Origin: Amphiscolops sp. MND2022 | Taxonomy: Eukaryota | DNA length: 64,000 nt | Direction of reading: 5' to 3' | NCBI GenBank assembly: GCA_964187785.1 | Contig: OZ076421.1 | Coordinates: 51,212,001-51,276,000 of the forward strand | Shown here: in pieces, positions 1 through 64,000 of the stretch | Numbering within the stretch: the first letter of the stretch is position 1 | Layout: each line of letters begins with the position of its first letter | Notes under the pieces: generated by a model | Databases searched by the model: none | Told to the model about the DNA's origin: nothing | The model's input: the letters and a program-made list of their open reading frames with translations, nothing else | Position numbers and translations under genes: made by a program

Positions 1-828
1 GACAACGGCATCAAAATTTTTTCTCTTCAATTTAATTTTCTCCGCCCATCTATATATGATCTCAAAACTGATGAAAAGGATCCATCCTTCCTTTCTACCG
101 CACAAAAAACCACTCATCATTTAACCTATACTCGCTTTTTTCAACACAATAAACCTCAAAATTACATTTTTGCGAACTGTAAATACACCTCACCTCTCAC
201 TATGACAAATTTGTACACCATCGATCACTCAAAGATAACTGGATATCTTCGCAATTATGACCCTATCAAACAATATTTTTGTTTGCTCCCGCATAATGAT
301 ACAGCTCGTCCTCTCATTGTACCTCAAGAATGTCTCATCCATTTTGATGACTTTTTGTTGCCTTGCAACATTCCTACTCAGATTGTCAAACCTTTAACAG
401 TCATCAAACACCTTGTCTCATCACCCTTAGATGACAAAGACATCTCATATTATACAGCTCTCTCGAAACAATCTCATTCATATTATGAACTTTTGTTCAT
501 AGCCGCAAAAACCATCTCTTACATGGTTCAAACTGAACAAACTCACACAGTTCAAACTGAACGAAAACACTGTTATACCAATCAGAAATCTCCTCCAAAA
601 TCTCCTATCAAACATAAAACTAGTGAAAAACTTTCCAACATGTTGAATAATCTCACTCAAATGTTAGATCCTTATAAACGAAACCCGTCAGACTCTCCAC
701 TCACCACTCTCAATTATCTCATACATTGCTATGATAGAACATCTCAACTTCTTCAAACTTTAGATCTCGATTCCCAACGTATAACACAATCCTCACAAGC
801 AATTGAATCTATGAACTTGAATCTATGA
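1..828 (+). CDS. 5'-partial ORF of unknown function (open from window start, 275 codons), probably a retroelement accessory ORF
   Basis: Frame 1 is stop-free from base 1 to TGA 826-828; strongly G-poor strand; no recognisable domain. Confidence 0.4.
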   Translation, partial: DNGIKIFSLQFNFLRPSIYDLKTDEKDPSFLSTAQKTTHHLTYTRFFQHNKPQNYIFANCKYTSPLTMTNLYTIDHSKITGYLRNYDPIKQYFCLLPHNDTARPLIVPQECLIHFDDFLLPCNIPTQIVKPLTVIKHLVSSPLDDKDISYYTALSKQSHSYYELLFIAAKTISYMVQTEQTHTVQTERKHCYTNQKSPPKSPIKHKTSEKLSNMLNNLTQMLDPYKRNPSDSPLTTLNYLIHCYDRTSQLLQTLDLDSQRITQSSQAIESMNLNL

Positions 829-1323
829 ACACTCTTTTCAATACTCTTAATCTTCATTAAATCATCTCAGGTAGTACAAATTTATTTAATTTTCCTACGA
901 TATTGGACACTTTTGGACACTTTTCTCTATTGAACATTTTCAACCCAAACTACAGGTAACATTCCTATTTTACTTTGCAAAATTTTTTTTGTGACGTTAT
1001 GAATGGTACAATACTTTTTCGATACAAAAAGTTTCACCTATTTCACTTCCTAACCTATCTTCTAGCACTCTTTGTCAAAATTTCATTTCGTCTACAATAC
1101 AAAAATGAAAAACATATTATAGCACCAAATTATATAACAGTACAATCACGAAAAACATATTATAGAACCAGATTATTTAACAAAAACTCCTTGCATTTTG
1201 TCTTCAAATCTAAGACTCCCAGTGTTTTAGAAACTTCTATTCTTCTTCCTCCTTCTGGACTTCTTTCAGCCTCTGCAAACTCCAAAAACTTCTACCAAGA
1301 TTTCAGCGCTCGTTTTTCTTCTA

Positions 1324-1866
1324 ATGGCTCCTCAAAGTTCTGCTCCACAAAGTTCTGAAATTAAACAGCTTGTTGACTCTACAACCTCTAAAGTACACAG
1401 TTTGAAAGCTGCCATATTCCACACTATGGCTTACAAAATGTCACTGGAAATTAACAAAGGCAATGTTACTCTTCCTACCCGGCGTTCCTTCCTCAAAGTT
1501 CTTTACAATGTATGTAAAGTCAAGAAAAAACAGATAACTTTCGAGCAATATTATCGCATTCATGATGCAGGCCCAAAAATCGCTGTGTGCGAGACCACTT
1601 CAGAAACAGTTTTTATCTTAATTTCGGCATTTACAACTAAAGACAACTACTTCCAAACTGCACTAGATGACGCCATAGACGCATTCAACGCTACCCTTCT
1701 CGATTTCGGGTATACTCAACAACTACAACGTTATGACCAAGAAACCCATCAAGTGCACCCTACTTCAAAACATCCTTTTTGGCCAACAAAACAAACCAAT
1801 AATAACATAAAACCAACCTCACTTGTTTCACTTCTCTGCAACTTCTTCTTACTTCGATGCTGCTGA
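1324..1866 (+). CDS. 180-aa ORF of unknown function in the same G-poor block
   Basis: ATG start, protein-like composition, same strand and skew as 1-828; overlaps the end of ORF 975-1358. No domain recognised. Confidence 0.35.
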   Translation: MAPQSSAPQSSEIKQLVDSTTSKVHSLKAAIFHTMAYKMSLEINKGNVTLPTRRSFLKVLYNVCKVKKKQITFEQYYRIHDAGPKIAVCETTSETVFILISAFTTKDNYFQTALDDAIDAFNATLLDFGYTQQLQRYDQETHQVHPTSKHPFWPTKQTNNNIKPTSLVSLLCNFFLLRCC

Positions 1867-4430
1867 TTTTCTTTACTGGATTCCTTGAATTCATCAACTT
1901 CAACATGCATCTTTCACTACAAGCTTCTCGACCTCTTCTTCACATCGCCAATCATTAACTTTTCTTCGCTGTTCATCCCGACATCGTCTTTCTTCACTTC
2001 TTTGACTTCGTCAACCATCGCCCATCATCGTCACTTCAACCGTCACCCATCATCACTCTTCAACATCGCCCAGCCTCTAGTTACTTGCAACTTTCAAACG
2101 TCAAACTTTCATTAGTCAAACTCCAGACTTTCATCAACTCAATATTTAACCTTAAATAACCCGTATAACCTCTAGTTAGTTCATAATATACATACCATAC
2201 CCCCCCCGTATAATCTTTATTTCACTATAATTCATTGTAATCGTATAATCAATATTCTAATCTGATGCTATTATATACTCTCATTTAATTAAAATGTAAT
2301 CATTTGATTTATTCATTTTGTGCTTAGTACCCAAATTTCGTTTATATAACTCTATATTGTACTCAATATATTCTTGTTTTTTCTCCTTTTTTCCAGTACA
2401 AGACAACTTCTTTTATAACACACTTTTTACCTTTGAATTTCAACTGAAATTTGAAGTTTGAAGTACTTTCCAAAAAGACTATTCTTAACTTTCTTGAGAA
2501 TGAAATGAACCTTTGCAATTCTTGACTTCTTCACATTTTGTTCACTACCCGCCAATGTTTGTTCACAACTCATTGACAACTTTTAGAAATGTTCTTCAAC
2601 TCGAAAAGTTTTCATACGAATACTCATTTGGAGAACTCATTTTTTAAAGAAAGCCGATGGAGCTTACCACAAGGTTGTCAAACAATAACTTGAACAACAC
2701 TGTCAATCACAGTTTTTTGACTGAAAAACATTGCACCAATATAAACCGTCAAATCACTAAGAAGTTCAAACCGTCTTAGGTTGTTCTCACTCCTTAAGTA
2801 TGGTACTCTAATATAACATGAAACATTTAACACCTTTAGTACAAAACCCAAGTTAAAAACACATACCTTCTAAACATATTGATATCCTTTACTGCTTCAA
2901 AAACCCGGTCGTTTGTGACGTCATGATGCATGACATCAAGAATCCTAATATTTGTAAAAGTATAATTACACTTCGTGACATAATGGCATGACAGATGCCA
3001 TTCTATCTAGAAGTTAATACTTCAATTATTGATATGCTAACATTTCTAATGACTCCATTAGAGAATGTAATCCCTTTAACTTCATCTTATAATGATTTGG
3101 AATCTACTTAATTTTATTATTGATTGGTGTACTAGCTAAATCTATATACTCAGAGTAAATCGAATCTTTTATTCAAACGGTACTCTCATCTTAGAAGAGA
3201 AAGAATTCTGAGATCTCAGCTTAATATCATTCTACTCAGTTCAGTAAAAGAAGAATAGCTAGCTAGACGGTATTCTGTTAAGACTTAGTAAGAACTTCTT
3301 ATGTGGTCAATGAAAGAATTAAAGTCTAACCTAAAACAAGTCTTTAACAGCTCATTTGAATGTCCTACCCTCTGTTCGGCATGGCGCAAACAGAGCACAT
3401 TTGTACATTCCCTAGTCGAGATTGCTTGAACTTTTTACATGCTGCGGTAAAATTGTTGAGGTCCCACTTGTTTCTAAAATTAGAGGTGCTGCTAAGTGGA
3501 AACTTCAAACTTTCGCCACGCAGGTTTATAGCCAAATTAAAGATGCATCCTATAGGCAACTTGATGAGATTAAATTGACTCAGTGAAATTTTATTGCATC
3601 GAAATTTCCTTGAGAGGTTTATAAAATCATGGAAAAATACCTTGGTAACCTACGAAAACTTCAAGCTGAAACTGTGAAACGTTCGAGCAGTTTCAACCAG
3701 ATTTTTCATTTTATCCCTAAACAAATGTTGATTCATCGTTGAAAACAATTAATGCAGAGAAATTGAAAGCATGAAAAAGTGTACCATGTTTTTGGAGCTG
3801 TTACCAAACCTATCAGGAAACCTGTAAAAACATAGAAACAAAACATGTCTCATCAGACAAAGATACTAGAAACAAAGATACCTTATAGGTAGACGTTAAG
3901 AGACGCTCCACAATAGAGTAATGGAAGAGATAACTGGTGACTCTGAAAATTAATTTTTTCTATAAATCAGAATCAAAAAATGAGGTTCACAAAACTTCTT
4001 TTCTTTCATGTAGCCGGCAAAGTAGCTTTTTAGGGAAATATGTGTAAGTGATATATCGCGATTCATGTATAGACTTCTGAGCAAAATGCCGCTTTGCTTC
4101 AATGGCACAATACGCGCGTATTGAGTGGACTGTGCCAACACTTGAATTAGCGCGTAGGAGACAAGTCTAGAAAACGATTGCAATAGGAAATATCCAGCAT
4201 TCAAACGTTTATTATTATTTCTCAGAAAAAAAACGTCCAAGCTCGACTCCAACTTATGTAGCACTCATTCACATTTTCATCTTGTACAAAAGAGTTTTGT
4301 AACAGATGTCAGCTAACGACATATTTTTCCCAAAAACTGCTCACCAAGTGTGAACAAACAGGCTGTGTACCAGTTTCAAGAAAACAAAAAAACTTTTTTT
4401 TTATTATTGAAACATTGTGTGAATTGTCCA

Positions 4431-4470
4431 CATGCTATCATAGAATCATGCTATCATAGTTCATCATGCT
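4431..4470. repeat. Short tandem repeat CATGCTATCAT(AG) x3
   Basis: catgctatcatag / catgctatcatag / catgctatcatg seen directly. Confidence 0.7.
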
Positions 4471-7400
4471 ATCATGATTTCATCCATATGAACAAAAATG
4501 ACCAACGCAAAAACGGAACCGAACTTCTAATACAATTTCGTCTATCGAAAATGAGGCTTAGTTATTTTGGCCAGAATTTTTAACACAATTGAACTGTATG
4601 CATCACAAATAAATACAATTTCTCAGTGAGAAAATTTTTGGACGTTAAAAATATTGCTTTTTCAAGGACATTTTGCTGAGATTTCTCGCAAAACTTTATT
4701 TATGACCGCCAATAATGTGTACAATCTTACCAAGAGTTTCAAGAGGAAAGGTAACAAATGTGACAAATGTGAATGAGCTAAGACTGTCGCTAACAAAGAC
4801 TTCGAGATATTTCGCATTGAAATTTGGCCTAACCAGTGAATTGATGTTCTCAAAAGATATTATGACAAGCCTCAGATATCTGCTGTGATTATGCCTTAGC
4901 TGTATAAAACTCCGAGGTTTTCCCTCTTTTCGATTCAAATACTCATACTTTTAATATCTATATTTGATACTTTATGTTTTGATTACCGTGTATTTGATCA
5001 CTTTTTTGCGTCGTTAGTGAAACACGAGTAGGAGTCACGTTACCGTTGAAAGTGATTTCAAGTGTGGACAAAAAGTTACAATGCAATTAATTTTCATTAA
5101 TGAAAAACAATGATGCCATTATCAAAACCATGGATAGCATCTTTGAAAAATCACAAAGTCTTTGTTTAAAACTCAAAAACCGGTGGTTGATTGAGGGTTG
5201 ATTGAATAATTTCTATCAATGACGGACTTATCGTCTCCGTTGAAACTCTATCAGAACACATGGAATTGATGGACTATGAGTTCATCTAAGATTCATGGAT
5301 GAAAACACTCGAAGGAAAATCTTGGATGGTGCTCACAATTTTAATCAATGAAAAACATCTGGAAACTTTTTTTGAAACAAAAATGAAAATTAAAGCTCTT
5401 GGCGAGCAAAATTTTCTAGATGTGTTCAGGACAACAAACTTAGGACAAGTAGAAATTGTCAAATCAAACGCACAATGCCGAGAAATATACAAAAATGGGA
5501 CCTTCTACATTTTTTGCAATTGGAAACAAGTAAAAAAGAGCTTTTGATGGAAAAGAACTTTTGAACGAAGCTTAGTGCTGAATCCAATGCCAATGGTCGC
5601 GCAGATTGCTTGAAAGTATATAATGGTGGATAGAAAATAAAAAACAACAATAAAGGCTAGATTTGAACTCTCCATTTAGATTCGGCACTTTCAAGTCATT
5701 TTTTTGAGATTACAAAAGGGACAGGGGAGCTGCGACCTTTTTCGTAACCTGTTGCAAGATAAATATTCCAATGGGGCCTTTCTAAAATGAAGAGAATATA
5801 CTATTTCTCAACTGCTGGTATCTAAAAATCCGATGTTGTGATTTTTTCCGAAGAACTGTTTTTCAACAAAAAAGTCGCACAGTATCAAAAACCACCGAAG
5901 TGTGGCCCCTTAGGCTCGAAAAACGCATTGTATAAATAGAAAACATTGAAAAAACTTAATTTTCTCAGATGACTTGTCGAGCAATATTCACTTTCCCGAA
6001 CAAGAATCTTGCGAATGACAGGGCGGAAGACGTTCGAACAGAAAAGCGGTGGACAGGCTCCAGGAAAGACTTTCTCACACACAGAGCGATGGCTCAGCCA
6101 GCTACCTCGGTGTGAAATGTCCCATTCGATAAAGGCATCGGGTTGGCCTAGTACCACTCCTAAAAACTGCAACAAGTTTCAAGCCAGATCTCTGAGCTGG
6201 CTTGGGGAGTGACAATGACAGCGACAGAAAAGGATTGTCAACAGCGTTACAGCAATCTCTTCGATGGGTACCTTGGACTATTGTTACAATGAAAAGCGTC
6301 CAGTCCAACAAGCACGAGACACCTTCGTCTATGCCAATCAGCAATGACAAAACGAGAACGACACGAACTCACATTCTGTCAATGAGACGGGTCAAGAAGT
6401 CATCGGCGTTCAGAGCGGAAGCAAAGGCAGTTGAAATAGGAGAGAGGTCTTTGGCAGTAGGCAAATCTCATGTCCGTGTCCGTTGTAGAAGGAAAATCTT
6501 TTAGCAGTAAAAAATCATCTCGAAGCCGAAAGAGAAAACCTATTTTTATCAAGTCTGAAACTAAAGTACCTGGATTATTGTTGCTAGCAGATTTGCAGAG
6601 TTTGGTCTCAGAAAACATCCTGAGTGAAAAGTGAAAGTATCTTTCTGTCAGTGTTTGAATACAAATCAGATTGGTAAGTCTAAAAAAGTTTACGTCTGAT
6701 TGGTTAATACAGCAGACAAAGAGTATATATGTCGCACGGTGCCTCCTGCGATCTTTGTCTGTCTTCCGGATGATGACAAACAGTAGTTTACCTCTAGAGT
6801 GGTTCCGCAATGTTTGGACCTCCGGCCCACCTGGCTTCAACAAACATATTTTACATATGTCAAATTCTCATGGTGCGGATGCTTTATTTGAAATTTAAGT
6901 TTGACATCGAACAAACGTTGGACAGTAGTTCTACCATGTAAGAGGATTTGAAGTCACTTTGACTAACCCAAAGCATCGCCTCTCTAATTTAGGACTTATA
7001 TAGTTTTGTAAATGACTTTACTTCATGTTTTCAATGTAAAAGCTAATACAGTAAGTAAAATGTGCTATTAATTCGTTGAAAAGAAGTAAACAAACCAATC
7101 AAATAAAGATTACAATGGTGGGTACAAAGCAAAAACAAAGAGAAGAGTTAGATTCGAAGTTTCGAATTGATTTTGACAGTTTCGAGTTAAACTGATGTAA
7201 TTACAAAATGCGCACTGACACTGCAACAATTTTCGTATACTGTTAAAATAGAAATCTTCCATGGATTTTCAAAATGAAAATGATGACTTTATTGTCTCCT
7301 CCATATTGTCTCAAAGCACAAATGGGGAAGCATTCGGTCTTTCATGTACCTTTTCAGGCGTAAAAAAATTTAGTCTAGTGTCAGATTCAAGTCTACGTGC

Positions 7401-9920
7401 AACTCAAAGAATTCACAGTTCATACAAGCCAAGTGAAATGAAGTTTTTGAAATGGGAAAAGGTCCAGAACGTATGGCAGACACTGGTGGAGAAAAAGAGA
7501 ATTGTCAAAAAACAGGATGACATAAGATCGTTAAAATAGTCTGTCTCTTAAAATATCTTTCCAGAATGAACCAGTTGGTGGAAAATTTTGTCCAAATATT
7601 TCATTCTAGTGTTTCTGAATTATTCAGTCGGCACTATTGTGTTCTTTTCTGATTTCGATCTAAAATCCAATATTTGCTGGAGAAAACTAAATTGTTTGCA
7701 TTTCAAGCTGTTGTGAGAACACCTAGAATAGTTTAAATCAGTATCCAATGGTCACAAGAGAAAAAACAGCAAAATCAAAGCGAGGGGGGCGCAAACCGGT
7801 TATAACGAACACCGGATATAACCTTTTTCAACTTTGTGGGCTTTTTTGGAATGTCTCCAAATTTTTCGATGTCTCCAAAGGGATTTTCTTTCAATTTTTT
7901 GATTTTTTGCATCAGGATGGGTGTTAAAAATCCCAATGGTACCCCCTTTCAGATTTTTCGGTACTATGAGACTTTTGAAAACTCAGTAGTTTTTTTTCGA
8001 ACGTCCGACGCGTATTGATATCACTGTGATCTAGTGAACAATCCACAAGCAACAATAAAGCATTAATACTCACAATATTCTACCGTTTGCAGTAGAACTT
8101 CAGGAAATTCTCAAGCATTTGTTAAATCAACCCTCCACAACAAGCTAAAATTTAAGAAACGGAAATAACGGAAGACAATGAGATTGAATTATCGATTAGT
8201 TTGTTCCAGTCTTTTGGAATACATTTAATCGTGCACCACCTCAAAGCGATGTAATCGATTGCCTCAAAATTATATAGATGATTGGACCCTATTACTCCAA
8301 AGTTTCAAATAACAATACATTTCTCTAAAACACGCATACCATGCAAAAATTGGAGCTCTACCGTTTGTAAAAAAAAACAACAAAAAATGTCCGTCATTAT
8401 GCTTTAAAGTTGAAACCTTTTTAAAACAGAGATGGTATAATGAGCACCCCTCAAAAAATCAACCTAAAATGTAGTGCAAATTTTACCCGTTGACTGTCTT
8501 GAAAACTGAAAATATTTTGACTGAGAAACATTTGACAAAAGACAAATAGAACATAAAACCGTTTCTCTTAAACGTTCCATTCCGTTCTTTCAACTTGTTT
8601 ACATGCTTGATTTGGACAATATAAGACTCGAAGAGGTAAAAACAAATTTTACTCAAACACCTTACCGACCAACGCTACAATGTACATGCAAGTGATCCAA
8701 GAATCATATATGAAAACATTTCGTTCATACAATGTTCGTACAGGAAAACATTTGTTTCAGTTATACAATGATCTGAAAATGTTTTTTTTTGTACGGAGAC
8801 ATCTAGCTCCCACATACGGAAACATTGTATGGACTAAATATCATGTTTTTGTAGCCACTATTTTTTCAAAAAACTTCTGGGGTAAAGAGTTTTCTTGTCG
8901 AACGTTTTTACCTTTCTAAGCCACGAAGTCCAAAGAAAATTTGACGAAAAAAGAGCATAAAATCCATTGAAAAATCGGCAATTTTTGAATTTTTTGTAAT
9001 TCGGGTCTCAATTGGCGGCCCTTTTTTATTGCAAAACTGCGTTTATTTCTTCACAAAAACCTGGACAACGAATGTTTTCTTTTTCGGATGTGTTAAACCT
9101 CCTAAGCCACGAAGTCTATCAAAAGTTTGACAAGAGTAGTATAGAAAGTTGAAAAAATGAAAAATTCAGCAATTTTTGCTATTTTTGGGTCCTTCTGGGG
9201 TCTTTGGGTTCAAGCAAAAAAGTCTAAAAAGATCTAGAAATACATACCGCATGAAACTAAGTTTACGTCAGTTCAATTCTATGGGTGAAACCCTTTAAAT
9301 TGGATATAAATTTGGTGCTTGGAAAATTTTGTAAAAAAAACCGTTTGATTCAAATATTTTCCTTTCCCATCTGGAATATGGGCGGAACATAATAATGGTC
9401 GTGGAAAGGAAAAGTAATAGCGAGCCAACGCAGCAGTGGTGGTCAAACGCCTTCTTAGTTACTTAGACTTTTTGCGTTTGTAATTTGACGAACTTTTCGC
9501 ATGCATAAACTGATATTGCACAAGATATTGCACTGATGAAAAAAATCATTGCTCTCTCATTTGGATGATTCGAAAGCTGGAGCTCCACTGTCGATGTCAT
9601 ACTCTGTCTGTCCATGTGAACTCATTTTTTTTTCAAATGATTTTCAAGTTTATGTTCTCGCATTATCGATGTAGCGACATTTTATGCAAACAAGGGGAAG
9701 CTGACATTTTATCTACTGTTGAGTTAGCAGATACCGAGTAGAAAACCCATATCATGAGTCATTTTTGTCATGTTTTAGGTCGGCGCTTTTGGTAGGAAAC
9801 GCAGACTATAGCAGCGACTTTTCTTTTTTTTCTTTTTTTGAAGACCAACAGACCACTGACAGATTTTATAAGCTTTATAAGCTGACTTGCACTAACACTA
9901 ACTGCCACACTACTTCTACT

Positions 9921-10313
9921 GGCACTTGGCATAGAGGTTAATTAGGCTTTTTTGAGGTCTGCCAAGTAGAAGGACGTGGGTTCGAGTCCCGCCCTTGACC
10001 AAAACTTTTTTGTGCAGAATATTTCGGCTTTGTGAGACTTTTTTCGCAAATGTTTTTAATGTCTCAAAAGGGCCCCTCTTTCAATTTTTCTATTTTGCAA
10101 AAGAATGGATGTTCAAAAACTCCCAAAGGGCCACCCTTTTACATTTTTGGCACTATGCGACTCACCCGAGACCAAAAAAATTCGAAAAAATAGTTCGAAA
10201 AAAATTTCGGATTTTTTTCTATTTTTTCCTCATGCGGGGACTTGACACATTGAAGTCCTTTTGCTATTTTTAGCCTTGGATATAGCGCCGACTTTGGCCG
10301 TTCTCGGCTTCTT
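9921..10313 (+). mobile_element. Non-autonomous repeat with a tRNA-like Pol III head (SINE-like) and a conserved 3' end
   Basis: A-box-like TGGCATAGAGG (9927) and B box GGTTCGAGTCC (9979-9989); body and 3' end (GCCTTGGATATAGCGCCGACTTTGGCCGTTCTCGGCTT) match copies at 45690-45975 and 50342-50400. Confidence 0.55.
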
Positions 10314-10719
10314 TCAACTTGTTTTTGCCTCTCTGAACACAAAAATTGTATTCTTTTATACTTCATCCCAAGCGATCTCGACTGCGTGGATTTTGAAAAC
10401 TATCATTTTGTTTCAAATCTGCCGCAAATTGAAGTCGTAAAAAAATTGCATCGAAAGGACGATTAGAGTAGCTGAATTGATCCGAAGACCTAACTTGACT
10501 ACATGTTGTCTCCATTTGGAATGTTGTATTGTTTTGTTTGTACGAAATTTGCGAATTCTGAATTAGGAAAGCGTCAAAGTCTGGCATCAAGGTTTGCTAT
10601 TGTTCTTCTCTCACCTATATAGTTGCCCCAACACTACCATACATGTTCCGCAAGAGTGGAAAGTGATCACTTGATGTAAATAGTATTTTTGGGTAAAATA
10701 GTCAATTACTGTAAATATG

Positions 10720-10786
10720 TCAAAGACTGTAGTAATCCATTAGTGTAGTGGTCACCACTACACTAATGGATTACTACAGTCTTTGA
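10720..10786. repeat. Perfect 67-bp palindrome (33-bp arms, 1-nt loop)
   Basis: TCAAAGACTGTAGTAATCCATTAGTGTAGTGGT-C-ACCACTACACTAATGGATTACTACAGTCTTTGA; arms are exact reverse complements. Confidence 0.95.
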
Positions 10787-10924
10787 AAGTGAAATTTAAT
10801 CAAACTTTGCCTAACGTACACCTTACTAAATTAGCTTGTAAATTTTGACTGTTTTACACCATTTACTAACAACGCATTTTGACTGGAATTCACTGCGTTC
10901 ATATTACACTTTGCTGCAAGGCTC

Positions 10925-13900
10925 ACAAATAAATATCCAGAAATGAGAGTGGCAACAATCTCACTAAAGGACCTAAAGGATAACTGCGAACAAGCCTTCA
11001 TCAAACCGAGAAACAGAACGTTAGAACGTTTCAATTTTTTGCCAGAAAACAAGCGCCAAAGGAAACCCTTCGACAATTTTGGCACACACTCACAGAAATA
11101 GCAGCAAAATGTGCATTCGGAGAACACACCGAAAGTCCGATGATGGACACTTTTATTCAAAACATGAATAACAAAATGTTACAACAAAAACTGTGTACCG
11201 AACCAAAAGACAACCCACAAGAAGCATTCAGATTTGCCGTTGCCTACGAAGAAGGGATTAGCCAACATCAAACATTCGAAAGTGGAAGACGCGAAATTGA
11301 AAATGAGCCAGTGTACGCAGTAACCGAAAGAAAAAACCCGTGCACAAGATGTGGCCTAGATTTTTCACAAACCCACCTAGCACTATGTAGGGAAAAGAAT
11401 GAAAAATGTAGAAACTGTGCAACATTAGGTCATTATGCAAGAATGAGCAAACGCCCCAAAAGCGGTAATGTCAGGGGAAGAGGCAATTTGGGGAAGAGCC
11501 GGAATGCGGAGAATAAACCTGATTGAGCGAGAAGACAACCAATCAGAAGAGAGCAATGAGCAAGATGAAGACAACATGGTGTTATACATTGACGGAAGTG
11601 ACAACCAACCATTCGTAATGAAAGGCAAAATAAATAATCAACCATTCACTACAATGATCGATTCCGGTTCTCCAATCACAATATTCACTCAAGCGGATCT
11701 ACGAAAAGTATTAAAAGTAGACGCAATATTCGCAAGACCCATGCCAAAATCCGAGCAGTATGTCGACTACAACAACAAACCACTCAACCTACTGGGATTT
11801 ACAAACGCAAACGTAAAAGTAGGAAAAAGGACAATCAAAAACGCCTGAATAGTCATTTCAAGAGATGGAAAACGATCCCTCATTGGACGAGATTGGCTGA
11901 ACCAATCAAACTTCAGAGTGGGAGCAGCAAACAGAATTGGTGAGTAACTAGAAACTATTTATCACATTTCTGAAGAACAAAATATTGAAAATTTTAATCA
12001 AAAATTCCCAGAACTACTCAGTAGACAAGGAAAATTAAGGGATACAAAATTAAATGCGAATTAGGAAATGATGCAACAATCACCCAGCAGAAGGGAAGGC
12101 GAATACCACTCAAACTACAAGATGCAGTAGAAGACGAAATAGAAAAACTACTAAAAGAAGACCACATCAGGCGAGTAGACCAGATAAGCGATGAAATATT
12201 CATACAACCTGTGGTGGTGACGGTCAAGAAGGACAAAACTGTCAAGATCGCACTAAATGCCAGAGCCCTGAATAACGCCATCCTGAACGAAAAACATCCA
12301 ATTGCCAAACTTGGACAGTTTAATGGAACAGGTAGCCAAAATAATAAATAGCGAAAAAGAGGGAGAAGTCAGATTCACATCTCTCTACATGATGTACGCA
12401 TATGATCAAACAGAGCCCCATCCAGAAACAGCCCGACACTGTACCTTCAAAATCATAGGTGGCCGAGCAACTGGCACTTATGCATTCAATACCGGATATT
12501 ACGGATTGACTATCATGCCACCCGAATTTCAAAAAATCATGGAGAAACTACTGCACAGAATACGAAATTATTTTGCATTTATTGACGACATTCTAATTGT
12601 TACAAAGAGGACACTGCAACAACACATTGAAAAAGTAAAAGGTCATGAAAACACTAGATGAAGCTGGTATTCGGTTAAAATTAGAAAAGTGCAAAATAGC
12701 ATAAAGAAAAACAGCATGGCTGGGTTAACACCTATCAGCAAGTGGAATAAAACCGATAGATGAGAAAGTACAAGCTATTTCGGACCGACTACGACCAAAA
12801 ACCCTAAAAGAACTACGATCTCTAATGGGAGCATTGAATCAAATGAACCGCTTCATCCCGAACCTTGCAAAACTATGCGCCCCCCTTCGACCATTTCTCA
12901 GCAAAAATATGATATGAAAATGGGAAGACGAACAAAAAACCGCTTTTCAAAAAATCAAAAGAGCGAAAGAAAAAATCACAGAAACAAATTATTTCAAAAA
13001 GAACTAACCTGTACGAATTATCTTGACGCCAGCAAGGAAAGACTCGGGGCCGACCTCCAACATTAGAGCGAAGAAGGTTGGGTAGCAACACACTTTGCAT
13101 CACGATTCTTAACAACCTTTGAACAAAAAAATTCAGTTAATGAATTAGAACACCTAGGAGGAGTGTGGGCTTTTGAATATTTTAGGATCTACGTGTACGG
13201 AATACACTTCGAAATCATTTTAGACCATAAAGCACTGTCATATTGAAAGGAAACCGGGCATATAAATCTTACTCCAGTAGACTTACAAGGTGGGTTGATT
13301 GACTTTTACCATTTCAGTTTACAGTAACACACTCACATGGAAAGACAATCGGGATGGCAGACTACTTTTCCAGATATCCATCGCCCAGCAAAAAAATCAC
13401 CAAATAAAAGCAGAAGAATTATGGAATGACTGGTTTACGGTAAACAAAATTGATAAAAGGAAAGTTGTTTTAGATGAGCAAAACAGAGAGCGAAAGGAAA
13501 ATTAGCCAATCAGAGACGAAACGACAAATGAGAGCGAAAAAACGAAGGCGAAAGATCGGCCGATAGAGAACGTAAACCAACCAATCGAAACGCAGATAAC
13601 AAACGAGGAAAAAACGACAAAAGAGAACAAACGGACGGACAGCGCTGAGAAAGAGGTTTTATGTAAACAAAAGAAGCAAACAATCAAAAGCATAATTGCG
13701 TCAATTAACGTACAAAACAGCATGAGTGGCCAATCAGACTCTGATTCGTGCGAGCAAAGCACAATTGATTTCGCTGAAAAGCCACCATTAAAAACGCTAA
13801 TTTTCTACTCAATTTTTCAAATAGAGATTCTGCAAAATCTAGGGAACTATACGTTCGCCGCCCAATTTGAAGCTGACAATTTCCTTCAAAAAGTCATCGC

Positions 13901-15781
13901 ACTGGTGAAAAAACCCGAAGCAGCAAAAATAGCCGTTTGCTCGCCCAGTGGCGAGAAAAATTCCGTTGTTTCAGTCTCGATTCAAACGAATTTCTCTATA
14001 TGGACGAAAAACTTGTCATACCGAATTTACTGCGTCCTATTATTTTACGAAGCGTCCATTACGGACACCCGGGCCGTGGCAGCATGCTGGCAACAGTAGC
14101 AAACGTATGGTGGCCACGACTCCACAGAGAAGTGGTAGGAATCGCTCAAACCTGCCAACAATGCAAAACCGCGGGTAAGAACATTAAACCTTTACTACGG
14201 CACAGGCAAATAGGAAAACTACCGAGATGCACTGAAATTAATCAAGAAATAGCAATAGCTTTCGCGAGGCCATTTCAAAACGCAGTAGGAGCCAAAAAGT
14301 ATCTATTAGTCTCAATACACCAGTACAGCGGATGGCCGGAAGCACAATTCCTAAGAAAAACAAACAACGAAAAGGTAATCGACTTTTACAAAAAGTGTAT
14401 AGCAAGGCAAGGAATCCCAATAACAATTAGCACCGATCTTGCCATAATTTTTAGAAGCCAAATATTCAAAGAATTTTGCAAAGAATGGTACATAAACCAC
14501 ATAGAATGCCCAATAAAAGACCATAGAGGAAACGGAAAATAGAAAGGCTAATCCGAACTATAAACGAAAGACTAAGAACGAATAAGGAAACAATAGTAAC
14601 GAAAGATAAAGAAGGCCTCTCAGAAAAACTGTTCGCGCCCAGAATGAACCCATCAGCTACGAAAAAATCGCCTTTCGAACGGCAAACAAGTCAAGAACCA
14701 AATATAATTTAAAAAAATAATCACTAACCACAAACAGATTATTTCAGACAACCAAGAAGTCAACATCAAAAACGACAACTTAGAATCTGGCCAAGACTCC
14801 GCAATTATGGTCAGGGAGAGAGCAAGAGGGACAAAAGTAGAAGGACTGTACAAAAAGAGGAAGTGTTTACATCTGGAAAACAGCAACCACACAATAACCC
14901 AGCCGGTCGAACGCAATCCACAATAATCTCAAAACAAGATATTGGGCAGAACGCAAACGAATATAAGCCATGCTGCTCTAAATGGAGCAATACGCAAATA
15001 AACCAACAACCACCCACCAGTGAAAAGAAAAATAAAGTGGCGATTGAGAATAAAACGCCAACCCCCTTTTTCGATGCACTAGAAAGCGAATTGATTGGAC
15101 AAAGCGACTTAACCAAATACGTCAACCCAGAAAGCGAACAAAAAACGCAACACAACAGCCAACCATCACGCTCAAATATACAATTGGAATGGGAAAGCCA
15201 AAACGCACAGCCCACCTAACCATGATTGAATTGAAGAAAAGAGCACAAGAGCGCAAAGACAGAAACAACAACAAAATCTAAGAAGGGATAAGGCCATTCT
15301 GAAAAAGTTGGACACCATTATCTCAGAAGAGGAACTGGAAATAACAAACAACCCCGAAAGTGACAATCACCACAAAAAAACCAATCAAAAAGAAGGGAAA
15401 CAAATAGAAGAGAAAACTAACAACGAGACGAAAGAGAACACTTCCCGCAGAGGTGAACGAAGCCGTTGCAAGCCAGACTTCTATGGCCACAACGTATTGG
15501 TCTCCCAACTGTCCCCTAGTCCTACAAAAGAAGAAGAACATTAAACATATAACTTTAAATTAAACTAGAAACATTCAAGTGATGTAACCATAATACATAT
15601 ATACCAAAGTATGTACAACCGTTTGTAAATTACTGGGTAGTATATTTAACCAGTATACTTTTGTGTTAAATCGGGGGGTGTGGTAGAGCGCATGCTCTAG
15701 CCTAACTCAACCGTAGTTGTTACTGGTTGTTAGTAAACACAACCATTGAAAAGAGGATTCAGCAAAAGATCATTTGCCACA
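10925..15781 (+). mobile_element. Decayed Ty3/Gypsy (Mag-like) LTR retrotransposon, 5'-truncated
   Basis: Gag with CCHC-type knuckle (CRNCATLGHYARM), protease MIDSGS (~11650), RT with FIDD (12578-12589), RNase H remnants, integrase HHCC zinc finger (HYGHPG..CQQC) and core (13937-14542); many stops and frameshifts; PPT and 3' LTR present. Confidence 0.93.
15679..15781 (+). repeat. 3' LTR (103 bp) of the first Gypsy element
   Basis: Begins TGTGG, ends CCACA; immediately preceded by GGGGGG PPT (15673-15678); no second copy found in the window. Confidence 0.7.
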
Positions 15782-16199
15782 TGGTCTATTGAAATGAACA
15801 GTTGCATGAATTCAAGATAATCCACATCATTGTTTTCACATTACCATTCAGCCAGAGTTAGTGTTATCGAGCTCTTTCACAATATGTATCGTAATGAAAG
15901 TTGCCGGTAATCGCGTGCGAGTAGAGTGACCATTTACCACTTACCAACGTTATAAGATCTAGTTTGAGTAATCAAGATTGCAAATCAAGAATATTGAATC
16001 TTTTTTTCTGTTCGAAAGTAAAAACTTTTCAGCTCTCTACTATAGTTTAAAAATATCGAAATCATTTCATTTCTATTTTTGTTACAGTTCTCTACTTAAA
16101 ATTTTGCCAGAAAGTTGATTTGAAGTGGTTCATCTTGAATAGGTGCATCTTTATACAGTCCTACAAGAACACACTCCTAGGTTCTATATGTTCACTCAC

Positions 16200-17237
16200 A
16201 AAAGTAAGCTTTGATTTTGTCTGAGAGAAGTCGTTTATGACAAAGTTGAACTTTCGAATACTATTGTTGCTCTAAAAACCGTAGAAACACTGAGTACTAC
16301 CACAATTTGATTAGGTATCTGATCAGAAAGGAATCTATTATTTTTTTGAAATTATTTTGGAAGTCGCTGAAGTTTTTGTCGGGTTGGAACGTTTACAAAA
16401 CTCGGAATTTACTACGAAAAAAGATGAATCTTGACTATAACTTTTTTCTTGCGTTTTTCTTGCTTCTTTCAGTTGCCAAAGCTTAGACTTGAACTTGTAG
16501 TTGTAAACCATATTCCGACTTGAACGTTTCAACCTGAGATAGTTTCAAAGTTGCCAAAAATGAGAATACCAAAAAGATTACCTCAAGAGTCCAAAACAGT
16601 TTCTTCAACACTTAGCGTATTTTTTCGTGTGTCGATTGTTGTGCACTTTTTGCGATGATTTTTGAAAGTTTAAGGATTTACTAAACAACAAGTTCACGAG
16701 AATACTCTATTTTTTGTAACTTTTCAGTCCATTTTCCTGAAATTTGAATTTACTTTTAAATAGCAAGGTTTTCTTCTTTATCCATTTTCATCCAATTCCA
16801 TCCAAATATCTGTGCTAAAATAAAAACAACCTTTTCCTTTTAAAAAAAACGAAAAACAAGAAAACCTTGATTTTTGGGTCGTATTGACTCAATATTTGAT
16901 ACCCAAAAATGAGGAGGTATTGTCTAATACTTTGTTGAAAATGCCAAAACTGCTGTTTGTTTAAAATGCTTTTTTCGAGTGTGCTTCTTAATCTAATTAC
17001 TGTAAAAGGTTAATTTGAGAAGCACGCTCGAAAACAGCAGGTGTGTAAAATTGAGGGGGTAAAAATGAGGTGTGTAAAATTATAAATTATTCGGTTGAAA
17101 CGTTGCAAACTTTTATTGGGGACCATTTGAGAATTTTTGTTCAATCAAGCGCATCATCTTGGGGACAGCTCGGAGCCATTGGTCAGCCGATAAGTTATCT
17201 AAGAAAAATGAAAGATTGTTTGATCAACTTATGCCAA
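16200..17237 (+). repeat. ~1.04-kb duplicated block, copy A
   Basis: Collinear with 26646-27690, roughly 90-95% identity in sampled stretches. Confidence 0.9.
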
Positions 17238-18983
17238 GGTTCTTCACCATCCACACTGATGACGTCAACTACAGCTGGAAGTGCATGGCAGGCTTCATAA
17301 AAAAATACCTGGCATTTTCAACAAGGTATTCCGGCAGAAAAATAACAGAGGTACAAACTGACAGAAAAACTACTTTTAAACTCTCTCAGGTGCTGCTAAA
17401 AAAACGGATGCAGATAATCGGACTGGACGTGCATATTATGGGAGGTTTATGCGAGTTAATTAACGTGGTTTGCAGTTTTATGGACGTGTCACTTGAAGAG
17501 ATATGATGTTCGTGGCCTGAGAGTCGAAAAAACATACAAACTACTTGTTCTACAAGCTTAATTACTAAGACTCAATCTTGTTATGAAAGATGATGAACAA
17601 ACGAATTTGTATCACAAATAAACTTATCAACTGGCCAAAACATGTACTTAATCCACTACTGTACTCAAGTGCAATGTACGAAAATGTTTGTACCTTCAAT
17701 GACATCTTTGAATCCGCTTTTCTGTTTCTCACAATTTTTTTTTTCGTTTTTTAAATCTACATGACCAACTAAAAACACTTTTTTAAAAGAATGATCACCA
17801 CAAAACTTCAAATGCATTGAATTTTCGGAACTTCATCTGTTCAGCAAGCTTGTTCAGACGTGGGTTTATCAATAATTTTTGACTGATGATGTAAAAAGTG
17901 AACCTCGAAAAGAACATCTGATTTTTTTACCTTTCTTGAAAATTTTCCAGACAAAACTTTCGTTTCTAGACGTTACAATTTACATGCGTTCTAATAATAG
18001 TCCAGACCAGAAAACGCCATGGCAAAAACTGCATGATATTCATGAGCAAAATTCATTGAAAACCAAGAAAGTATGTAAACTCAAATGATCACGTCAAAAT
18101 TGTGAGAAACAAGACAAACGCAACAACAAATAGTTTCAGTGCCAACTTCAGTGCTAAGTTTAGTTCCAGTTAACTTATTTTGATCCCCTCTCTTTTCTAA
18201 AATCTAATTTTCAGTTATGCAATAGCGAGAAGTGAACATAATTGAGACGTAAAAATCTAAAACGTTCCCCTGTGCTTAAATGTCAGAGAGAGAGATTCTC
18301 AAGTTTAAAACAATTCTTGAAATAAACCTTACTAAGTCGTTAATGATGAAAAAAAACATGAAACAAAAGCTTGAAAAAATTAATTTTTCTCGAAAACAGA
18401 TTTTTTGCACAAATGAATAAAACGTTTTGGGAAAGAGATGTGACGTTTCACTTGGAGACCGTACAATTTTCATGCGTTTTAATAGCCGGAATAGTACCTT
18501 TTGGTTGAATGTCAGATATTTTCAGGTTTAGAAAAAAAGGAGAAACTTAATCCTTAAGTCCTTTTATGTGCTCCATCACAAAAGTTTCCAATAGTGTCAA
18601 ATTTTGAAACTAACAGAGTTCAAAAATTTTCAAAAACGTTAGAAACAAAATGAAGAAGTGATCACAAAATTTTACTCCTGATAGTGTCAAAAAACCCTGT
18701 TTCTCTGAAGGAAAAGTATATAGAAAGCAAAGCAGGGAACTTTTGATTAATGGGAAAAACTTCAAAACAGTCGCATAGAGATGAAACTAGTGCAGGACTA
18801 TTACTTCATTTGCCCAAACACAACTTTTGAGACATTTCTCATTGGTCCAATAGTATGGAAAAAATAACCTAGACACAGAAACTCCTTCGTACGAAATTGC
18901 ACAGTGGCAAAAAACCCCAAAAGTGCCTTTCTGCAACCCGCTTATTTTCCTTGCTAGTATTCAAATATTTACGTTGGTTTAGA

Positions 18984-19177
18984 TGTTACATGACGATAGA
19001 AAAAGTCGTCTAGACCAATTAGACAGTACCTGCCGACAAGAACAACTCTTTTTCTAGATGATACAAACTGTGCTATACTGTTATACAATTTAATTTTTGC
19101 ATACGATACAAGTTACTATTGATATTGGTTAATTTGATTTCAGCCTACTTATCAGACTTTTCCCCTAGTCTATTACA
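18984..19177 (+). repeat. 5' LTR (194 bp) of the second Gypsy family
   Basis: TGTTACA...TATTACA; followed by PBS TGGCGCAGTC (19178-19187, tRNA-Ser type); 176/194 identical to 24704-24897. Confidence 0.93.
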
Positions 19178-22100
19178 TGGCGCAGTCATAAAAAGAACTA
19201 TCAAATAATGAGCACCGACCGCAACATGTCTGAACAATCGGGACAATCCGAACAATCGGGAACACAAAATCAAACAACAACGATGGAAAGAATGGAAAAG
19301 AACAAGTACAAGATCCCAATTCTATCAGACCGGGAGACAGATTTAACAAAAACGAACACATGTGGTGGGAACAAATATCGGAATACATTGATCTCACATA
19401 CCACAAAAATCTGGAAGATTTGATGAATCACGGAACTGAAGGTATGGATGCCCATACAATCTACCACCTAAAGGGTGATGTCATCTGGGCTCTGGGCCCA
19501 AAAGCAAAGCACGAAATCATGAGAGGCCAAGGGGGCCGAGAGCTGAAAGATGTCAATATCCAAGAATTATTGAAGTTATTCAAAAAGACGTTCATGCCCG
19601 TCCGAAATATATTCCACAGCAGAGCACACTTCTTTAATGTAAAACAGGAAGATGGCGCGACACTTGATGACTATTAGAAAAGACTGGTGGACATTAGAAA
19701 AGCGAGTTCAACCGAATACCACCCGAAGAAATCATCACATAAAAATTTTCGGCAACAATCAACGATAAAAAGGCCCGGGACAATTTTATCAAAGGCCCGC
19801 TAGAACAACGAACTGTTCTAGAAACCATAGGGCTCGACAAACATAACCGTAAGTACGGCGATAAAAAACCAAGAAACAAAAATTCTAAGAGGACTTCCTC
19901 AAACAGCCTCTCCAACGGAGAACAAGTCGCCTTCACCAAACCAGTACGGAAGCGGAGACCGCTAGACACCGAAAGAAAGAAGCCACCAACCCGAAAATGT
20001 CACTTTGTGAGAAGCCCAATTGGACACCGGAACACAATTGCCCGGCACGGAAATCACAGTGCAATATTTGTAAAAAGACCTGACATTTTGCCAGTGTTTA
20101 CAAAAGCCCTACCGTGAACCGTGTACACGAAGAAGACAAAACGGACAGCAACACCGAGCCATGGCCTTAAGTGGACCACATTCAATCTACCAACGGTGTC
20201 AACCGGATAGACGACTTTTACAAAGCAATCCTATTTGTGGAGGGACAGCCAATAGAATTCATTAATGATACTGGATCTCCAATCACCATTATTCCGCCGA
20301 TAATTATTCCGAAGAAACTGACAAAGACCACAAAATGTTTTGTGGACGTTAACAAGAACCCAATCAATTTCAAGGGCGAGGCATTGGTAGAAGTCAAAAC
20401 AGAAAAAAAGCAGAGTTATGCTACCAATCCTTATAACTGAGAATAATGACACACAGCCACTACTGGGCCTTGATTGTTTAGATAAGCTGGAAATCGGATT
20501 AAAAGGTAACCGGAACACGAATATAATCCAAAACATACCTGTAGACCAGAGAAGTACAAAAATTCATGCCGAAATAGAGGATTTGTTCAAAAATAATCAT
20601 TCAATAAAAGGTCTGATAATCGACATCCAGCTGAAAGAAGACGTCAAACCCATCCAACAGAAAGGGAGACCCGTACCCACTTCCAAAACAGCATACGCCA
20701 TGAGTTAGAAAAGTTAATCGAAAAAAAAGCACCTGGAGAAGGCAGACGGAATGACCGCAAAAGGCTTCATTTCACCATCAGTAATGACGATAAAGAAAGA
20801 TGAATTGGTCCAACAAGCCCTAGACTCAAGAACGTTGAATGAATCCAGCATAAAGAGAAAGGCTGCCATGTCAAACTAGGAAGAGTTGATCAGCAAAATT
20901 TCCGCAGAGATCACTAAAAGCAACGGAGAAATATGGATGTCGAAAATCGAACTAGACTACGCCTACGAGCAGGCTAAACTATCCAAAGAAGCCGCAAAAC
21001 ACTGTGTATTCTCCGTAATCGGCGGTAACTTTACCGGCCACTGCCGTTTTAAGAAAGGCTTTTACGGGCTGTCGGACATTCCAACCGTCTTCCAAGAACA
21101 TATCGATAAAGTATTGGAGTTCAAAAGGCCAGTGTGGTTAGATGACATTATCTGCGTAACAAATGGCTCAATAGATGATCACGAACGAGAACTACGAGAC
21201 GTATTGTCCAAACTGGAGAAGGCTGGGTATCGCGTAAGCGAGAAGAAGACCGAAATGTTCAAAAAGGAACTGACACGGCTTGGCTATCACATAAACCAGA
21301 ACGGAGTAAAGCCAATAAAAGACACGACCGCAGCAATAACTAAGTCGACTGCCTCGAAAAATGTGAAGGGGGGCTAAATTCATTTCAGGACTCGATTCAA
21401 CATCTGTCCAAAATTTTAAACAATCTCTCCATGAAAACAGACAGAATGCGCAAACTGCTGAAGACAGACTCCAAATGGGAATGGACGGCCGAAATAAATG
21501 ATGACTTTGAAAATCTAAAGAAGGAGATAACCGAAGCCCCATGCCTGGCACATTTCGATCCAAAGAAGGATAACTATGTGACTACCAACGCATGCAACAC
21601 CGGTCTGGGGGCCACGTTGTGGCAAAAAGAGGGGGTTTTTGGACCCATTGCTTTTGCTAGTAGGTTTTTAACCGATTGTGAAAAGAAATATGCGATGAGT
21701 GAGTTGGAATTAGTGGGAGCTTTGTGGGGGTTAGAACACTTTAGATACTATGTCTACGGAAAAAGAGTAATTTTGATAACGGATCATCAAGCGTTACAAC
21801 CGTTGCTAAAACGCAACCGAGCTCACAAACAGTATAGTGCAAGAATAACGCGTTGGCTCGACCGCCTAAGCCTTTTCGATGTGAATGTTCAATACACCGC
21901 CGGTGAAATAATTCCGCTGCCGGATTAACTAAGTCGCCATCCATATCAAACTCCGACGAGTCCGAGATAAACGACGAAACATTCCGTGAAGAAGAGACGG
22001 AAGCCGAAGAAGAGTTCGTCATATATCAAATATACGGCTTATTTGAATTTAACCGAACAATCGGAAGTATTACGCAATTCATCGATCGAACTGCGGCGTC

Positions 22101-24703
22101 GCAGCAAACCGACCAATCACAACACGGCAAACAATTATGCGAGCAGCATATAAACGGTCATCCATTTTAAACTTCATTGAACAGCGTCAATTTAGTCAAT
22201 TCACTCAGCAAGCAACCGCCAAAAGCCAAAATGTATAAAGTGAACGGCATTGAAATGGAGTTTATCTTCAAAAAGAGGGGTCTTTCCCCAGAAACTGCTC
22301 GATTACGAAAAGAGAGGAACCGCATTCTAAAGCCGGACAGACTGCGAATCCGAATCGTCGGAAGAGGACGGGAGAATGAGAGGTTGCAAGAATACCGGCC
22401 ATCGCAACAAGGCCGCAAGCAAGTGGAAAAGCTGAAAATCGAGATATACAATAGATTCTTCAACTACTGCCAGACACTTGGTACCACCCCCTCCCAGAGT
22501 ACCAACAGAACAACCATGAATCCTGGTTGAATAGCTCAGATGGCATTTCAGTCACCTACAACAAGAAAAATACCCGACGAGCGTATTGAAGAAATTCAAA
22601 AAACACGAGAGTGTAAACTTGATCCGGTTCAAACAGACGGCTAAACGAACCACCATGGAACTCGAACTGAAAGAAAAGACGGCCGAAGCGATTCAGAGAG
22701 CGGAAAAGAATTTCGCATAAGATCTTCCATTGCTGGTAGAAGAAACAGCCTGGGAAATGAAATTTCTCAACGGGATCTCAGCTCTGGAATCTAATCTAAT
22801 GGAGAGTATTTTTTACCCATACCGCCCCCACAGAAGCCACTTGTCTACACGATTTGGCCTGTTGTTTTACAACGACAAGGTAATTATCCCCGAGGCGATG
22901 AGGACGACCATGGTGGCAATGCTGCATGACGGACACGCAGCAATCGACAAAATCGGCAAGGCAGCAGAAGCTTTCTGGTGGCCAGGAATGTACCGCGAAA
23001 TCCAGGAGAAATCCGAAAACTGTCCTAGCTGCAGAGCTCCAGGTAAGAATCTTAGAACGCAATTACCAACCACGGAAATAAACCGTTTAGAGATGTTAAC
23101 CGAACTGAACCGAAAAATCCAATTGGATTCCGCCGGTCCAATAAAATCCAAAACGCGTGGCGATGTTCACATTTTGGTCGCCGCATACCGGTTTAGCAAA
23201 TGGCCCACCGCACAGATTTGTAAGAACACGGACACCCGGACCGTAATAAATACTTCAACGAAATTTTTATCGGACAACGGAAAACCGCGGAATATCCGCA
23301 CCGATAACGGTAGTTGTTTCAAAAGCCACGAATTTAAACAGTTTTGCGCCGGCGAAAAGATCAAACGCATACGTTTGCACACCGAACCTTCATACCGATA
23401 CGGGATTGGTCGAAAGGACCGTACGGACGACTAAGTCGTTAACTAGAGCTAATTTGGAGGACGGAATAACTTTTGAAGAGAGTGTTCAATTAGCAGTTAA
23501 GACGATCAGACAAACACCGCATAGCAAATTAAATATGACTACTTTCCAATTGCATTTCGGACAAAAACCGCACACGGCGATTACCAATATGATTGGCCAG
23601 CCATCATGCCTCCTGTCCAATTGGAAAAAAAACTGTAACCAAGCATATTTCAGCACAACCGTCAGAGCTCCAGGTGTTCACTATACACGATTCGGACGGA
23701 GAGATGGCCGACTATCTCGTCCTGAATGAAAGCAAGAAAAGACCCCGTTCGGTAGGCCAAAATTTTAAACAGTACCAGTTTTACGAAAAGCAGGAAAAAC
23801 CCATTGCTATGAAGTGCAGGTTTAAGGTAAACAAAACTCTAACGGCCGTGAAAGAAACAGGTCACACCATCAATACGGCCGACAGGAAAATATTACATAA
23901 AAAAAATACATAAAAAAAAAACTAGCCTCTAACCCTCTAAACTTTCTGCCAACGAAGAAACCTGAAGAACCTAGGAAGCCGACCAGCAGATGCCGCAGGT
24001 GCGGCAAATTTAGTCAGGGTGACTTCTGCGAGACCCACAAAAGGCTGATCTCAGAAAAGCTGGTAAAAGACGAAGCTAGTACGAGTAAGTCCTTCCCCAA
24101 AATGCCAAAACGTGATGCCGAAGAAGAGAGGACCGTCATCACGATAACAACGGACAGTCAGACGGCCGATGCGGAAGGAGAAAGCAACGCTGCGGACGAA
24201 CACCCCGAAGCAGACGAAATCACGGAAATCGACGCCCCGCCACCAACAACCGCCACAGGCGACACACTCACGGCCGAAACCCCGATGCCATCATCACCCA
24301 TCGGCTGCAGAACCGGAATAGGCACTCGAACCAACGGATGGGACCCCACGGCCACTCCGACGAAACCATCGGATACCACCGTCGAACCGTCGGAAGAAGG
24401 TAGAGGATACGGTAGGGGAGGGCCGTGTAGAATCCACTAAGGGAACGGATAAAGTCTTTAGAAACTCACCGAAGGAAAATCTCGAAATTAGGAGGTCTAA
24501 TAGGATAAAAACCGCCAAACGGGTAGAAAAGATGAGGGGCATAGAATATTTTTAATAACACCCAGTTGGTTTAGAGAAGGACGCGACATCACCTAGACGC
24601 ATCATGAAGGCCTTCAAAAAGCCCAAAGTGGACCAACAGGAGAAAGCCGCCACCAAGAACTCCAAAAAAAGGTTTCCCTGATTCTCCATCCACAAGGGGG
24701 GAA

Positions 24704-24897
24704 TGTTACATGAAGATAGAAATAGTCTTCTAGACCCATTAGACAGTACCTGCCGTAAAGAACAACTCTCTTTCTACATGACACAAACTGTGCTATACTG
24801 TCATACAATTTTATTTTTGCATTCGATACAAGTTACTATTGATATTTGTCAATTTTAATTCAGCCTACTTATCAGATGTTTCCCCTAGTCTATTACA
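24704..24897 (+). repeat. Shared middle LTR (3' LTR of copy 1, 5' LTR of copy 2)
   Basis: Preceded by PPT and followed by PBS-like TAGCGTAGTC and a second gag start (24928). Confidence 0.92.
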
Positions 24898-26645
24898 TAG
24901 CGTAGTCATAAAAAGAACTATCAAATAATGAGCACCGACCCCAACATGTCCGAACAATCGGGACAATCCGAACAATCGGGAACACAAGATCAATCAACAA
25001 CGATGGAAAGAAAGGAAAAGAACAAGTACAAGATCCCATTTCTATCAGACCGGGAGAGAGATTTAACAAAAACGAACCCAAGAATGTGGTGGGAACAAAT
25101 ATCGGAACACATAGATCTCAAATACCACAAAAATCTGGAAGATTTGATGAATCACGGAAGTAAAGGTATGGATGCCCATACAATCTACCACCTAAAGGGT
25201 GATGTCATCTGGGATCTGGGCCCAAAAGCAAAGCACGAAATCATGCGAGGCCAATGGGGCCGAGAGCTGAAAGATGGCAATATCCAAGAATAATTGAAGC
25301 TATTCAAAAAGACGTTCATGCCCGTCCGAAATGTATTCCACAGCAGAGCAAAGTTCTTTAATGTAAAACAAGAAGATGGCGAGACACTTGATGACTATTG
25401 GAAAAGACTGGTGGACATTGAGAGAAAATGCGTGTTCAACCGAATAACACCCGAAGAAATCATCACATACAAATTTGCAGCAACAATCAACGATAAAAAG
25501 GCCCGGGACAAATTTATCAAAGGCCCGCTAGAACAACGAACTGTTGTAGAAACCATAGAACTCGACAAATATAACCGTGAGTACGGCGATAAAAAAAACC
25601 AAGAAACGAAAATTCGAAGAGGACTTCCTCAAACAGCTCCTCCAACGGAGAACAAGTTGCCTTCACCAAGCCAGTACGGAAGCAAGCGGAGACCGCTAGA
25701 CACCGAAAGGAAGAAGCCCCCAATCCGAAATTGTCACTTTTCTGGGAAGCCCAATTGGACACCGGAACACAATTGCCCGGAACGGCAATCACAAAGCAAT
25801 CTTGCAAAAGCAAGACCGTGACCCGGGTACACGAAGAAGACGAAACGGACAGCAACACCGAGCCATGGCCTGAAGTGGACCACATTCAATCTACCAACGG
25901 TGTCAACCGGATAGACTTTTACAAACCAATCCTGTTGGTGGAGGGACAGCCAGTAGAATTCATTATTGATACTGGATCTCCAATCACCATTATTCCGCCG
26001 ACAATTAATCCGAAGGAACTGACAACGACGACGAAACGTTTTGTGGACGTTAACAAGAAACCAATCAAATTCAAGGACGAGGCATTGGTAGAAGTCAAAA
26101 CAAAAAAAGCAGAGTTATGCTACCAATCCTTATATCTCAGAATAAAGACACACAGCCACTACTAGGCCTTGATTGGACAGATTAGCAGGAAATCGGATTA
26201 CAAGGTAACTGGAACACGAATATAATCCGAAACAACTGTAGACGAGAGAAATACAAAAATTCATGCCGAATTTGAGGATTTGTTCAAAAATAATCATACG
26301 ATAGAAGGCCTGACAATCGACATCCAGCTGAAAGAAGACGTCAAACACATCCAACAGAAAGGGAGACCCGTACCCATCCACTTCCAAAACAGCGTACGCC
26401 ATGAGTTAGAAAAGTTAATCGAGAAAAGGCACCTGAAGAAGGCAGACGGAACGACCGAAAATTGCTTCATTTCACCAGCAGTAATAACCATGAAGAAAAA
26501 TAAATCGGTCCAACAAGTCCTAGACTCAAGAAAGTTGAATGAATCCGGCATAAAGAGAAAGGCGGCCATGTCAAACATGGAAGAGTTGATCAGCAAAATT
26601 TCCGCAGAGATCACTAAAAGCAACGGAGAAATCTGGATGTCGAAA
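24898..26645 (+). mobile_element. Second, 3'-truncated internal copy of the same Gypsy element (gag, protease, RT N-terminus)
   Basis: Collinear with 19178-20950; stops at ATCTGGATGTCGAAAA (IWMSK) where it joins block A'. Confidence 0.92.
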
Positions 26646-27690
26646 AAAAGTAAGCTTTGATTTTGTCTGAGAGATGTCTTTTATGACAAAGTTGAACTTT
26701 CGAATAATATTGTTGCTCTCAAAACCGTACGAACACTGAGTACTGCCAAAATTTGATGAAGTATCTGATCAGAGAGATCATTTTGGAAGTCGCTGAGGTT
26801 TTTGTCGTGTTGGAAATTTTATAAAACTCGGAATTTACTACGAAAGAAGATGAATCTTGACTATAACTTTTTTCTTGCGTTTTTCCTGCTTCTTTCAGTT
26901 GCCAAAGCTTAGACTTGAACTTGTAGTTGTATACCATATTCCGACTTAAATGTTTCAACCTGAAATGGAGCCGCTTGGTTTTGAAAGGTTTTTTGTCAAA
27001 AAAGTTGCAAAAGCTGAGAATACCAAAAAGATTACCTCACGAGTCAAAAACAGTTTCTTCAACATTTAGCGTATTTATTTACTGTGTTGATTGTTGTGCA
27101 CTTTTCGCGACGATTTTTGAAAGTTAAAGGATTTACTAAACAACAAGTTCATGAGAATACTCTATTTTTTGTAACTTTTCAGTCCATTTTCCTGAAATTT
27201 GAATTTGCTTTTAAAAAGCAAGGTTTTCTTCATCATCCATTTTCATCCAAATCCATCCAAATATCTGTGCTAAAATAAAAACATCCTTTTCCTTTTCAAA
27301 AAACGAAAAACAAGAAAACCTTGATTTTTGGGTCGTATTGACTCAATATTTGATACCCAAAAATGAGGAGGTATTGTCTAATACTTTGTTGAAAATGCCA
27401 AAACTGCTGTTTGTTTAAAATGCTGTTTTCGAGTGTGCTTCATAATCTAATTACTGTAAAAAGTTAATTTGAGAAGCACGCTCGAAAATAGCAGGTGTGT
27501 AAAATTGAGGGGGTAAAAATGAGGTGTGTAAAATTATAAATTATTCGGTTGAAATGTTGCAAACTTTTATTGGGACCATTTGAGAGTTTTTGTTCAATCA
27601 AGCGCATCATCTTGGGGACAGCTCGGAGCCATTGGTCAGCCATAAAATATCAAAGAAAAGAGAAAAAAAGGTTTGATCAAATTATGCCAA
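26646..27690 (+). repeat. ~1.04-kb duplicated block, copy A'
   Basis: Direct repeat of 16200-17237. Confidence 0.9.
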
Positions 27691-28954
27691 TGTATGCCCA
27701 TACACTCTTAAAATCAAGATATTTTGAATATAATGATTGACAAAAACTAGCAGCTCTGCAGAACCATCGATCTTCTATTGTTGTCATCGCTCTGGCAAAA
27801 AAATCTCAAAACAAAAAGTCTAAAGACCTGCTGAACCGTTCAATGTTTCATTCCACCTTTAAAGTCGAAGAACTAATCAAGAAATAAATGACTGCCATTA
27901 TCCAGCTTCAATGGTACTACCAAGGACAGTTTTCTCGGGTCGCCGGTGCCAATTCTCAGATCATTAAACACATATTAAGAGCAATTTTAATTCCAATTTT
28001 TATGATGCCAAATTTGACTCCAAATTTTACCGCTGCGCTGGTTCTCAAACCTGATTGGTTGTGTGGTTTTTCGTAGCTTGAGCACCTAGAAGGTTTGTAA
28101 TTTTCAGATCAGTCACTGAATAACTTCACAAGAAAGTGAGCTGATTTTATAAGTGAGTAACAATTTTTGCTTTTCTGTTGCTTTTTAAGTTCTCAAAAAA
28201 CTGCTTCAAAACACGAAATCGTAAACAAACGCAAAACGAAAAGTGCATAAGGGTCAAAAACCAATTTTGTCAAAAACCAAAGCAGACCCAACTAAATCCG
28301 ACGTGGTAAGGTAGAACTGTTATTTTTATCACAAGAGGCAAAAAACTTCTATTTAAAAAAAAACAAACATCTTCTGATCGCGATTGAAAGTTAAACAAAC
28401 AAAAGTGAATTTTTCGGAACAAAACAGACCCTATGGATTACTTATGCAATTTCGATCTCAGATAACTCAAAAAATTGAGCAATAATTCCGTAGCTTACTG
28501 CATTATTAAAACCAAAAGATTAATTTTGAGTAAAAATTTGTCCTAATTAAACAAATTTGCAAAGTGCCGAAGGAGCTCTTAGTGACACTTATCGAACACC
28601 AACATATATTCCACCTTTTTTAAAAAGAGAACAGAATCCGCATTTCCAAAAATCACTGCAATCTGAGACTTTGAATTTCGATGAATTACGTTGCAAAAAT
28701 GTTTTGGTTATATTGACATCTGAGGTTGTTTTTTGTTTTTTTTCTGAACCTCGTTGCATTTTCAGTTTTTGAAGCTTTTGAAATTCGATGTCGAAATCTG
28801 CCAGACAAAAATCTACCGTTTGAAATCTGCCAGATAGAATGAAGCCAAAAATTAGGTTGTATGACTCGGCCTTTCAGCTTCCGCGGCGCTTCGCGTTTCA
28901 ACAGGTAGGCCTTTGTCAAAACCAGCTGTTGGGCCAAACATGGCATGCCCTTGT

Positions 28955-29495
28955 TGAAACTGCTTGAACTTTTTGCATGTACTTTAATGTTGCCAGCAAC
29001 TTTTATTATGATTTTCTAAAACTCTTACGGAAACTTTCATGCGAAAATTTGTGCCTGTTATATTTAACTTTTATCAAGCTGCTTGAAAGATTCGTCAAAG
29101 TTTTGGCGGCAATTTTAAGCCTTGAAGTTTTGCAGGTTTCATTAAGCAGCAGTTATAATTTTGAAAGCAAATAAGGCGCTATCAATTTTACCGCTAAATC
29201 AATGCAAAATAACTTCAGCTGCATAATAAACTGCAAGTTAGCGTCATGTCTAGCGTGCTATTTGAGAAGCGGTGATCACATCAGATGAGTAGTTGAGAAA
29301 CAAAGTGTGAATACAAAGTGATCGTGTCGGTAATCTAGTGTAATTTATTTTCAATTTTAATTACAATAGTGGAAAATGCAGTGTAATTGTACATGATTTA
29401 CCAACTGAAGTTCACTGAATTTTCTAGGTTTTATAAAAGATTACCCTGCATGCATGCCTGCAGCATGTAAAAAGTTCCTGCAGCTTCAACTAGGG
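28955..29495 (+). repeat. Old dispersed non-coding repeat family
   Basis: Diverged homology to 3400-3700 (-), 32150-32370 (-) and 32625-32905 (+); shared anchors ATCAATTTTACCGC, GCAGCATGTAAAAAGTTC, GAAACTGCTYGAAC. Confidence 0.6.
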
Positions 29496-29533
29496 TGTCG
29501 CTTTGCTTTTTTAATCAGGGTGCCATTGGTATG

Positions 29534-30132
29534 TTAACCCTAAACGAACGGGCGTTTTTGCAATTTTTCAAAAAACTGGATTAAAAAATTTAAATCATCA
29601 ATATCTCCACAACTACGCGTACCAGAGTAACGAACTATAGAAAGATCTGGTATTGGGCTTTCATTTTAGTCAGGTGAGCCCCTGTCGCCGCGCGCCCCCT
29701 CTTTCAGAATTTTAGTTCCTTTTTCCGGTACCGCCGCTCCGCGGCAGTTCCGCATTTCGTGCGACCCGTTGCGCGGGGGCTTGCAGTAACCACAAAATAT
29801 TATTTGGATTTGTTGCGTAAGAAGTTATTTTGCAAGTGTATGGGGTTGGTTTTTGCCTTGGGACAAGATTTTTCGAGAAAACTGGATATAGCCAAAAACT
29901 GAAATTTAGAAAAAAACAACAATTTTTGTGCAAACAAACTCATTTTTTTCAGTTTTGGAGACATTCACTTTTCCTAAAGCTTGTGCCATTCAAACCAATC
30001 TAGGTACTAAGGAATTTTTGAAAAAGAGAGAATTTCTCTGTGCTAGTGAATATGGGCTACTGGCAAAACGGATTAGAATTTGAAAAAAAAAGATATATGA
30101 CTTTAAAATACTGCTGGGTTGTTTAGGGTTAG
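29534..30132. mobile_element. piggyBac-like MITE (candidate)
   Basis: Left TTAA-CCCTAAAC (29534-29545), right GTTTAGGG-TTAG (30121-30132): CCCT/AGGG termini, TTAA target degraded on one side; no coding capacity. Confidence 0.45.
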
Positions 30133-33100
30133 CGCTGGTAATCGTGGTTTCCTAATTCAGGAGTGTTTAACCAAAGCTTTTTGTCTAGGTGATTTTAACC
30201 AAAAAGACTCTAAACTGATACACTTTTGGGACGCTTTAATTTAGGTATTTGGTGAAAAGTATTCAAAAACATTCGAGTAGGCGGAAAAAAGTTAGAAAAA
30301 TATAATTTTCAGTTAGATCTGGTGTGATTGTTTACCCGGGTTTGAAAAATTCATAATTTTGTAATTGACTTGATATGGAAACAAAAACAATTTTCCTTGT
30401 TATCAGATACAGTTTGGACAATGGACAAGCTGATCGCGATGATTCGAGCTATGATGCTTATCTGCTGCAGTCTTGTGGAATTGGGATATGGGGCTAAGGT
30501 CCCGCAATGTAAGAATGTTTAAGACAATATAAAAAACCTGTGACGTCACTTTTTTGAAGCACATCAGTTGAGGAATGGATTCAGCCGGAAAAAAAGCTCT
30601 CATCGCCAAATCTGAAAAACCTAGTTCGACGTCTTTTGTTTTCAGTGCTCAATTAACGACAATTATCGAATGTTCGTGCGGCAGATTTTAAAAAACTGAA
30701 ACTGGAAGTCAAAGCATCATTGAATACTGAATCAAACATGATGATGATAGTGTTGTTATTTTTCCTAATACAATAAATCCGGTTGACAAGAGTCAAACCA
30801 ACCTCTAGTTGAGGGACGTTTTCACGCTTTTTGCAGAGAAACTAGACAGAATTAATGCAAAACATGAAACCTTCTTAGCGTCTGTTTGGAAGAGTTTGGT
30901 AATTTACTAGCACACTATTTCAATCAAAATTTTGAATAATTTCACCGTATGGAATATTTTGTCTCACACTTCTCAATTATTCATTTCATTTAGTCACCGT
31001 TAGTCAAATTGAACGCAAAAAAAATGTCGCTACTGTGATACGTATAAAGCTAATGAATTTAAATTGCATTAAAAGGCCGGCAAAATTGACAAGACTATGA
31101 TTGCATTGAAACAATTCAGTCTTTTTATGATTTGATACCATTGTGAATTCAAATTATGTGATAGCCGGGACATTTTACTTGAAAAAGTACAGTTTTTATT
31201 GTGTTTGATTCTCTTCTCTCAAACGAATTGAAAGCTGAAAAGGTTTAGTTTTTTTACAAAATTCTGGCACCAGTTTTCGGTATCTGATACTGATTTTGAT
31301 GATTAATCTCATTTGAAGAAGAAATCTCCCTGAAAAGGGGTAAGGCTGTAAACAAATTATTGCTAATACAAATGTTTTTTTGCTAGAATGATTGCTCAGG
31401 AAGAAACTCCATATTTTGATTTTATCTTCACTAGAACACATACAAGTCGCAACAAAATGTATGTATGGAACGAATGTATGAATAGAAACACTGCAAAGAC
31501 TAAATGTTATGTGAACGCGGATACAAGATACTTGCATTTTCGTTTCATTTTCTTAGTGTGCACTGATCTTACATCTTCGTGAACGCAGACACAAATTTCC
31601 AAATGGTACTGCGAAAATGATGGCCCAACTAACTACAACCTCGACTTCAGTACAGCAACTCACAGTTTTCAATTTAAGAAGTGGGATGTCTCAAAAAAAT
31701 GTGAGTTAACTTTTATTGCTTTGTAAACAAACAACGTCGAGCTACTTCCATAGTCAATACTGCTGTACCTTTTTACATTCACTAACAAGTTTTTTCTCAT
31801 CCAACCTAGAACATTTTGAGTTTGATTTTGAGGCGTATTCCCTAGCGCTGTAAAGGTCCTTTCTGCATCCCGGTCAGGTATGTGTCCACAAATGAAAAAA
31901 ATCCAATTTTGATTTGATTGTGTTTAGTTTATAACATTTATATTTATCAAACCAAATGAATTCAATGTTTAAATATTCAGGTAATTCTTCTGATGAATTC
32001 GCATGATGGTAAATCACACTTTGATTTCTAAACTACTCATCTGATGTAATCACATCTCAAATAGTAAGCTGAAGGTAACTCTAGTTCACAGTTTTCAACT
32101 TGACTGAAATTATTGTAATTTCAAATGGCGATGAAACTTATCACAACTTAACTCTAAAAGTAGAACCTAAAAGAGGAACAATATCCGAAAAAAACATGCA
32201 TAACTTCAGAGCTTGAAGTTACAGTAAAATGAGGATGTATTTTCAGGCAGTTTAACAACATTCGAAAACAAGAGGGAAATTTCCAATTGGAAGTTTCCGA
32301 GAGGATTTGAAAGATCATTGACAACTTTAAAATGGACGCAAAACGTTCGAGCAATTTCAGCAAGGGTCGAAATTGAATGGTTCAAAATTTTGTCTCGGGC
32401 AAAACATGATATCTTTGCACGTGATGCGTCGAGCACTTTGGGAACGTGCAACGGATTGATCTAATTGGACAGAAATCACATGTTGATTTTCACGAATTGA
32501 AGAATTGTTTCACTAACCTCAACACTGTTCCATGGCATGCAGGAACTACCGTATTTACTATCTAGATGAACTAAAACCGGAGCCCGGACAAATTTTCGTG
32601 CTTTCAAAATTTTATATTTCATGTTTTGCTGGTTTCATTAGGCAGCACTTCTAAATTTAAAAGCCGTTGAGACCTCATCAATTTTACCGCAATTCCAATG
32701 CAAATAAACTTCAATCACGACATAAGTTTCCAGGTAGCGTCATATTCAGCGTGCTATTTGACCAACGGTGACTACATAAGATACTTATTTGAGAAACGTA
32801 AGCGTGAAAACAAAATGTTTGCGACGGTGAGGAAGGGGACATGTTTTAATTGAAATAGTGGAAGCTGCATTGTATTCCTACAAAATGTCTCCCTGAATTT
32901 TCCGTGTTTTGTAAACCGCACATTTCGCGTATTTCCTCGTATTTCGCAGCCAATTAAAATGCCGCATATCCGATTGCATATTTCGTCGTAATCGAGTGTG
33001 ATAGCTTGCAAAGATGAATTTGAACTGCCTCAATCAACAAAACAGGTTACTATTTGAGTTTGTTTTGTTCGTTCTTTCACATTCCGGATTGGACTCAATT

Positions 33101-33175
33101 TGTGTGCTAAGCAATTCTACTATATCATGATGGTGTATTAACGGATTCGAATATATTTTAATTTAAATTTCAGAT

Positions 33176-34360
33176 ATGGCGAATCAAAATTCATCTAAGA
33201 GTTACAACATTGAAACTATTTTGGCGCATTCAGCAACCTTATCTGCGAAGCAGAGTGCTATTCAGGCGCTGAACAAGGATACATTTTATGAAGATGGGGG
33301 AATATTATTCTGCAAAATTTGCAATTGTGCTGTTGCTCATAGTCGCCAACCTTCCCTTGATCAACACAAAAACACCAAAAACCACTAGGACAATGAAAAG
33401 GTTCCCCAAAAAAAAACAAAAAACAATAACAACCTATTTTGCAGTCCAAAACGCTGCCAAGGACGAGAAGCTTATTTTTATAACCGATTATTTGTGCGCT
33501 CGCTTCCCGCAATATTCTCATTTATCTGGAAACAGAAAGTACAGATATCACGAACTTGAGAAACTGTTTTTGATATCTGAAAAAGAAAATATTGGAAAAC
33601 AACAGTCCCGATATTTTGGACGAATTATTGGATTTGTGAAGCGACTCAGTGCAATTTGAAATGACATGGGTGGAAATTTATTTTTAGCAAGTCGAAAAAA
33701 TGTGTTCAAAACACATTGAATCGTTTTCAATCAAATGTCGGGAAAGCAATGTGCGCTCAAACTCTACTAGAACTATTATGTCTTTCAATTAAAAAACGAG
33801 TCGAGGTTGATGATTTTTCGATATTTGACACCTTGGCTACGGATATTTTTTCAAGCCTACCTGATTATTATTTATCCCCTTTTGTCAAGGCTGATGCTGA
33901 TGATGCAGTCCTGGCTGAGTCGAAATATTTGAAATATTTTGACAATGATAGCGGTATTCATCAAGGGCTACAATTTTTGAAAATCGTTGCATTTTTCAAT
34001 CCAAAGCTGAGATTGGGAATGTCAAGGAGCGCGGTTTCCATTCCGGGAATGGATATATCCCCGATGCTGCATTTGACATTTACCAGACGAAACCCGCGAA
34101 TTTCAATTTGGATGTAACTAAATGGTTTGGAATCAATAAGAAACGGAATTTAGATAATTAAAGATTTCTGGCTGGCAAACACAAATTTATTGCCGAATTT
34201 AGCAAAATTGGCCCTGGAGTATGGTTTCCTCTTTTTTAGTTCAGCAGAAGTTGAGCGAAGCTTCTCGAAACTCAATGCCTTGACGTCGTGCGACCGCAAA
34301 CAATTTAAACCTGACTCAATTTCTAAAATTTTGTTTCTTTATTTTAATTTAAATGTTTAG
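33176..34360 (+). pseudogene. Decayed hAT-superfamily transposase with CGGBP1-like BED zinc finger
   Basis: N-terminal EDGGILFCKICNCAVAHSRQPSLDQHKNTKNH; C-terminal dimerisation motif FWLANTNLLPNLAKLALEYGFLFFSSAEVERSFSKL (34165-34360); frameshifts and a shortened catalytic core; GCATATTT-type subterminal repeats on both sides (32906-33000, 34375-34480). Confidence 0.85.
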
Positions 34361-35058
34361 AAATTGATTTTGAAACCCACATATTTTGCCATATTAGCCC
34401 GCATATTTGCCAATCCAATCTTAGCGCATATGCATGCCGCGTATTTTCAGAAACTATTTTGCATATTTCTAACAAGTTTGCTAGGGATATGAAAATTGAG
34501 TAAATAGAAACGCGGCAAACGTGTCAATGCAAGAACATGAAAAACTTCAAGTTTTGAGCTTATTGATAAAATTCGTTTATTGTCGTATATGTAATACGAT
34601 AGAATCCGAACTGAGTATTTGGACGTCTGATTACCAAAAAATTATTTACAGGCTTCATTTTCTAGCTGCACGATTTATGAATTCTATCTTGGTGCTAGTA
34701 TACTTTCAAGTTTACTTTAGACACCACCAAGAATTCAGTTTCCTTCCACTGTTTTAAGATCATTTTGTCTCAAAAACAAAATATGACGCAGTTAGTAAAT
34801 TCAATTTGAACAGTTTGTATTAAAGCTTACTTAATTAACATAGCGAATATGACAAGGTACTTTGTCTTGAAGCCAAAGTCAATGACGAAAAATTGGTCTT
34901 TACACCGAAACATCGCATGAGAGATACAAAGTATACAGCAAGAGACAACAGGAAATCCACATCGCCCCAATTCGAAAAGAAGACGAACAGACACACAATA
35001 AGCACAAAAAACAAATACAAAAAAGTTTTATCCAGGGACCGAAAGCGTTCTATCAAAG

Positions 35059-35525
35059 GGTATGCGGAAAACTCGTCGAAAACAACTCGCCAAATGCAAC
35101 TCGTCGAAAACAACTCGTCGAAAATAAAGGGCGGAAAACTGGTCGAAAATTAACTCGTCGAATAATTACAGATTACAAACAAGGATTATTCAGTTCTAAT
35201 TGTGCTAATTATGGATTAACTTTCTTTAATTGATTTTCAGTTTCGCGCATAATATAGCTTTTCTAGTTATAAAATTGCTTGAAATGTTTCACTTTTATAG
35301 TTAACAGTGTAATATTTCAAAATAAGTTGGAACTTAATAACACAGTACGGTCACAAAGTTAGCGCTATATTTGTCTGAGATTATTTTCTATTCTTGAGAC
35401 GAGTTTTCCGCCAGTGAATTTTCGGCGAGTTGCTTTTCGACGAGTTTTCCGCCTAGTATTTTCGACCAGTTGTTTTCGGCGAGTTGTTTTCGACGAGTTG
35501 TTTTCGACGAGTTTTCCTAGATTCC
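35059..35525. mobile_element. 467-bp foldback MITE with GG...CC ends and 8-bp TSD
   Basis: Arms built of AAAACAACTCGTCG-type repeats in opposite orientation (35066-35165, 35397-35517); TATCAAAG duplicated at 35051-35058 and 35526-35533. Confidence 0.88.
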
Positions 35526-36147
35526 TATCAAAGTGCCAGAGCCAGATAGAAAACAGAATTCCGGTAACCAGACAGAAGAGAAAGAAGAAAAAACTATTCA
35601 ATGAGCAATACCTACTAACTTATCGAAAGGGATGTCATTATAACAACCAGGGAAATTACAACCAGAGGGACGAAAACTCGGAAACCGATGAGAACAGCTT
35701 TCAAGGCTGCCAACTGAAGCAAAGGGTCGAATCTTGACATCGAATGTTTTTCGGGAGGACATCATTACACCATTAGCTTCCCAAAATGTTCAAGGACTGC
35801 TGGTTCTTTTCTTTGAAATTCAGTTGATTAACATAAAAAGGCGACTGGAGTGTTGTCCATGGATGCATCTCCACAACCCCTCCGACCCCACCTTAATTGA
35901 GCTTCAGCCAATGGGGGGATCGCTCAGGTTAGAATGTGTGGCGCCACCAGAGTTTTGACATCGCACGCAATTTTTTTCGCTATTCGCTAAACCGCTTATA
36001 AAAAATTGCTATTTCGCTGAAAAACTTTTTCTTCAAGCTATTAAAGGTTCGAATTCAAGTATGTTCCAAAATCCAATGATAACTTAATCCATTTTTTGCA
36101 AGAAAAAAGACAAATTTCTCATACTGTGAGTTTCACAATTGCAATTT

Positions 36148-36192
36148 TTTCTAGTTGGAATTTTTTCTAGTTGGAATTTTTTTCTAGTTGGA
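36148..36192. repeat. Short tandem repeat TTTTTTCTAGTTGGAA x3
   Basis: Seen directly. Confidence 0.75.
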
Positions 36193-36719
36193 AACTGGCC
36201 ACCACACTGAAGACACTTGACATTTGTACACGGGACTCTGAGACCGCAATAACGTTTCAATGTTTTATTTCATTTTTTTGCAATTTTTTGCATTCTCCTG
36301 AAACAACCTAATTGCCACTGTAGATGTGTTGGACTGTTGAAAAACAATCTAGATTGTCTGGTTTTCTTTCATTTCCAAATATTGTTTTGCTGCTGAATCT
36401 GATGATTGAACAAAATTCAATGACTGTTTCTTCGGTTTCTTCAGTGAACTGCAGTCATCAATTTGTAAAAGTCAGTGACAACTTCTAGTTTTCTTCAACT
36501 TCAAATTCAAAGTTTGATCATCAGCATTTTGTTTGAATTTCAGTTTTATTCCAATTTAATGATCCCAAACCACCACTTACTGTCACGAATTCTTGCCCTG
36601 GAGATAGCGATTCTGGAACGTTGCAAACAATCAATATATTTTTGTCATCAACTGCGCAAGCAACTGATGGGGCTCCGTTAACCATTGACGGCAATAATTT
36701 CTTCGGATGGGTGAGTCAG

Positions 36720-37000
36720 TATCTACAGATCATATAAACAATCTATAGATCTATATAGATCACAGGATCTATACATTCTCTATACAGTATCCTTACATTA
36801 TCCATACAATATCTACAGAGTATCTACACAGTATCTATATAGAGCGCCCGGCCAAGTTAGAGCCGTTTTACAAAGCGCAGGCCAAGTTGAACAATTACTG
36901 AGATTGCGCGGCCAACTTAGTGAGAGCATTTATCTCGGCCTGCGGTTTCATCACAAATCGCCGGCCAAGTTGAATGATTTCAAAAATCACGGCCAAGTTA
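36720..37000. repeat. Degenerate TATCTA(C/T)A microsatellite followed by a TIR-like end with repeated GGCCAAGTT
   Basis: TATAGAGCGCCCGGCCAAGTT at 36838, then four more GGCCAA(G/C)TT motifs. Confidence 0.55.
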
Positions 37001-37929
37001 AACTATCAACACCTCCATCCCACAATTTGTATGCAATTTCTTAGTAGTTGGAGAGGTTTCTCAGTTAGTGTGTTTCTTCTACAATCTCACTGTCAGAAAG
37101 AAGATTACATGAATTGAATTTCGAATTACTGAACTTGTTTTCTGCCGTTTTGCACAGACCGATTTTAAGATTGTTTTCTGCTTTTTAAATGTTTTTCGAT
37201 TTTTGATTTTGTGTTTCGTTTCATATAACCAGAAGGTTCTGCAATTATACTGTGTATATAATATATGCTCGTACATTTAAGCAATGTACAAAGAATTACA
37301 ACCAAAAAATCCTACAGATGTTTCATATGTACAATAAATTACAAATAGGAACGTCTGATAAATAATTTTGGCACACCAATTTATAAACTACAAAATAAGG
37401 TGTAATTTTAGTACAAATGGATTTCATGCGATTTAAAGATCTAAATACAATTTCAAATGCGCATTAAATTCCTATACCTAATTCTCCCACACCAGTGTTT
37501 TATATGCCTTGTAAACAGTACATTTATTTCTAGTACAATTGCATAACATCTTGCTAGCAATCATGGAAAGGTTTTGTAAAACTAAGTGCTAATTATTTAA
37601 AGGATCCAACAATTACTTAGACAAAAATTCAGGTTGTTAATTGATTGGTACATGTGTATTGTAATTTTACAAAGAAAGAAATACAGCAAAAAAATAGGTA
37701 GTACTAAAAAATAACCGGGTGAGAAAGTACTGAAGAACCACAAGGAATTGGCTATTTGCACAATGCCTAGTTAAGTACTGAACCAAAATATAGGAAATGG
37801 TACGAAGTTTTTTGGCCAGTCTTGTGGTCTCGTCTTTACCACTGTTTGCCTCATTTGTCGACTGGTCTGGAAGTCACGTTGTTTTGTAATCGGTCATTTG
37901 ACGCCGAAACAGACTCAAACTTGAAAAAA

Positions 37930-39255
37930 CAAGAAATTGTGAGAAACTCGGTTTTGGTTGGCGAAGAAGAAACGAGCGAGTAATTTGAAAAAAAATGCTT
38001 TGAATAAATTTTGAGATATCCGATTGTATTTGGTTGAAATTACCGGTAGAAAAGATTTTTTTAAAAAAAACTTTGATGAAATTCGGAGACACTCGGTTTT
38101 CATTGGCTGCGGATTTAATGAAATTCGGAGACACCTGATTGTATTTGGTTGAAGGGACGCGACGGAAAAAAATTGAAAAAATGACATTATGAGACTCTCG
38201 CTTTTGATTGGCTGCGAGGAAACGTGCGGAAAATTGAAAAATACTTTGATGAAATTCTGAGACACTGGCTTTTGATTGGCTACGAGGAAAAGTGAGGAAA
38301 ATATAAAAAATACTTCGATGAAATTTCGAGACACTCGGTTTTGATTGGCTGCGAGGAAACGTGCTGAAAACTTAAAAACACTTCAATGAAATTCTGAGAC
38401 ACTCACTTTTGATTGGTTGCGAAGCAATGTGCGGAAAAATTTAAAAAACACTTTGATGAAATTCTGAGACACTGGCGTTTGATTGGCTGCGATGAAACGT
38501 GAGGAAAAATTGAAGAAATACTTTGATGAAATTTCGAGACACTCTGTTTTGATTAGCTGCGATGAAACGTGCGGAAAATTAAAAAAATACTTCGATGAAA
38601 TTCTGAGACATTGGCTTTTGATTGGCTGTGAGGAAACGTTAGGACAGTTTAAAAAAATACGTTGATGAAATTTTGAGACACTCGGTTTTGATTGGCTGCG
38701 AAGAAACGTGCGGAAAACCTAAAAATACATTAATGAAATTCTGAGACACTCACTTTTGATTGGCTGCGAAGTAATGTGCGGAAAAGTTAAAGAAGACTTT
38801 GATGAAATTCTGAGACTTTGGCGTTTGATTGGCTGCGATCAAACGTGAGGAAAATTTAATAAAACACTTTGATGAAATTTCGAGACACGCGGTTTTGATT
38901 GGCTGCAAGGAAACGTGCGGAAAATTAAAAAATACTCTGATGAAATTCTGAGACACTGGCTTTTGATTGGCTGCGAGGAAACGTTTGGAAAATTAAAAAA
39001 AAAACAGATGAAATTTCAAGACACTCGGTTTGGATTGGCTCCGAGGAAACGTGCGGAAAACTTAAAAATACTCAATGAAATTCTGAGACACTCACTTTTG
39101 ATTGGCTGCGAAGAAATGTTCGGAAAAGTTAAAAAAGACTTTAATGAAGTTCTGAGACACTCACTTTTGATTGGCTGCGAAGAACAGTTAAAATTCTCTT
39201 GATGAAATTATGAGACACTCGCTTTTGATTGGCTGCGAGGAAAGGTGCGGAAAAA
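37930..39255. repeat. 69-bp satellite array 1 (~19 monomers, 5-mer higher-order repeat)
   Basis: Consensus TTGATGAAATTCTGAGACACTCGCTTTTGATTGGCTGCGAGGAAACGTGCGGAAAATTAAAAAATAC; equivalent variants recur at 38245, 38591, 38936. Confidence 0.95.
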
Positions 39256-39529
39256 ATGTGTCATTAGTTAACACTTAACCTACGAGACTATCCCATTTCC
39301 ACTAAATTGCATTCAAATACCTCAAATTTCAACATTTTGTGGCAGTTCCAATTCGCATTGCGTTTGGATGAAATTACTTTCCAATTAGCAATAGTTGTAG
39401 AAGTTGCATGATCAAGAGTTTAAAAATGATGAAAATACCTTCCGTCGGATAATTAAATGAAATGATTTGCTATTTTTATTAATGTAACAATAACTTAAAA
39501 TCTTGGTACTCCAAACATGCTTTTGAGGC

Positions 39530-40150
39530 AGCGAAGAAATAGAAACCTATTTTTCACTTTGATTTGATTGAATTTGACCATAAAACAACCCATGATTTTT
39601 GATCTTTTCAAAAATCTCTTTTATAGGTCCAAAGCTGCTTCCGGAGTACTGGGGGGCACCTATTGAAAGTATTCTGAGCAAAACTACCAATATGCATCGT
39701 TTTTGCGGAAACGAAGAAAAAGAAACTTATTTTTCACGATTATTTGATTGTATTTGACCATAAAACAATCCTTGATTTTTGATTTTTTCCAGTAAGTCTT
39801 TCATAGGTCCAAAAATGTTTCTGAAGTACTGAGGGGCACCCATTGAAAACATTCTGAGCAAAACTACCAATATGAATCTTTTTTGTGGAAACGAAGAAAA
39901 AGGAACCTATTTTTTATGCTGATTTGATTGAATTTGACCATAAAACAATCCCTGATCTTCGATTTCTTCCAATATATCTTTTATAGGTCCAAAATTGCTT
40001 CCGGAGTACTGGGGGGGCACATATTGGAAGTGTTCTGAGCAAAACTGCCAATTTGCATCGTATTTGTGGAAACGGAGAAAAAGAAACCTATTTTTCACGT
40101 TGATTTGATTGTATTTGACCATAAAACGATCCTTGATTTTTGATTTTTTA
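39530..40150. repeat. 180-bp tandem repeat (~3.4 copies)
   Basis: GAAACCTATTTTT anchor at 39542, 39722, 39902, 40083. Confidence 0.92.
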
Positions 40151-40163
40151 TCCATTGTCTCCT

Positions 40164-40916
40164 GATATCAATCTAAAGCATAATTTCACATATCACAGTT
40201 CAAATGGGATATTTCAGTGTGCTTTAGCTGGTTCTTGGGCTCCAATGAATATCTTCCGCCAGCCACGAATTGTATTGTAAGAGAAATCAGGAATTTTCCA
40301 TCAATTATGGCAGCGGTTCTTGTAATCAACACAGGACCTGGATGGCACTAAATATAGCCTAAACCAAAACTATAGGCATGGAAAAAGTGCACAATGTGCT
40401 TGAGAACAAATTTTTATACTTAAAAAGTTCTAGTAATTATTCCAAATATTGCAGGAAAAAAGTCGTCCCATATCACTGTTTTGATGAACACTTTTGGGGG
40501 TCCGAAAATTTTTCTAGTTGCCGTAGGTGCGTCAAATCACCACTGCGTAACTTGTACCCATAGTAAGTGACGAAAATGGGTGCAATGTAGACCAACTCTC
40601 AGCATAGCTATTTTCAGACGGTGCGAGAAGTTAACTTCGAACATATCCTTTTTCGAAAAAAACATACATAGGTACACTCAGGCATCTAAAACCACTTGAT
40701 ATCAAACTAAGGCATAAATTCACATATCACAGGTCCCATAGTATACGTCAGTGTGCTTTAGTTGGTTCTTGGGCACAATTAAAAAACTTCCGCCAGCCAA
40801 GAACGGTATGGTAGGAAACATCAGGAATTGTTCCATCATTTATGGCAGCGGTTCATGCAATCAACACAGGACCCGGAGGGCCCTAAATATAACCTAAATT
40901 AAAAGTATAGGCATTG
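40164..40916. repeat. Pair of ~215-bp diverged direct repeats 534 bp apart
   Basis: 40164-40379 aligns with 40698-40916 (GATATCAA..CAGTGTGCTTTAG..TATAGGCAT). Confidence 0.85.
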
Positions 40917-41224
40917 GCGCGCCCATTGAGTGTATCTAGGTCCAGAAAAGCAGTATGGGACATTATTTTGAAAACTAAGAAAAAATAAATCTATATTTCA
41001 CGTTGGCTTGATTGAGTTCGGTGTCAACAATGACACCTAATTTTTCAAGTTTATTCTCTAAATAATAATCAATTGATACGTAGGTGACCTGGTGGAATGG
41101 GGCGCACCACTTGAGTGTATTTAGGAACAGAAAAGCAGCGTGGGATATTTTTGTGAAAAATAAGAATAAGAAATTTCTAAAAAATATATAAATAATGAAA
41201 TGTTTTTTATTATAAATGAAAAAA

Positions 41225-42810
41225 TGTTTTGATGAAGTTCTGAGACTTCCTATTGTATTTGGTTGAAGGGGGCGAAGAAAGAATTATAAAAAAACATTGA
41301 TGAAATTCTGAGACACTCATTTTTGATTGGCTGCGAGGAAACTTGCGGAAAGTTTAAAATATACCTTGATGAAATTCTGAGTCACTCGCTTTTCATTGGC
41401 TGCGAGGAAACGTGCAGAAAATTTAAAAAATACCTTGATGAACTTTTGAGACACTGGCTTTTAATTGGCGGCGAGGAAACGTGCGGAAAATTTGAAAAAT
41501 ACCTCGATGAAATTCTGAGACACTCGCTTTTCATTGGCTGCGAGGAAATGTGCAGAAAATATAAAAAAATACCTCGATGAACTTTTGAGACACTCGCATT
41601 TTATAGGCTGCGAGGAAACGTGCGGAAAAATTAAAAAATACCTTGATGAAATTTTGAGACACTCGCTTTTCATTGGCTGCGAGGAAATGTGCAGAAACTT
41701 TAAAAAAATACCTCGATGAAATTTTGAGACACTCGTTTTTTATTGGCTGCGAGGAAACGTGCGGAAAGTTTAAAAAAAACCTTGATGAAATTCTGAGACA
41801 CTCGCTTTTCATTGGCTGCGAGGAAACGTGCAGAAAGATTAAAAAATACCTTGATGAAACTTTCAGACACTCGCTTTTAATTGGCTGCGAGGAAACGTGC
41901 GGAAAATTTAAAAAATACCTTGATGAAATTCTGAGACACTCGCTTTTCATTGGCTGCGAGGAAATGTGCAGAAAATTTTAAAAAATACCTCGATGAAATT
42001 TTGAGACACTCGCTTTTTATTGGCCGCGAGGAAACGTGCGGAAAATTTAAAAAAATACCTTGATGAAATTCTGAGACACTCGCTTTTCATTGGCTGCGAG
42101 GAAACGTGCAGAAAAAATTTTAAAAACCATGATGAAATTTTGAGACACTCGCTTTTGATTGGCTGCAAGGAAACGTGCGGAAAAGTTGAAAAATACTTTG
42201 ATGAAATTCTGGGACACTCGATTTTGCTTGGCTGCGAGGAAACGTGCGGAAAATTAAAAAAAATTACCTTGATGAAATTCTGAGACACTCGCTTTTCATT
42301 GGCTGCGAAGAAACGTGTGGAACATTTTAAAATACCTTGATTAAATTTTGAGACACTCGCATTTGATTGGCTGCGAGGAAACGTGCGGAAAAGTTGAAAA
42401 AGCTTGAAGAAGTTCTGAGACACTCGCTTTTGCTTGGCTGCGAGGAACGTGCGGAACATTTTAAAAAATACCTTGATGAAATTCTGAGATACTCGCTTTT
42501 CATTGGCTGCGAGGAAACATTCGGAAAAATTAGAAAATGTTTTGATGTAATTCTGAGACAACCGATTATATTCGGATGAAGTGACTCGTGAAATATATAA
42601 CATTTTGATGCAATTCTGAGACACTCGCTCCTGATTGGCTGAGAGGAAATGTTCAAAGATTTTGAAATTATAATTTGATTAAATTCTGAGACACTCACTT
42701 GGAATTGGTTGAAAGGATGCGAGCGTCTATGCCAGAAAGATTTTTTGATGAAATTCTGAAAGCAATTGATTCCAATTGGTTGAAAAGGAAGCGTGCGAAA
42801 AGTTCAGAAA
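41225..42810. repeat. 69-bp satellite array 2 (~23 monomers, 2-mer higher-order repeat in its core)
   Basis: Same monomer as array 1; TTTTCATTGG..GTGCAG alternates with TTTT(A/T/G)ATTGG..GTGCGG over 41365-42190. Confidence 0.95.
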
Positions 42811-43336
42811 ATAGTTAGTTTACGAAAATTATTTAATTAGCTACCAAAATGTCTTGTAGATTTACAATTAGTTTAGAATTAAATTGATTAGTAATTGGAT
42901 TTTTCAAATTAGTATTTTTAATTAAATAAAGATAACACTCTTGACTTTGGTAAAAAAAACTCCATTCGAAACAACACTTAGTGTAATTTGGTTGATTGGC
43001 TCAAACTTGCATTTTCTCAGCCAATGAAAATTTAGAGCAGTTTCAAATGAATGTGTTTCATCACCATTAGTTTGTGATTATGTGATAATTGGCGATAATT
43101 GAAAGTGCGTCATGCTTTGTACATGTCACACGTTTACATCGAAAGAAAATGGTGAGAGAAAATGTTTTCAGCATTTGGTGAATTCGATTACGTGCAACGC
43201 GCTAAAATTTGTGTTTCTTTTGCTTTGGGAGTGGGCTTTAAGACAAAACAATACGCCAATACGAAATATATTGTCATCTGTTCAAGTGTTGGAAAAGTTT
43301 CACTGTATTTTTTGGATATCCCACTAAGAACGAAAG

Positions 43337-43490
43337 ACCCCACGAATGAAATTCCTCCGCTAATGTTATTCCCCCACAAAGGTAATTCCCACACGAATGA
43401 AAATCCCCCACGAATATATTCCCCTAACGAATGAAATTCCCCACGAATGTAAATCCACGAATGTAATTCTCCCAGGAAGGTAATCCCCCA
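43337..43490. repeat. ~16-bp minisatellite CCCCACGAATGAAATT (~9 degenerate copies)
   Basis: Seen directly. Confidence 0.8.
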
Positions 43491-44108
43491 TTTCCCCATT
43501 TTGACAGGTCAAGTAAACACTATATTTGAACAATAATAACAACAATCAGATTTCAGTTTAACTGTCACTGCAACTCAAATCAATTGCGTTACCGAATGAA
43601 TTAAAAGTTCGTGCCCACTGTGGGGACATTGACAGAACCAGTCAAAACCCTTACTCTGTAAAAGGCTCGGAATACGTTCAATGGATTTCGTTACAGGACG
43701 TTATTAATCCTCAATCTACTTTATTGATTCAACAAAAGAAACCATCTTCATTTTATTCAACAGAAACAATGAAAGGGTTTAACATGGCTTCAATAGGCTG
43801 TAGTTAGATCCACAAATATCGCGGCCATGATAAATATTATTGTGGCCCCATCATGTTTAAGTTGGCATCGATATCTGGAAAAATGTCTAACCTGGCCTCG
43901 GGCTGCATTTTTCTTTGACTGGATGGATTTTTCCCAAACCTCCTCTAGGAACGTTAATTGACCTTCTGACCTGTGCGCCATTATTTTTTGCGAGTTTCAA
44001 CTCTTCTCCAGCGCTGCTCAAGCAGCGGCCAAGTTAGAGGCCAAGTTGATACTTTAAATTCTAACTTGGCCGCGCGATTTGTACGGTACGGGGATTAACT
44101 TGGCCGCG

Positions 44109-44175
<67 letters not shown>
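44109..44175. repeat. (CTAT)n microsatellite, ~17 copies, abutting AACTTGGCCGCG
   Basis: Seen directly. Confidence 0.97.
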
Positions 44176-44310
44176 AATATATATATACACCGTTTCCACG
44201 TTAAATGAAGCACATCAGATGTTAAATGAACAACCAATAGAAATTGATTAGCTTGCTACAGCAAATCTCAAATAATGTGAACGAAATCGCAGCTTGAATG
44301 AAAGTGTAAG

Positions 44311-44510
44311 NNNNNNNNNNNNNNNNNNNNNNNNNNNNNNNNNNNNNNNNNNNNNNNNNNNNNNNNNNNNNNNNNNNNNNNNNNNNNNNNNNNNNNNNNN
44401 NNNNNNNNNNNNNNNNNNNNNNNNNNNNNNNNNNNNNNNNNNNNNNNNNNNNNNNNNNNNNNNNNNNNNNNNNNNNNNNNNNNNNNNNNNNNNNNNNNNN
44501 NNNNNNNNNN
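44311..44510. other. Assembly gap of 200 N
   Basis: Run of N. Confidence 1.
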
Positions 44511-45689
44511 CAAACTCAAAAATTGTTTACACATTCATAATAAGTCCTACTACAAGGCTTTTGACATCTACTAACTTGAAACACTATTTGCGAAACAACT
44601 ATTTTCGCACTCGCTATTTTGCCATTTAGGTAGTAAGTAGATTTTCTGGTTCCATCAGTTGTTTTACCACCACAGAGTGAAACAAAAATCAAATTTGAGA
44701 AGAAAAGATCGTCAAGAAACGTGCCGTTGCTTATGTATGAAAACATAAATCTTGGTATACAATCTTTCATCTGTTTCGGGGACTTCGCGTAAAAATCTAA
44801 TAAAATTGATCATCGATAGCTGAAATTTTTCTGCTTCGCTAAATATCTAATTAGTGGTGTCAGAACCCTGTTTATTTCATCAGTCTTGTTTCATTCACTC
44901 ATCATTGAATTGTCAAAATCATGAAAACATCTGAGTTGAGTGATAATAACATCTTTTTCTGAGCTAATTCAGCATTTTTGAGATTTTGGATTCCATGCAT
45001 GGACCATGCGATTCCATCAAAAAACATGGACCATGTATACATTTTTCACATTAAAAATGCAATGAAAGGTTAAGATCCGTGATGGTACGGTTAAAAACAC
45101 AATTAGACTTCAATCACAGTCAACTGACTTCTCAAAGTATCAAACAATATTATCGACAGTACACCGAGAAGTTGGAAACCGGCCTTTTAAATGCCTGTCG
45201 TACTCATAGTTGAAGCTTCATTGAAAAAAACTTCTATTTTCGTTTTCAAAGGTGACCTACTGTGTTACTAGAATGGGAGAGCAAACAATTATTCAGTTAT
45301 TGAAAAAGGCAAACTTTTTGAAATGCAACATTTTTTGCAAATTTTCATTTTTTTTCAGTTACTTTTCTGCCAGTGGCTCGGAGGAAAAACTATGTTGAAA
45401 CAATCAAAGACTCGCTCTAGTTAGTCCAAGATATTGTTAAGGAAAACCAATTTTTGTTTTCCTACATGTTTTCTAGGTTTCGTATATTTTTAGTCAGAGC
45501 TTTTATTATTAAAAGAGCCCGACTATTACAGTCCTTCGTTTTTTTAAGACAGACTCGAAGCGACGAACGTTAAAATTAACGTTGAACTACTAATTGCAAT
45601 ACTACTAAAATACTGGCAGCGCATTTAAGATAGTGCAAAGGGTCGCCCCTTTCAGTTAGTCCATTGTTATCGTAACCTACAAAACCGGC

Positions 45690-45975
45690 CGAGACTAAAG
45701 GGTCCCCCTTTTGATTTTTTTCGGCACTGTGCGACTTTTTTTTCGAAAATGTTTTAATGTCCCAAAGGGTCCCCCCTTTGAGTTTTTTTGTTATTTTGCA
45801 ACAGAATGCATGTTTATAAATCAAAAAGGGTCCCCTTTCTACATTTTTTGGCACTGTGTGACATTTTACGAAAGAGAAAAATTTTCGAAAACTTCAAGTT
45901 TTTTTCCAAAAAAAAAATGTTTTGCGCTTTTTGAGCCTTAGATATAGCGCCGACTTTAGACGTTCTCGTCTTGTT
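45690..45975 (+). mobile_element. Second copy of the repeat family at 9921-10313
   Basis: AAAGGGTCCCC / TTGGCACTGTGCGACTTTTT subrepeats and 3' end GAGCCTTAGATATAGCGCCGACTTTAGACGTTCTCGTCTTGTT. Confidence 0.75.
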
Positions 45976-48136
45976 ATTGATAAACATGTTGTTTGTCAAC
46001 ACGGGTACTCATTGCTAGTTACTTAACGGGTACTCTTGTTCGTTATTTGCAAAACTAACTAATTGGTAGTATGATTAAGTCATCTTTACTTATGTATAGA
46101 GTATACCATAGTCTCTCTTCTGCGATAAGCACTAGACAGTTATATTATACGTTTTTACCGTCTAAAAAGTTATTCCGTCCAGGTTGAAGTAACTCTTAGG
46201 TATTTTTGTCGATTTAATATGTTGGCTAAAATATTGACTCACCAAATTCCTATAAACAACTGGTTGAGAAGACGCCGACACATTTTGTTTCGATTTTCCT
46301 ATATAGCAAACACCCGTTTAACATTTTTCAAAAACAATTTTTGGCTGCTTTTCTCCACTCGTTAAAACACATAAAGTTATGTTTTTACAGTTATGTTCTA
46401 CGAATGATATCTTAAAAACAATGTTTTACAAACATTGGCTACCAACAAATAATCTTTTTTTTTCAGGTACGTTTCAAATTTTATCGAACATCCGAATCTA
46501 CGTCCGCATATTATGGGTTTCCGATAATGTTGGTAAGTAACATATTTGCATTCAATTTCTGGTGGAAAAAAATCAAGCAAATTCTGTAACATTATGATTT
46601 TTGATCGAAACGAGAAGAATCACACCAATAAGTTAGAACTCATTTACGTCGTAATTTTATTGTTACCGTTAGCTTTTACTGTTTATAAAGTCAATTTACT
46701 CAATAATTGATGTGAACAAAGTGGAAAATAGTGAAAGGTATCACCAACTTACCAATTTTGATTGTTTTCCACTTGAATTCCAGTCAAAAGTTGTACAAGG
46801 TTAATGTGTAAAATAATCAATTTCCGTCTACGTGTGTGAAGTGGAAACCAGTCAAAGTACCTACCCAGGTTTTCGATCTTTGCAAATCTGTACAGATCTG
46901 CAGGATTTTTTCTGCAGGGTCCTGCAAAGATCGTTGCACTGAATCTTGAAGATCCATACAGATCTGCAAGATCTTTATAGAAGTAGGCAGATTTTCTTTA
47001 AAAATTTTTGCAGAAATATGTTTTTCTGCAGCTTCCAAGGAACGAATATACTGCATTTTTGGACTTCTTTAACTACTTCATCAACTATTTTAGCTGACCA
47101 AGGCTCAGTCAGCTGATACTCTCGATCACTCAAAATTCTCGAGGAGGAAAATTTGTCCCCATCACAGTAGTTTTGTGACTGGAGAATGCGCCGTATTGGT
47201 TATACACCGTGATTTATCCATTTCACTTGAACTTTCCAGAAATGGTTGTTGAACTTTGAGAAGCTTGTTTGCCTTATTGACTTCGTTTTGACGGATGAAA
47301 ATTGACATGTGGCAACCTTCTGGGTTGGTAGATGAATTGATAAAGTGTTGTTGCTGAAAATATATTTGGAACATGATTTGTTGGAGTAACTTTAATGATT
47401 TTTGGTAACTCGGAATACGTTATAGTAATTTACTGGTCATTGTTTGGATCTGTAAAGATCTGCAAAACTCTACAGATCTGTACAGATTGCTGCAAAAAAA
47501 ATTTTTCATCATTTTGACATAAAAGAGATTTCTCTCGGGTTTCAAACTTTTTTATTATACGTTTGACATTGCTGTGGGGTTTCTATTGTGTTTCTAAGCA
47601 AACCATGTAACGCGTGTTTAAAATGATAACGTGTTTTTATTAATTGGTAAACGAACTAGCAAGAGCTTGTTAGCTCGTTGCGGCATATGTATCGTAATGA
47701 TGGGGTTTAAATTTCTATAACTCCGGTAAAACAATTTTAACATGTGTGCATGACGTTGCTCTTAATTATGTAACACTAAAACATCTGGCACACCTTGATT
47801 CAGTCGAGATAACCCTAATCGAATCTGCCGGAAAATTGCAATTCTGCATTCAGGCTATTTTTTTCAACGAACATGGAAAATTCTAATTGTTTTTACCTAA
47901 TTCATCCGGAATGAAAAGCATCTAGAACAGAACATCGAATTTACTTTCGAATTATGATACGCAATTCTTAAGCGCACCTCGAGTGATGTTTTTGGTTTTC
48001 TCGTAAAAAACATAGATTGAAACCTATGAGTATTGTAGTTCTGCGACATTTCTACCTGCTCGAGATTTTGAAACTGAAATCATAAACATGCCACAAAATG
48101 AAGCGAATAAGCGCTAGCAAAACAAATTGCTAACAG

Positions 48137-48431
48137 TGAATTCGGATTATGTTACCTATTCGCATAACCCAGGTACACCTTGTTTCTCATAAACTCACCC
48201 CCCCCCCCAACAAGTTTTATGCTTGAAGACATCTAGGGCGAATGAAAGAATTTGTTATGGCTATAAATACTTGAAGGATTGTCTGTAGAATTGTTTCGAC
48301 TCTGGCGGCTAAAAATTATCGTGACATTTCGACATTTCTCTTTAAAAAAGCAAAATTTCACCCCTGGAACAAGTTGAAATTGTATAGAAAAGCCCTCATT
48401 TTCACGCAAGCTTTCTTCGGATGAAATTAAA
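48137..48431 (+). CDS. Probable upstream coding exons 1-2 of the host gene (48137-48172, 48388-48431)
   Basis: AG/GT-bounded, phases 1-1 and 1-0, splice in frame into exon 3 giving NSDYVTYSHNPEKPSFSRKLSSDEIK; first acceptor and donor are weak; no start codon found. Confidence 0.5.
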
Positions 48432-48714
48432 GTGAGCGATTTTTAAAAACTGTGAATCAATGAGGAATCAAGATAGGATTATGTCGACATCAATTATTTT
48501 ATTGGAGCGAAATATCAGAGCAGACGATATCGACATTATAGTAATTGAACCATGTTTTTTATCCCTCGGCTGCTCGAGGGAAAAAAGAAACGTGGTCCGT
48601 AGATTCTCTTTCATTGATTGACTGCAAACGAAGTGCACTCAAAAACACACACTTTCTGGAGTACTTCTTCGAAAAAATAAAGAAAAACGATTCTCAACAT
48701 GTGCCCTTTTTCAG

Positions 48715-50299
48715 ACCGAAGACGAAACGCAGAACTTCATAACTGCCGCAGCGGCTGCCGAATTCAAGCAAGGATTCGGTAAGACGTCCAATCGTTACCA
48801 AGTTTTGCTTTAAACCTAATTTGTTCCCTTACATGTTACAAAGTTTTACAAAGTTGTGTTCCATTCGTTTTTCAGAAGCTGCGGACGGCGTAATCACAAC
48901 TGCAACCGAAATCATCGGAATTTTAGATAACTTCAACAAATTTGATGAGATTGGCAATGATACTGAGGCATACTACATGTATTCATATGGCGACACTGAA
49001 ACCGTTTTCAAGAACGTAGTCTTCTACTTGTCAGCTGCTCGAGTGAGTGATTACTTTGACCAGATGAATTGGGTGACTTTCGTCTAATGAAAAAAATATG
49101 CATTCATTTTTTCTTAACGCCAAAATTTTTGTTTTCCTACTCAATTAATGGAGAGCTGAAACTAAAATGTGTTCGACAATTCTAACGTTTAAAATGATTA
49201 CATTTTAGAGCAGTCCCGCTGAAAAGGTGGCCTTTCACCGAACAATTTCTGAATTTGCTGGAATAGTGCTGTAGGCCGAGCTATCGAAATTGAAAACGGA
49301 AGAAAAATTCTAACACTGGGTTATTGAAGAAAATTAGCTTCACTCGGGTTTCTAGGGATAAAGTGGGAATCAGAAAAAAAAGATTACATGTTCGCATCAA
49401 GGCCTGTGCAATATTTAGTAAAAAACATGCAAAGTTTCCGCGGGGATGGCCATCCTGGGTAATGTTTTGCGACTTCAAACTACTGCCATATCCACGTTGA
49501 ATTTTTGAGACAGCTGGTGGATAAAATTCAGCAAGGAAACAAGTCAATTGTTGCGGCAATTTCAATTTCAACTGGTGGCAGTTTGAAGTCGCAAAAAATT
49601 ACCCAGGATGACAATCACCGGCGGAAACTTTGCAAGTTTTATACAAAATTTTGTACAAACCTTGATGCGAACCTGTTATCTTTTTGTTGACAGTCCAGCA
49701 TTTACTTATGCGCTATCACCCTTTATACGTTGCTTACTATGACGTAGCTATCTTTTCTCTGCAGCATACAGAATACATCCCGGATTTGGGAAGCGGTACC
49801 GAAGATTTTCAATGATGTTACGGAGGTTATAGTTTAAAACGCCGTATTCAATAACCACAGATGATTCAAAAATGCTTCTACTGGTAATCACTGCTGCTTA
49901 ACGGTGAACTGCCAGCATATCCAGATTTAAATATTTGTTTTACATGCGAACAAAAACTTATCAAATATTTTTAAAACTTTCTTTTTGGCAAGCAGCATGT
50001 TGCTTTTCTAACGTTAAAACCTTCGAAACTTTCTTGGACTTTCGCTTCTACATTTATGCATGTTCCGGAAAAATTTTGATGATGTGTCTCCTCCGGAAAA
50101 TTCTTCATCCTTCATTAGGCGATCTTTCGTGAGCTCTGTGATAATAAGCAGTTTAGCGCTTACATGTCGATGTGGGTAGAATTTGAGAAGGATTGACTGA
50201 ATATTATAGTACGCGGAGATGGTTGACGATACAGATGGTCGATCAAATGCAATGGGTGGACCGGAAGTAGCTGATGAAGAGTGTCCTAAGGTTTACAAG
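48715..50299 (+). CDS. Core exons 3-7 of an unidentified host gene (48715-48778, 48876-49042, 49209-49270, 49765-49825, 50210-50299)
   Basis: Acceptors TTTTTCAG, TTTTTCAG, ATTTTAG, CTCTGCAG, ATTATAG; donors GTAAGA, GTGAGT, GTAGGC, GTTATA, GTAAGT; phases 0-1-0-2-0-0 give one uninterrupted frame. Confidence 0.8.
49377..49685. mobile_element. Foldback MITE (~310 bp, ~130-bp imperfect arms) in intron 5
   Basis: GATTACATGTTCGCATCAAGG..TGCAAAGTTTCCGC..CATCCTGGGTAAT..GCGACTTCAAACT mirrored at 49560-49685. Confidence 0.85.
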
Positions 50300-50341
50300 G
50301 TAAGTCTGTTTATGCCAGCAATTTAAATTGATACTGGAGAC

Positions 50342-50656
50342 AACAAGACGGGGACGACCTAAGTCGGCGCCCAGCTCAAGGCTCAAAAGACTAGAGTTTT
50401 TTTAAATATACAAGGGACACTTTTGTCATAAGTTTATGAAATTTACAATGTCAAAAAATAGCAGAAGTGATACGCATAAGACTCGAACCCGCTTTCCCCT
50501 ACCTTGAAACATCAAAAAACGGATATTTTTTCTAACACATGAAATTTTCGAAATGTTTTTGCTCGACCAAAAATCCCATAGTGCTAAAAAAGAAACTTTA
50601 CGCTCGCAAAACGAAACGCTTTTTTTCAGGCTGAAAACATATATCAAAGTGAAGGG
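50342..50656 (-). mobile_element. Third (minus-strand) copy of the SINE-like family, interrupted by the BEL element
   Basis: Reverse complement contains GGGTTCGAGTC (B box, ~50480-50490) and the 3' end TTTTGAGCCTTGAGCTGGGCGCCGACTTAGGTCGTCCCCGTCTTGTT. Confidence 0.6.
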
Positions 50657-51120
50657 TGTAACAGCTGCCTGATCCATTCACTTGACCAAACTTTACGCCG
50701 CCCTGAATTCGGTGCTCGGCACTGCGGATCTGTACCGAACTTTGATTGCTTCTTAGAAAAAAGGACTGATTCTTGACTTAGTAGGTTCCATTGATCCCGA
50801 AATCCACTTCTTCTTTGTTCCTTAACGCGACCAACTCTCCACAAGAGAGAGCAACTAACTTAGTCGCCCTGAGTCTTTGGCGAAAAGTCGAAAAGAGGTA
50901 AAGAAATCAATTGAGAATTGAAGAGGTCCTGGGACCCAACTCGAATACAACTTCCCAATTGCTTTGTGTCTAACTAGGTATGGTATAAAGCTCGTTCAAA
51001 ACTATTCGACAAAGATAAGCAAAAATATGAAGTATAAATAAATGACAATTAAGTGACCTTTTAAGATATTGGCTATGTAAACAAAGTATGCGGCGGATAT
51101 GGCATGTTGGTAAGGTGACA
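50657..51120 (-). repeat. BEL 3' LTR (464 bp)
   Basis: TGTAAC...GTGACA on +; homologous to 55827-56304. Confidence 0.9.
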
Positions 51121-52798
51121 CTCTTCCCAATAAGAAGTGATTTGGTGCCAAAGCTTCCAAGTCATCAGGGTCGTCACTAGCACTAGTCAGGTGTCCTTGC
51201 ATTCAACGTCTGTTCTACTAAGCCACATAGTTGTTATCACGACGTCGTTTGTCGAGGATCGTCCATCCAATACAGCTATCATTGCTTTTTTGCAGCTTCG
51301 AACCAGACGTTCCCATATTCCTCCAAAATGTGGAGCCCTAGAGGGTTGAATTTTCACTTGATGTCCTTTCGAGCTAAAGGTTTCTCAATATCTGCCTGAT
51401 TCCATGCTCACTTCTATAGGTACACTCACGAAGTTTGTTCCATTGTCGCTCAAAATGGTAGTAGGTTTGGCTGTCCGGGCAATACACTTTGTTACAGCAG
51501 TTAAGCAGGTCTCTGCTTCCAAAGATGGAACAACTTCAATGTGTACTGCTCTAGTCGTCAAGCATGTGAGGAGACAACACCATCTCTTCATAGTTTTACG
51601 CGAAAATTTAACTTGAAAGGGACCAAAATGTTCAACTTCAGTGTTGGTAAAGGGGAACACTCGTTCCTGCTATCTCTCTTGCGGTAAATCAGCCATAAAA
51701 GCTTGAGACATTCCAGCTTGTTGCTTTCCACATTTCACACATTTCGCATTGATGTTCCTCAGAGCGTTTATCAATCCAATAATCCAAAATTCCTGCTTGT
51801 GAACACTTCTGGCGTATTCTGTGCCTTCATGGAAAATCGCTTAGTGAGGGTCTTCAATCAACTTGATGACAACATAGTGCTTTGCTGACAACAACATCGG
51901 GTGTCTGACCTCATAACTTGACTTTGAATGCTGCAGTCTGCCTTGTATTCGCAGCAACCCCTTTTTTGTCCAGAAACGGCAGTAATTTATTCAATTGATC
52001 TGACGCCGACAACGGTTCCCTTTAGAGATCTTCTCGTAAGCATCATGAAAATTTTCCTTCGGACAATGTTTCAAAATTGCCAGCTCTGCTGCATTGAGTT
52101 CGTCAACTGTCAGATTTCCTCCAGAAATATTTTCCTTCCACCTTAGGCAGTATGACAGCACTCGAATCATTTTCTTGAAGGAACTAAATCTTTCCCACTG
52201 GAATGGGGGTTCCATTACAACAGCTTCCATGAATGGTTCAGGCTCCTCCTGAACGCTGAATTGCAATTTTTCAGGAACCTTAGGCCAGGCGACTTCCGTC
52301 ATACTCAGCCAGACCGGTTCTCTTAGCCACCCGCTCTCTTTTAGGGCTTCAACTGTCATTCCACGAGAGCCAATGTCAACGAGGTTCAGTTTTCCTTCAA
52401 CATGCCGCCACTGATCGATAGTTGAAATTTCGAGGATTTCAGCAACGCGGTTTGCCACAAAGACCGGTTGTTTTCTGTTGCTTGCGTGAAGCCATTGTAG
52501 GACCGTTGTTGAGTCTGTCCAATGTACGAATCGATCTACTTCAATTTCATGTCCTTCTAAAATGAGGTCTCGCAGTCTTACCCCAAAGACTGCAGCCTGC
52601 ATCTCCAACGTAACCACTGTCATATTTCGTATTGGAGCTACTCTACATTTTCCGATCACAAAGGTCACTTTGGCATTGTCTTGTTTTCTCAAATAGGCAA
52701 TCATACCCATTGCTTCCAACAAACCATCTGAGAAGATTTGTAGATCCACTTTCTTCAATCCTGACTCGAAGTATGTTCTTTTAAGGACCATTTGATTC

Positions 52799-53883
52799 AG
52801 GCCCGCTATGGTGTTTCCAGAAGGTCCAAGAACAATGAGGAAGCGTTGCAGATGCTAGAACAAACCACAAAACTTGATGGCGAAAGAAACAAAGTTGGCC
52901 TTTCTGGAAATGAAAAGTTGCCCTTCTTGCCGAACAATTTTTCTTCGGCCTCGAGACAAACGAAGTCGTTGGGGGCATAGACTCGAAAAGAAACCGGAGT
53001 TGAAGAAACTCTATCAACACTCCATCAAAGTAGCTGTTGAGGAAGGATTGCTATGTGAGAGTCCTAATGCAGGGTGAGTTAGAAGCCACAAAACTGGAAA
53101 GACAGTGGAATGTACCACATCACGCAGTTGAAAACCCAAACAAACCTGGGAAAAAGAGGCGAGTCTGCAACGAAGTGTCTAAATTCAGAGGAAATTCACT
53201 GAAGGATAACCTCTTGACAGGACCCGACCAACTGCAGAATCTGATTGGAAATATCTTCAGGTTAAGAGAACAAAGATCGCGATTACCGCCGACATAGAGG
53301 CGATGTTTCCTCAAGTGAAAGTACCACCAGAAGTGTTGTGATTTTTATGAAGAGACAACCCAAACAAACTCGTCAAGGTGTATGAGTATGGAAGACATAT
53401 CTTCGGAGCAAAAAGTTCGCCAACTTGCGCTAATCATGCTCTGCAACAAGTTGCAAAAGATAACGCACAGGAGTCCCCCACAAATTACCAAACTGATAAT
53501 GCGAAGTTTCTATATGGATGATTTTGTCAAGTCTGTTCCCAGCACTGAGCAGGTTTTTGAAATCTACCAATTGTTGCGAGCAAATTTTGGAAGTGCAATG
53601 GAACGTTAAAGCGGTCGATCTGGAAGTCTGAAGAGGCATGCAGAAGGAGATACCAGCGAAGATAACTCAGAGAGCGGTGTTATCCCATGTTTAAGCTGTG
53701 TTCGACACTCTGGGAATAGTGTCTCCTTTCAGCATAAGATAGCGACTGCTACTGTAATCAATATGGAAGGAGAACGGACAGTTGTGGGATGAAAAACTTA
53801 ATGAAGAAAACCGACATGAATTCAAGAAATGGGCATCAGAGATGATTCATGTGAATCCAATGGTCCTTTAAAGAACATACTTC
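52799..53883 (+). pseudogene. BEL reverse-transcriptase segment inverted relative to the rest of the element
   Basis: RT motifs read on + while gag, RNase H and integrase read on -. Confidence 0.9.
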
Positions 53884-55359
53884 TGGACCAGACGACTGCA
53901 TCTTGCGTAACAGCGTCTGAAGAAGATGCGCTGGAAGAACAGATAAAAGCTTGGTGGGACATTGAATCATATGCGAAACACCCTGGAGGTTCGAAGTTCC
54001 CAAACTGCACATGCTGTTGATCTGTCTTGTTGATTTGCATCTTCGCTGATGCAGCTTTCGGCGCGAATCGACTGGCCGACGTACAATCCTTTATCATGGT
54101 CGGCTGGGCCGTTTTGGCACCAGGTGGGGCATTTGTGTTGTATGTGGCAAAGAGTCAGGTTTCGGTTGAATGGGCCAGCAGTACAACGCATTCATGACTA
54201 ACCCCACTGTCCTTCCTCGTTGCTTTGCTCTCGTGGTTGATCTAATCTAACCACGACGGACCCTTTTCGAAGAGGTCGCTCTGAGCGGCTGTTGGAGAGA
54301 CACTCCGAAAACTAATGGTTTCCCGACTACTCCCCGCTCGAACTACTTCTATTTCCTTTTCTGAGATTCGTAAGGCTATTGCCTTCTCCTCTTGGAGTTT
54401 AGCAATTTCGAGTTCTTCTGTGAGATTATCCATTTTCTCATGTTTCTTTCGGATCTCGGCTTGACGTTAGTTTGCCGCTAATTGTTCATCAATTTCTTCT
54501 TGTTTCTTCAATGCTTTGTAGTAGTTGTCTTTGAACCAACTGATGTTCTGTTGCTTTCGGTTCGATCTCGTTGTGAATGTTTGCTCAACCTCCCTATTGG
54601 CAGTGGTTTAGACTCTTGGTACTTGTCCGATATCTGATCCTTATGTTCTTTTTGTACGTTCTCAAGTTCTGACTCTTTTTGGGGTCAGGGTGCGCTTTTG
54701 CGAGATTTGTCTGCTGTGGAGTTTACACGAACGTCTGCCAGTCTTGTTCATTATCCTCCAGGCTTCGCAAAATCGCCCCCACGTCTCTTGACTTCAGCGA
54801 AGCTTCAATTTTTGTTTTGATATCTGACCTCTTTTGAAGCAACTCTTGACATTCTTCTTCGTCAACCTCTATGCCGTTTGCGATCGCATCATTCCGCAAC
54901 TTTCCATTGCTAACCATTCTTTAATTAAGAGGACGTTTCTTTTCCTCAAGATCCAAATACATTTGTATTTCACTTCCATCGCGCATTGCCGACATCAGTT
55001 TTGCCAACCTTCCATTGCTAGAGTTTTGTTGCTGCAACGTCTCAAATCGGCTCTTCATTTCTTTGTTCTCGTATGCTTGATCTGAGGTTGACACTTGAGC
55101 TTTATTGCTTTTTGAACTGCGTCTATGAGCTTCTGAGCGGTTTCCTATATCCGAGACAGTAATTCAGCTATTTGCTTATCATCATGGTCGTCTTATAAAC
55201 TCTCGTCAATTTCTCTTCTCGACTTACCATGATCGACAGTTTGGTTTTGTCTGCTGAGTTCTTTGAAAAGTTTTGCAATTTTGTTAGGATCAAAACGTTT
55301 GGATTCTGCAATTTTCTCACTTTGCAATAGAATTCGATTTACACAGTCACAATAACCCA

Positions 55360-55490
55360 AACTCCCAGAGACACAAAGAACAATTCTCCCAGAGACACAA
55401 TAGACCAAATTCCCAGAGTCGCAACTGTCCAAACTCCCAGAGTACACTGTAGCCCAAACTCCCAGAGTACACTGTATACCCAAGAACTCC
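55360..55490. repeat. ~24-bp tandem repeat CCCAAACTCCCAGAGTACACTGTA in the BEL leader
   Basis: About 5 degenerate copies. Confidence 0.75.
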
Positions 55491-55684
55491 AGTAATCCCA
55501 CTCCGAATACAATATCCCGGAGTCTGCAGAGGTACTCCAAGCCCTAGAGTATACAATTTACCCAGAAGAGCCCAGATGAGACCACTTTGCAGCAAACACG
55601 GTTTTGTATGGATCACCAACAGTCGTCGTTCACTGTACACGTTCACTTGTTCGCACGGTGCTTTTCTGGATGTGTAGCAGTTAG

Positions 55685-55810
55685 ATGATCATCCAGTTGT
55701 CCGCCCAAATGATGATGTCCGCCAAATTAATCATGTCCGCTCAATTGATGATGTCCGCCCAATTGATGATGTCCGCCCAACTGATGATGTCTGCCCAGTT
55801 GATCATGCCC
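55685..55810. repeat. 18-bp tandem repeat TTGATGATGTCCGCCCAA directly next to the BEL PBS
   Basis: About 6-7 copies. Confidence 0.85.
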
Positions 55811-55826
55811 GGGTCTGCGCACCAAA

Positions 55827-56304
55827 TGTTACCTCTGCTTGATGCCTCCACTCGACCAAACTTTACGCCGCGATGAATTCGGTGCTCGGCACTGCGGTTC
55901 GTTACCGAACACTGCTTGCTTCCTAGAATAAAAGGACTGTATCTTGTCTAAGTAGAATCCAATGATCCCAAATTGCACTTCTTCCTTGTCTCTTAACGCG
56001 TCCAACTCTCCACAAAGTGAGAGCAACTAACTTAGTCGCCCGCCCAACTAACTAAGTCTTTGGCGAAATGTCGAAAAGAGGCAAAGAACTGAATTGAGAA
56101 TTGGAATGTTCATGAGACCCAACTTCAATGCAAATTTCCATTTGCTTTGTGTCTACCTAGGTATGGTATAAATCTCGTTTACCACTATTCCATAATAATG
56201 AGTCAAAATATGAAGTATAAATAAGTGACATTTAGGTGAACTTTTAAAGTTATTGGCTATGTAAACAAAGTATGCGGTGGATATGGTATGTTGGTGAGGT
56301 GGGC
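55827..56304 (-). repeat. BEL 5' LTR (outer terminus damaged)
   Basis: Starts TGTTAC on +; ends GGTGGGC instead of GGTGACA; 17 mismatches in the first 100 nt versus the other LTR. Confidence 0.88.
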
Positions 56305-57466
56305 TCAGAAGCATGTTTATACAAAGTAAATATCACCAATTTCAACAGAGTTACTTTCTAAGAGGATCATATGGGTAAATAACAAAGTTTAGGCTTTGGC
56401 TCATTGACCTCGAACATTGCACATGTGCGGGGTAACGGGGGTTATAGTGTGTGACGGACGTTGAAACTTGGCCGGTGTGTTCGTGTTAGGTACCTGAATA
56501 TGTGTACCAAATTTCATGGCTGTATGGTTCATAGTTGTCGTGAAAACCCAGTTGGGGAGTTGCAGGTTTATGACGATTGGATTTTCTTCAATTTTTTTTG
56601 TGTTTTCTGAGTTTAAGTCTTGTTTCTCAACCAGCATGTTTGAAATTGACTTTCTTCGCCTGCTGATGACTGGCGCCAACAAAGGGTATCCTTTCACTAA
56701 GTGAAAATTGTATTGCAAAAAGTCGCAGTGTCAAAAAAAATCATATGTGTTTTCAACAACCATTGATGAAACTCATCAGTTCTAAATGATTTAAAAGTTT
56801 GGAAAAAAAATCATTGTTCCAAAAAACGCAAATAATGGGACCATTTGGGTTTTTTACCATCCAATTGTGTGCAACAGATCAAAAAGACAACAAACAGCAA
56901 AGAGGGACCCCTCGACGACAAAAAATAGGAAAAAGTCTCAATGCCAAAACAAACTAGTAAAACCAAACATTCTGTGTTGTCTATTAATGAAAATGCTGCA
57001 AAAATTATGCTACCCAAAGGCGGCACCCTTTGCAATGCTTTCTAGTAAGATAGGAAGGCCTATAGAAATTTTGTTAGAAAGAGGACCTTTCAATGTGATG
57101 TCTGACAAAAAATTAAGAATAGTAAGAGTCGGGCATTTTCTGTTTCAAAAAAGTGCCGACAAAAAACTACCAACCAACAATCACCAATTTTGAAACCACA
57201 TGGTTCATAATTTTAAAAAATTAAGTCAAAAGCCACATGAAGTTTCAAACAATTTTTTTTGTAACTAACGTTGTCATCTACAGATTTTTACCAAAAAAGT
57301 GATGGAAAATTATTGCAAATAAAAAGGAGCGGTTCCAAAAACACGTAATATTTTTTGTAAGCTGTTGCGTAACATGTAGTAGTAGTAGTAAAAGACTCAA
57401 TTCCAATTACGGAAATTATTTAACAAAGAAAAATAATTATAGCGAACAAAACATAAATCAGTTGAA

Positions 57467-60304
57467 TTAGGACCTACAACAAGTGCACATACATTTGAGG
57501 TAGAAGCAACAAGAATTATCGATGTTAAAATTCTTTGTTAGCATCTTGGAATAACAGTCAAGAGAAAACTTTAAAGATGATAGAGACATGGTTAAAGATA
57601 TAACATTTTGACTTAAGAGAAAGTTTACAGAACGTGTGGCTCGTACGAAGAAGTTAGCGTTTGAGCCAAGTTTTTTTGTATCAGGGATAATAAATTGATT
57701 GGCCGAAGATGCACGCGTACAAGAGGCAACATTAGATGGACAGTATTCACAATCAACATCACTATTGTAAATTTTTCACAGTAGAATCACGTCAGCTTTG
57801 ATGAGTTGGTAGCAGATTGGAAGAAACTGTAGCTGGAGCAGACCTGAAACATAGTCCTCTGATGAAAACATCCATTTCAAAACTTTATATTGGAATTTTT
57901 CTAGTCTTGCAATATACGTGGAGGAGGGAAACCACACAGGAGAACCGTAGAGAAGAACAGATAAAATAATACTTCGATAAAACAGTTTCTTTCTGACAAT
58001 AGAACAATTGAATGGAACATTGCTTCGAAGAAACCCAAATATTTTTCGAGCAGTGGCTAATTTATGGTCAATGTGGCTGTTCCAGCTTAGATTGTGAGTA
58101 GTCAGGAAGCCCAAATCTTTTATATTGTCAACCACCGGAAGATCATTGTCGCCAAGAATGAATGACTCATCGAAAGACGAGGAACCAAAAGGTAAAATTT
58201 TGCACTTTGAAGGGTGAAAGATCAGACCGTTGGCAATACTCCAAAGACACAAGTTGTCAATATCACTTTGAATTTGGCGGGGATCAACATCGAACAACAC
58301 CTTCATATCATCAGCAAACAAGAAAGGAGTACCATAAACTATTAAGTTTGGCATATCGTTTACAAACAGGATAAACAGTAATGGACCCAGTACACTGCCT
58401 TGCGGTACACCAGAAGAAACGGTTATTTTACTGGAGAAGGTATTATTAAGTTTTACACACTGGGAGCGTTCATCCAGGTAAGAAGAGAACAAGCGAATAA
58501 AATCTGGACAGAACCCGAATTTCACAAGTTTTTGCAGAAGTAAGTGATGAGGCACTGAGTCGAAAGCTTTTCTGACGTCGAAATATGCAGCTAATGACGG
58601 TACGTTGGAATCAATATTACGGTAGACTTTATCAAGATATAATATCATCTGCGTTACAGTACTTCGTTTTGTCATGAAGCCGTGCTGGTTTTTAGTAATC
58701 GAATTTCGGACTTTTGGATATATAAAATTTAAAAGTATACGTTCCAAAATAACAGACAATTTAGGCAAAATACTTATTGGTCGATAGTTTTCTATCTGCG
58801 TTCGCGGACCATCTTTGTGAAGAGGAGTAACAAAAGACAACTTCCACACAGCAGGCCAAGTTCTATTATGTAAAACCCAGTTGAAGAGTTCAGTAACTAT
58901 GGGAGTAAGGATCTGAGAACATCGATATAGAATGAAGGAGGGAATACGATCTGGACCAAGGGATGACGAATCATTGCCTTGACTAAGCATGAAAGTAACA
59001 GTTTCCGCCCGAATAGAAACATCATCAAGACAAATTTTGTGATCTGAAGACATGAAAAGAGTAGGTGGGGTGATGGTTTTGGGACCAAATACTGATCCGA
59101 AATAGTTATTAAAACAGGTTGCTTTCTCACTTTCAGTATGTAAAACTTGATCTTCAAAGTACATAACAGCAGGATATGATTGACTAAAACCTAGTGAACG
59201 CAGAAGTTTGAAACAGTCTGTTGGCGACTTTAAGCTGAATTGCTCAATGTAAATGTGTTTGTCAAGTTCAATAGATTCAGAGAGGACACGTGTCAACTCA
59301 ATATGCTTGATTGAATTGTGGAGCGACCAACCTTTGTTCAATTTTGTTTGGTTAGTTCTAACAAGATTGAGAATATGGATTGTATGTGATGAGTAGAAAG
59401 CTGGAAAATGAAGTCTTTTGGAACGCTTGAGCTGCAGAGATCTTCCAATAGATTGGGTTAAAAGTTCATACCATTCGTAAGGATAACAGGGACTAGACAT
59501 GTTATCAAGTGTTATGAAATTGAATAAAGTTTCAAGATTACTGTTGAAAAGGAATTGGTCAAAAGAAGATTTGGAGAACGATTCAATACAAACTGGTTTA
59601 GGCAGGCAGCAAGACGTGTAGATTAATATTGGAAAATGATCAGAAAACAACTGTTGGTGAACATTGAAAAAGCTAGTGTCGTCATTTGTTAGAATCAGGT
59701 CAAAAATGTTTCCCAACTTATGAGTCGGGACATCGAATAACTGCGAAACTGCTAACAGGTCAGAGGTTTCAATAAACTTTTGCTCATTAGTATTTGATGA
59801 TGTTAGAGTAATCCAATCGATTTCAGGAAAATTGAAATCGCCGAGAATGTATAAGATATAGTCTTCACCAAAACCACATTGATAACTCATTGAGGCAAAT
59901 TTCGTAATATAAGAATGTAGACATGATGTCAAAATCTTGCAGTCTATGCGGTATTCAGATGTAGAAGGTGGGAAATAAATAAGAACGAAGCATATGAGTT
60001 TCACGTCAATAATAACACAGGCTACAGAGAATTCGTAGTCGACAATAGAAACATCCATAATATTCAGGTTGACATCATTTGAGGCACCAATCAAAACACC
60101 ACCATGAGAGCCAAAAGAACGGTCAGAGCGAGAGATAACAGTGAAAGAATTGCCCAGAAAAACCTCAGAATTCTTTACGTCATTTGAAAGCCATGTTTCC
60201 GTTAAGAAGATTAAAGAAACAGTGTTGACAGTACATAACTTGTTCAAATTTTGCCTCTTTTCAATGCTACAGATTGACTGACAATTCACCAAAAGACAGT
60301 TTAG
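57467..60304 (-). CDS. LINE ORF2: apurinic-like endonuclease + reverse transcriptase, one internal TGA at 57776-57778
   Basis: LTETWL, GDFNFP, DLILT, SDHFPI (APE); YRPISIL, QHGF, KAFDSV, GVPQGSVLGP, FADD (RT); frame continues 102 codons past the TGA to CCFYLKCMCTCCRS-TAA. Confidence 0.93.
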
Positions 60305-61189
60305 TCAGTCCGTTGGAGTTTCGACTGGTTTGCCTTGGTAGAAAAGCTGCAAGTTTTGGATGCGGAAATCCTCTCTCTCTTTACCTTCCGACACCATAGA
60401 ATAACGCTTTTGTAGTACAGCTTTCTCAATTTTACGTTCAGTAGGTGTCAAGAACTTCTTGACATACACTGGATCAGTGTATGTTTTCAGGTAATGACTT
60501 CTGGCAAAACAATTTAGTAGAAAATGACTGTTTGATGTAGAAATCAATAAAGGACGACAACTTCTAGGTGTGTTATTGGCCGGATTTATTTTTTTGCCAA
60601 GCCTTCTCACTGCAGTGACATTGCCTTCAGTTTTCAGACCCATGTGACCAAGGATTTTGTTAACACTTTCCGAATCATGTTCAAGTTGCTCAAAGTAGGT
60701 TGACCCACTTTCACTTGCACCAGTAAGGACAAAGTTTAATTCAGAAGATGGAGCCGATTTGTTTAAATTTTTGCCAGTTACCACGTCTTTATATGAGGGT
60801 AGCGAGTCAACGACAGCAGTTTTAACTTTTTCATTCAATTCAATTATTACCTTTGGCAAAGATTCATCGATTGCTTTAGGGATAAGTTCAGCAACAGAAG
60901 TTTTGATTTTAGAAGTAAAAGAATCAAATAATGATGTCAACTTATCTTCGGAATTGTTGGTGAAAACTTCATTATTCACGCATGAATTGCACACCCACAA
61001 ACAGTTGGGATTTGATCCAAGCCATTCAAGATCATTGACACTCAAGTTGACACATCCACCGTGGACCCAGCCGTTGCAAGAGTGGCAGCAAATTCCTGAT
61101 TTGTCATCATCCTTGACAGCCTTGTTGCATTCCTTGCACAGAGTGGATGAAGCTTTGGAATTGTTCCGTAGTTTGCGAACATTCGCCAT
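60305..61189 (-). CDS. LINE ORF1 with N-terminal PHD (C4HC3) finger, 294 aa from ATG 61189
   Basis: CKEC...CHSC...HGGC...WVCNSC spacing; intact frame. Confidence 0.92.
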   Translation of the reverse strand: MANVRKLRNNSKASSTLCKECNKAVKDDDKSGICCHSCNGWVHGGCVNLSVNDLEWLGSNPNCLWVCNSCVNNEVFTNNSEDKLTSLFDSFTSKIKTSVAELIPKAIDESLPKVIIELNEKVKTAVVDSLPSYKDVVTGKNLNKSAPSSELNFVLTGASESGSTYFEQLEHDSESVNKILGHMGLKTEGNVTAVRRLGKKINPANNTPRSCRPLLISTSNSHFLLNCFARSHYLKTYTDPVYVKKFLTPTERKIEKAVLQKRYSMVSEGKEREDFRIQNLQLFYQGKPVETPTD

Positions 61190-61493
61190 AACATTCAATA
61201 TGAAACTATTTAATGTAATACACTAATGTAATACACTATTGTTCACTAAAGCTGTTGACAAGTTTCAAACGAATGAAGTAACAACTGACTGGTTGTTAAT
61301 TTTGCTTGAGATTGCATTTGTCAATCGCTTTAGTGAATATTAGTGTATTTGTTTCGTAGTTTGAAGTTTCTACCGAATATGTTTTCAGAGTTCGAAATAT
61401 TCTGACAGCTTTTAAACCAAAACACTTAGAATGACAAGAATATTAGCATGCGGAACAATCACTCATGTCTTCACAAACAATTCATGTTTTCAG

Positions 61494-61616
61494 TTGATGT
61501 GGGGATCGGACTGTACATGCCCGGAGAATGAAAAGAAGACAAATGGAGGAATCTTGGAAAAAGCATCGATTGCTCTTCCAAGTGTCCTTCTGTTGTCTTC
61601 AATGCAACTTGTCTGA
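61494..61616 (+). CDS. Probable terminal exon 8 of the host gene, GPI-signal-like C-terminus
   Basis: Acceptor ATGTTTTCAG; phase 0 matches exon 7; encodes LMWGSDCTCPENEKKTNGGILEKASIALPSVLLLSSMQLV-stop. Confidence 0.65.
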   Translation: MMWGSDCTCPENEKKTNGGILEKASIALPSVLLLSSMQLV

Positions 61617-62946
61617 GAGATCTCTTCAGCATGGAAAGTCTACAAGGATTGTTGAAGTTCTACCTTGAGCCGAAACTGAACACAGTGAATATGCACTAAA
61701 CACAACAATTCATTTCTTTCAATTTTTCTGATGCAAAAGCACGTACGTTTGAAACGAATGCATTTTTGTAGGAAAGTCTTACTTAGTGAATTGTTATTTA
61801 ATGGAAGCCAAATCTCAAATTGAAGCCATTAGAATTGTCAACGAAGCATCGGATCAATGAATTGAAAATTGCTGCGTTTTCATTTATCTTGTAAATAGAT
61901 ATGAATATTTTTCATTATTATTCTAGAGCTCCGACTTTTCAACTTTTGGTTTTGTTTTGTTGTTGTTCAATAACGCTATTTCACAGATGATTAAATGCAG
62001 AATGAGTTGTTTTCTCAATCTTCTTTTGGACCCTGAAAACGTTTTTTTTTTCATAAAAGTCGGATTCCAAGTTGCTTGGAATGACAATGAAAAAATTTGG
62101 AAGTTGCAAAAAATACGAATACTATGATGTAAATCTATTTCAATGAATTATCAAAATAATTTAATAAATTTACAAGTATCTATACTTTTTTTGAAACTCT
62201 GGGAGGCTCGATTTTGGGACAAAAAAAATCAGTTTTCTCAGACCAACGGCGTCACTTGTACCAAAAAATGGTACTTCATGGCAAATAAAATTTTACACCG
62301 CCGAGGACATTACGCCGTTCAAAGCGGACATTACCTGCAACAATTTGAAAGATTGTTTCATGTATAAATATCGGGAACGAAGTCAACTTTGGGCGCAATG
62401 TCATAAACTTTAGCTTGAACACAATCTCATTTTTTTGTCTTTCTAGGGCAGATTAAATCCGAAGCAGACTTCAGCGCAATTATGACTGCGTTATTTTTTA
62501 ATTGAATAAACACGCAATTGGCAACTGACAACATGTCAAGCAAACCAGTAAGGCAGTTTTTAGTCGGCAATTTCGTCGAAAAAAGGCAGATTAGTGGTGG
62601 CTTTTTTATTTAAAGACCAGCGAATTGGCACATTTCTATAAGTCTTTCTATAAGTTCAAATTCATGAAACGTTTCATTTGAAATTTTTTGGTACACAATT
62701 AATTTACTGCTTCGTCTACAGGTTAACGAAAGTTTCTTTCAATGAGTTCCACTGCGTGTACGGTGGTTTGAATCCTGCGCTGAAACCAAAAAATTTCAAA
62801 TGTAGAGGCTGACTAAAATTACCACAATAGAATATCTTTGCATATTAGAAGCACTTTGCTCTGTTTGAAACTTGAACGGGCTTTTAGAACATTGAGGAAA
62901 CAAGTCTCCTGTCTAGGCGTCCTGAGCAGTTTCTCCTTACGTGTAG

Positions 62947-63093
62947 ACTGTGCTCATTTTACTGGACGTTACATCTGGAGTAGTTTTCTGGCAACCACAG
63001 CAGGAAAGATTTTATCACTTTATCCCAGACTGTTTTCAAAAAAATTTTCCAAGTCCGTTAGGCTTCCATGTATGTTTCAATCATTCCTTGAAG
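62947..63093 (+). other. Isolated candidate exon (147 nt)
   Basis: TTCTCCTTACGTGTAG acceptor, AAG/GTAAGT donor, open in phase 0; no partner exons found. Confidence 0.25.
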
Positions 63094-64000
63094 GTAAGTT
63101 GATGTGCTGAAACTACCAGAACACTTTTTGAAGGTCCCAAGAGGTTTGAAGCTGTTTCGCAATTCGAACAAAAAAATCAGGGATCAGAAATCTGCAGACG
63201 TCGACACCGCTACTTTCGTTACGATTGGACGAGAGGGCTAAAATCGAATGGATTTTCGCAAGTTTTACCTTAAAAGAGAAAGATCTTTCTTTTTTGAACG
63301 AATTCGCGCTGAAAAACTATCAAAAGCGAAAAGGCAACAACGAAAAAATGCCAAAATTGTGGAAGCACCAAAAGTGAGTTAGAGACCAGTGTCGGTGGAA
63401 ATATCCAGTTGTGAAAAATAGGCCCCTCCGGGCACACTATAAGTTCTGCTTTAATCTTTCATTTTCAATGATAGAATCATATCTGGAATATCAATACACT
63501 CCTGTTTATTCATTATTAAGCGCACAATTAATTTTAACCGCCTCTGATTCTTCTCGGACTAAAGAAAATATAACTACTAAGCGTATACGACTCGCTCGCT
63601 TCATCGCACGAGAATTGAATTGTCATCGGCAGAATGAAGAATTCAATTCTCACGCGCAACATTCAATGCAGAGCAAATAATCTGAATTTTTCAGTATCAC
63701 GACGAAAATTTTATGTGATGTCATGGTACATGTCTTCAAGAACTTTCAAATATCTCGAAGTCACCCAATTCTAGAGATAGATGTCTCTTCATTTGTAGTT
63801 TACTGAAGTTGACTAGATTGCGGACATTTTAAGATAACTTAATTAACACCTTGTGAAAATATAACTAGTAACCCACCTAACCCTTCTTACTGTTGTCGCT
63901 ATTGATTAATTAGCATGTCAATATAACTAAATGTAATCATTGATGAATTTGAAGAGTTTATCTACTTGGAGAAAATTTGAGTATTAACTGACGAACGGTT

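Follow-up and report, generated by a model that had tools for sequence, protein, structure and literature searches.

The window analysed here, a stretch of 64,000 nucleotides, carries on its plus strand a multi-exon gene with a palindromic MITE-like insertion between two of its exons and two retrotransposons in its last intron (Table 1). As judged from the sequence, the gene is genuine, spliced and protein-coding, with a secure core made up of the exons numbered 3, 4, 7 and 8. The earlier note had proposed a chain of eight exons with AG acceptors and GT donors, joined into a single open frame for a 214-aa peptide. All its coordinates were reproduced exactly, and the chain ends with a TGA stop codon at 61614–61616. 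The eight-exon gene itself stood in part: exons 3, 4, 7 and 8 are backed by conservation in paralogues and by dN/dS, while exons 1, 2, 5 and 6 are unsupported. Exons 3 to 8 have a higher GC content than the introns, and GC is highest at the first codon position. The junction of exon 4 with exon 7 stays in frame when exons 5 and 6 are left out, and one or two small exons may sit between them. No second copy within the window was detected by tblastn with the gene model.

Table 1. Features of the gene, of its 3'UTR and of the inserted elements (positions in the window)
Feature	Position	Strand	Basis
Speculative first coding exon, signal-peptide-like	30421–30508	+	Best such ATG exon in 48.7 kb upstream, + strand
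Second speculative signal-peptide-like ATG exon	40484–40562		Phase-1 donor
Proposed exon 1, unsupported	48137–48172	+	GC 0.39 (intron level); poor polypyrimidine tract
Proposed exon 2, unsupported	48388–48431	+	GC 0.36 (intron-like); poor polypyrimidine tract
Exon 3, coding, 64 nt, phase 0 to 1	48715–48778	+	Paralogue conservation
Exon 4, coding, 55 full codons; invariant motifs NFNKF, VFKN, SAAR	48876–49042	+	phmmer and paralogues
Proposed exon 5, possible	49209–49270	+	GC 0.47 vs 0.30–0.40 in flanking introns
Palindromic MITE-like insertion, between exons 4 and 7	49374–49688	.	Self reverse-complement match
Proposed exon 6, possible	49765–49825	+	Good polypyrimidine acceptor, weak GTTATA donor, GC 0.44
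Exon 7, coding, 30 codons, phase 0 to 0, one conserved Cys	50210–50299	+	L002 counterpart
Old Pao/BEL LTR retrotransposon, intron 7	50657–56247	-	LTR pair and Peptidase_A17
Non-LTR retrotransposon (LINE), intron 7	57776–61198	-	Pfam domains
Exon 8, coding part: WGSD, Cys cluster, EKKxNG[GA], spacer, hydrophobic end, TGA	61494–61616	+	L002 counterpart
3'UTR of the terminal exon	61617–62195	+	AATAAA at 62163–62168, T-run just downstream

Paralogous loci and conservation of the core exons

A phmmer search of 1.84 billion representatives with the exon 4 peptide returned only three ORF fragments, all from ENA assembly ERZ25074608. One of them is the window locus itself (100% identity) and the other two are paralogues (E values of 7.7e-9 and 6.5e-7). 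The family occupies at least three loci in this genome, with a tandem duplication of a part (99.9% identity) and one copy that looks truncated. The paralogous locus L002 contains exons 3, 4, 7 and 8 in the same order, with splice positions and phases identical to those in the window. Locus L001 looks truncated: only exons 3 and 4 were found within 20 kb, neither exons 7 and 8 nor the 3'UTR were present up to ~20 kb downstream, and a stop codon lies in the region homologous to a possible middle exon of L002.

Alignment with the paralogues showed that: (i) exon 3 is equal in length to its counterparts in L002 (9925–9988) and L001 (4901–4964), with 78–81% nucleotide identity, and shares with them the TTTTCAG acceptor and the GTAAG/GTAGG donor, similarity collapsing within intron 3; (ii) indels in exon 4 are multiples of three, and conservation stops precisely at the GT donor; (iii) exon 7 has 55% amino-acid identity to L002 10629–10715, and both its acceptor context (tgaatRttatag) and its GTAA donor are kept; (iv) exon 8 is collinear with L002 11051–11254. 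Identity between paralogues reaches 69–81% in the exons versus 44–62% in the interior of intron 3. The NG86 dN/dS values lie between 0.38 and 0.52, and by this measure the gene is under purifying selection. The 3'UTR aligns to the paralogue along its full length (~570 nt conserved, 64% identity overall); its last 80 nt (62097–62176) are 89% identical, and similarity stops past the poly(A) signal. RNA folding of this conserved end gave z = -1.4, that is, it is not structured.

Short open segments are easily found in AT-rich DNA, and the whole chain might be a chance run of them with no gene behind it. Stop-free segments bounded by AG and GT abound here, with 510 candidates in 1.17 kb. Between exons 4 and 7, a single exon could be placed in 27 ways, and a pair of exons in 658 ways, with the frame kept and no stop introduced; exons 1, 2, 5 and 6 are not shown to be better than such segments. 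For exons 3, 4, 7 and 8, however, chance is excluded: conservation in two other loci is limited to the exons, splice sites and phases are kept, dN/dS lies below 1, and the 3'UTR and its poly(A) signal are conserved. As an account of the locus, chance is extremely improbable. A transposable-element gene was also considered and rejected: the exons are free of TE domains, the assembly yielded only three loci, and the copies are similar only in exons, splice sites and 3'UTR.

The earlier note had recognised no family in the product, and this holds at the sensitivity of the Pfam, PDB, protein and metagenome searches. No match was obtained in Pfam with six exon peptides (E up to 10), in the PDB by hmmsearch with the exon-4 profile (E up to 10), in an Rfam scan of the window or in a word-indexed protein search with the exon-8 alignment. 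With the exon-4 alignment the word-indexed search gave the same three ORF fragments only, and a scan of JGI metagenomes gave 599 pattern matches, 0 of which were confirmed. The phmmer matches P0004–P0006 were discarded as spurious, being long repeat proteins with multiple short matching stretches. Single-exon homology queries have so far detected the family in this organism alone; by such queries, distant relatives or annotated full-length orthologues below ~35% identity could be missed. For exon 4, AlphaFold2 with a three-sequence alignment predicted a helix followed by a hairpin, with a pLDDT of 57 that is too poor for a fold search.

The last intron and the 5' end

The earlier note had singled out the long join of exon 7 to exon 8 as a point at which its model could fail. 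This 11.2 kb join was confirmed, because L002 contains the same two exons separated by 335 nt. Intron 7 is an ordinary short intron that has grown through the insertion of an LTR retrotransposon and a LINE. The LTRs of the Pao/BEL element (50657–51064 and 55827–56247) are 83% identical; its Peptidase_A17 ORF lies at 51991–52791, and an rve ORF was called on the identical ENA contig. In the LINE, ORF2 encodes an endonuclease and a reverse transcriptase (Pfam Exo_endo_phos_2, 1.6e-7, and RVT_1, 2e-29) and ORF1 carries a PHD-like finger. A 96%-identical copy of the LINE is present elsewhere in the same assembly, and its best named relatives are insect elements (Manduca, Tribolium) with an identity of only 28–32%. 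The MITE-like insertion matches its own reverse complement over 330 nt with 75% identity.

A window copy that is a decaying, non-functional paralogue, its intron filled with transposons and its correct transcription and splicing lost, would agree with the 11.2 kb of TE insertions in the last intron, with the MITE between exons 4 and 7 and with the lack of an identifiable 5' exon. Family members do decay, since L001 looks truncated, and the stop codon in this sister copy points in the same direction; the window copy, despite its intact frame, could be a recent pseudogene. However, all four conserved exons and their splice sites are intact, the stop codon stands at the homologous place, all comparisons with the window copy gave a dN/dS below 1, the region of the poly(A) signal shows 89% conservation, and introns filled with TEs are normal in this genome. 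We consider such decay unlikely.

Outside the core, the proposed exons 1 and 2 showed similarity in no paralogue locus, and no counterpart of exons 5 and 6 was found in the paralogues. By a crude splice score the pair of exons 5 and 6 ranks 10th among its alternatives. Their equivalence to the possible 99-nt middle exon of L002 was rejected, as the alignment scored the same as shuffled sequences do on average (p = 0.51). The 3.6 kb upstream of the proposed exon 1 revealed no signal peptide. Further upstream, the candidate exon at 30421–30508 would encode an N-terminus with a K/R n-region, a 10-residue hydrophobic core and G-Y-G followed by A; its donor (AAT|GTAAGA, phase 1) is compatible with the proposed exon 1. 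At 30310 there is an Inr-like TCAGTT. This candidate and the one at 40484 were chosen by hydrophobicity, donor strength and phase only, and conservation gives no evidence for either. Comparison of the regions upstream of the window gene and of the paralogues by tblastx and blastn revealed no shared 5' exon, the sole match being a MITE.

Predicted product and its C-terminus

The gene is an ordinary multi-exon animal gene in a genome rich in transposons, with a small acidic product. The features ascribed to this protein by the earlier note were recovered: its pI is 4.4, three Cys are present, all near the C-terminus and with the same number in the paralogue, and the hydrophobic C-terminal end has no residues beyond it. 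The N-glycosylation sequons NDT and NTS are present as well; they are not conserved between the paralogues.

The C-terminus probably acts as a GPI signal, so that the protein would be GPI-anchored. A candidate omega site is aligned at the same position in two copies (N-G-G in the window, N-G-A in L002), and its omega (Asn) and omega+2 (Gly or Ala) residues are small in both. It is followed by spacers of 6 residues (ILEKAS and IWETTP), by tails of 15 residues (IALPSVLLLSSMQLV, KD 1.87, and MLVLGVLLLSSMQLI, KD 2.27) and then directly by TGA. The best 19-residue KD window reaches 1.3–1.5, under the usual transmembrane cut-off of 1.6. In L002, a 27-residue P/T/Q/G insert, a Pro/Thr/Gln-rich stalk, lies directly upstream of the GPI-like signal. 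The call was made by rule-based inspection, not by a trained predictor. What the earlier note had claimed about the anchor gained support as regards the C-terminal signal, which is conserved between paralogues; since no signal peptide is established, GPI anchoring is something that we infer.

If so, the product would enter the ER via an N-terminal signal peptide, and GPI transamidase would cut ~24 residues before the C-terminus, at the Asn that is conserved in N-G-[G/A], adding the GPI anchor. The acidic domain (NFNKF, VFKN and SAAR, then the juxtamembrane segment with three Cys) would face outward on the plasma membrane, and in L002 it would sit on the Pro/Thr/Gln-rich, probably O-glycosylated stalk.

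The same C-terminus could belong to a tail-anchored or C-terminally embedded cytosolic protein, with the acidic domain in the cytosol, the tail inserted post-translationally, juxtamembrane Cys palmitoylated and no signal peptide. Like the tail-anchored clients of GET/TRC40, the protein has a single hydrophobic segment at its extreme C-terminus and, so far, no signal peptide found near the gene; the three Cys lie 17–30 residues ahead of the tail, and the Q/T/G-rich linker would also fit a cytosolic disordered region. The amino acids of the tail are, moreover, unusually well conserved: VLLLSSMQL is near-invariant through synonymous changes, and since a GPI signal that is cleaved off does not strictly require so much constraint, the tail may persist in the mature protein. 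Tail-anchored proteins possess a C-terminal transmembrane helix of ~18–22 strongly hydrophobic residues. In contrast, the segment found here is short, and weakly hydrophobic, for a tail anchor that spans the membrane, because it has ~15 residues, among them Pro, Ser, Ser and Gln, and reaches only the KD values given above; it lacks flanking basic residues, and the conserved N-G-[GA] with the 6-residue spacer has exactly the geometry of an omega site. A cytosolic tail-anchored protein thus seems rather improbable. Our preferred reading, to which we assign a probability of roughly 0.6, is that the locus belongs to a small orphan gene family, a spliced gene with a 3'UTR and AATAAA whose product is probably GPI-anchored.

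Comparison with known systems

The family resembles orphan gene families of invertebrates in having no relative detected beyond one organism (with single-exon queries), as well as in local duplication, partial copies and moderate dN/dS. To our knowledge, every invertebrate genome holds many such families. A tentative extension, possible rather than probable, is that a young lineage-restricted family has expanded here, with a new fold that is GPI-anchored at the cell surface on a mucin-like stalk, which varies by copy; within it, the unusually constrained end of the 3'UTR would suggest post-transcriptional control. The product would then be a fast-evolving surface protein of the kind used in immunity, gamete recognition or host–symbiont interaction. 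Since no unusual mechanism is apparent and orphan families are abundant in invertebrates, the value of the locus lies mainly in annotation and is not conceptual. It offers a clean example of transposons stretching an intron of 0.3 kb to 11 kb without destroying the gene, which can help with gene models in TE-rich genomes.

The insect GPI proteins of the Ly6/uPAR group (Drosophila Sleepless/Quiver, Boudin) are likewise small, multi-copy and fast-evolving, with a GPI-type C-terminus and short, multi-exon genes. The three-finger fold of Ly6/uPAR proteins is defined by 8–10 conserved cysteines. Membership in this group was rejected, as the protein has only 3 Cys, all near the C-terminus, and gave no match to Pfam UPAR_LY6 or any other family.

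Compared with GPI-anchored proteins in general, the ectodomain matches no known GPI family, and the tail to be cleaved is conserved beyond the usual. Shared with this class are small omega and omega+2 residues, a 6-residue polar spacer, a moderately hydrophobic end of 15 residues with no cytoplasmic residues after it, an acidic ectodomain with few Cys and, in one paralogue, a Thr/Pro-rich stalk. If the anchor is confirmed, a previously unrecognised protein family would join the GPI-anchored surface proteins of an invertebrate lineage.

Exons and paralogous copies

The window is AT-rich eukaryotic DNA (~36% GC) loaded with transposons. When the eight segments proposed in the earlier note were spliced, exactly the peptide written there was obtained, with AG at 8/8 acceptors and GT at 7/7 internal donors, and the reading frame closes at TGA 61614–61616. 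The protein traits were also recomputed as claimed: pI of 4.4, three cysteines, NDT and NTS sequons and a hydrophobic end reaching the stop codon. Since short open AG..GT segments are common in this DNA (mean open frame of 18 codons), the chain alone is little proof of a gene.

Searching the exon 4 peptide by phmmer against 1.84 billion cluster representatives gave three true matches, all raw ORF calls of the ENA metagenome-style assembly ERZ25074608; three others, long repeat proteins, were rejected as spurious. The window locus itself is represented at 100% identity (L004). L001 and L002/L003 lie on contigs separate from it, all at 91–98x coverage, and are therefore paralogues within the same organism.

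L002 keeps exons 3, 4, 7 and 8 on one strand in unchanged order (amino-acid identity of 65, 44, 55 and 53%, respectively), with exactly homologous splice positions and phases; exon 3 is 64 nt long in both copies. In the three-way DNA alignment, exon 3 is strongly conserved, conservation is lost in intron 3 except for GTAAG and TTTTnCAG, and it resumes in exon 4, where indels are multiples of three, to end exactly at the exon 4 donor. Identity among the copies is 0.69–0.81 in exons versus 0.44–0.62 in the intron interior, and dN/dS values (Nei-Gojobori) for the three pairs are 0.39, 0.38 and 0.52. The GC content of exons 3–8 exceeds that of their own introns, first codon positions being the GC-richest. 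On the strength of the paralogous exons and splice sites, the exon-limited conservation, dN/dS and GC content, exons 3, 4, 7 and 8 are genuine coding sequence, subject to moderate purifying selection. The secure core that they form is 147 residues long in the window copy and 176 residues long in L002, with a pI of ~4.1 and three cysteines at conserved positions in both. The earlier note correctly spotted a real gene; exons 3, 4, 7 and 8 (4/8) and the 3' half of its model stand, while the 5' part (exons 1 and 2) and middle exons 5 and 6 are unproven.

Long intron, gene ends and neighboring elements

The joining of exon 7 to exon 8, named in the earlier note as its point of refutation, was borne out: the homologous exons are only 335 nt apart in L002. 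The corresponding interval of the window is 11.2 kb long and contains two transposons, an LTR retrotransposon and a LINE. A second copy of the LINE, 96% identical, is present elsewhere in the assembly, and the closest named relatives of the intronic LINE are insect elements (28–32% identity). The window and L002 can be aligned for ~570 nt past the stop codon, and identity reaches 89% over the final ~80 nt of the 3'UTR, the coding exons being less conserved (69–81%). In this segment, AATAAA at 62163 precedes a T-run, after which the similarity ends, which indicates that exon 8 is terminal and that the 3'UTR ends near 62190. The 89% identity may result from regulatory constraint or from gene conversion; RNA folding of this AU-rich segment revealed no significant structure (z = -1.4).

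The GC contents of exons 1 and 2 (0.39 and 0.36) are at intron level, their polypyrimidine tracts are poor, and no counterparts were found in the paralogues at the protein or DNA level. Among signal-peptide-like ATG exons on the plus strand, the best in all 48.7 kb of upstream sequence encodes an n-region with K/R, a hydrophobic core of 10 residues and G-Y-G before A; its strong phase 1 donor is compatible with exon 1, and an arthropod-type Inr-like TCAGTT lies ahead of it at 30310. A second, weaker one has a perfect donor, also in phase 1. Speculatively, either could be the missing first exon, or part of something else.

Exons 5 and 6 are somewhat raised in GC, and no counterparts were found in the paralogues. 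Because exon 4 ends and exon 7 starts at codon boundaries, the frame stays intact whether or not they are included. The interval could accommodate 27 single exons or 658 exon pairs that are stop-free and preserve the frame; by a crude splice score, this pair ranks 10th. L002 has a possible lone 99-nt exon at the equivalent place; its similarity to exons 5 and 6 is non-significant (p = 0.51), and the homologous stretch of L001 contains a stop.

Several other elements were observed. The only gap of the window falls at a contig break of the independent ENA metaMDBG assembly, between a 425-kb contig on which the ORFs at window positions 33–42 kb lie and a 56-kb contig starting from about window position 44924. 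The degraded Ty3/gypsy-type remains coincide in position with the GC-rich, strongly AT-skewed stretches. At positions 1–2000, GC skew is strongly negative (-0.43), and the three ORFs there gave nothing against Pfam but a sub-threshold SAM_CEP-1_C match. The AAGGGTCCCC repeat is multicopy in the paralogue contigs.

Features of the window and of the paralogue contigs
Feature	Position	Strand	Remarks
Proposed exons 1–8	48137–48172, 48388–48431, 48715–48778, 48876–49042, 49209–49270, 49765–49825, 50210–50299, 61494–61616	plus	11, 14, 21, 55, 20, 20, 30, 40 codons in frame
End of 3'UTR	62097–62176	plus	L002 11718–11846
Candidate first exon, best	30421–30508	plus
Candidate first exon, weaker	40484–40562	plus
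Old LTR retrotransposon	LTRs 50657–51064, 55827–56247	minus	LTRs 83% identical; Pao/BEL peptidase and integrase remnants
LINE	ORF2 57776–60292; ORF1 60305–61198	minus	ORF2: endonuclease-RT
Palindromic MITE-like element	49374–49688		Between exons 4 and 7; halves 75% reverse-complementary over ~330 nt
MITE-like repeat	45631–45975; L001 6039–6528, 8295–8625; L002 3183–3344, 8573–8734		In window, several AAGGGTCCCC units
Ty3/gypsy-type LTR retrotransposon remains	11140–15215, 20886–26660	plus	Protease, RT, RNase H, integrase, gag fragments, interrupted by stops
ORFs	202–828, 975–1358, 1324–1866	plus
Gap	44311–44510		200 N
tRNA-derived SINE-like sequence	L002 9340–9480		~450 nt upstream of paralogue exon 3
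Tandem duplication	L003 4918–10311, 10308–15701		ENA ctg181277
Exons 3–4 of L001	L001 4901–5211

C-terminus and predicted membrane attachment

The canonical signal geometry of GPI transamidase substrates consists of small omega and omega+2 residues, a spacer and a hydrophobic end. The C-terminus reads EKK-T-N-G-G, ILEKAS, IALPSVLLLSSMQLV, stop in the window and EKK-E-N-G-A, IWETTP, MLVLGVLLLSSMQLI, stop in L002. Both copies have a small omega (Asn) and omega+2 (Gly or Ala) at the candidate cleavage site, a 6-residue polar spacer and a moderately hydrophobic 15-residue end with zero cytoplasmic residues, a geometry canonical for a GPI attachment signal. The top 19-residue Kyte-Doolittle window scores 1.3–1.5, under the usual membrane-span value of 1.6. 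Directly before the Cys cluster, L002 carries a 27-residue Pro/Thr/Gln/Gly-rich insert with QTTGQ repeats, resembling the kind of O-glycosylated stalk that GPI proteins commonly carry.

Taken together, the geometry, the weak hydrophobic window and the stalk-like insert favor GPI anchoring over its rival, a tail-anchored protein; counting against it, conservation of the tail peptide is tighter than would be required of a signal that is cleaved off. Recent pseudogenisation of the window copy is a further rival explanation. Judged from sequence, predicted GPI anchoring is the best reading, with a probability of about 0.55–0.6. The small residues and hydrophobic tail pointed out in the earlier note are retained in L002, as is the spacer. 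The NDT/NTS sequons are not conserved among the copies and a signal peptide is not established, two further points against GPI anchoring. The product would enter the ER, be cleaved at the conserved Asn and receive a GPI anchor, so that a small acidic domain would be displayed on the cell surface.

Copy history and relatives

The tandem duplication in L002/L003 has a unit of 5394 bp (99.93% identity) that spans exons 3–4 and extends past exon 4 by a few tens of bases. In-frame splicing of exon 4 to the exon 3 of the second unit is possible and would give a duplicated domain; alternatively, the duplication could be an assembly artefact. L001 contains exons 3–4 only, exons 7–8 and the 3'UTR not being found in ~20 kb downstream (L005); this copy has probably been truncated or is decaying. 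With this duplication and the L001 copy, the family dynamics are those of typical birth-and-death.

That no family is recognised, as claimed earlier, holds at single-exon sensitivity: the exon peptides had no match in Pfam, nor did the exon 4 profile in PDB, and word-indexed protein searches and a JGI metagenome scan gave no further relatives. The AlphaFold2 model of exon 4 alone was unusable (pLDDT 57). A transposon gene was rejected, since a TE domain is absent, the copies are similar in exons, splice sites and UTR only, and no more than three loci were found. Membership in Ly6/uPAR was likewise rejected: these three-finger GPI proteins have 8–10 cysteines, whereas the protein in the window has three. 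It is a lineage-restricted new protein of a well-known kind.

Follow-up and report, generated by a model that had tools for sequence, protein, structure and literature searches.

A conserved in-frame UGA between ORF1 and the endonuclease of a CR1/L2-group LINE is a strong candidate for programmed stop codon readthrough

Introduction

Kajikawa et al. are said to have proposed in 2012 that ORF2 of the zebrafish L2 element ZfL2-1 is probably translated by suppression of the ORF1 stop codon, with the 3' context being influential. In cultured cells ZfL2-1 can do without its ORF1, which encodes an esterase, according to the accessible text of PMC13343379 and PMC3880073. The available portions of four papers citing the ZfL2-1 work (PMC3905857, PMC13343379, PMC4176376, PMC3880073) contain no restatement of stop suppression.

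The mode of ORF2 translation is settled for few LINEs, and the available passages of reviews mention no mechanism other than reinitiation and 2A skipping. A 63-nt spacer separates the two ORFs of L1, whereas those of SART1 meet in an overlapping stop-start, UAAUG; both are called reinitiation in the accessible text of PMC5972666, and likewise in that of PMC2881922. PMC3894237 describes 2A skipping, and the words 'readthrough' and 'read-through' are absent from its accessible text. That of PMC5009743 holds nothing further on LINE ORF2 readthrough. No description of LINE ORF1-ORF2 stop codon readthrough was found in the literature searched, which comprised main texts, few of them of subscription papers.

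UGA-CUA alone gives 1.5% readthrough in mammalian cells (PMC4132726, accessible text), and the Sindbis context is given as UGA CUA ACC (PMC13517186, accessible text). Type IIC ORF1 proteins consist of a PHD plus an L1-type CC-RRM-CTD in the available text of PMC4120745, which contains nothing on the mode of ORF2 translation. This study examines a LINE in which a sequence-only reading had noted ORF1 and ORF2 in one frame across a single TGA-CTA, and had proposed a candidate programmed readthrough.

Results

The window, meaning the whole 64,000-nt stretch of DNA that was analysed, contains one copy of a CR1/L2-group LINE, located on the minus strand at approximately 61242-57376; all features below are on that strand. 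As in other LINEs, an APE endonuclease is followed by a reverse transcriptase in ORF2, and a microsatellite tail is present without LTRs, self-BLAST of the window having revealed no terminal repeats. The CR1-group label is tentative and comes from the ORF1 type, the tail and general features of such elements. The element begins with a short 5' leader (61190..61242), and P0001 and P0002, predicted proteins of close relatives, share its upstream-frame letters for roughly the 8 codons nearest the ATG and no further. The 5' part of the leader is a 13-nt tandem duplication (61211-61242), which is probably the 5' junction of the window copy. ORF1 (60308..61189) extends from the ATG at 61189 to a TGA at 60307-60305. 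This stop and the first codon of the ORF2 frame form the TGA-CTA junction (60302..60307), the proposed readthrough signal. The endonuclease (59612..60304) follows directly, and the reverse transcriptase domain lies at ORF2 aa 499-704 (58193..58810; Pfam PF00078, E 2.2e-29). A second in-frame TGA, followed by AAA, occurs at 57776..57778. The last 102 ORF2 codons (57467..57775) have a Cys-rich motif at their end and finish with the family's terminal TAA (57469-57467); this end is identical in relatives P0019 and P0020 and similar in P0021 and P0024. A short 3' UTR and a (TAC)5 microsatellite tail (57390-57376) occupy 57376..57466. The search for a target-site duplication gave no convincing pair, the best candidate being a 9-mer away from the tail. 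No protease domain was found in the element using Pfam.

ORF1 encodes 294 aa with a PHD finger, a helical region, and an L1-type RRM and CTD, the type IIC layout of Metcalfe and Casane. The PHD finger (aa 18-70; 60980..61138) matches PF00628 with E 7.9e-5 and 23 bits, slightly below the curated cut-off of 24, and is matched in 4/11 members of the ORF1 alignment. The RRM and CTD (60308..60745) were modelled. The best match to the model is human L1 ORF1p 2w7a (Z 9.2, rmsd 2.6, 92 aligned), followed by 2ykq and 2ykp (Z 8.2), and L1 ORF1p fills each of the top five rows; Z values of 8-9 are modest. The best Foldseek match was 2ldy, a weak one (E 1.7e-3). The model also has a low-confidence helix N-terminal to the RRM. 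Matches in the ESM Atlas were solely PHD-bearing eukaryotic look-alikes.

The codons that follow the ORF1 TGA are CTA AAC TGT CTT TTG GTG AAT TGT CAG TCA (LNCLLVNCQS). No further stop interrupts this frame for 842 codons, so ORF1 is joined in frame to the endonuclease as had been noted. The claim that strand 1 of the endonuclease begins right after the stop is borne out by a structural model, which has residues 2-7 in beta strand 1 and superposes on the L1 endonuclease (Z 23.0, rmsd 2.7, 211 aligned) with residue 1 paired to L1 residue 8. A profile search with the endonuclease matched L1 ORF2p (E 1.4e-57). A single-sequence search of the PDB gave no match, whereas the profile and fold searches did. 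Glu36 aligns with L1 Glu43, and Asn7 falls at the position of L1 Asn14 by offset. Asn14 and Glu43 are catalytic in the L1 endonuclease. The first in-frame ATG of ORF2, which had been placed more than 70 codons inside the endonuclease, is codon 83 (60056..60058), 3' of the Asn7 and Glu36 codons. A start at codon 83 loses both residues, thus the enzyme must be made from the stop codon or close by. Other ATGs within 250 nt 3' of the stop lie in different frames, which close again after just 2-18 codons.

In the window, CTA follows about 1.0% of all TGA triplets. A single instance therefore proves little, and the case rests on conservation. P0001 (98% identical) and P0002 (97%), each the representative of a cluster of 11, have ORF1 proteins that end at the same residue as the window copy. 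ORF1 of P0004, P0005 and P0009 (∼50% identity) ends in the same column. 94 out of 163 ORF1-like proteins reach the ORF1 end, 27/94 stop exactly at the column, and 65/94 stop within 3 residues of it. These close-family data are predicted proteins, not DNA. The ORF2 relatives P0019, P0020 (likewise a representative, of 55 members), P0021, P0022 and P0023, comprising 5/12 matches, start in or after strand 1 without a leader, which would fit a gene caller choosing TTG or GTG 3' of an in-frame stop. The second TGA serves as an internal control against the kept ORF1 stop: it is private to the window copy, and P0019 and P0020 have Trp at this position. The window copy differs from P0020 at 40/926 residues. 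An ORF1-EN-RT fusion was absent from 1483 candidates of 516-2000 aa (a weak search), from 12 endonuclease matches of up to 1474 aa, and from the best 150 of 407 ORF1 profile matches, the longest of which has 407 aa. An ORF1 profile scan of genome contigs matched 124 stretches, of which 0 were confirmed.

Some ORF1 relatives continue past the ORF1 end. 21 proteins have tails of at least 11 aa, and 9/21 tails are endonuclease-like in frame (0/200 shuffles each), with 34-50% identity to the window's ORF1. The other 12/21 are not endonuclease-like in frame; they comprise P0054, P0172 and 10 that are unexplained or uninformative. The run-on copies, which are short and decayed, vary among themselves at the stop column, defined as ten places before the strand 1 Asn column. 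In four of them this column was anchored by eye and post hoc, using the distance to the strand 1 Asn. P0039 is unscorable, being without the junction, and P0047 and P0149 are one subfamily. In 7/8 scorable run-ons the stop-column residue is S, W, G, R, R, R or W, all one base from TGA; the background for such residues is 32%, giving P of about 0.002 with independence assumed. Gly and Arg are more than one base from TAA and TAG. Leu directly follows the stop column in 6/8 run-ons (P about 5e-5, independence assumed), and P0055 has Pro instead of Leu after its Arg. P0035 counts against this pattern: it has T-K at the expected column and E-L by the window's spacing, and TGA fits neither. The linker of the window copy is three codons shorter than in the run-on lineages, with the frame kept. 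P0047, P0149 and P0017 each have a 77-86% identical partner that stops exactly at the stop column.

Frameshifted relatives were decoded against two sets of references. With endonuclease references, P0054 alone among 163 proteins scored above the null maximum (74.5 versus 55 in 1000), and only TGA followed by CNA is possible at its junction. Given Leu in its subfamily mates, P0054 is predicted to read TGA-CTA. With ORF1-end references four of 118 proteins exceeded the null maximum, and of these P0086 is informative (57.5 versus 53.5 in 240). The junction of P0086 is compatible with YGA followed by YTG, at the place where the partner of this copy, P0105, terminates. P0172 allows the same YGA-YTG, yet its score of 48.5 is below the null maximum of 55. 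Together with the window copy, the twelve labelled copies are scattered over a clade of 33/69 ORF1 rows (support 0.81); the more distant 36/69 rows outside the clade carry no junction information. The other three proteins above the null maximum with ORF1-end references were rejected as junction informants: P0126 is a misplaced match, and P0011 and P0010 terminate short of the junction.

DNA of more distant LINEs was obtained by an endonuclease scan of genome contigs, which found 21 loci that we take as eukaryotic LINE DNA within prokaryotic assemblies. Twelve in which the endonuclease start is present and preceded by an in-frame stop were counted. L004, L006, L008, L012, L014, L016, L018, L019 and L020, in which the endonuclease start or the upstream stop is missing, were left out. 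TGA-C is present at 4/4 in-frame junctions versus 0/8 other layouts (Fisher p 0.002, or 0.006 without L003) at ∼29% endonuclease identity, and makes up 7-17% of stop triplets in the four loci. L005 has 491 codons or more of ORF1-like frame (profile E 5e-13) ahead of TGA CTA and strand 1; the first ATG is codon 274, and the only near-cognate codon before the Asn is ATT (codon 3). L007 has a 416-codon upstream frame, then TGA CAA TTG, and L010 a 361-codon upstream frame, then TGA CTC; their ORF1 profile matches are weak (E 0.08 and 0.04, respectively). Codon 10 of L010 is an ATG, within strand 1 and two residues before the Asn. In L003, 13 codons lie between the contig edge and TGA CGC. The other 8 loci have long ATG-bearing leaders or an upstream ORF in a different frame, or are decayed. 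In a midpoint-rooted FastTree of 26 rows, L003 and L005 cluster with the window's family (support 0.97), while L007 and L010 are in a separate branch. Conservation of the stop and frame, on which the sequence-only reading had made its proposal depend, thus extends from copies with 97-98% identity, which stop at the same residue, to distant relatives that keep UGA and the next-base C. None of the intact close-family copies has a sense codon, an ATG or a frame offset, any of which had been named as a refutation.

UGA followed by CUA is present in the window copy, in L005, and in P0054 as read with P0047 and P0149. The codon after the stop in other lineages is CUG/UUG, CAA, CUC or CGC. The window context is CUAA, not the stronger CUAG. 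As in type II readthrough, a conserved stop is followed by conserved in-frame coding sequence. A stimulatory stem had been suggested downstream of the stop; single-sequence folding of up to 183 nt found none at the window junction (z -0.86; 15 windows from -0.97 to +1.91), and at L003, L005, L007 and L010 no z was below -1.74.

Discussion

The feature is real and conserved, and it makes this LINE a strong candidate for translation by programmed UGA readthrough, as originally suggested. The kept stop, the kept frame and UGA-C all support that suggestion. The best explanation, which we consider likely, is programmed UGA readthrough yielding a Gag-Pol-like ORF1-EN-RT fusion. Most ribosomes would terminate at the UGA and release ORF1p, while a few percent, aided by CUA, would decode it and enter the endonuclease; this rate is a guess, because no 3' stem was found. 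Intact copies would produce an ORF1-EN-RT fusion of ∼1240 aa. The sequence-only reading gave this length for the present element, which holds for intact copies; it had missed the second TGA at 57778, and the window copy would yield ∼1137 aa with that stop respected and ∼1240 codons with it ignored. The leaky stop would set a high ratio of ORF1p to enzyme. If ORF1p trimerises like L1 ORF1p, the fusion would hold the enzyme on the ORF1p that coats its own RNA, as happens with Gag-Pol in gammaretroviruses; entry of the fusion into the trimer is suggested by the L1-like fold of the model.

The main rival is termination followed by non-AUG reinitiation just 3' of the stop, giving a separate ORF2p, which is the mechanism reported for L1 and SART1 (PMC5972666, PMC2881922). 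It has precedent in L1, where the ORF2 ATG is replaceable by any sense codon (PMC1965478 on Alisch et al., accessible text), and near-cognate codons are at hand, namely TTG and GTG at ORF2-frame codons 5 and 6 in the window. The YTG right after the stop in two lineages (CTG/TTG at codon 1) would also be a near-cognate start, and L010 even has its ATG inside strand 1. A start at codon 5 or 6, however, removes most of strand 1, and in L005 the ATT at codon 3 is the sole near-cognate codon available. The ORF2 frame has no AUG at the ORF1 stop or shortly beyond it, and the 150 nt upstream of the stop contain no UGGGA, the calicivirus-type reinitiation motif. Reinitiation requires no shared frame, no UGA and no +4 C, but all three are conserved, as readthrough predicts. 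We regard reinitiation as unlikely.

Bypass of the stop by splicing, A-to-I editing, selenocysteine insertion or a host code with sense TGA is a very improbable alternative. Each would explain an in-frame UGA, and positive support was found for none. Splicing is opposed by the lack of an AG acceptor from the stop to Asn7, editing by the lack of a duplex at the junction, and an altered code by Trp being TGG 14 times in the element while TGA is confined to the two stops. None of the four predicts the conserved +4 C. It could also be argued that the family has one long ORF and that the TGA is a private nonsense mutation of a dead copy. The window copy indeed has one further private stop as well as the differences from P0020 given above, nine relatives read on in frame, and a single PHD-led ORF occurs in some CR1 and L2 subgroups (PMC4120745, available text). 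Against this, the close copies P0001 and P0002 stop at the identical residue, the searches described above found no fused protein, and the run-on relatives are short and decayed, with a stop-column residue that varies among them. This explanation is already largely refuted, and its remaining likelihood is close to nil.

Programmed UGA readthrough is our preferred reading. We lean towards the view that UGA-C readthrough is old and widespread in CR1/L2-group LINEs, and that two or more of the branches examined here, lying far apart, use it beside others with AUG-led, overlapping and NPGP (2A-like) layouts. A conserved leaky UGA is a simple, testable rule. The predicted fusion protein would offer a direct path to cis preference and to the loading of one enzyme on ORF1p-coated RNA. 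If widespread readthrough is true, many LINEs would make a Gag-Pol-like ORF1-EN-RT fusion within an L1-type ORF1p trimer, and host readthrough efficiency would tune LINE activity. There is also a consequence for annotation. Gene callers place ORF2 starts inside the endonuclease, and such internal-Met starts would be wrong. Finally, decayed copies form a natural mutational scan that exposes the stop codon even without DNA.

The mechanism itself is established in viruses and has reportedly been described for one fish LINE. The sequence-only reading probably overrated its novelty, since stop suppression is reported to have been proposed already for ZfL2-1. What looks new is UGA readthrough with an L1-type PHD-RRM ORF1, apparently conserved across distant CR1-group lineages. 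Unlike ZfL2-1 with its esterase ORF1, the window LINE has a PHD and L1-type RRM-CTD, and its signal is kept across ∼29% endonuclease identity. In the available description, L2 subgroup 6 and CR1 subgroup 5 (PMC4120745) share with the window LINE a PHD before a transposase-22-like RRM-CTD, an APE and RT, and a microsatellite tail. Human L1 and silkworm SART1 are bicistronic, with an ORF2 dependent on ORF1 translation, and L1 ORF1p has a fold like that of the window ORF1; the window junction differs from both in having neither spacer nor AUG. Among viral systems, Sindbis nsP3-nsP4 is of type II (UGA-CUA/CGG), and the window's UGA CUA A is identical to it over 7 nt (PMC13517186, accessible text). 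Sindbis has, in the text available, an extended 3' stem-loop, whereas none was detected in the window LINE. Vertebrate UGA-CUAG genes have the same stop and next codon but G at +7, and a stem-loop is unneeded in those tested. In MoMLV gag-pol, by analogy, a structural RNA-binding protein and enzymes share one frame and a leaky stop sets their ratio, as is proposed here for the LINE. The MoMLV protease frees the enzymes. The MoMLV signal, in the accounts available, is UAG plus a pseudoknot, unlike the UGA without detected structure of the window LINE.

Second in-frame stop and predicted RNA structure of the LINE

The window copy of the LINE carries a second in-frame TGA at 57778-57776 on the minus strand. 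This stop is private to the window copy, and a Trp is found at the same place in its relatives, the predicted ORF2 proteins P0019 and P0020. Since the private TGA cuts off the last 102 codons of ORF2, including the Cys-rich end, the window copy is probably inactive. The element's apparent 5' junction bears a 13-nt tandem duplication (61211-61242).

The highest-stability 100-nt stretch of the LINE was 60451-60550 on the minus strand, with a z of -3.69 (top 1 of 38 windows, using 30 shuffles). It contains a perfect 10-bp hairpin near 60485-60463 on the same strand, ∼160 nt upstream of the ORF1 stop. The stability of the stretch may be due to chance.

Other repeats in the window

Fragmented gypsy-type LTR retrotransposon sequences with RT, RNase H, integrase and gag were identified on the plus strand at ∼10900-15300 and 20800-26200, and a BEL/Pao retrotransposon fragment with Peptidase_A17 lies on the minus strand at 51991-52854. 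At 38181-42700 and 44311-44510, satellite arrays with 68-69 bp and 180 bp units are followed by a 200-N assembly gap.

Distant LINEs

LINE endonuclease-RT DNA was identified at 21 loci (L001-L021) within bacterial and archaeal genome records, mostly on short contigs, and is probably eukaryotic contamination; L018 is located in a 2.07-Mb contig.

L002 and L006 have long N-terminal leaders upstream of the endonuclease, with an NPGP motif immediately ahead of its first β strand and no in-frame stop found near either. This is a distinct layout, found in a sister branch. L009 has a stretch resembling these leaders upstream of its endonuclease.

Because DVEVNPGP, a 2A-like motif of the kind described in PMC3894237, sits in the L005 ORF1, N-terminal to the PHD (∼300-340, plus strand), this single element may combine ribosome skipping with readthrough.

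The L007 stop context, TGA CAA TTG (1447-1455, plus strand), differs by a single base from CARYYA, the tobacco mosaic virus-type readthrough motif (PMC4132726).
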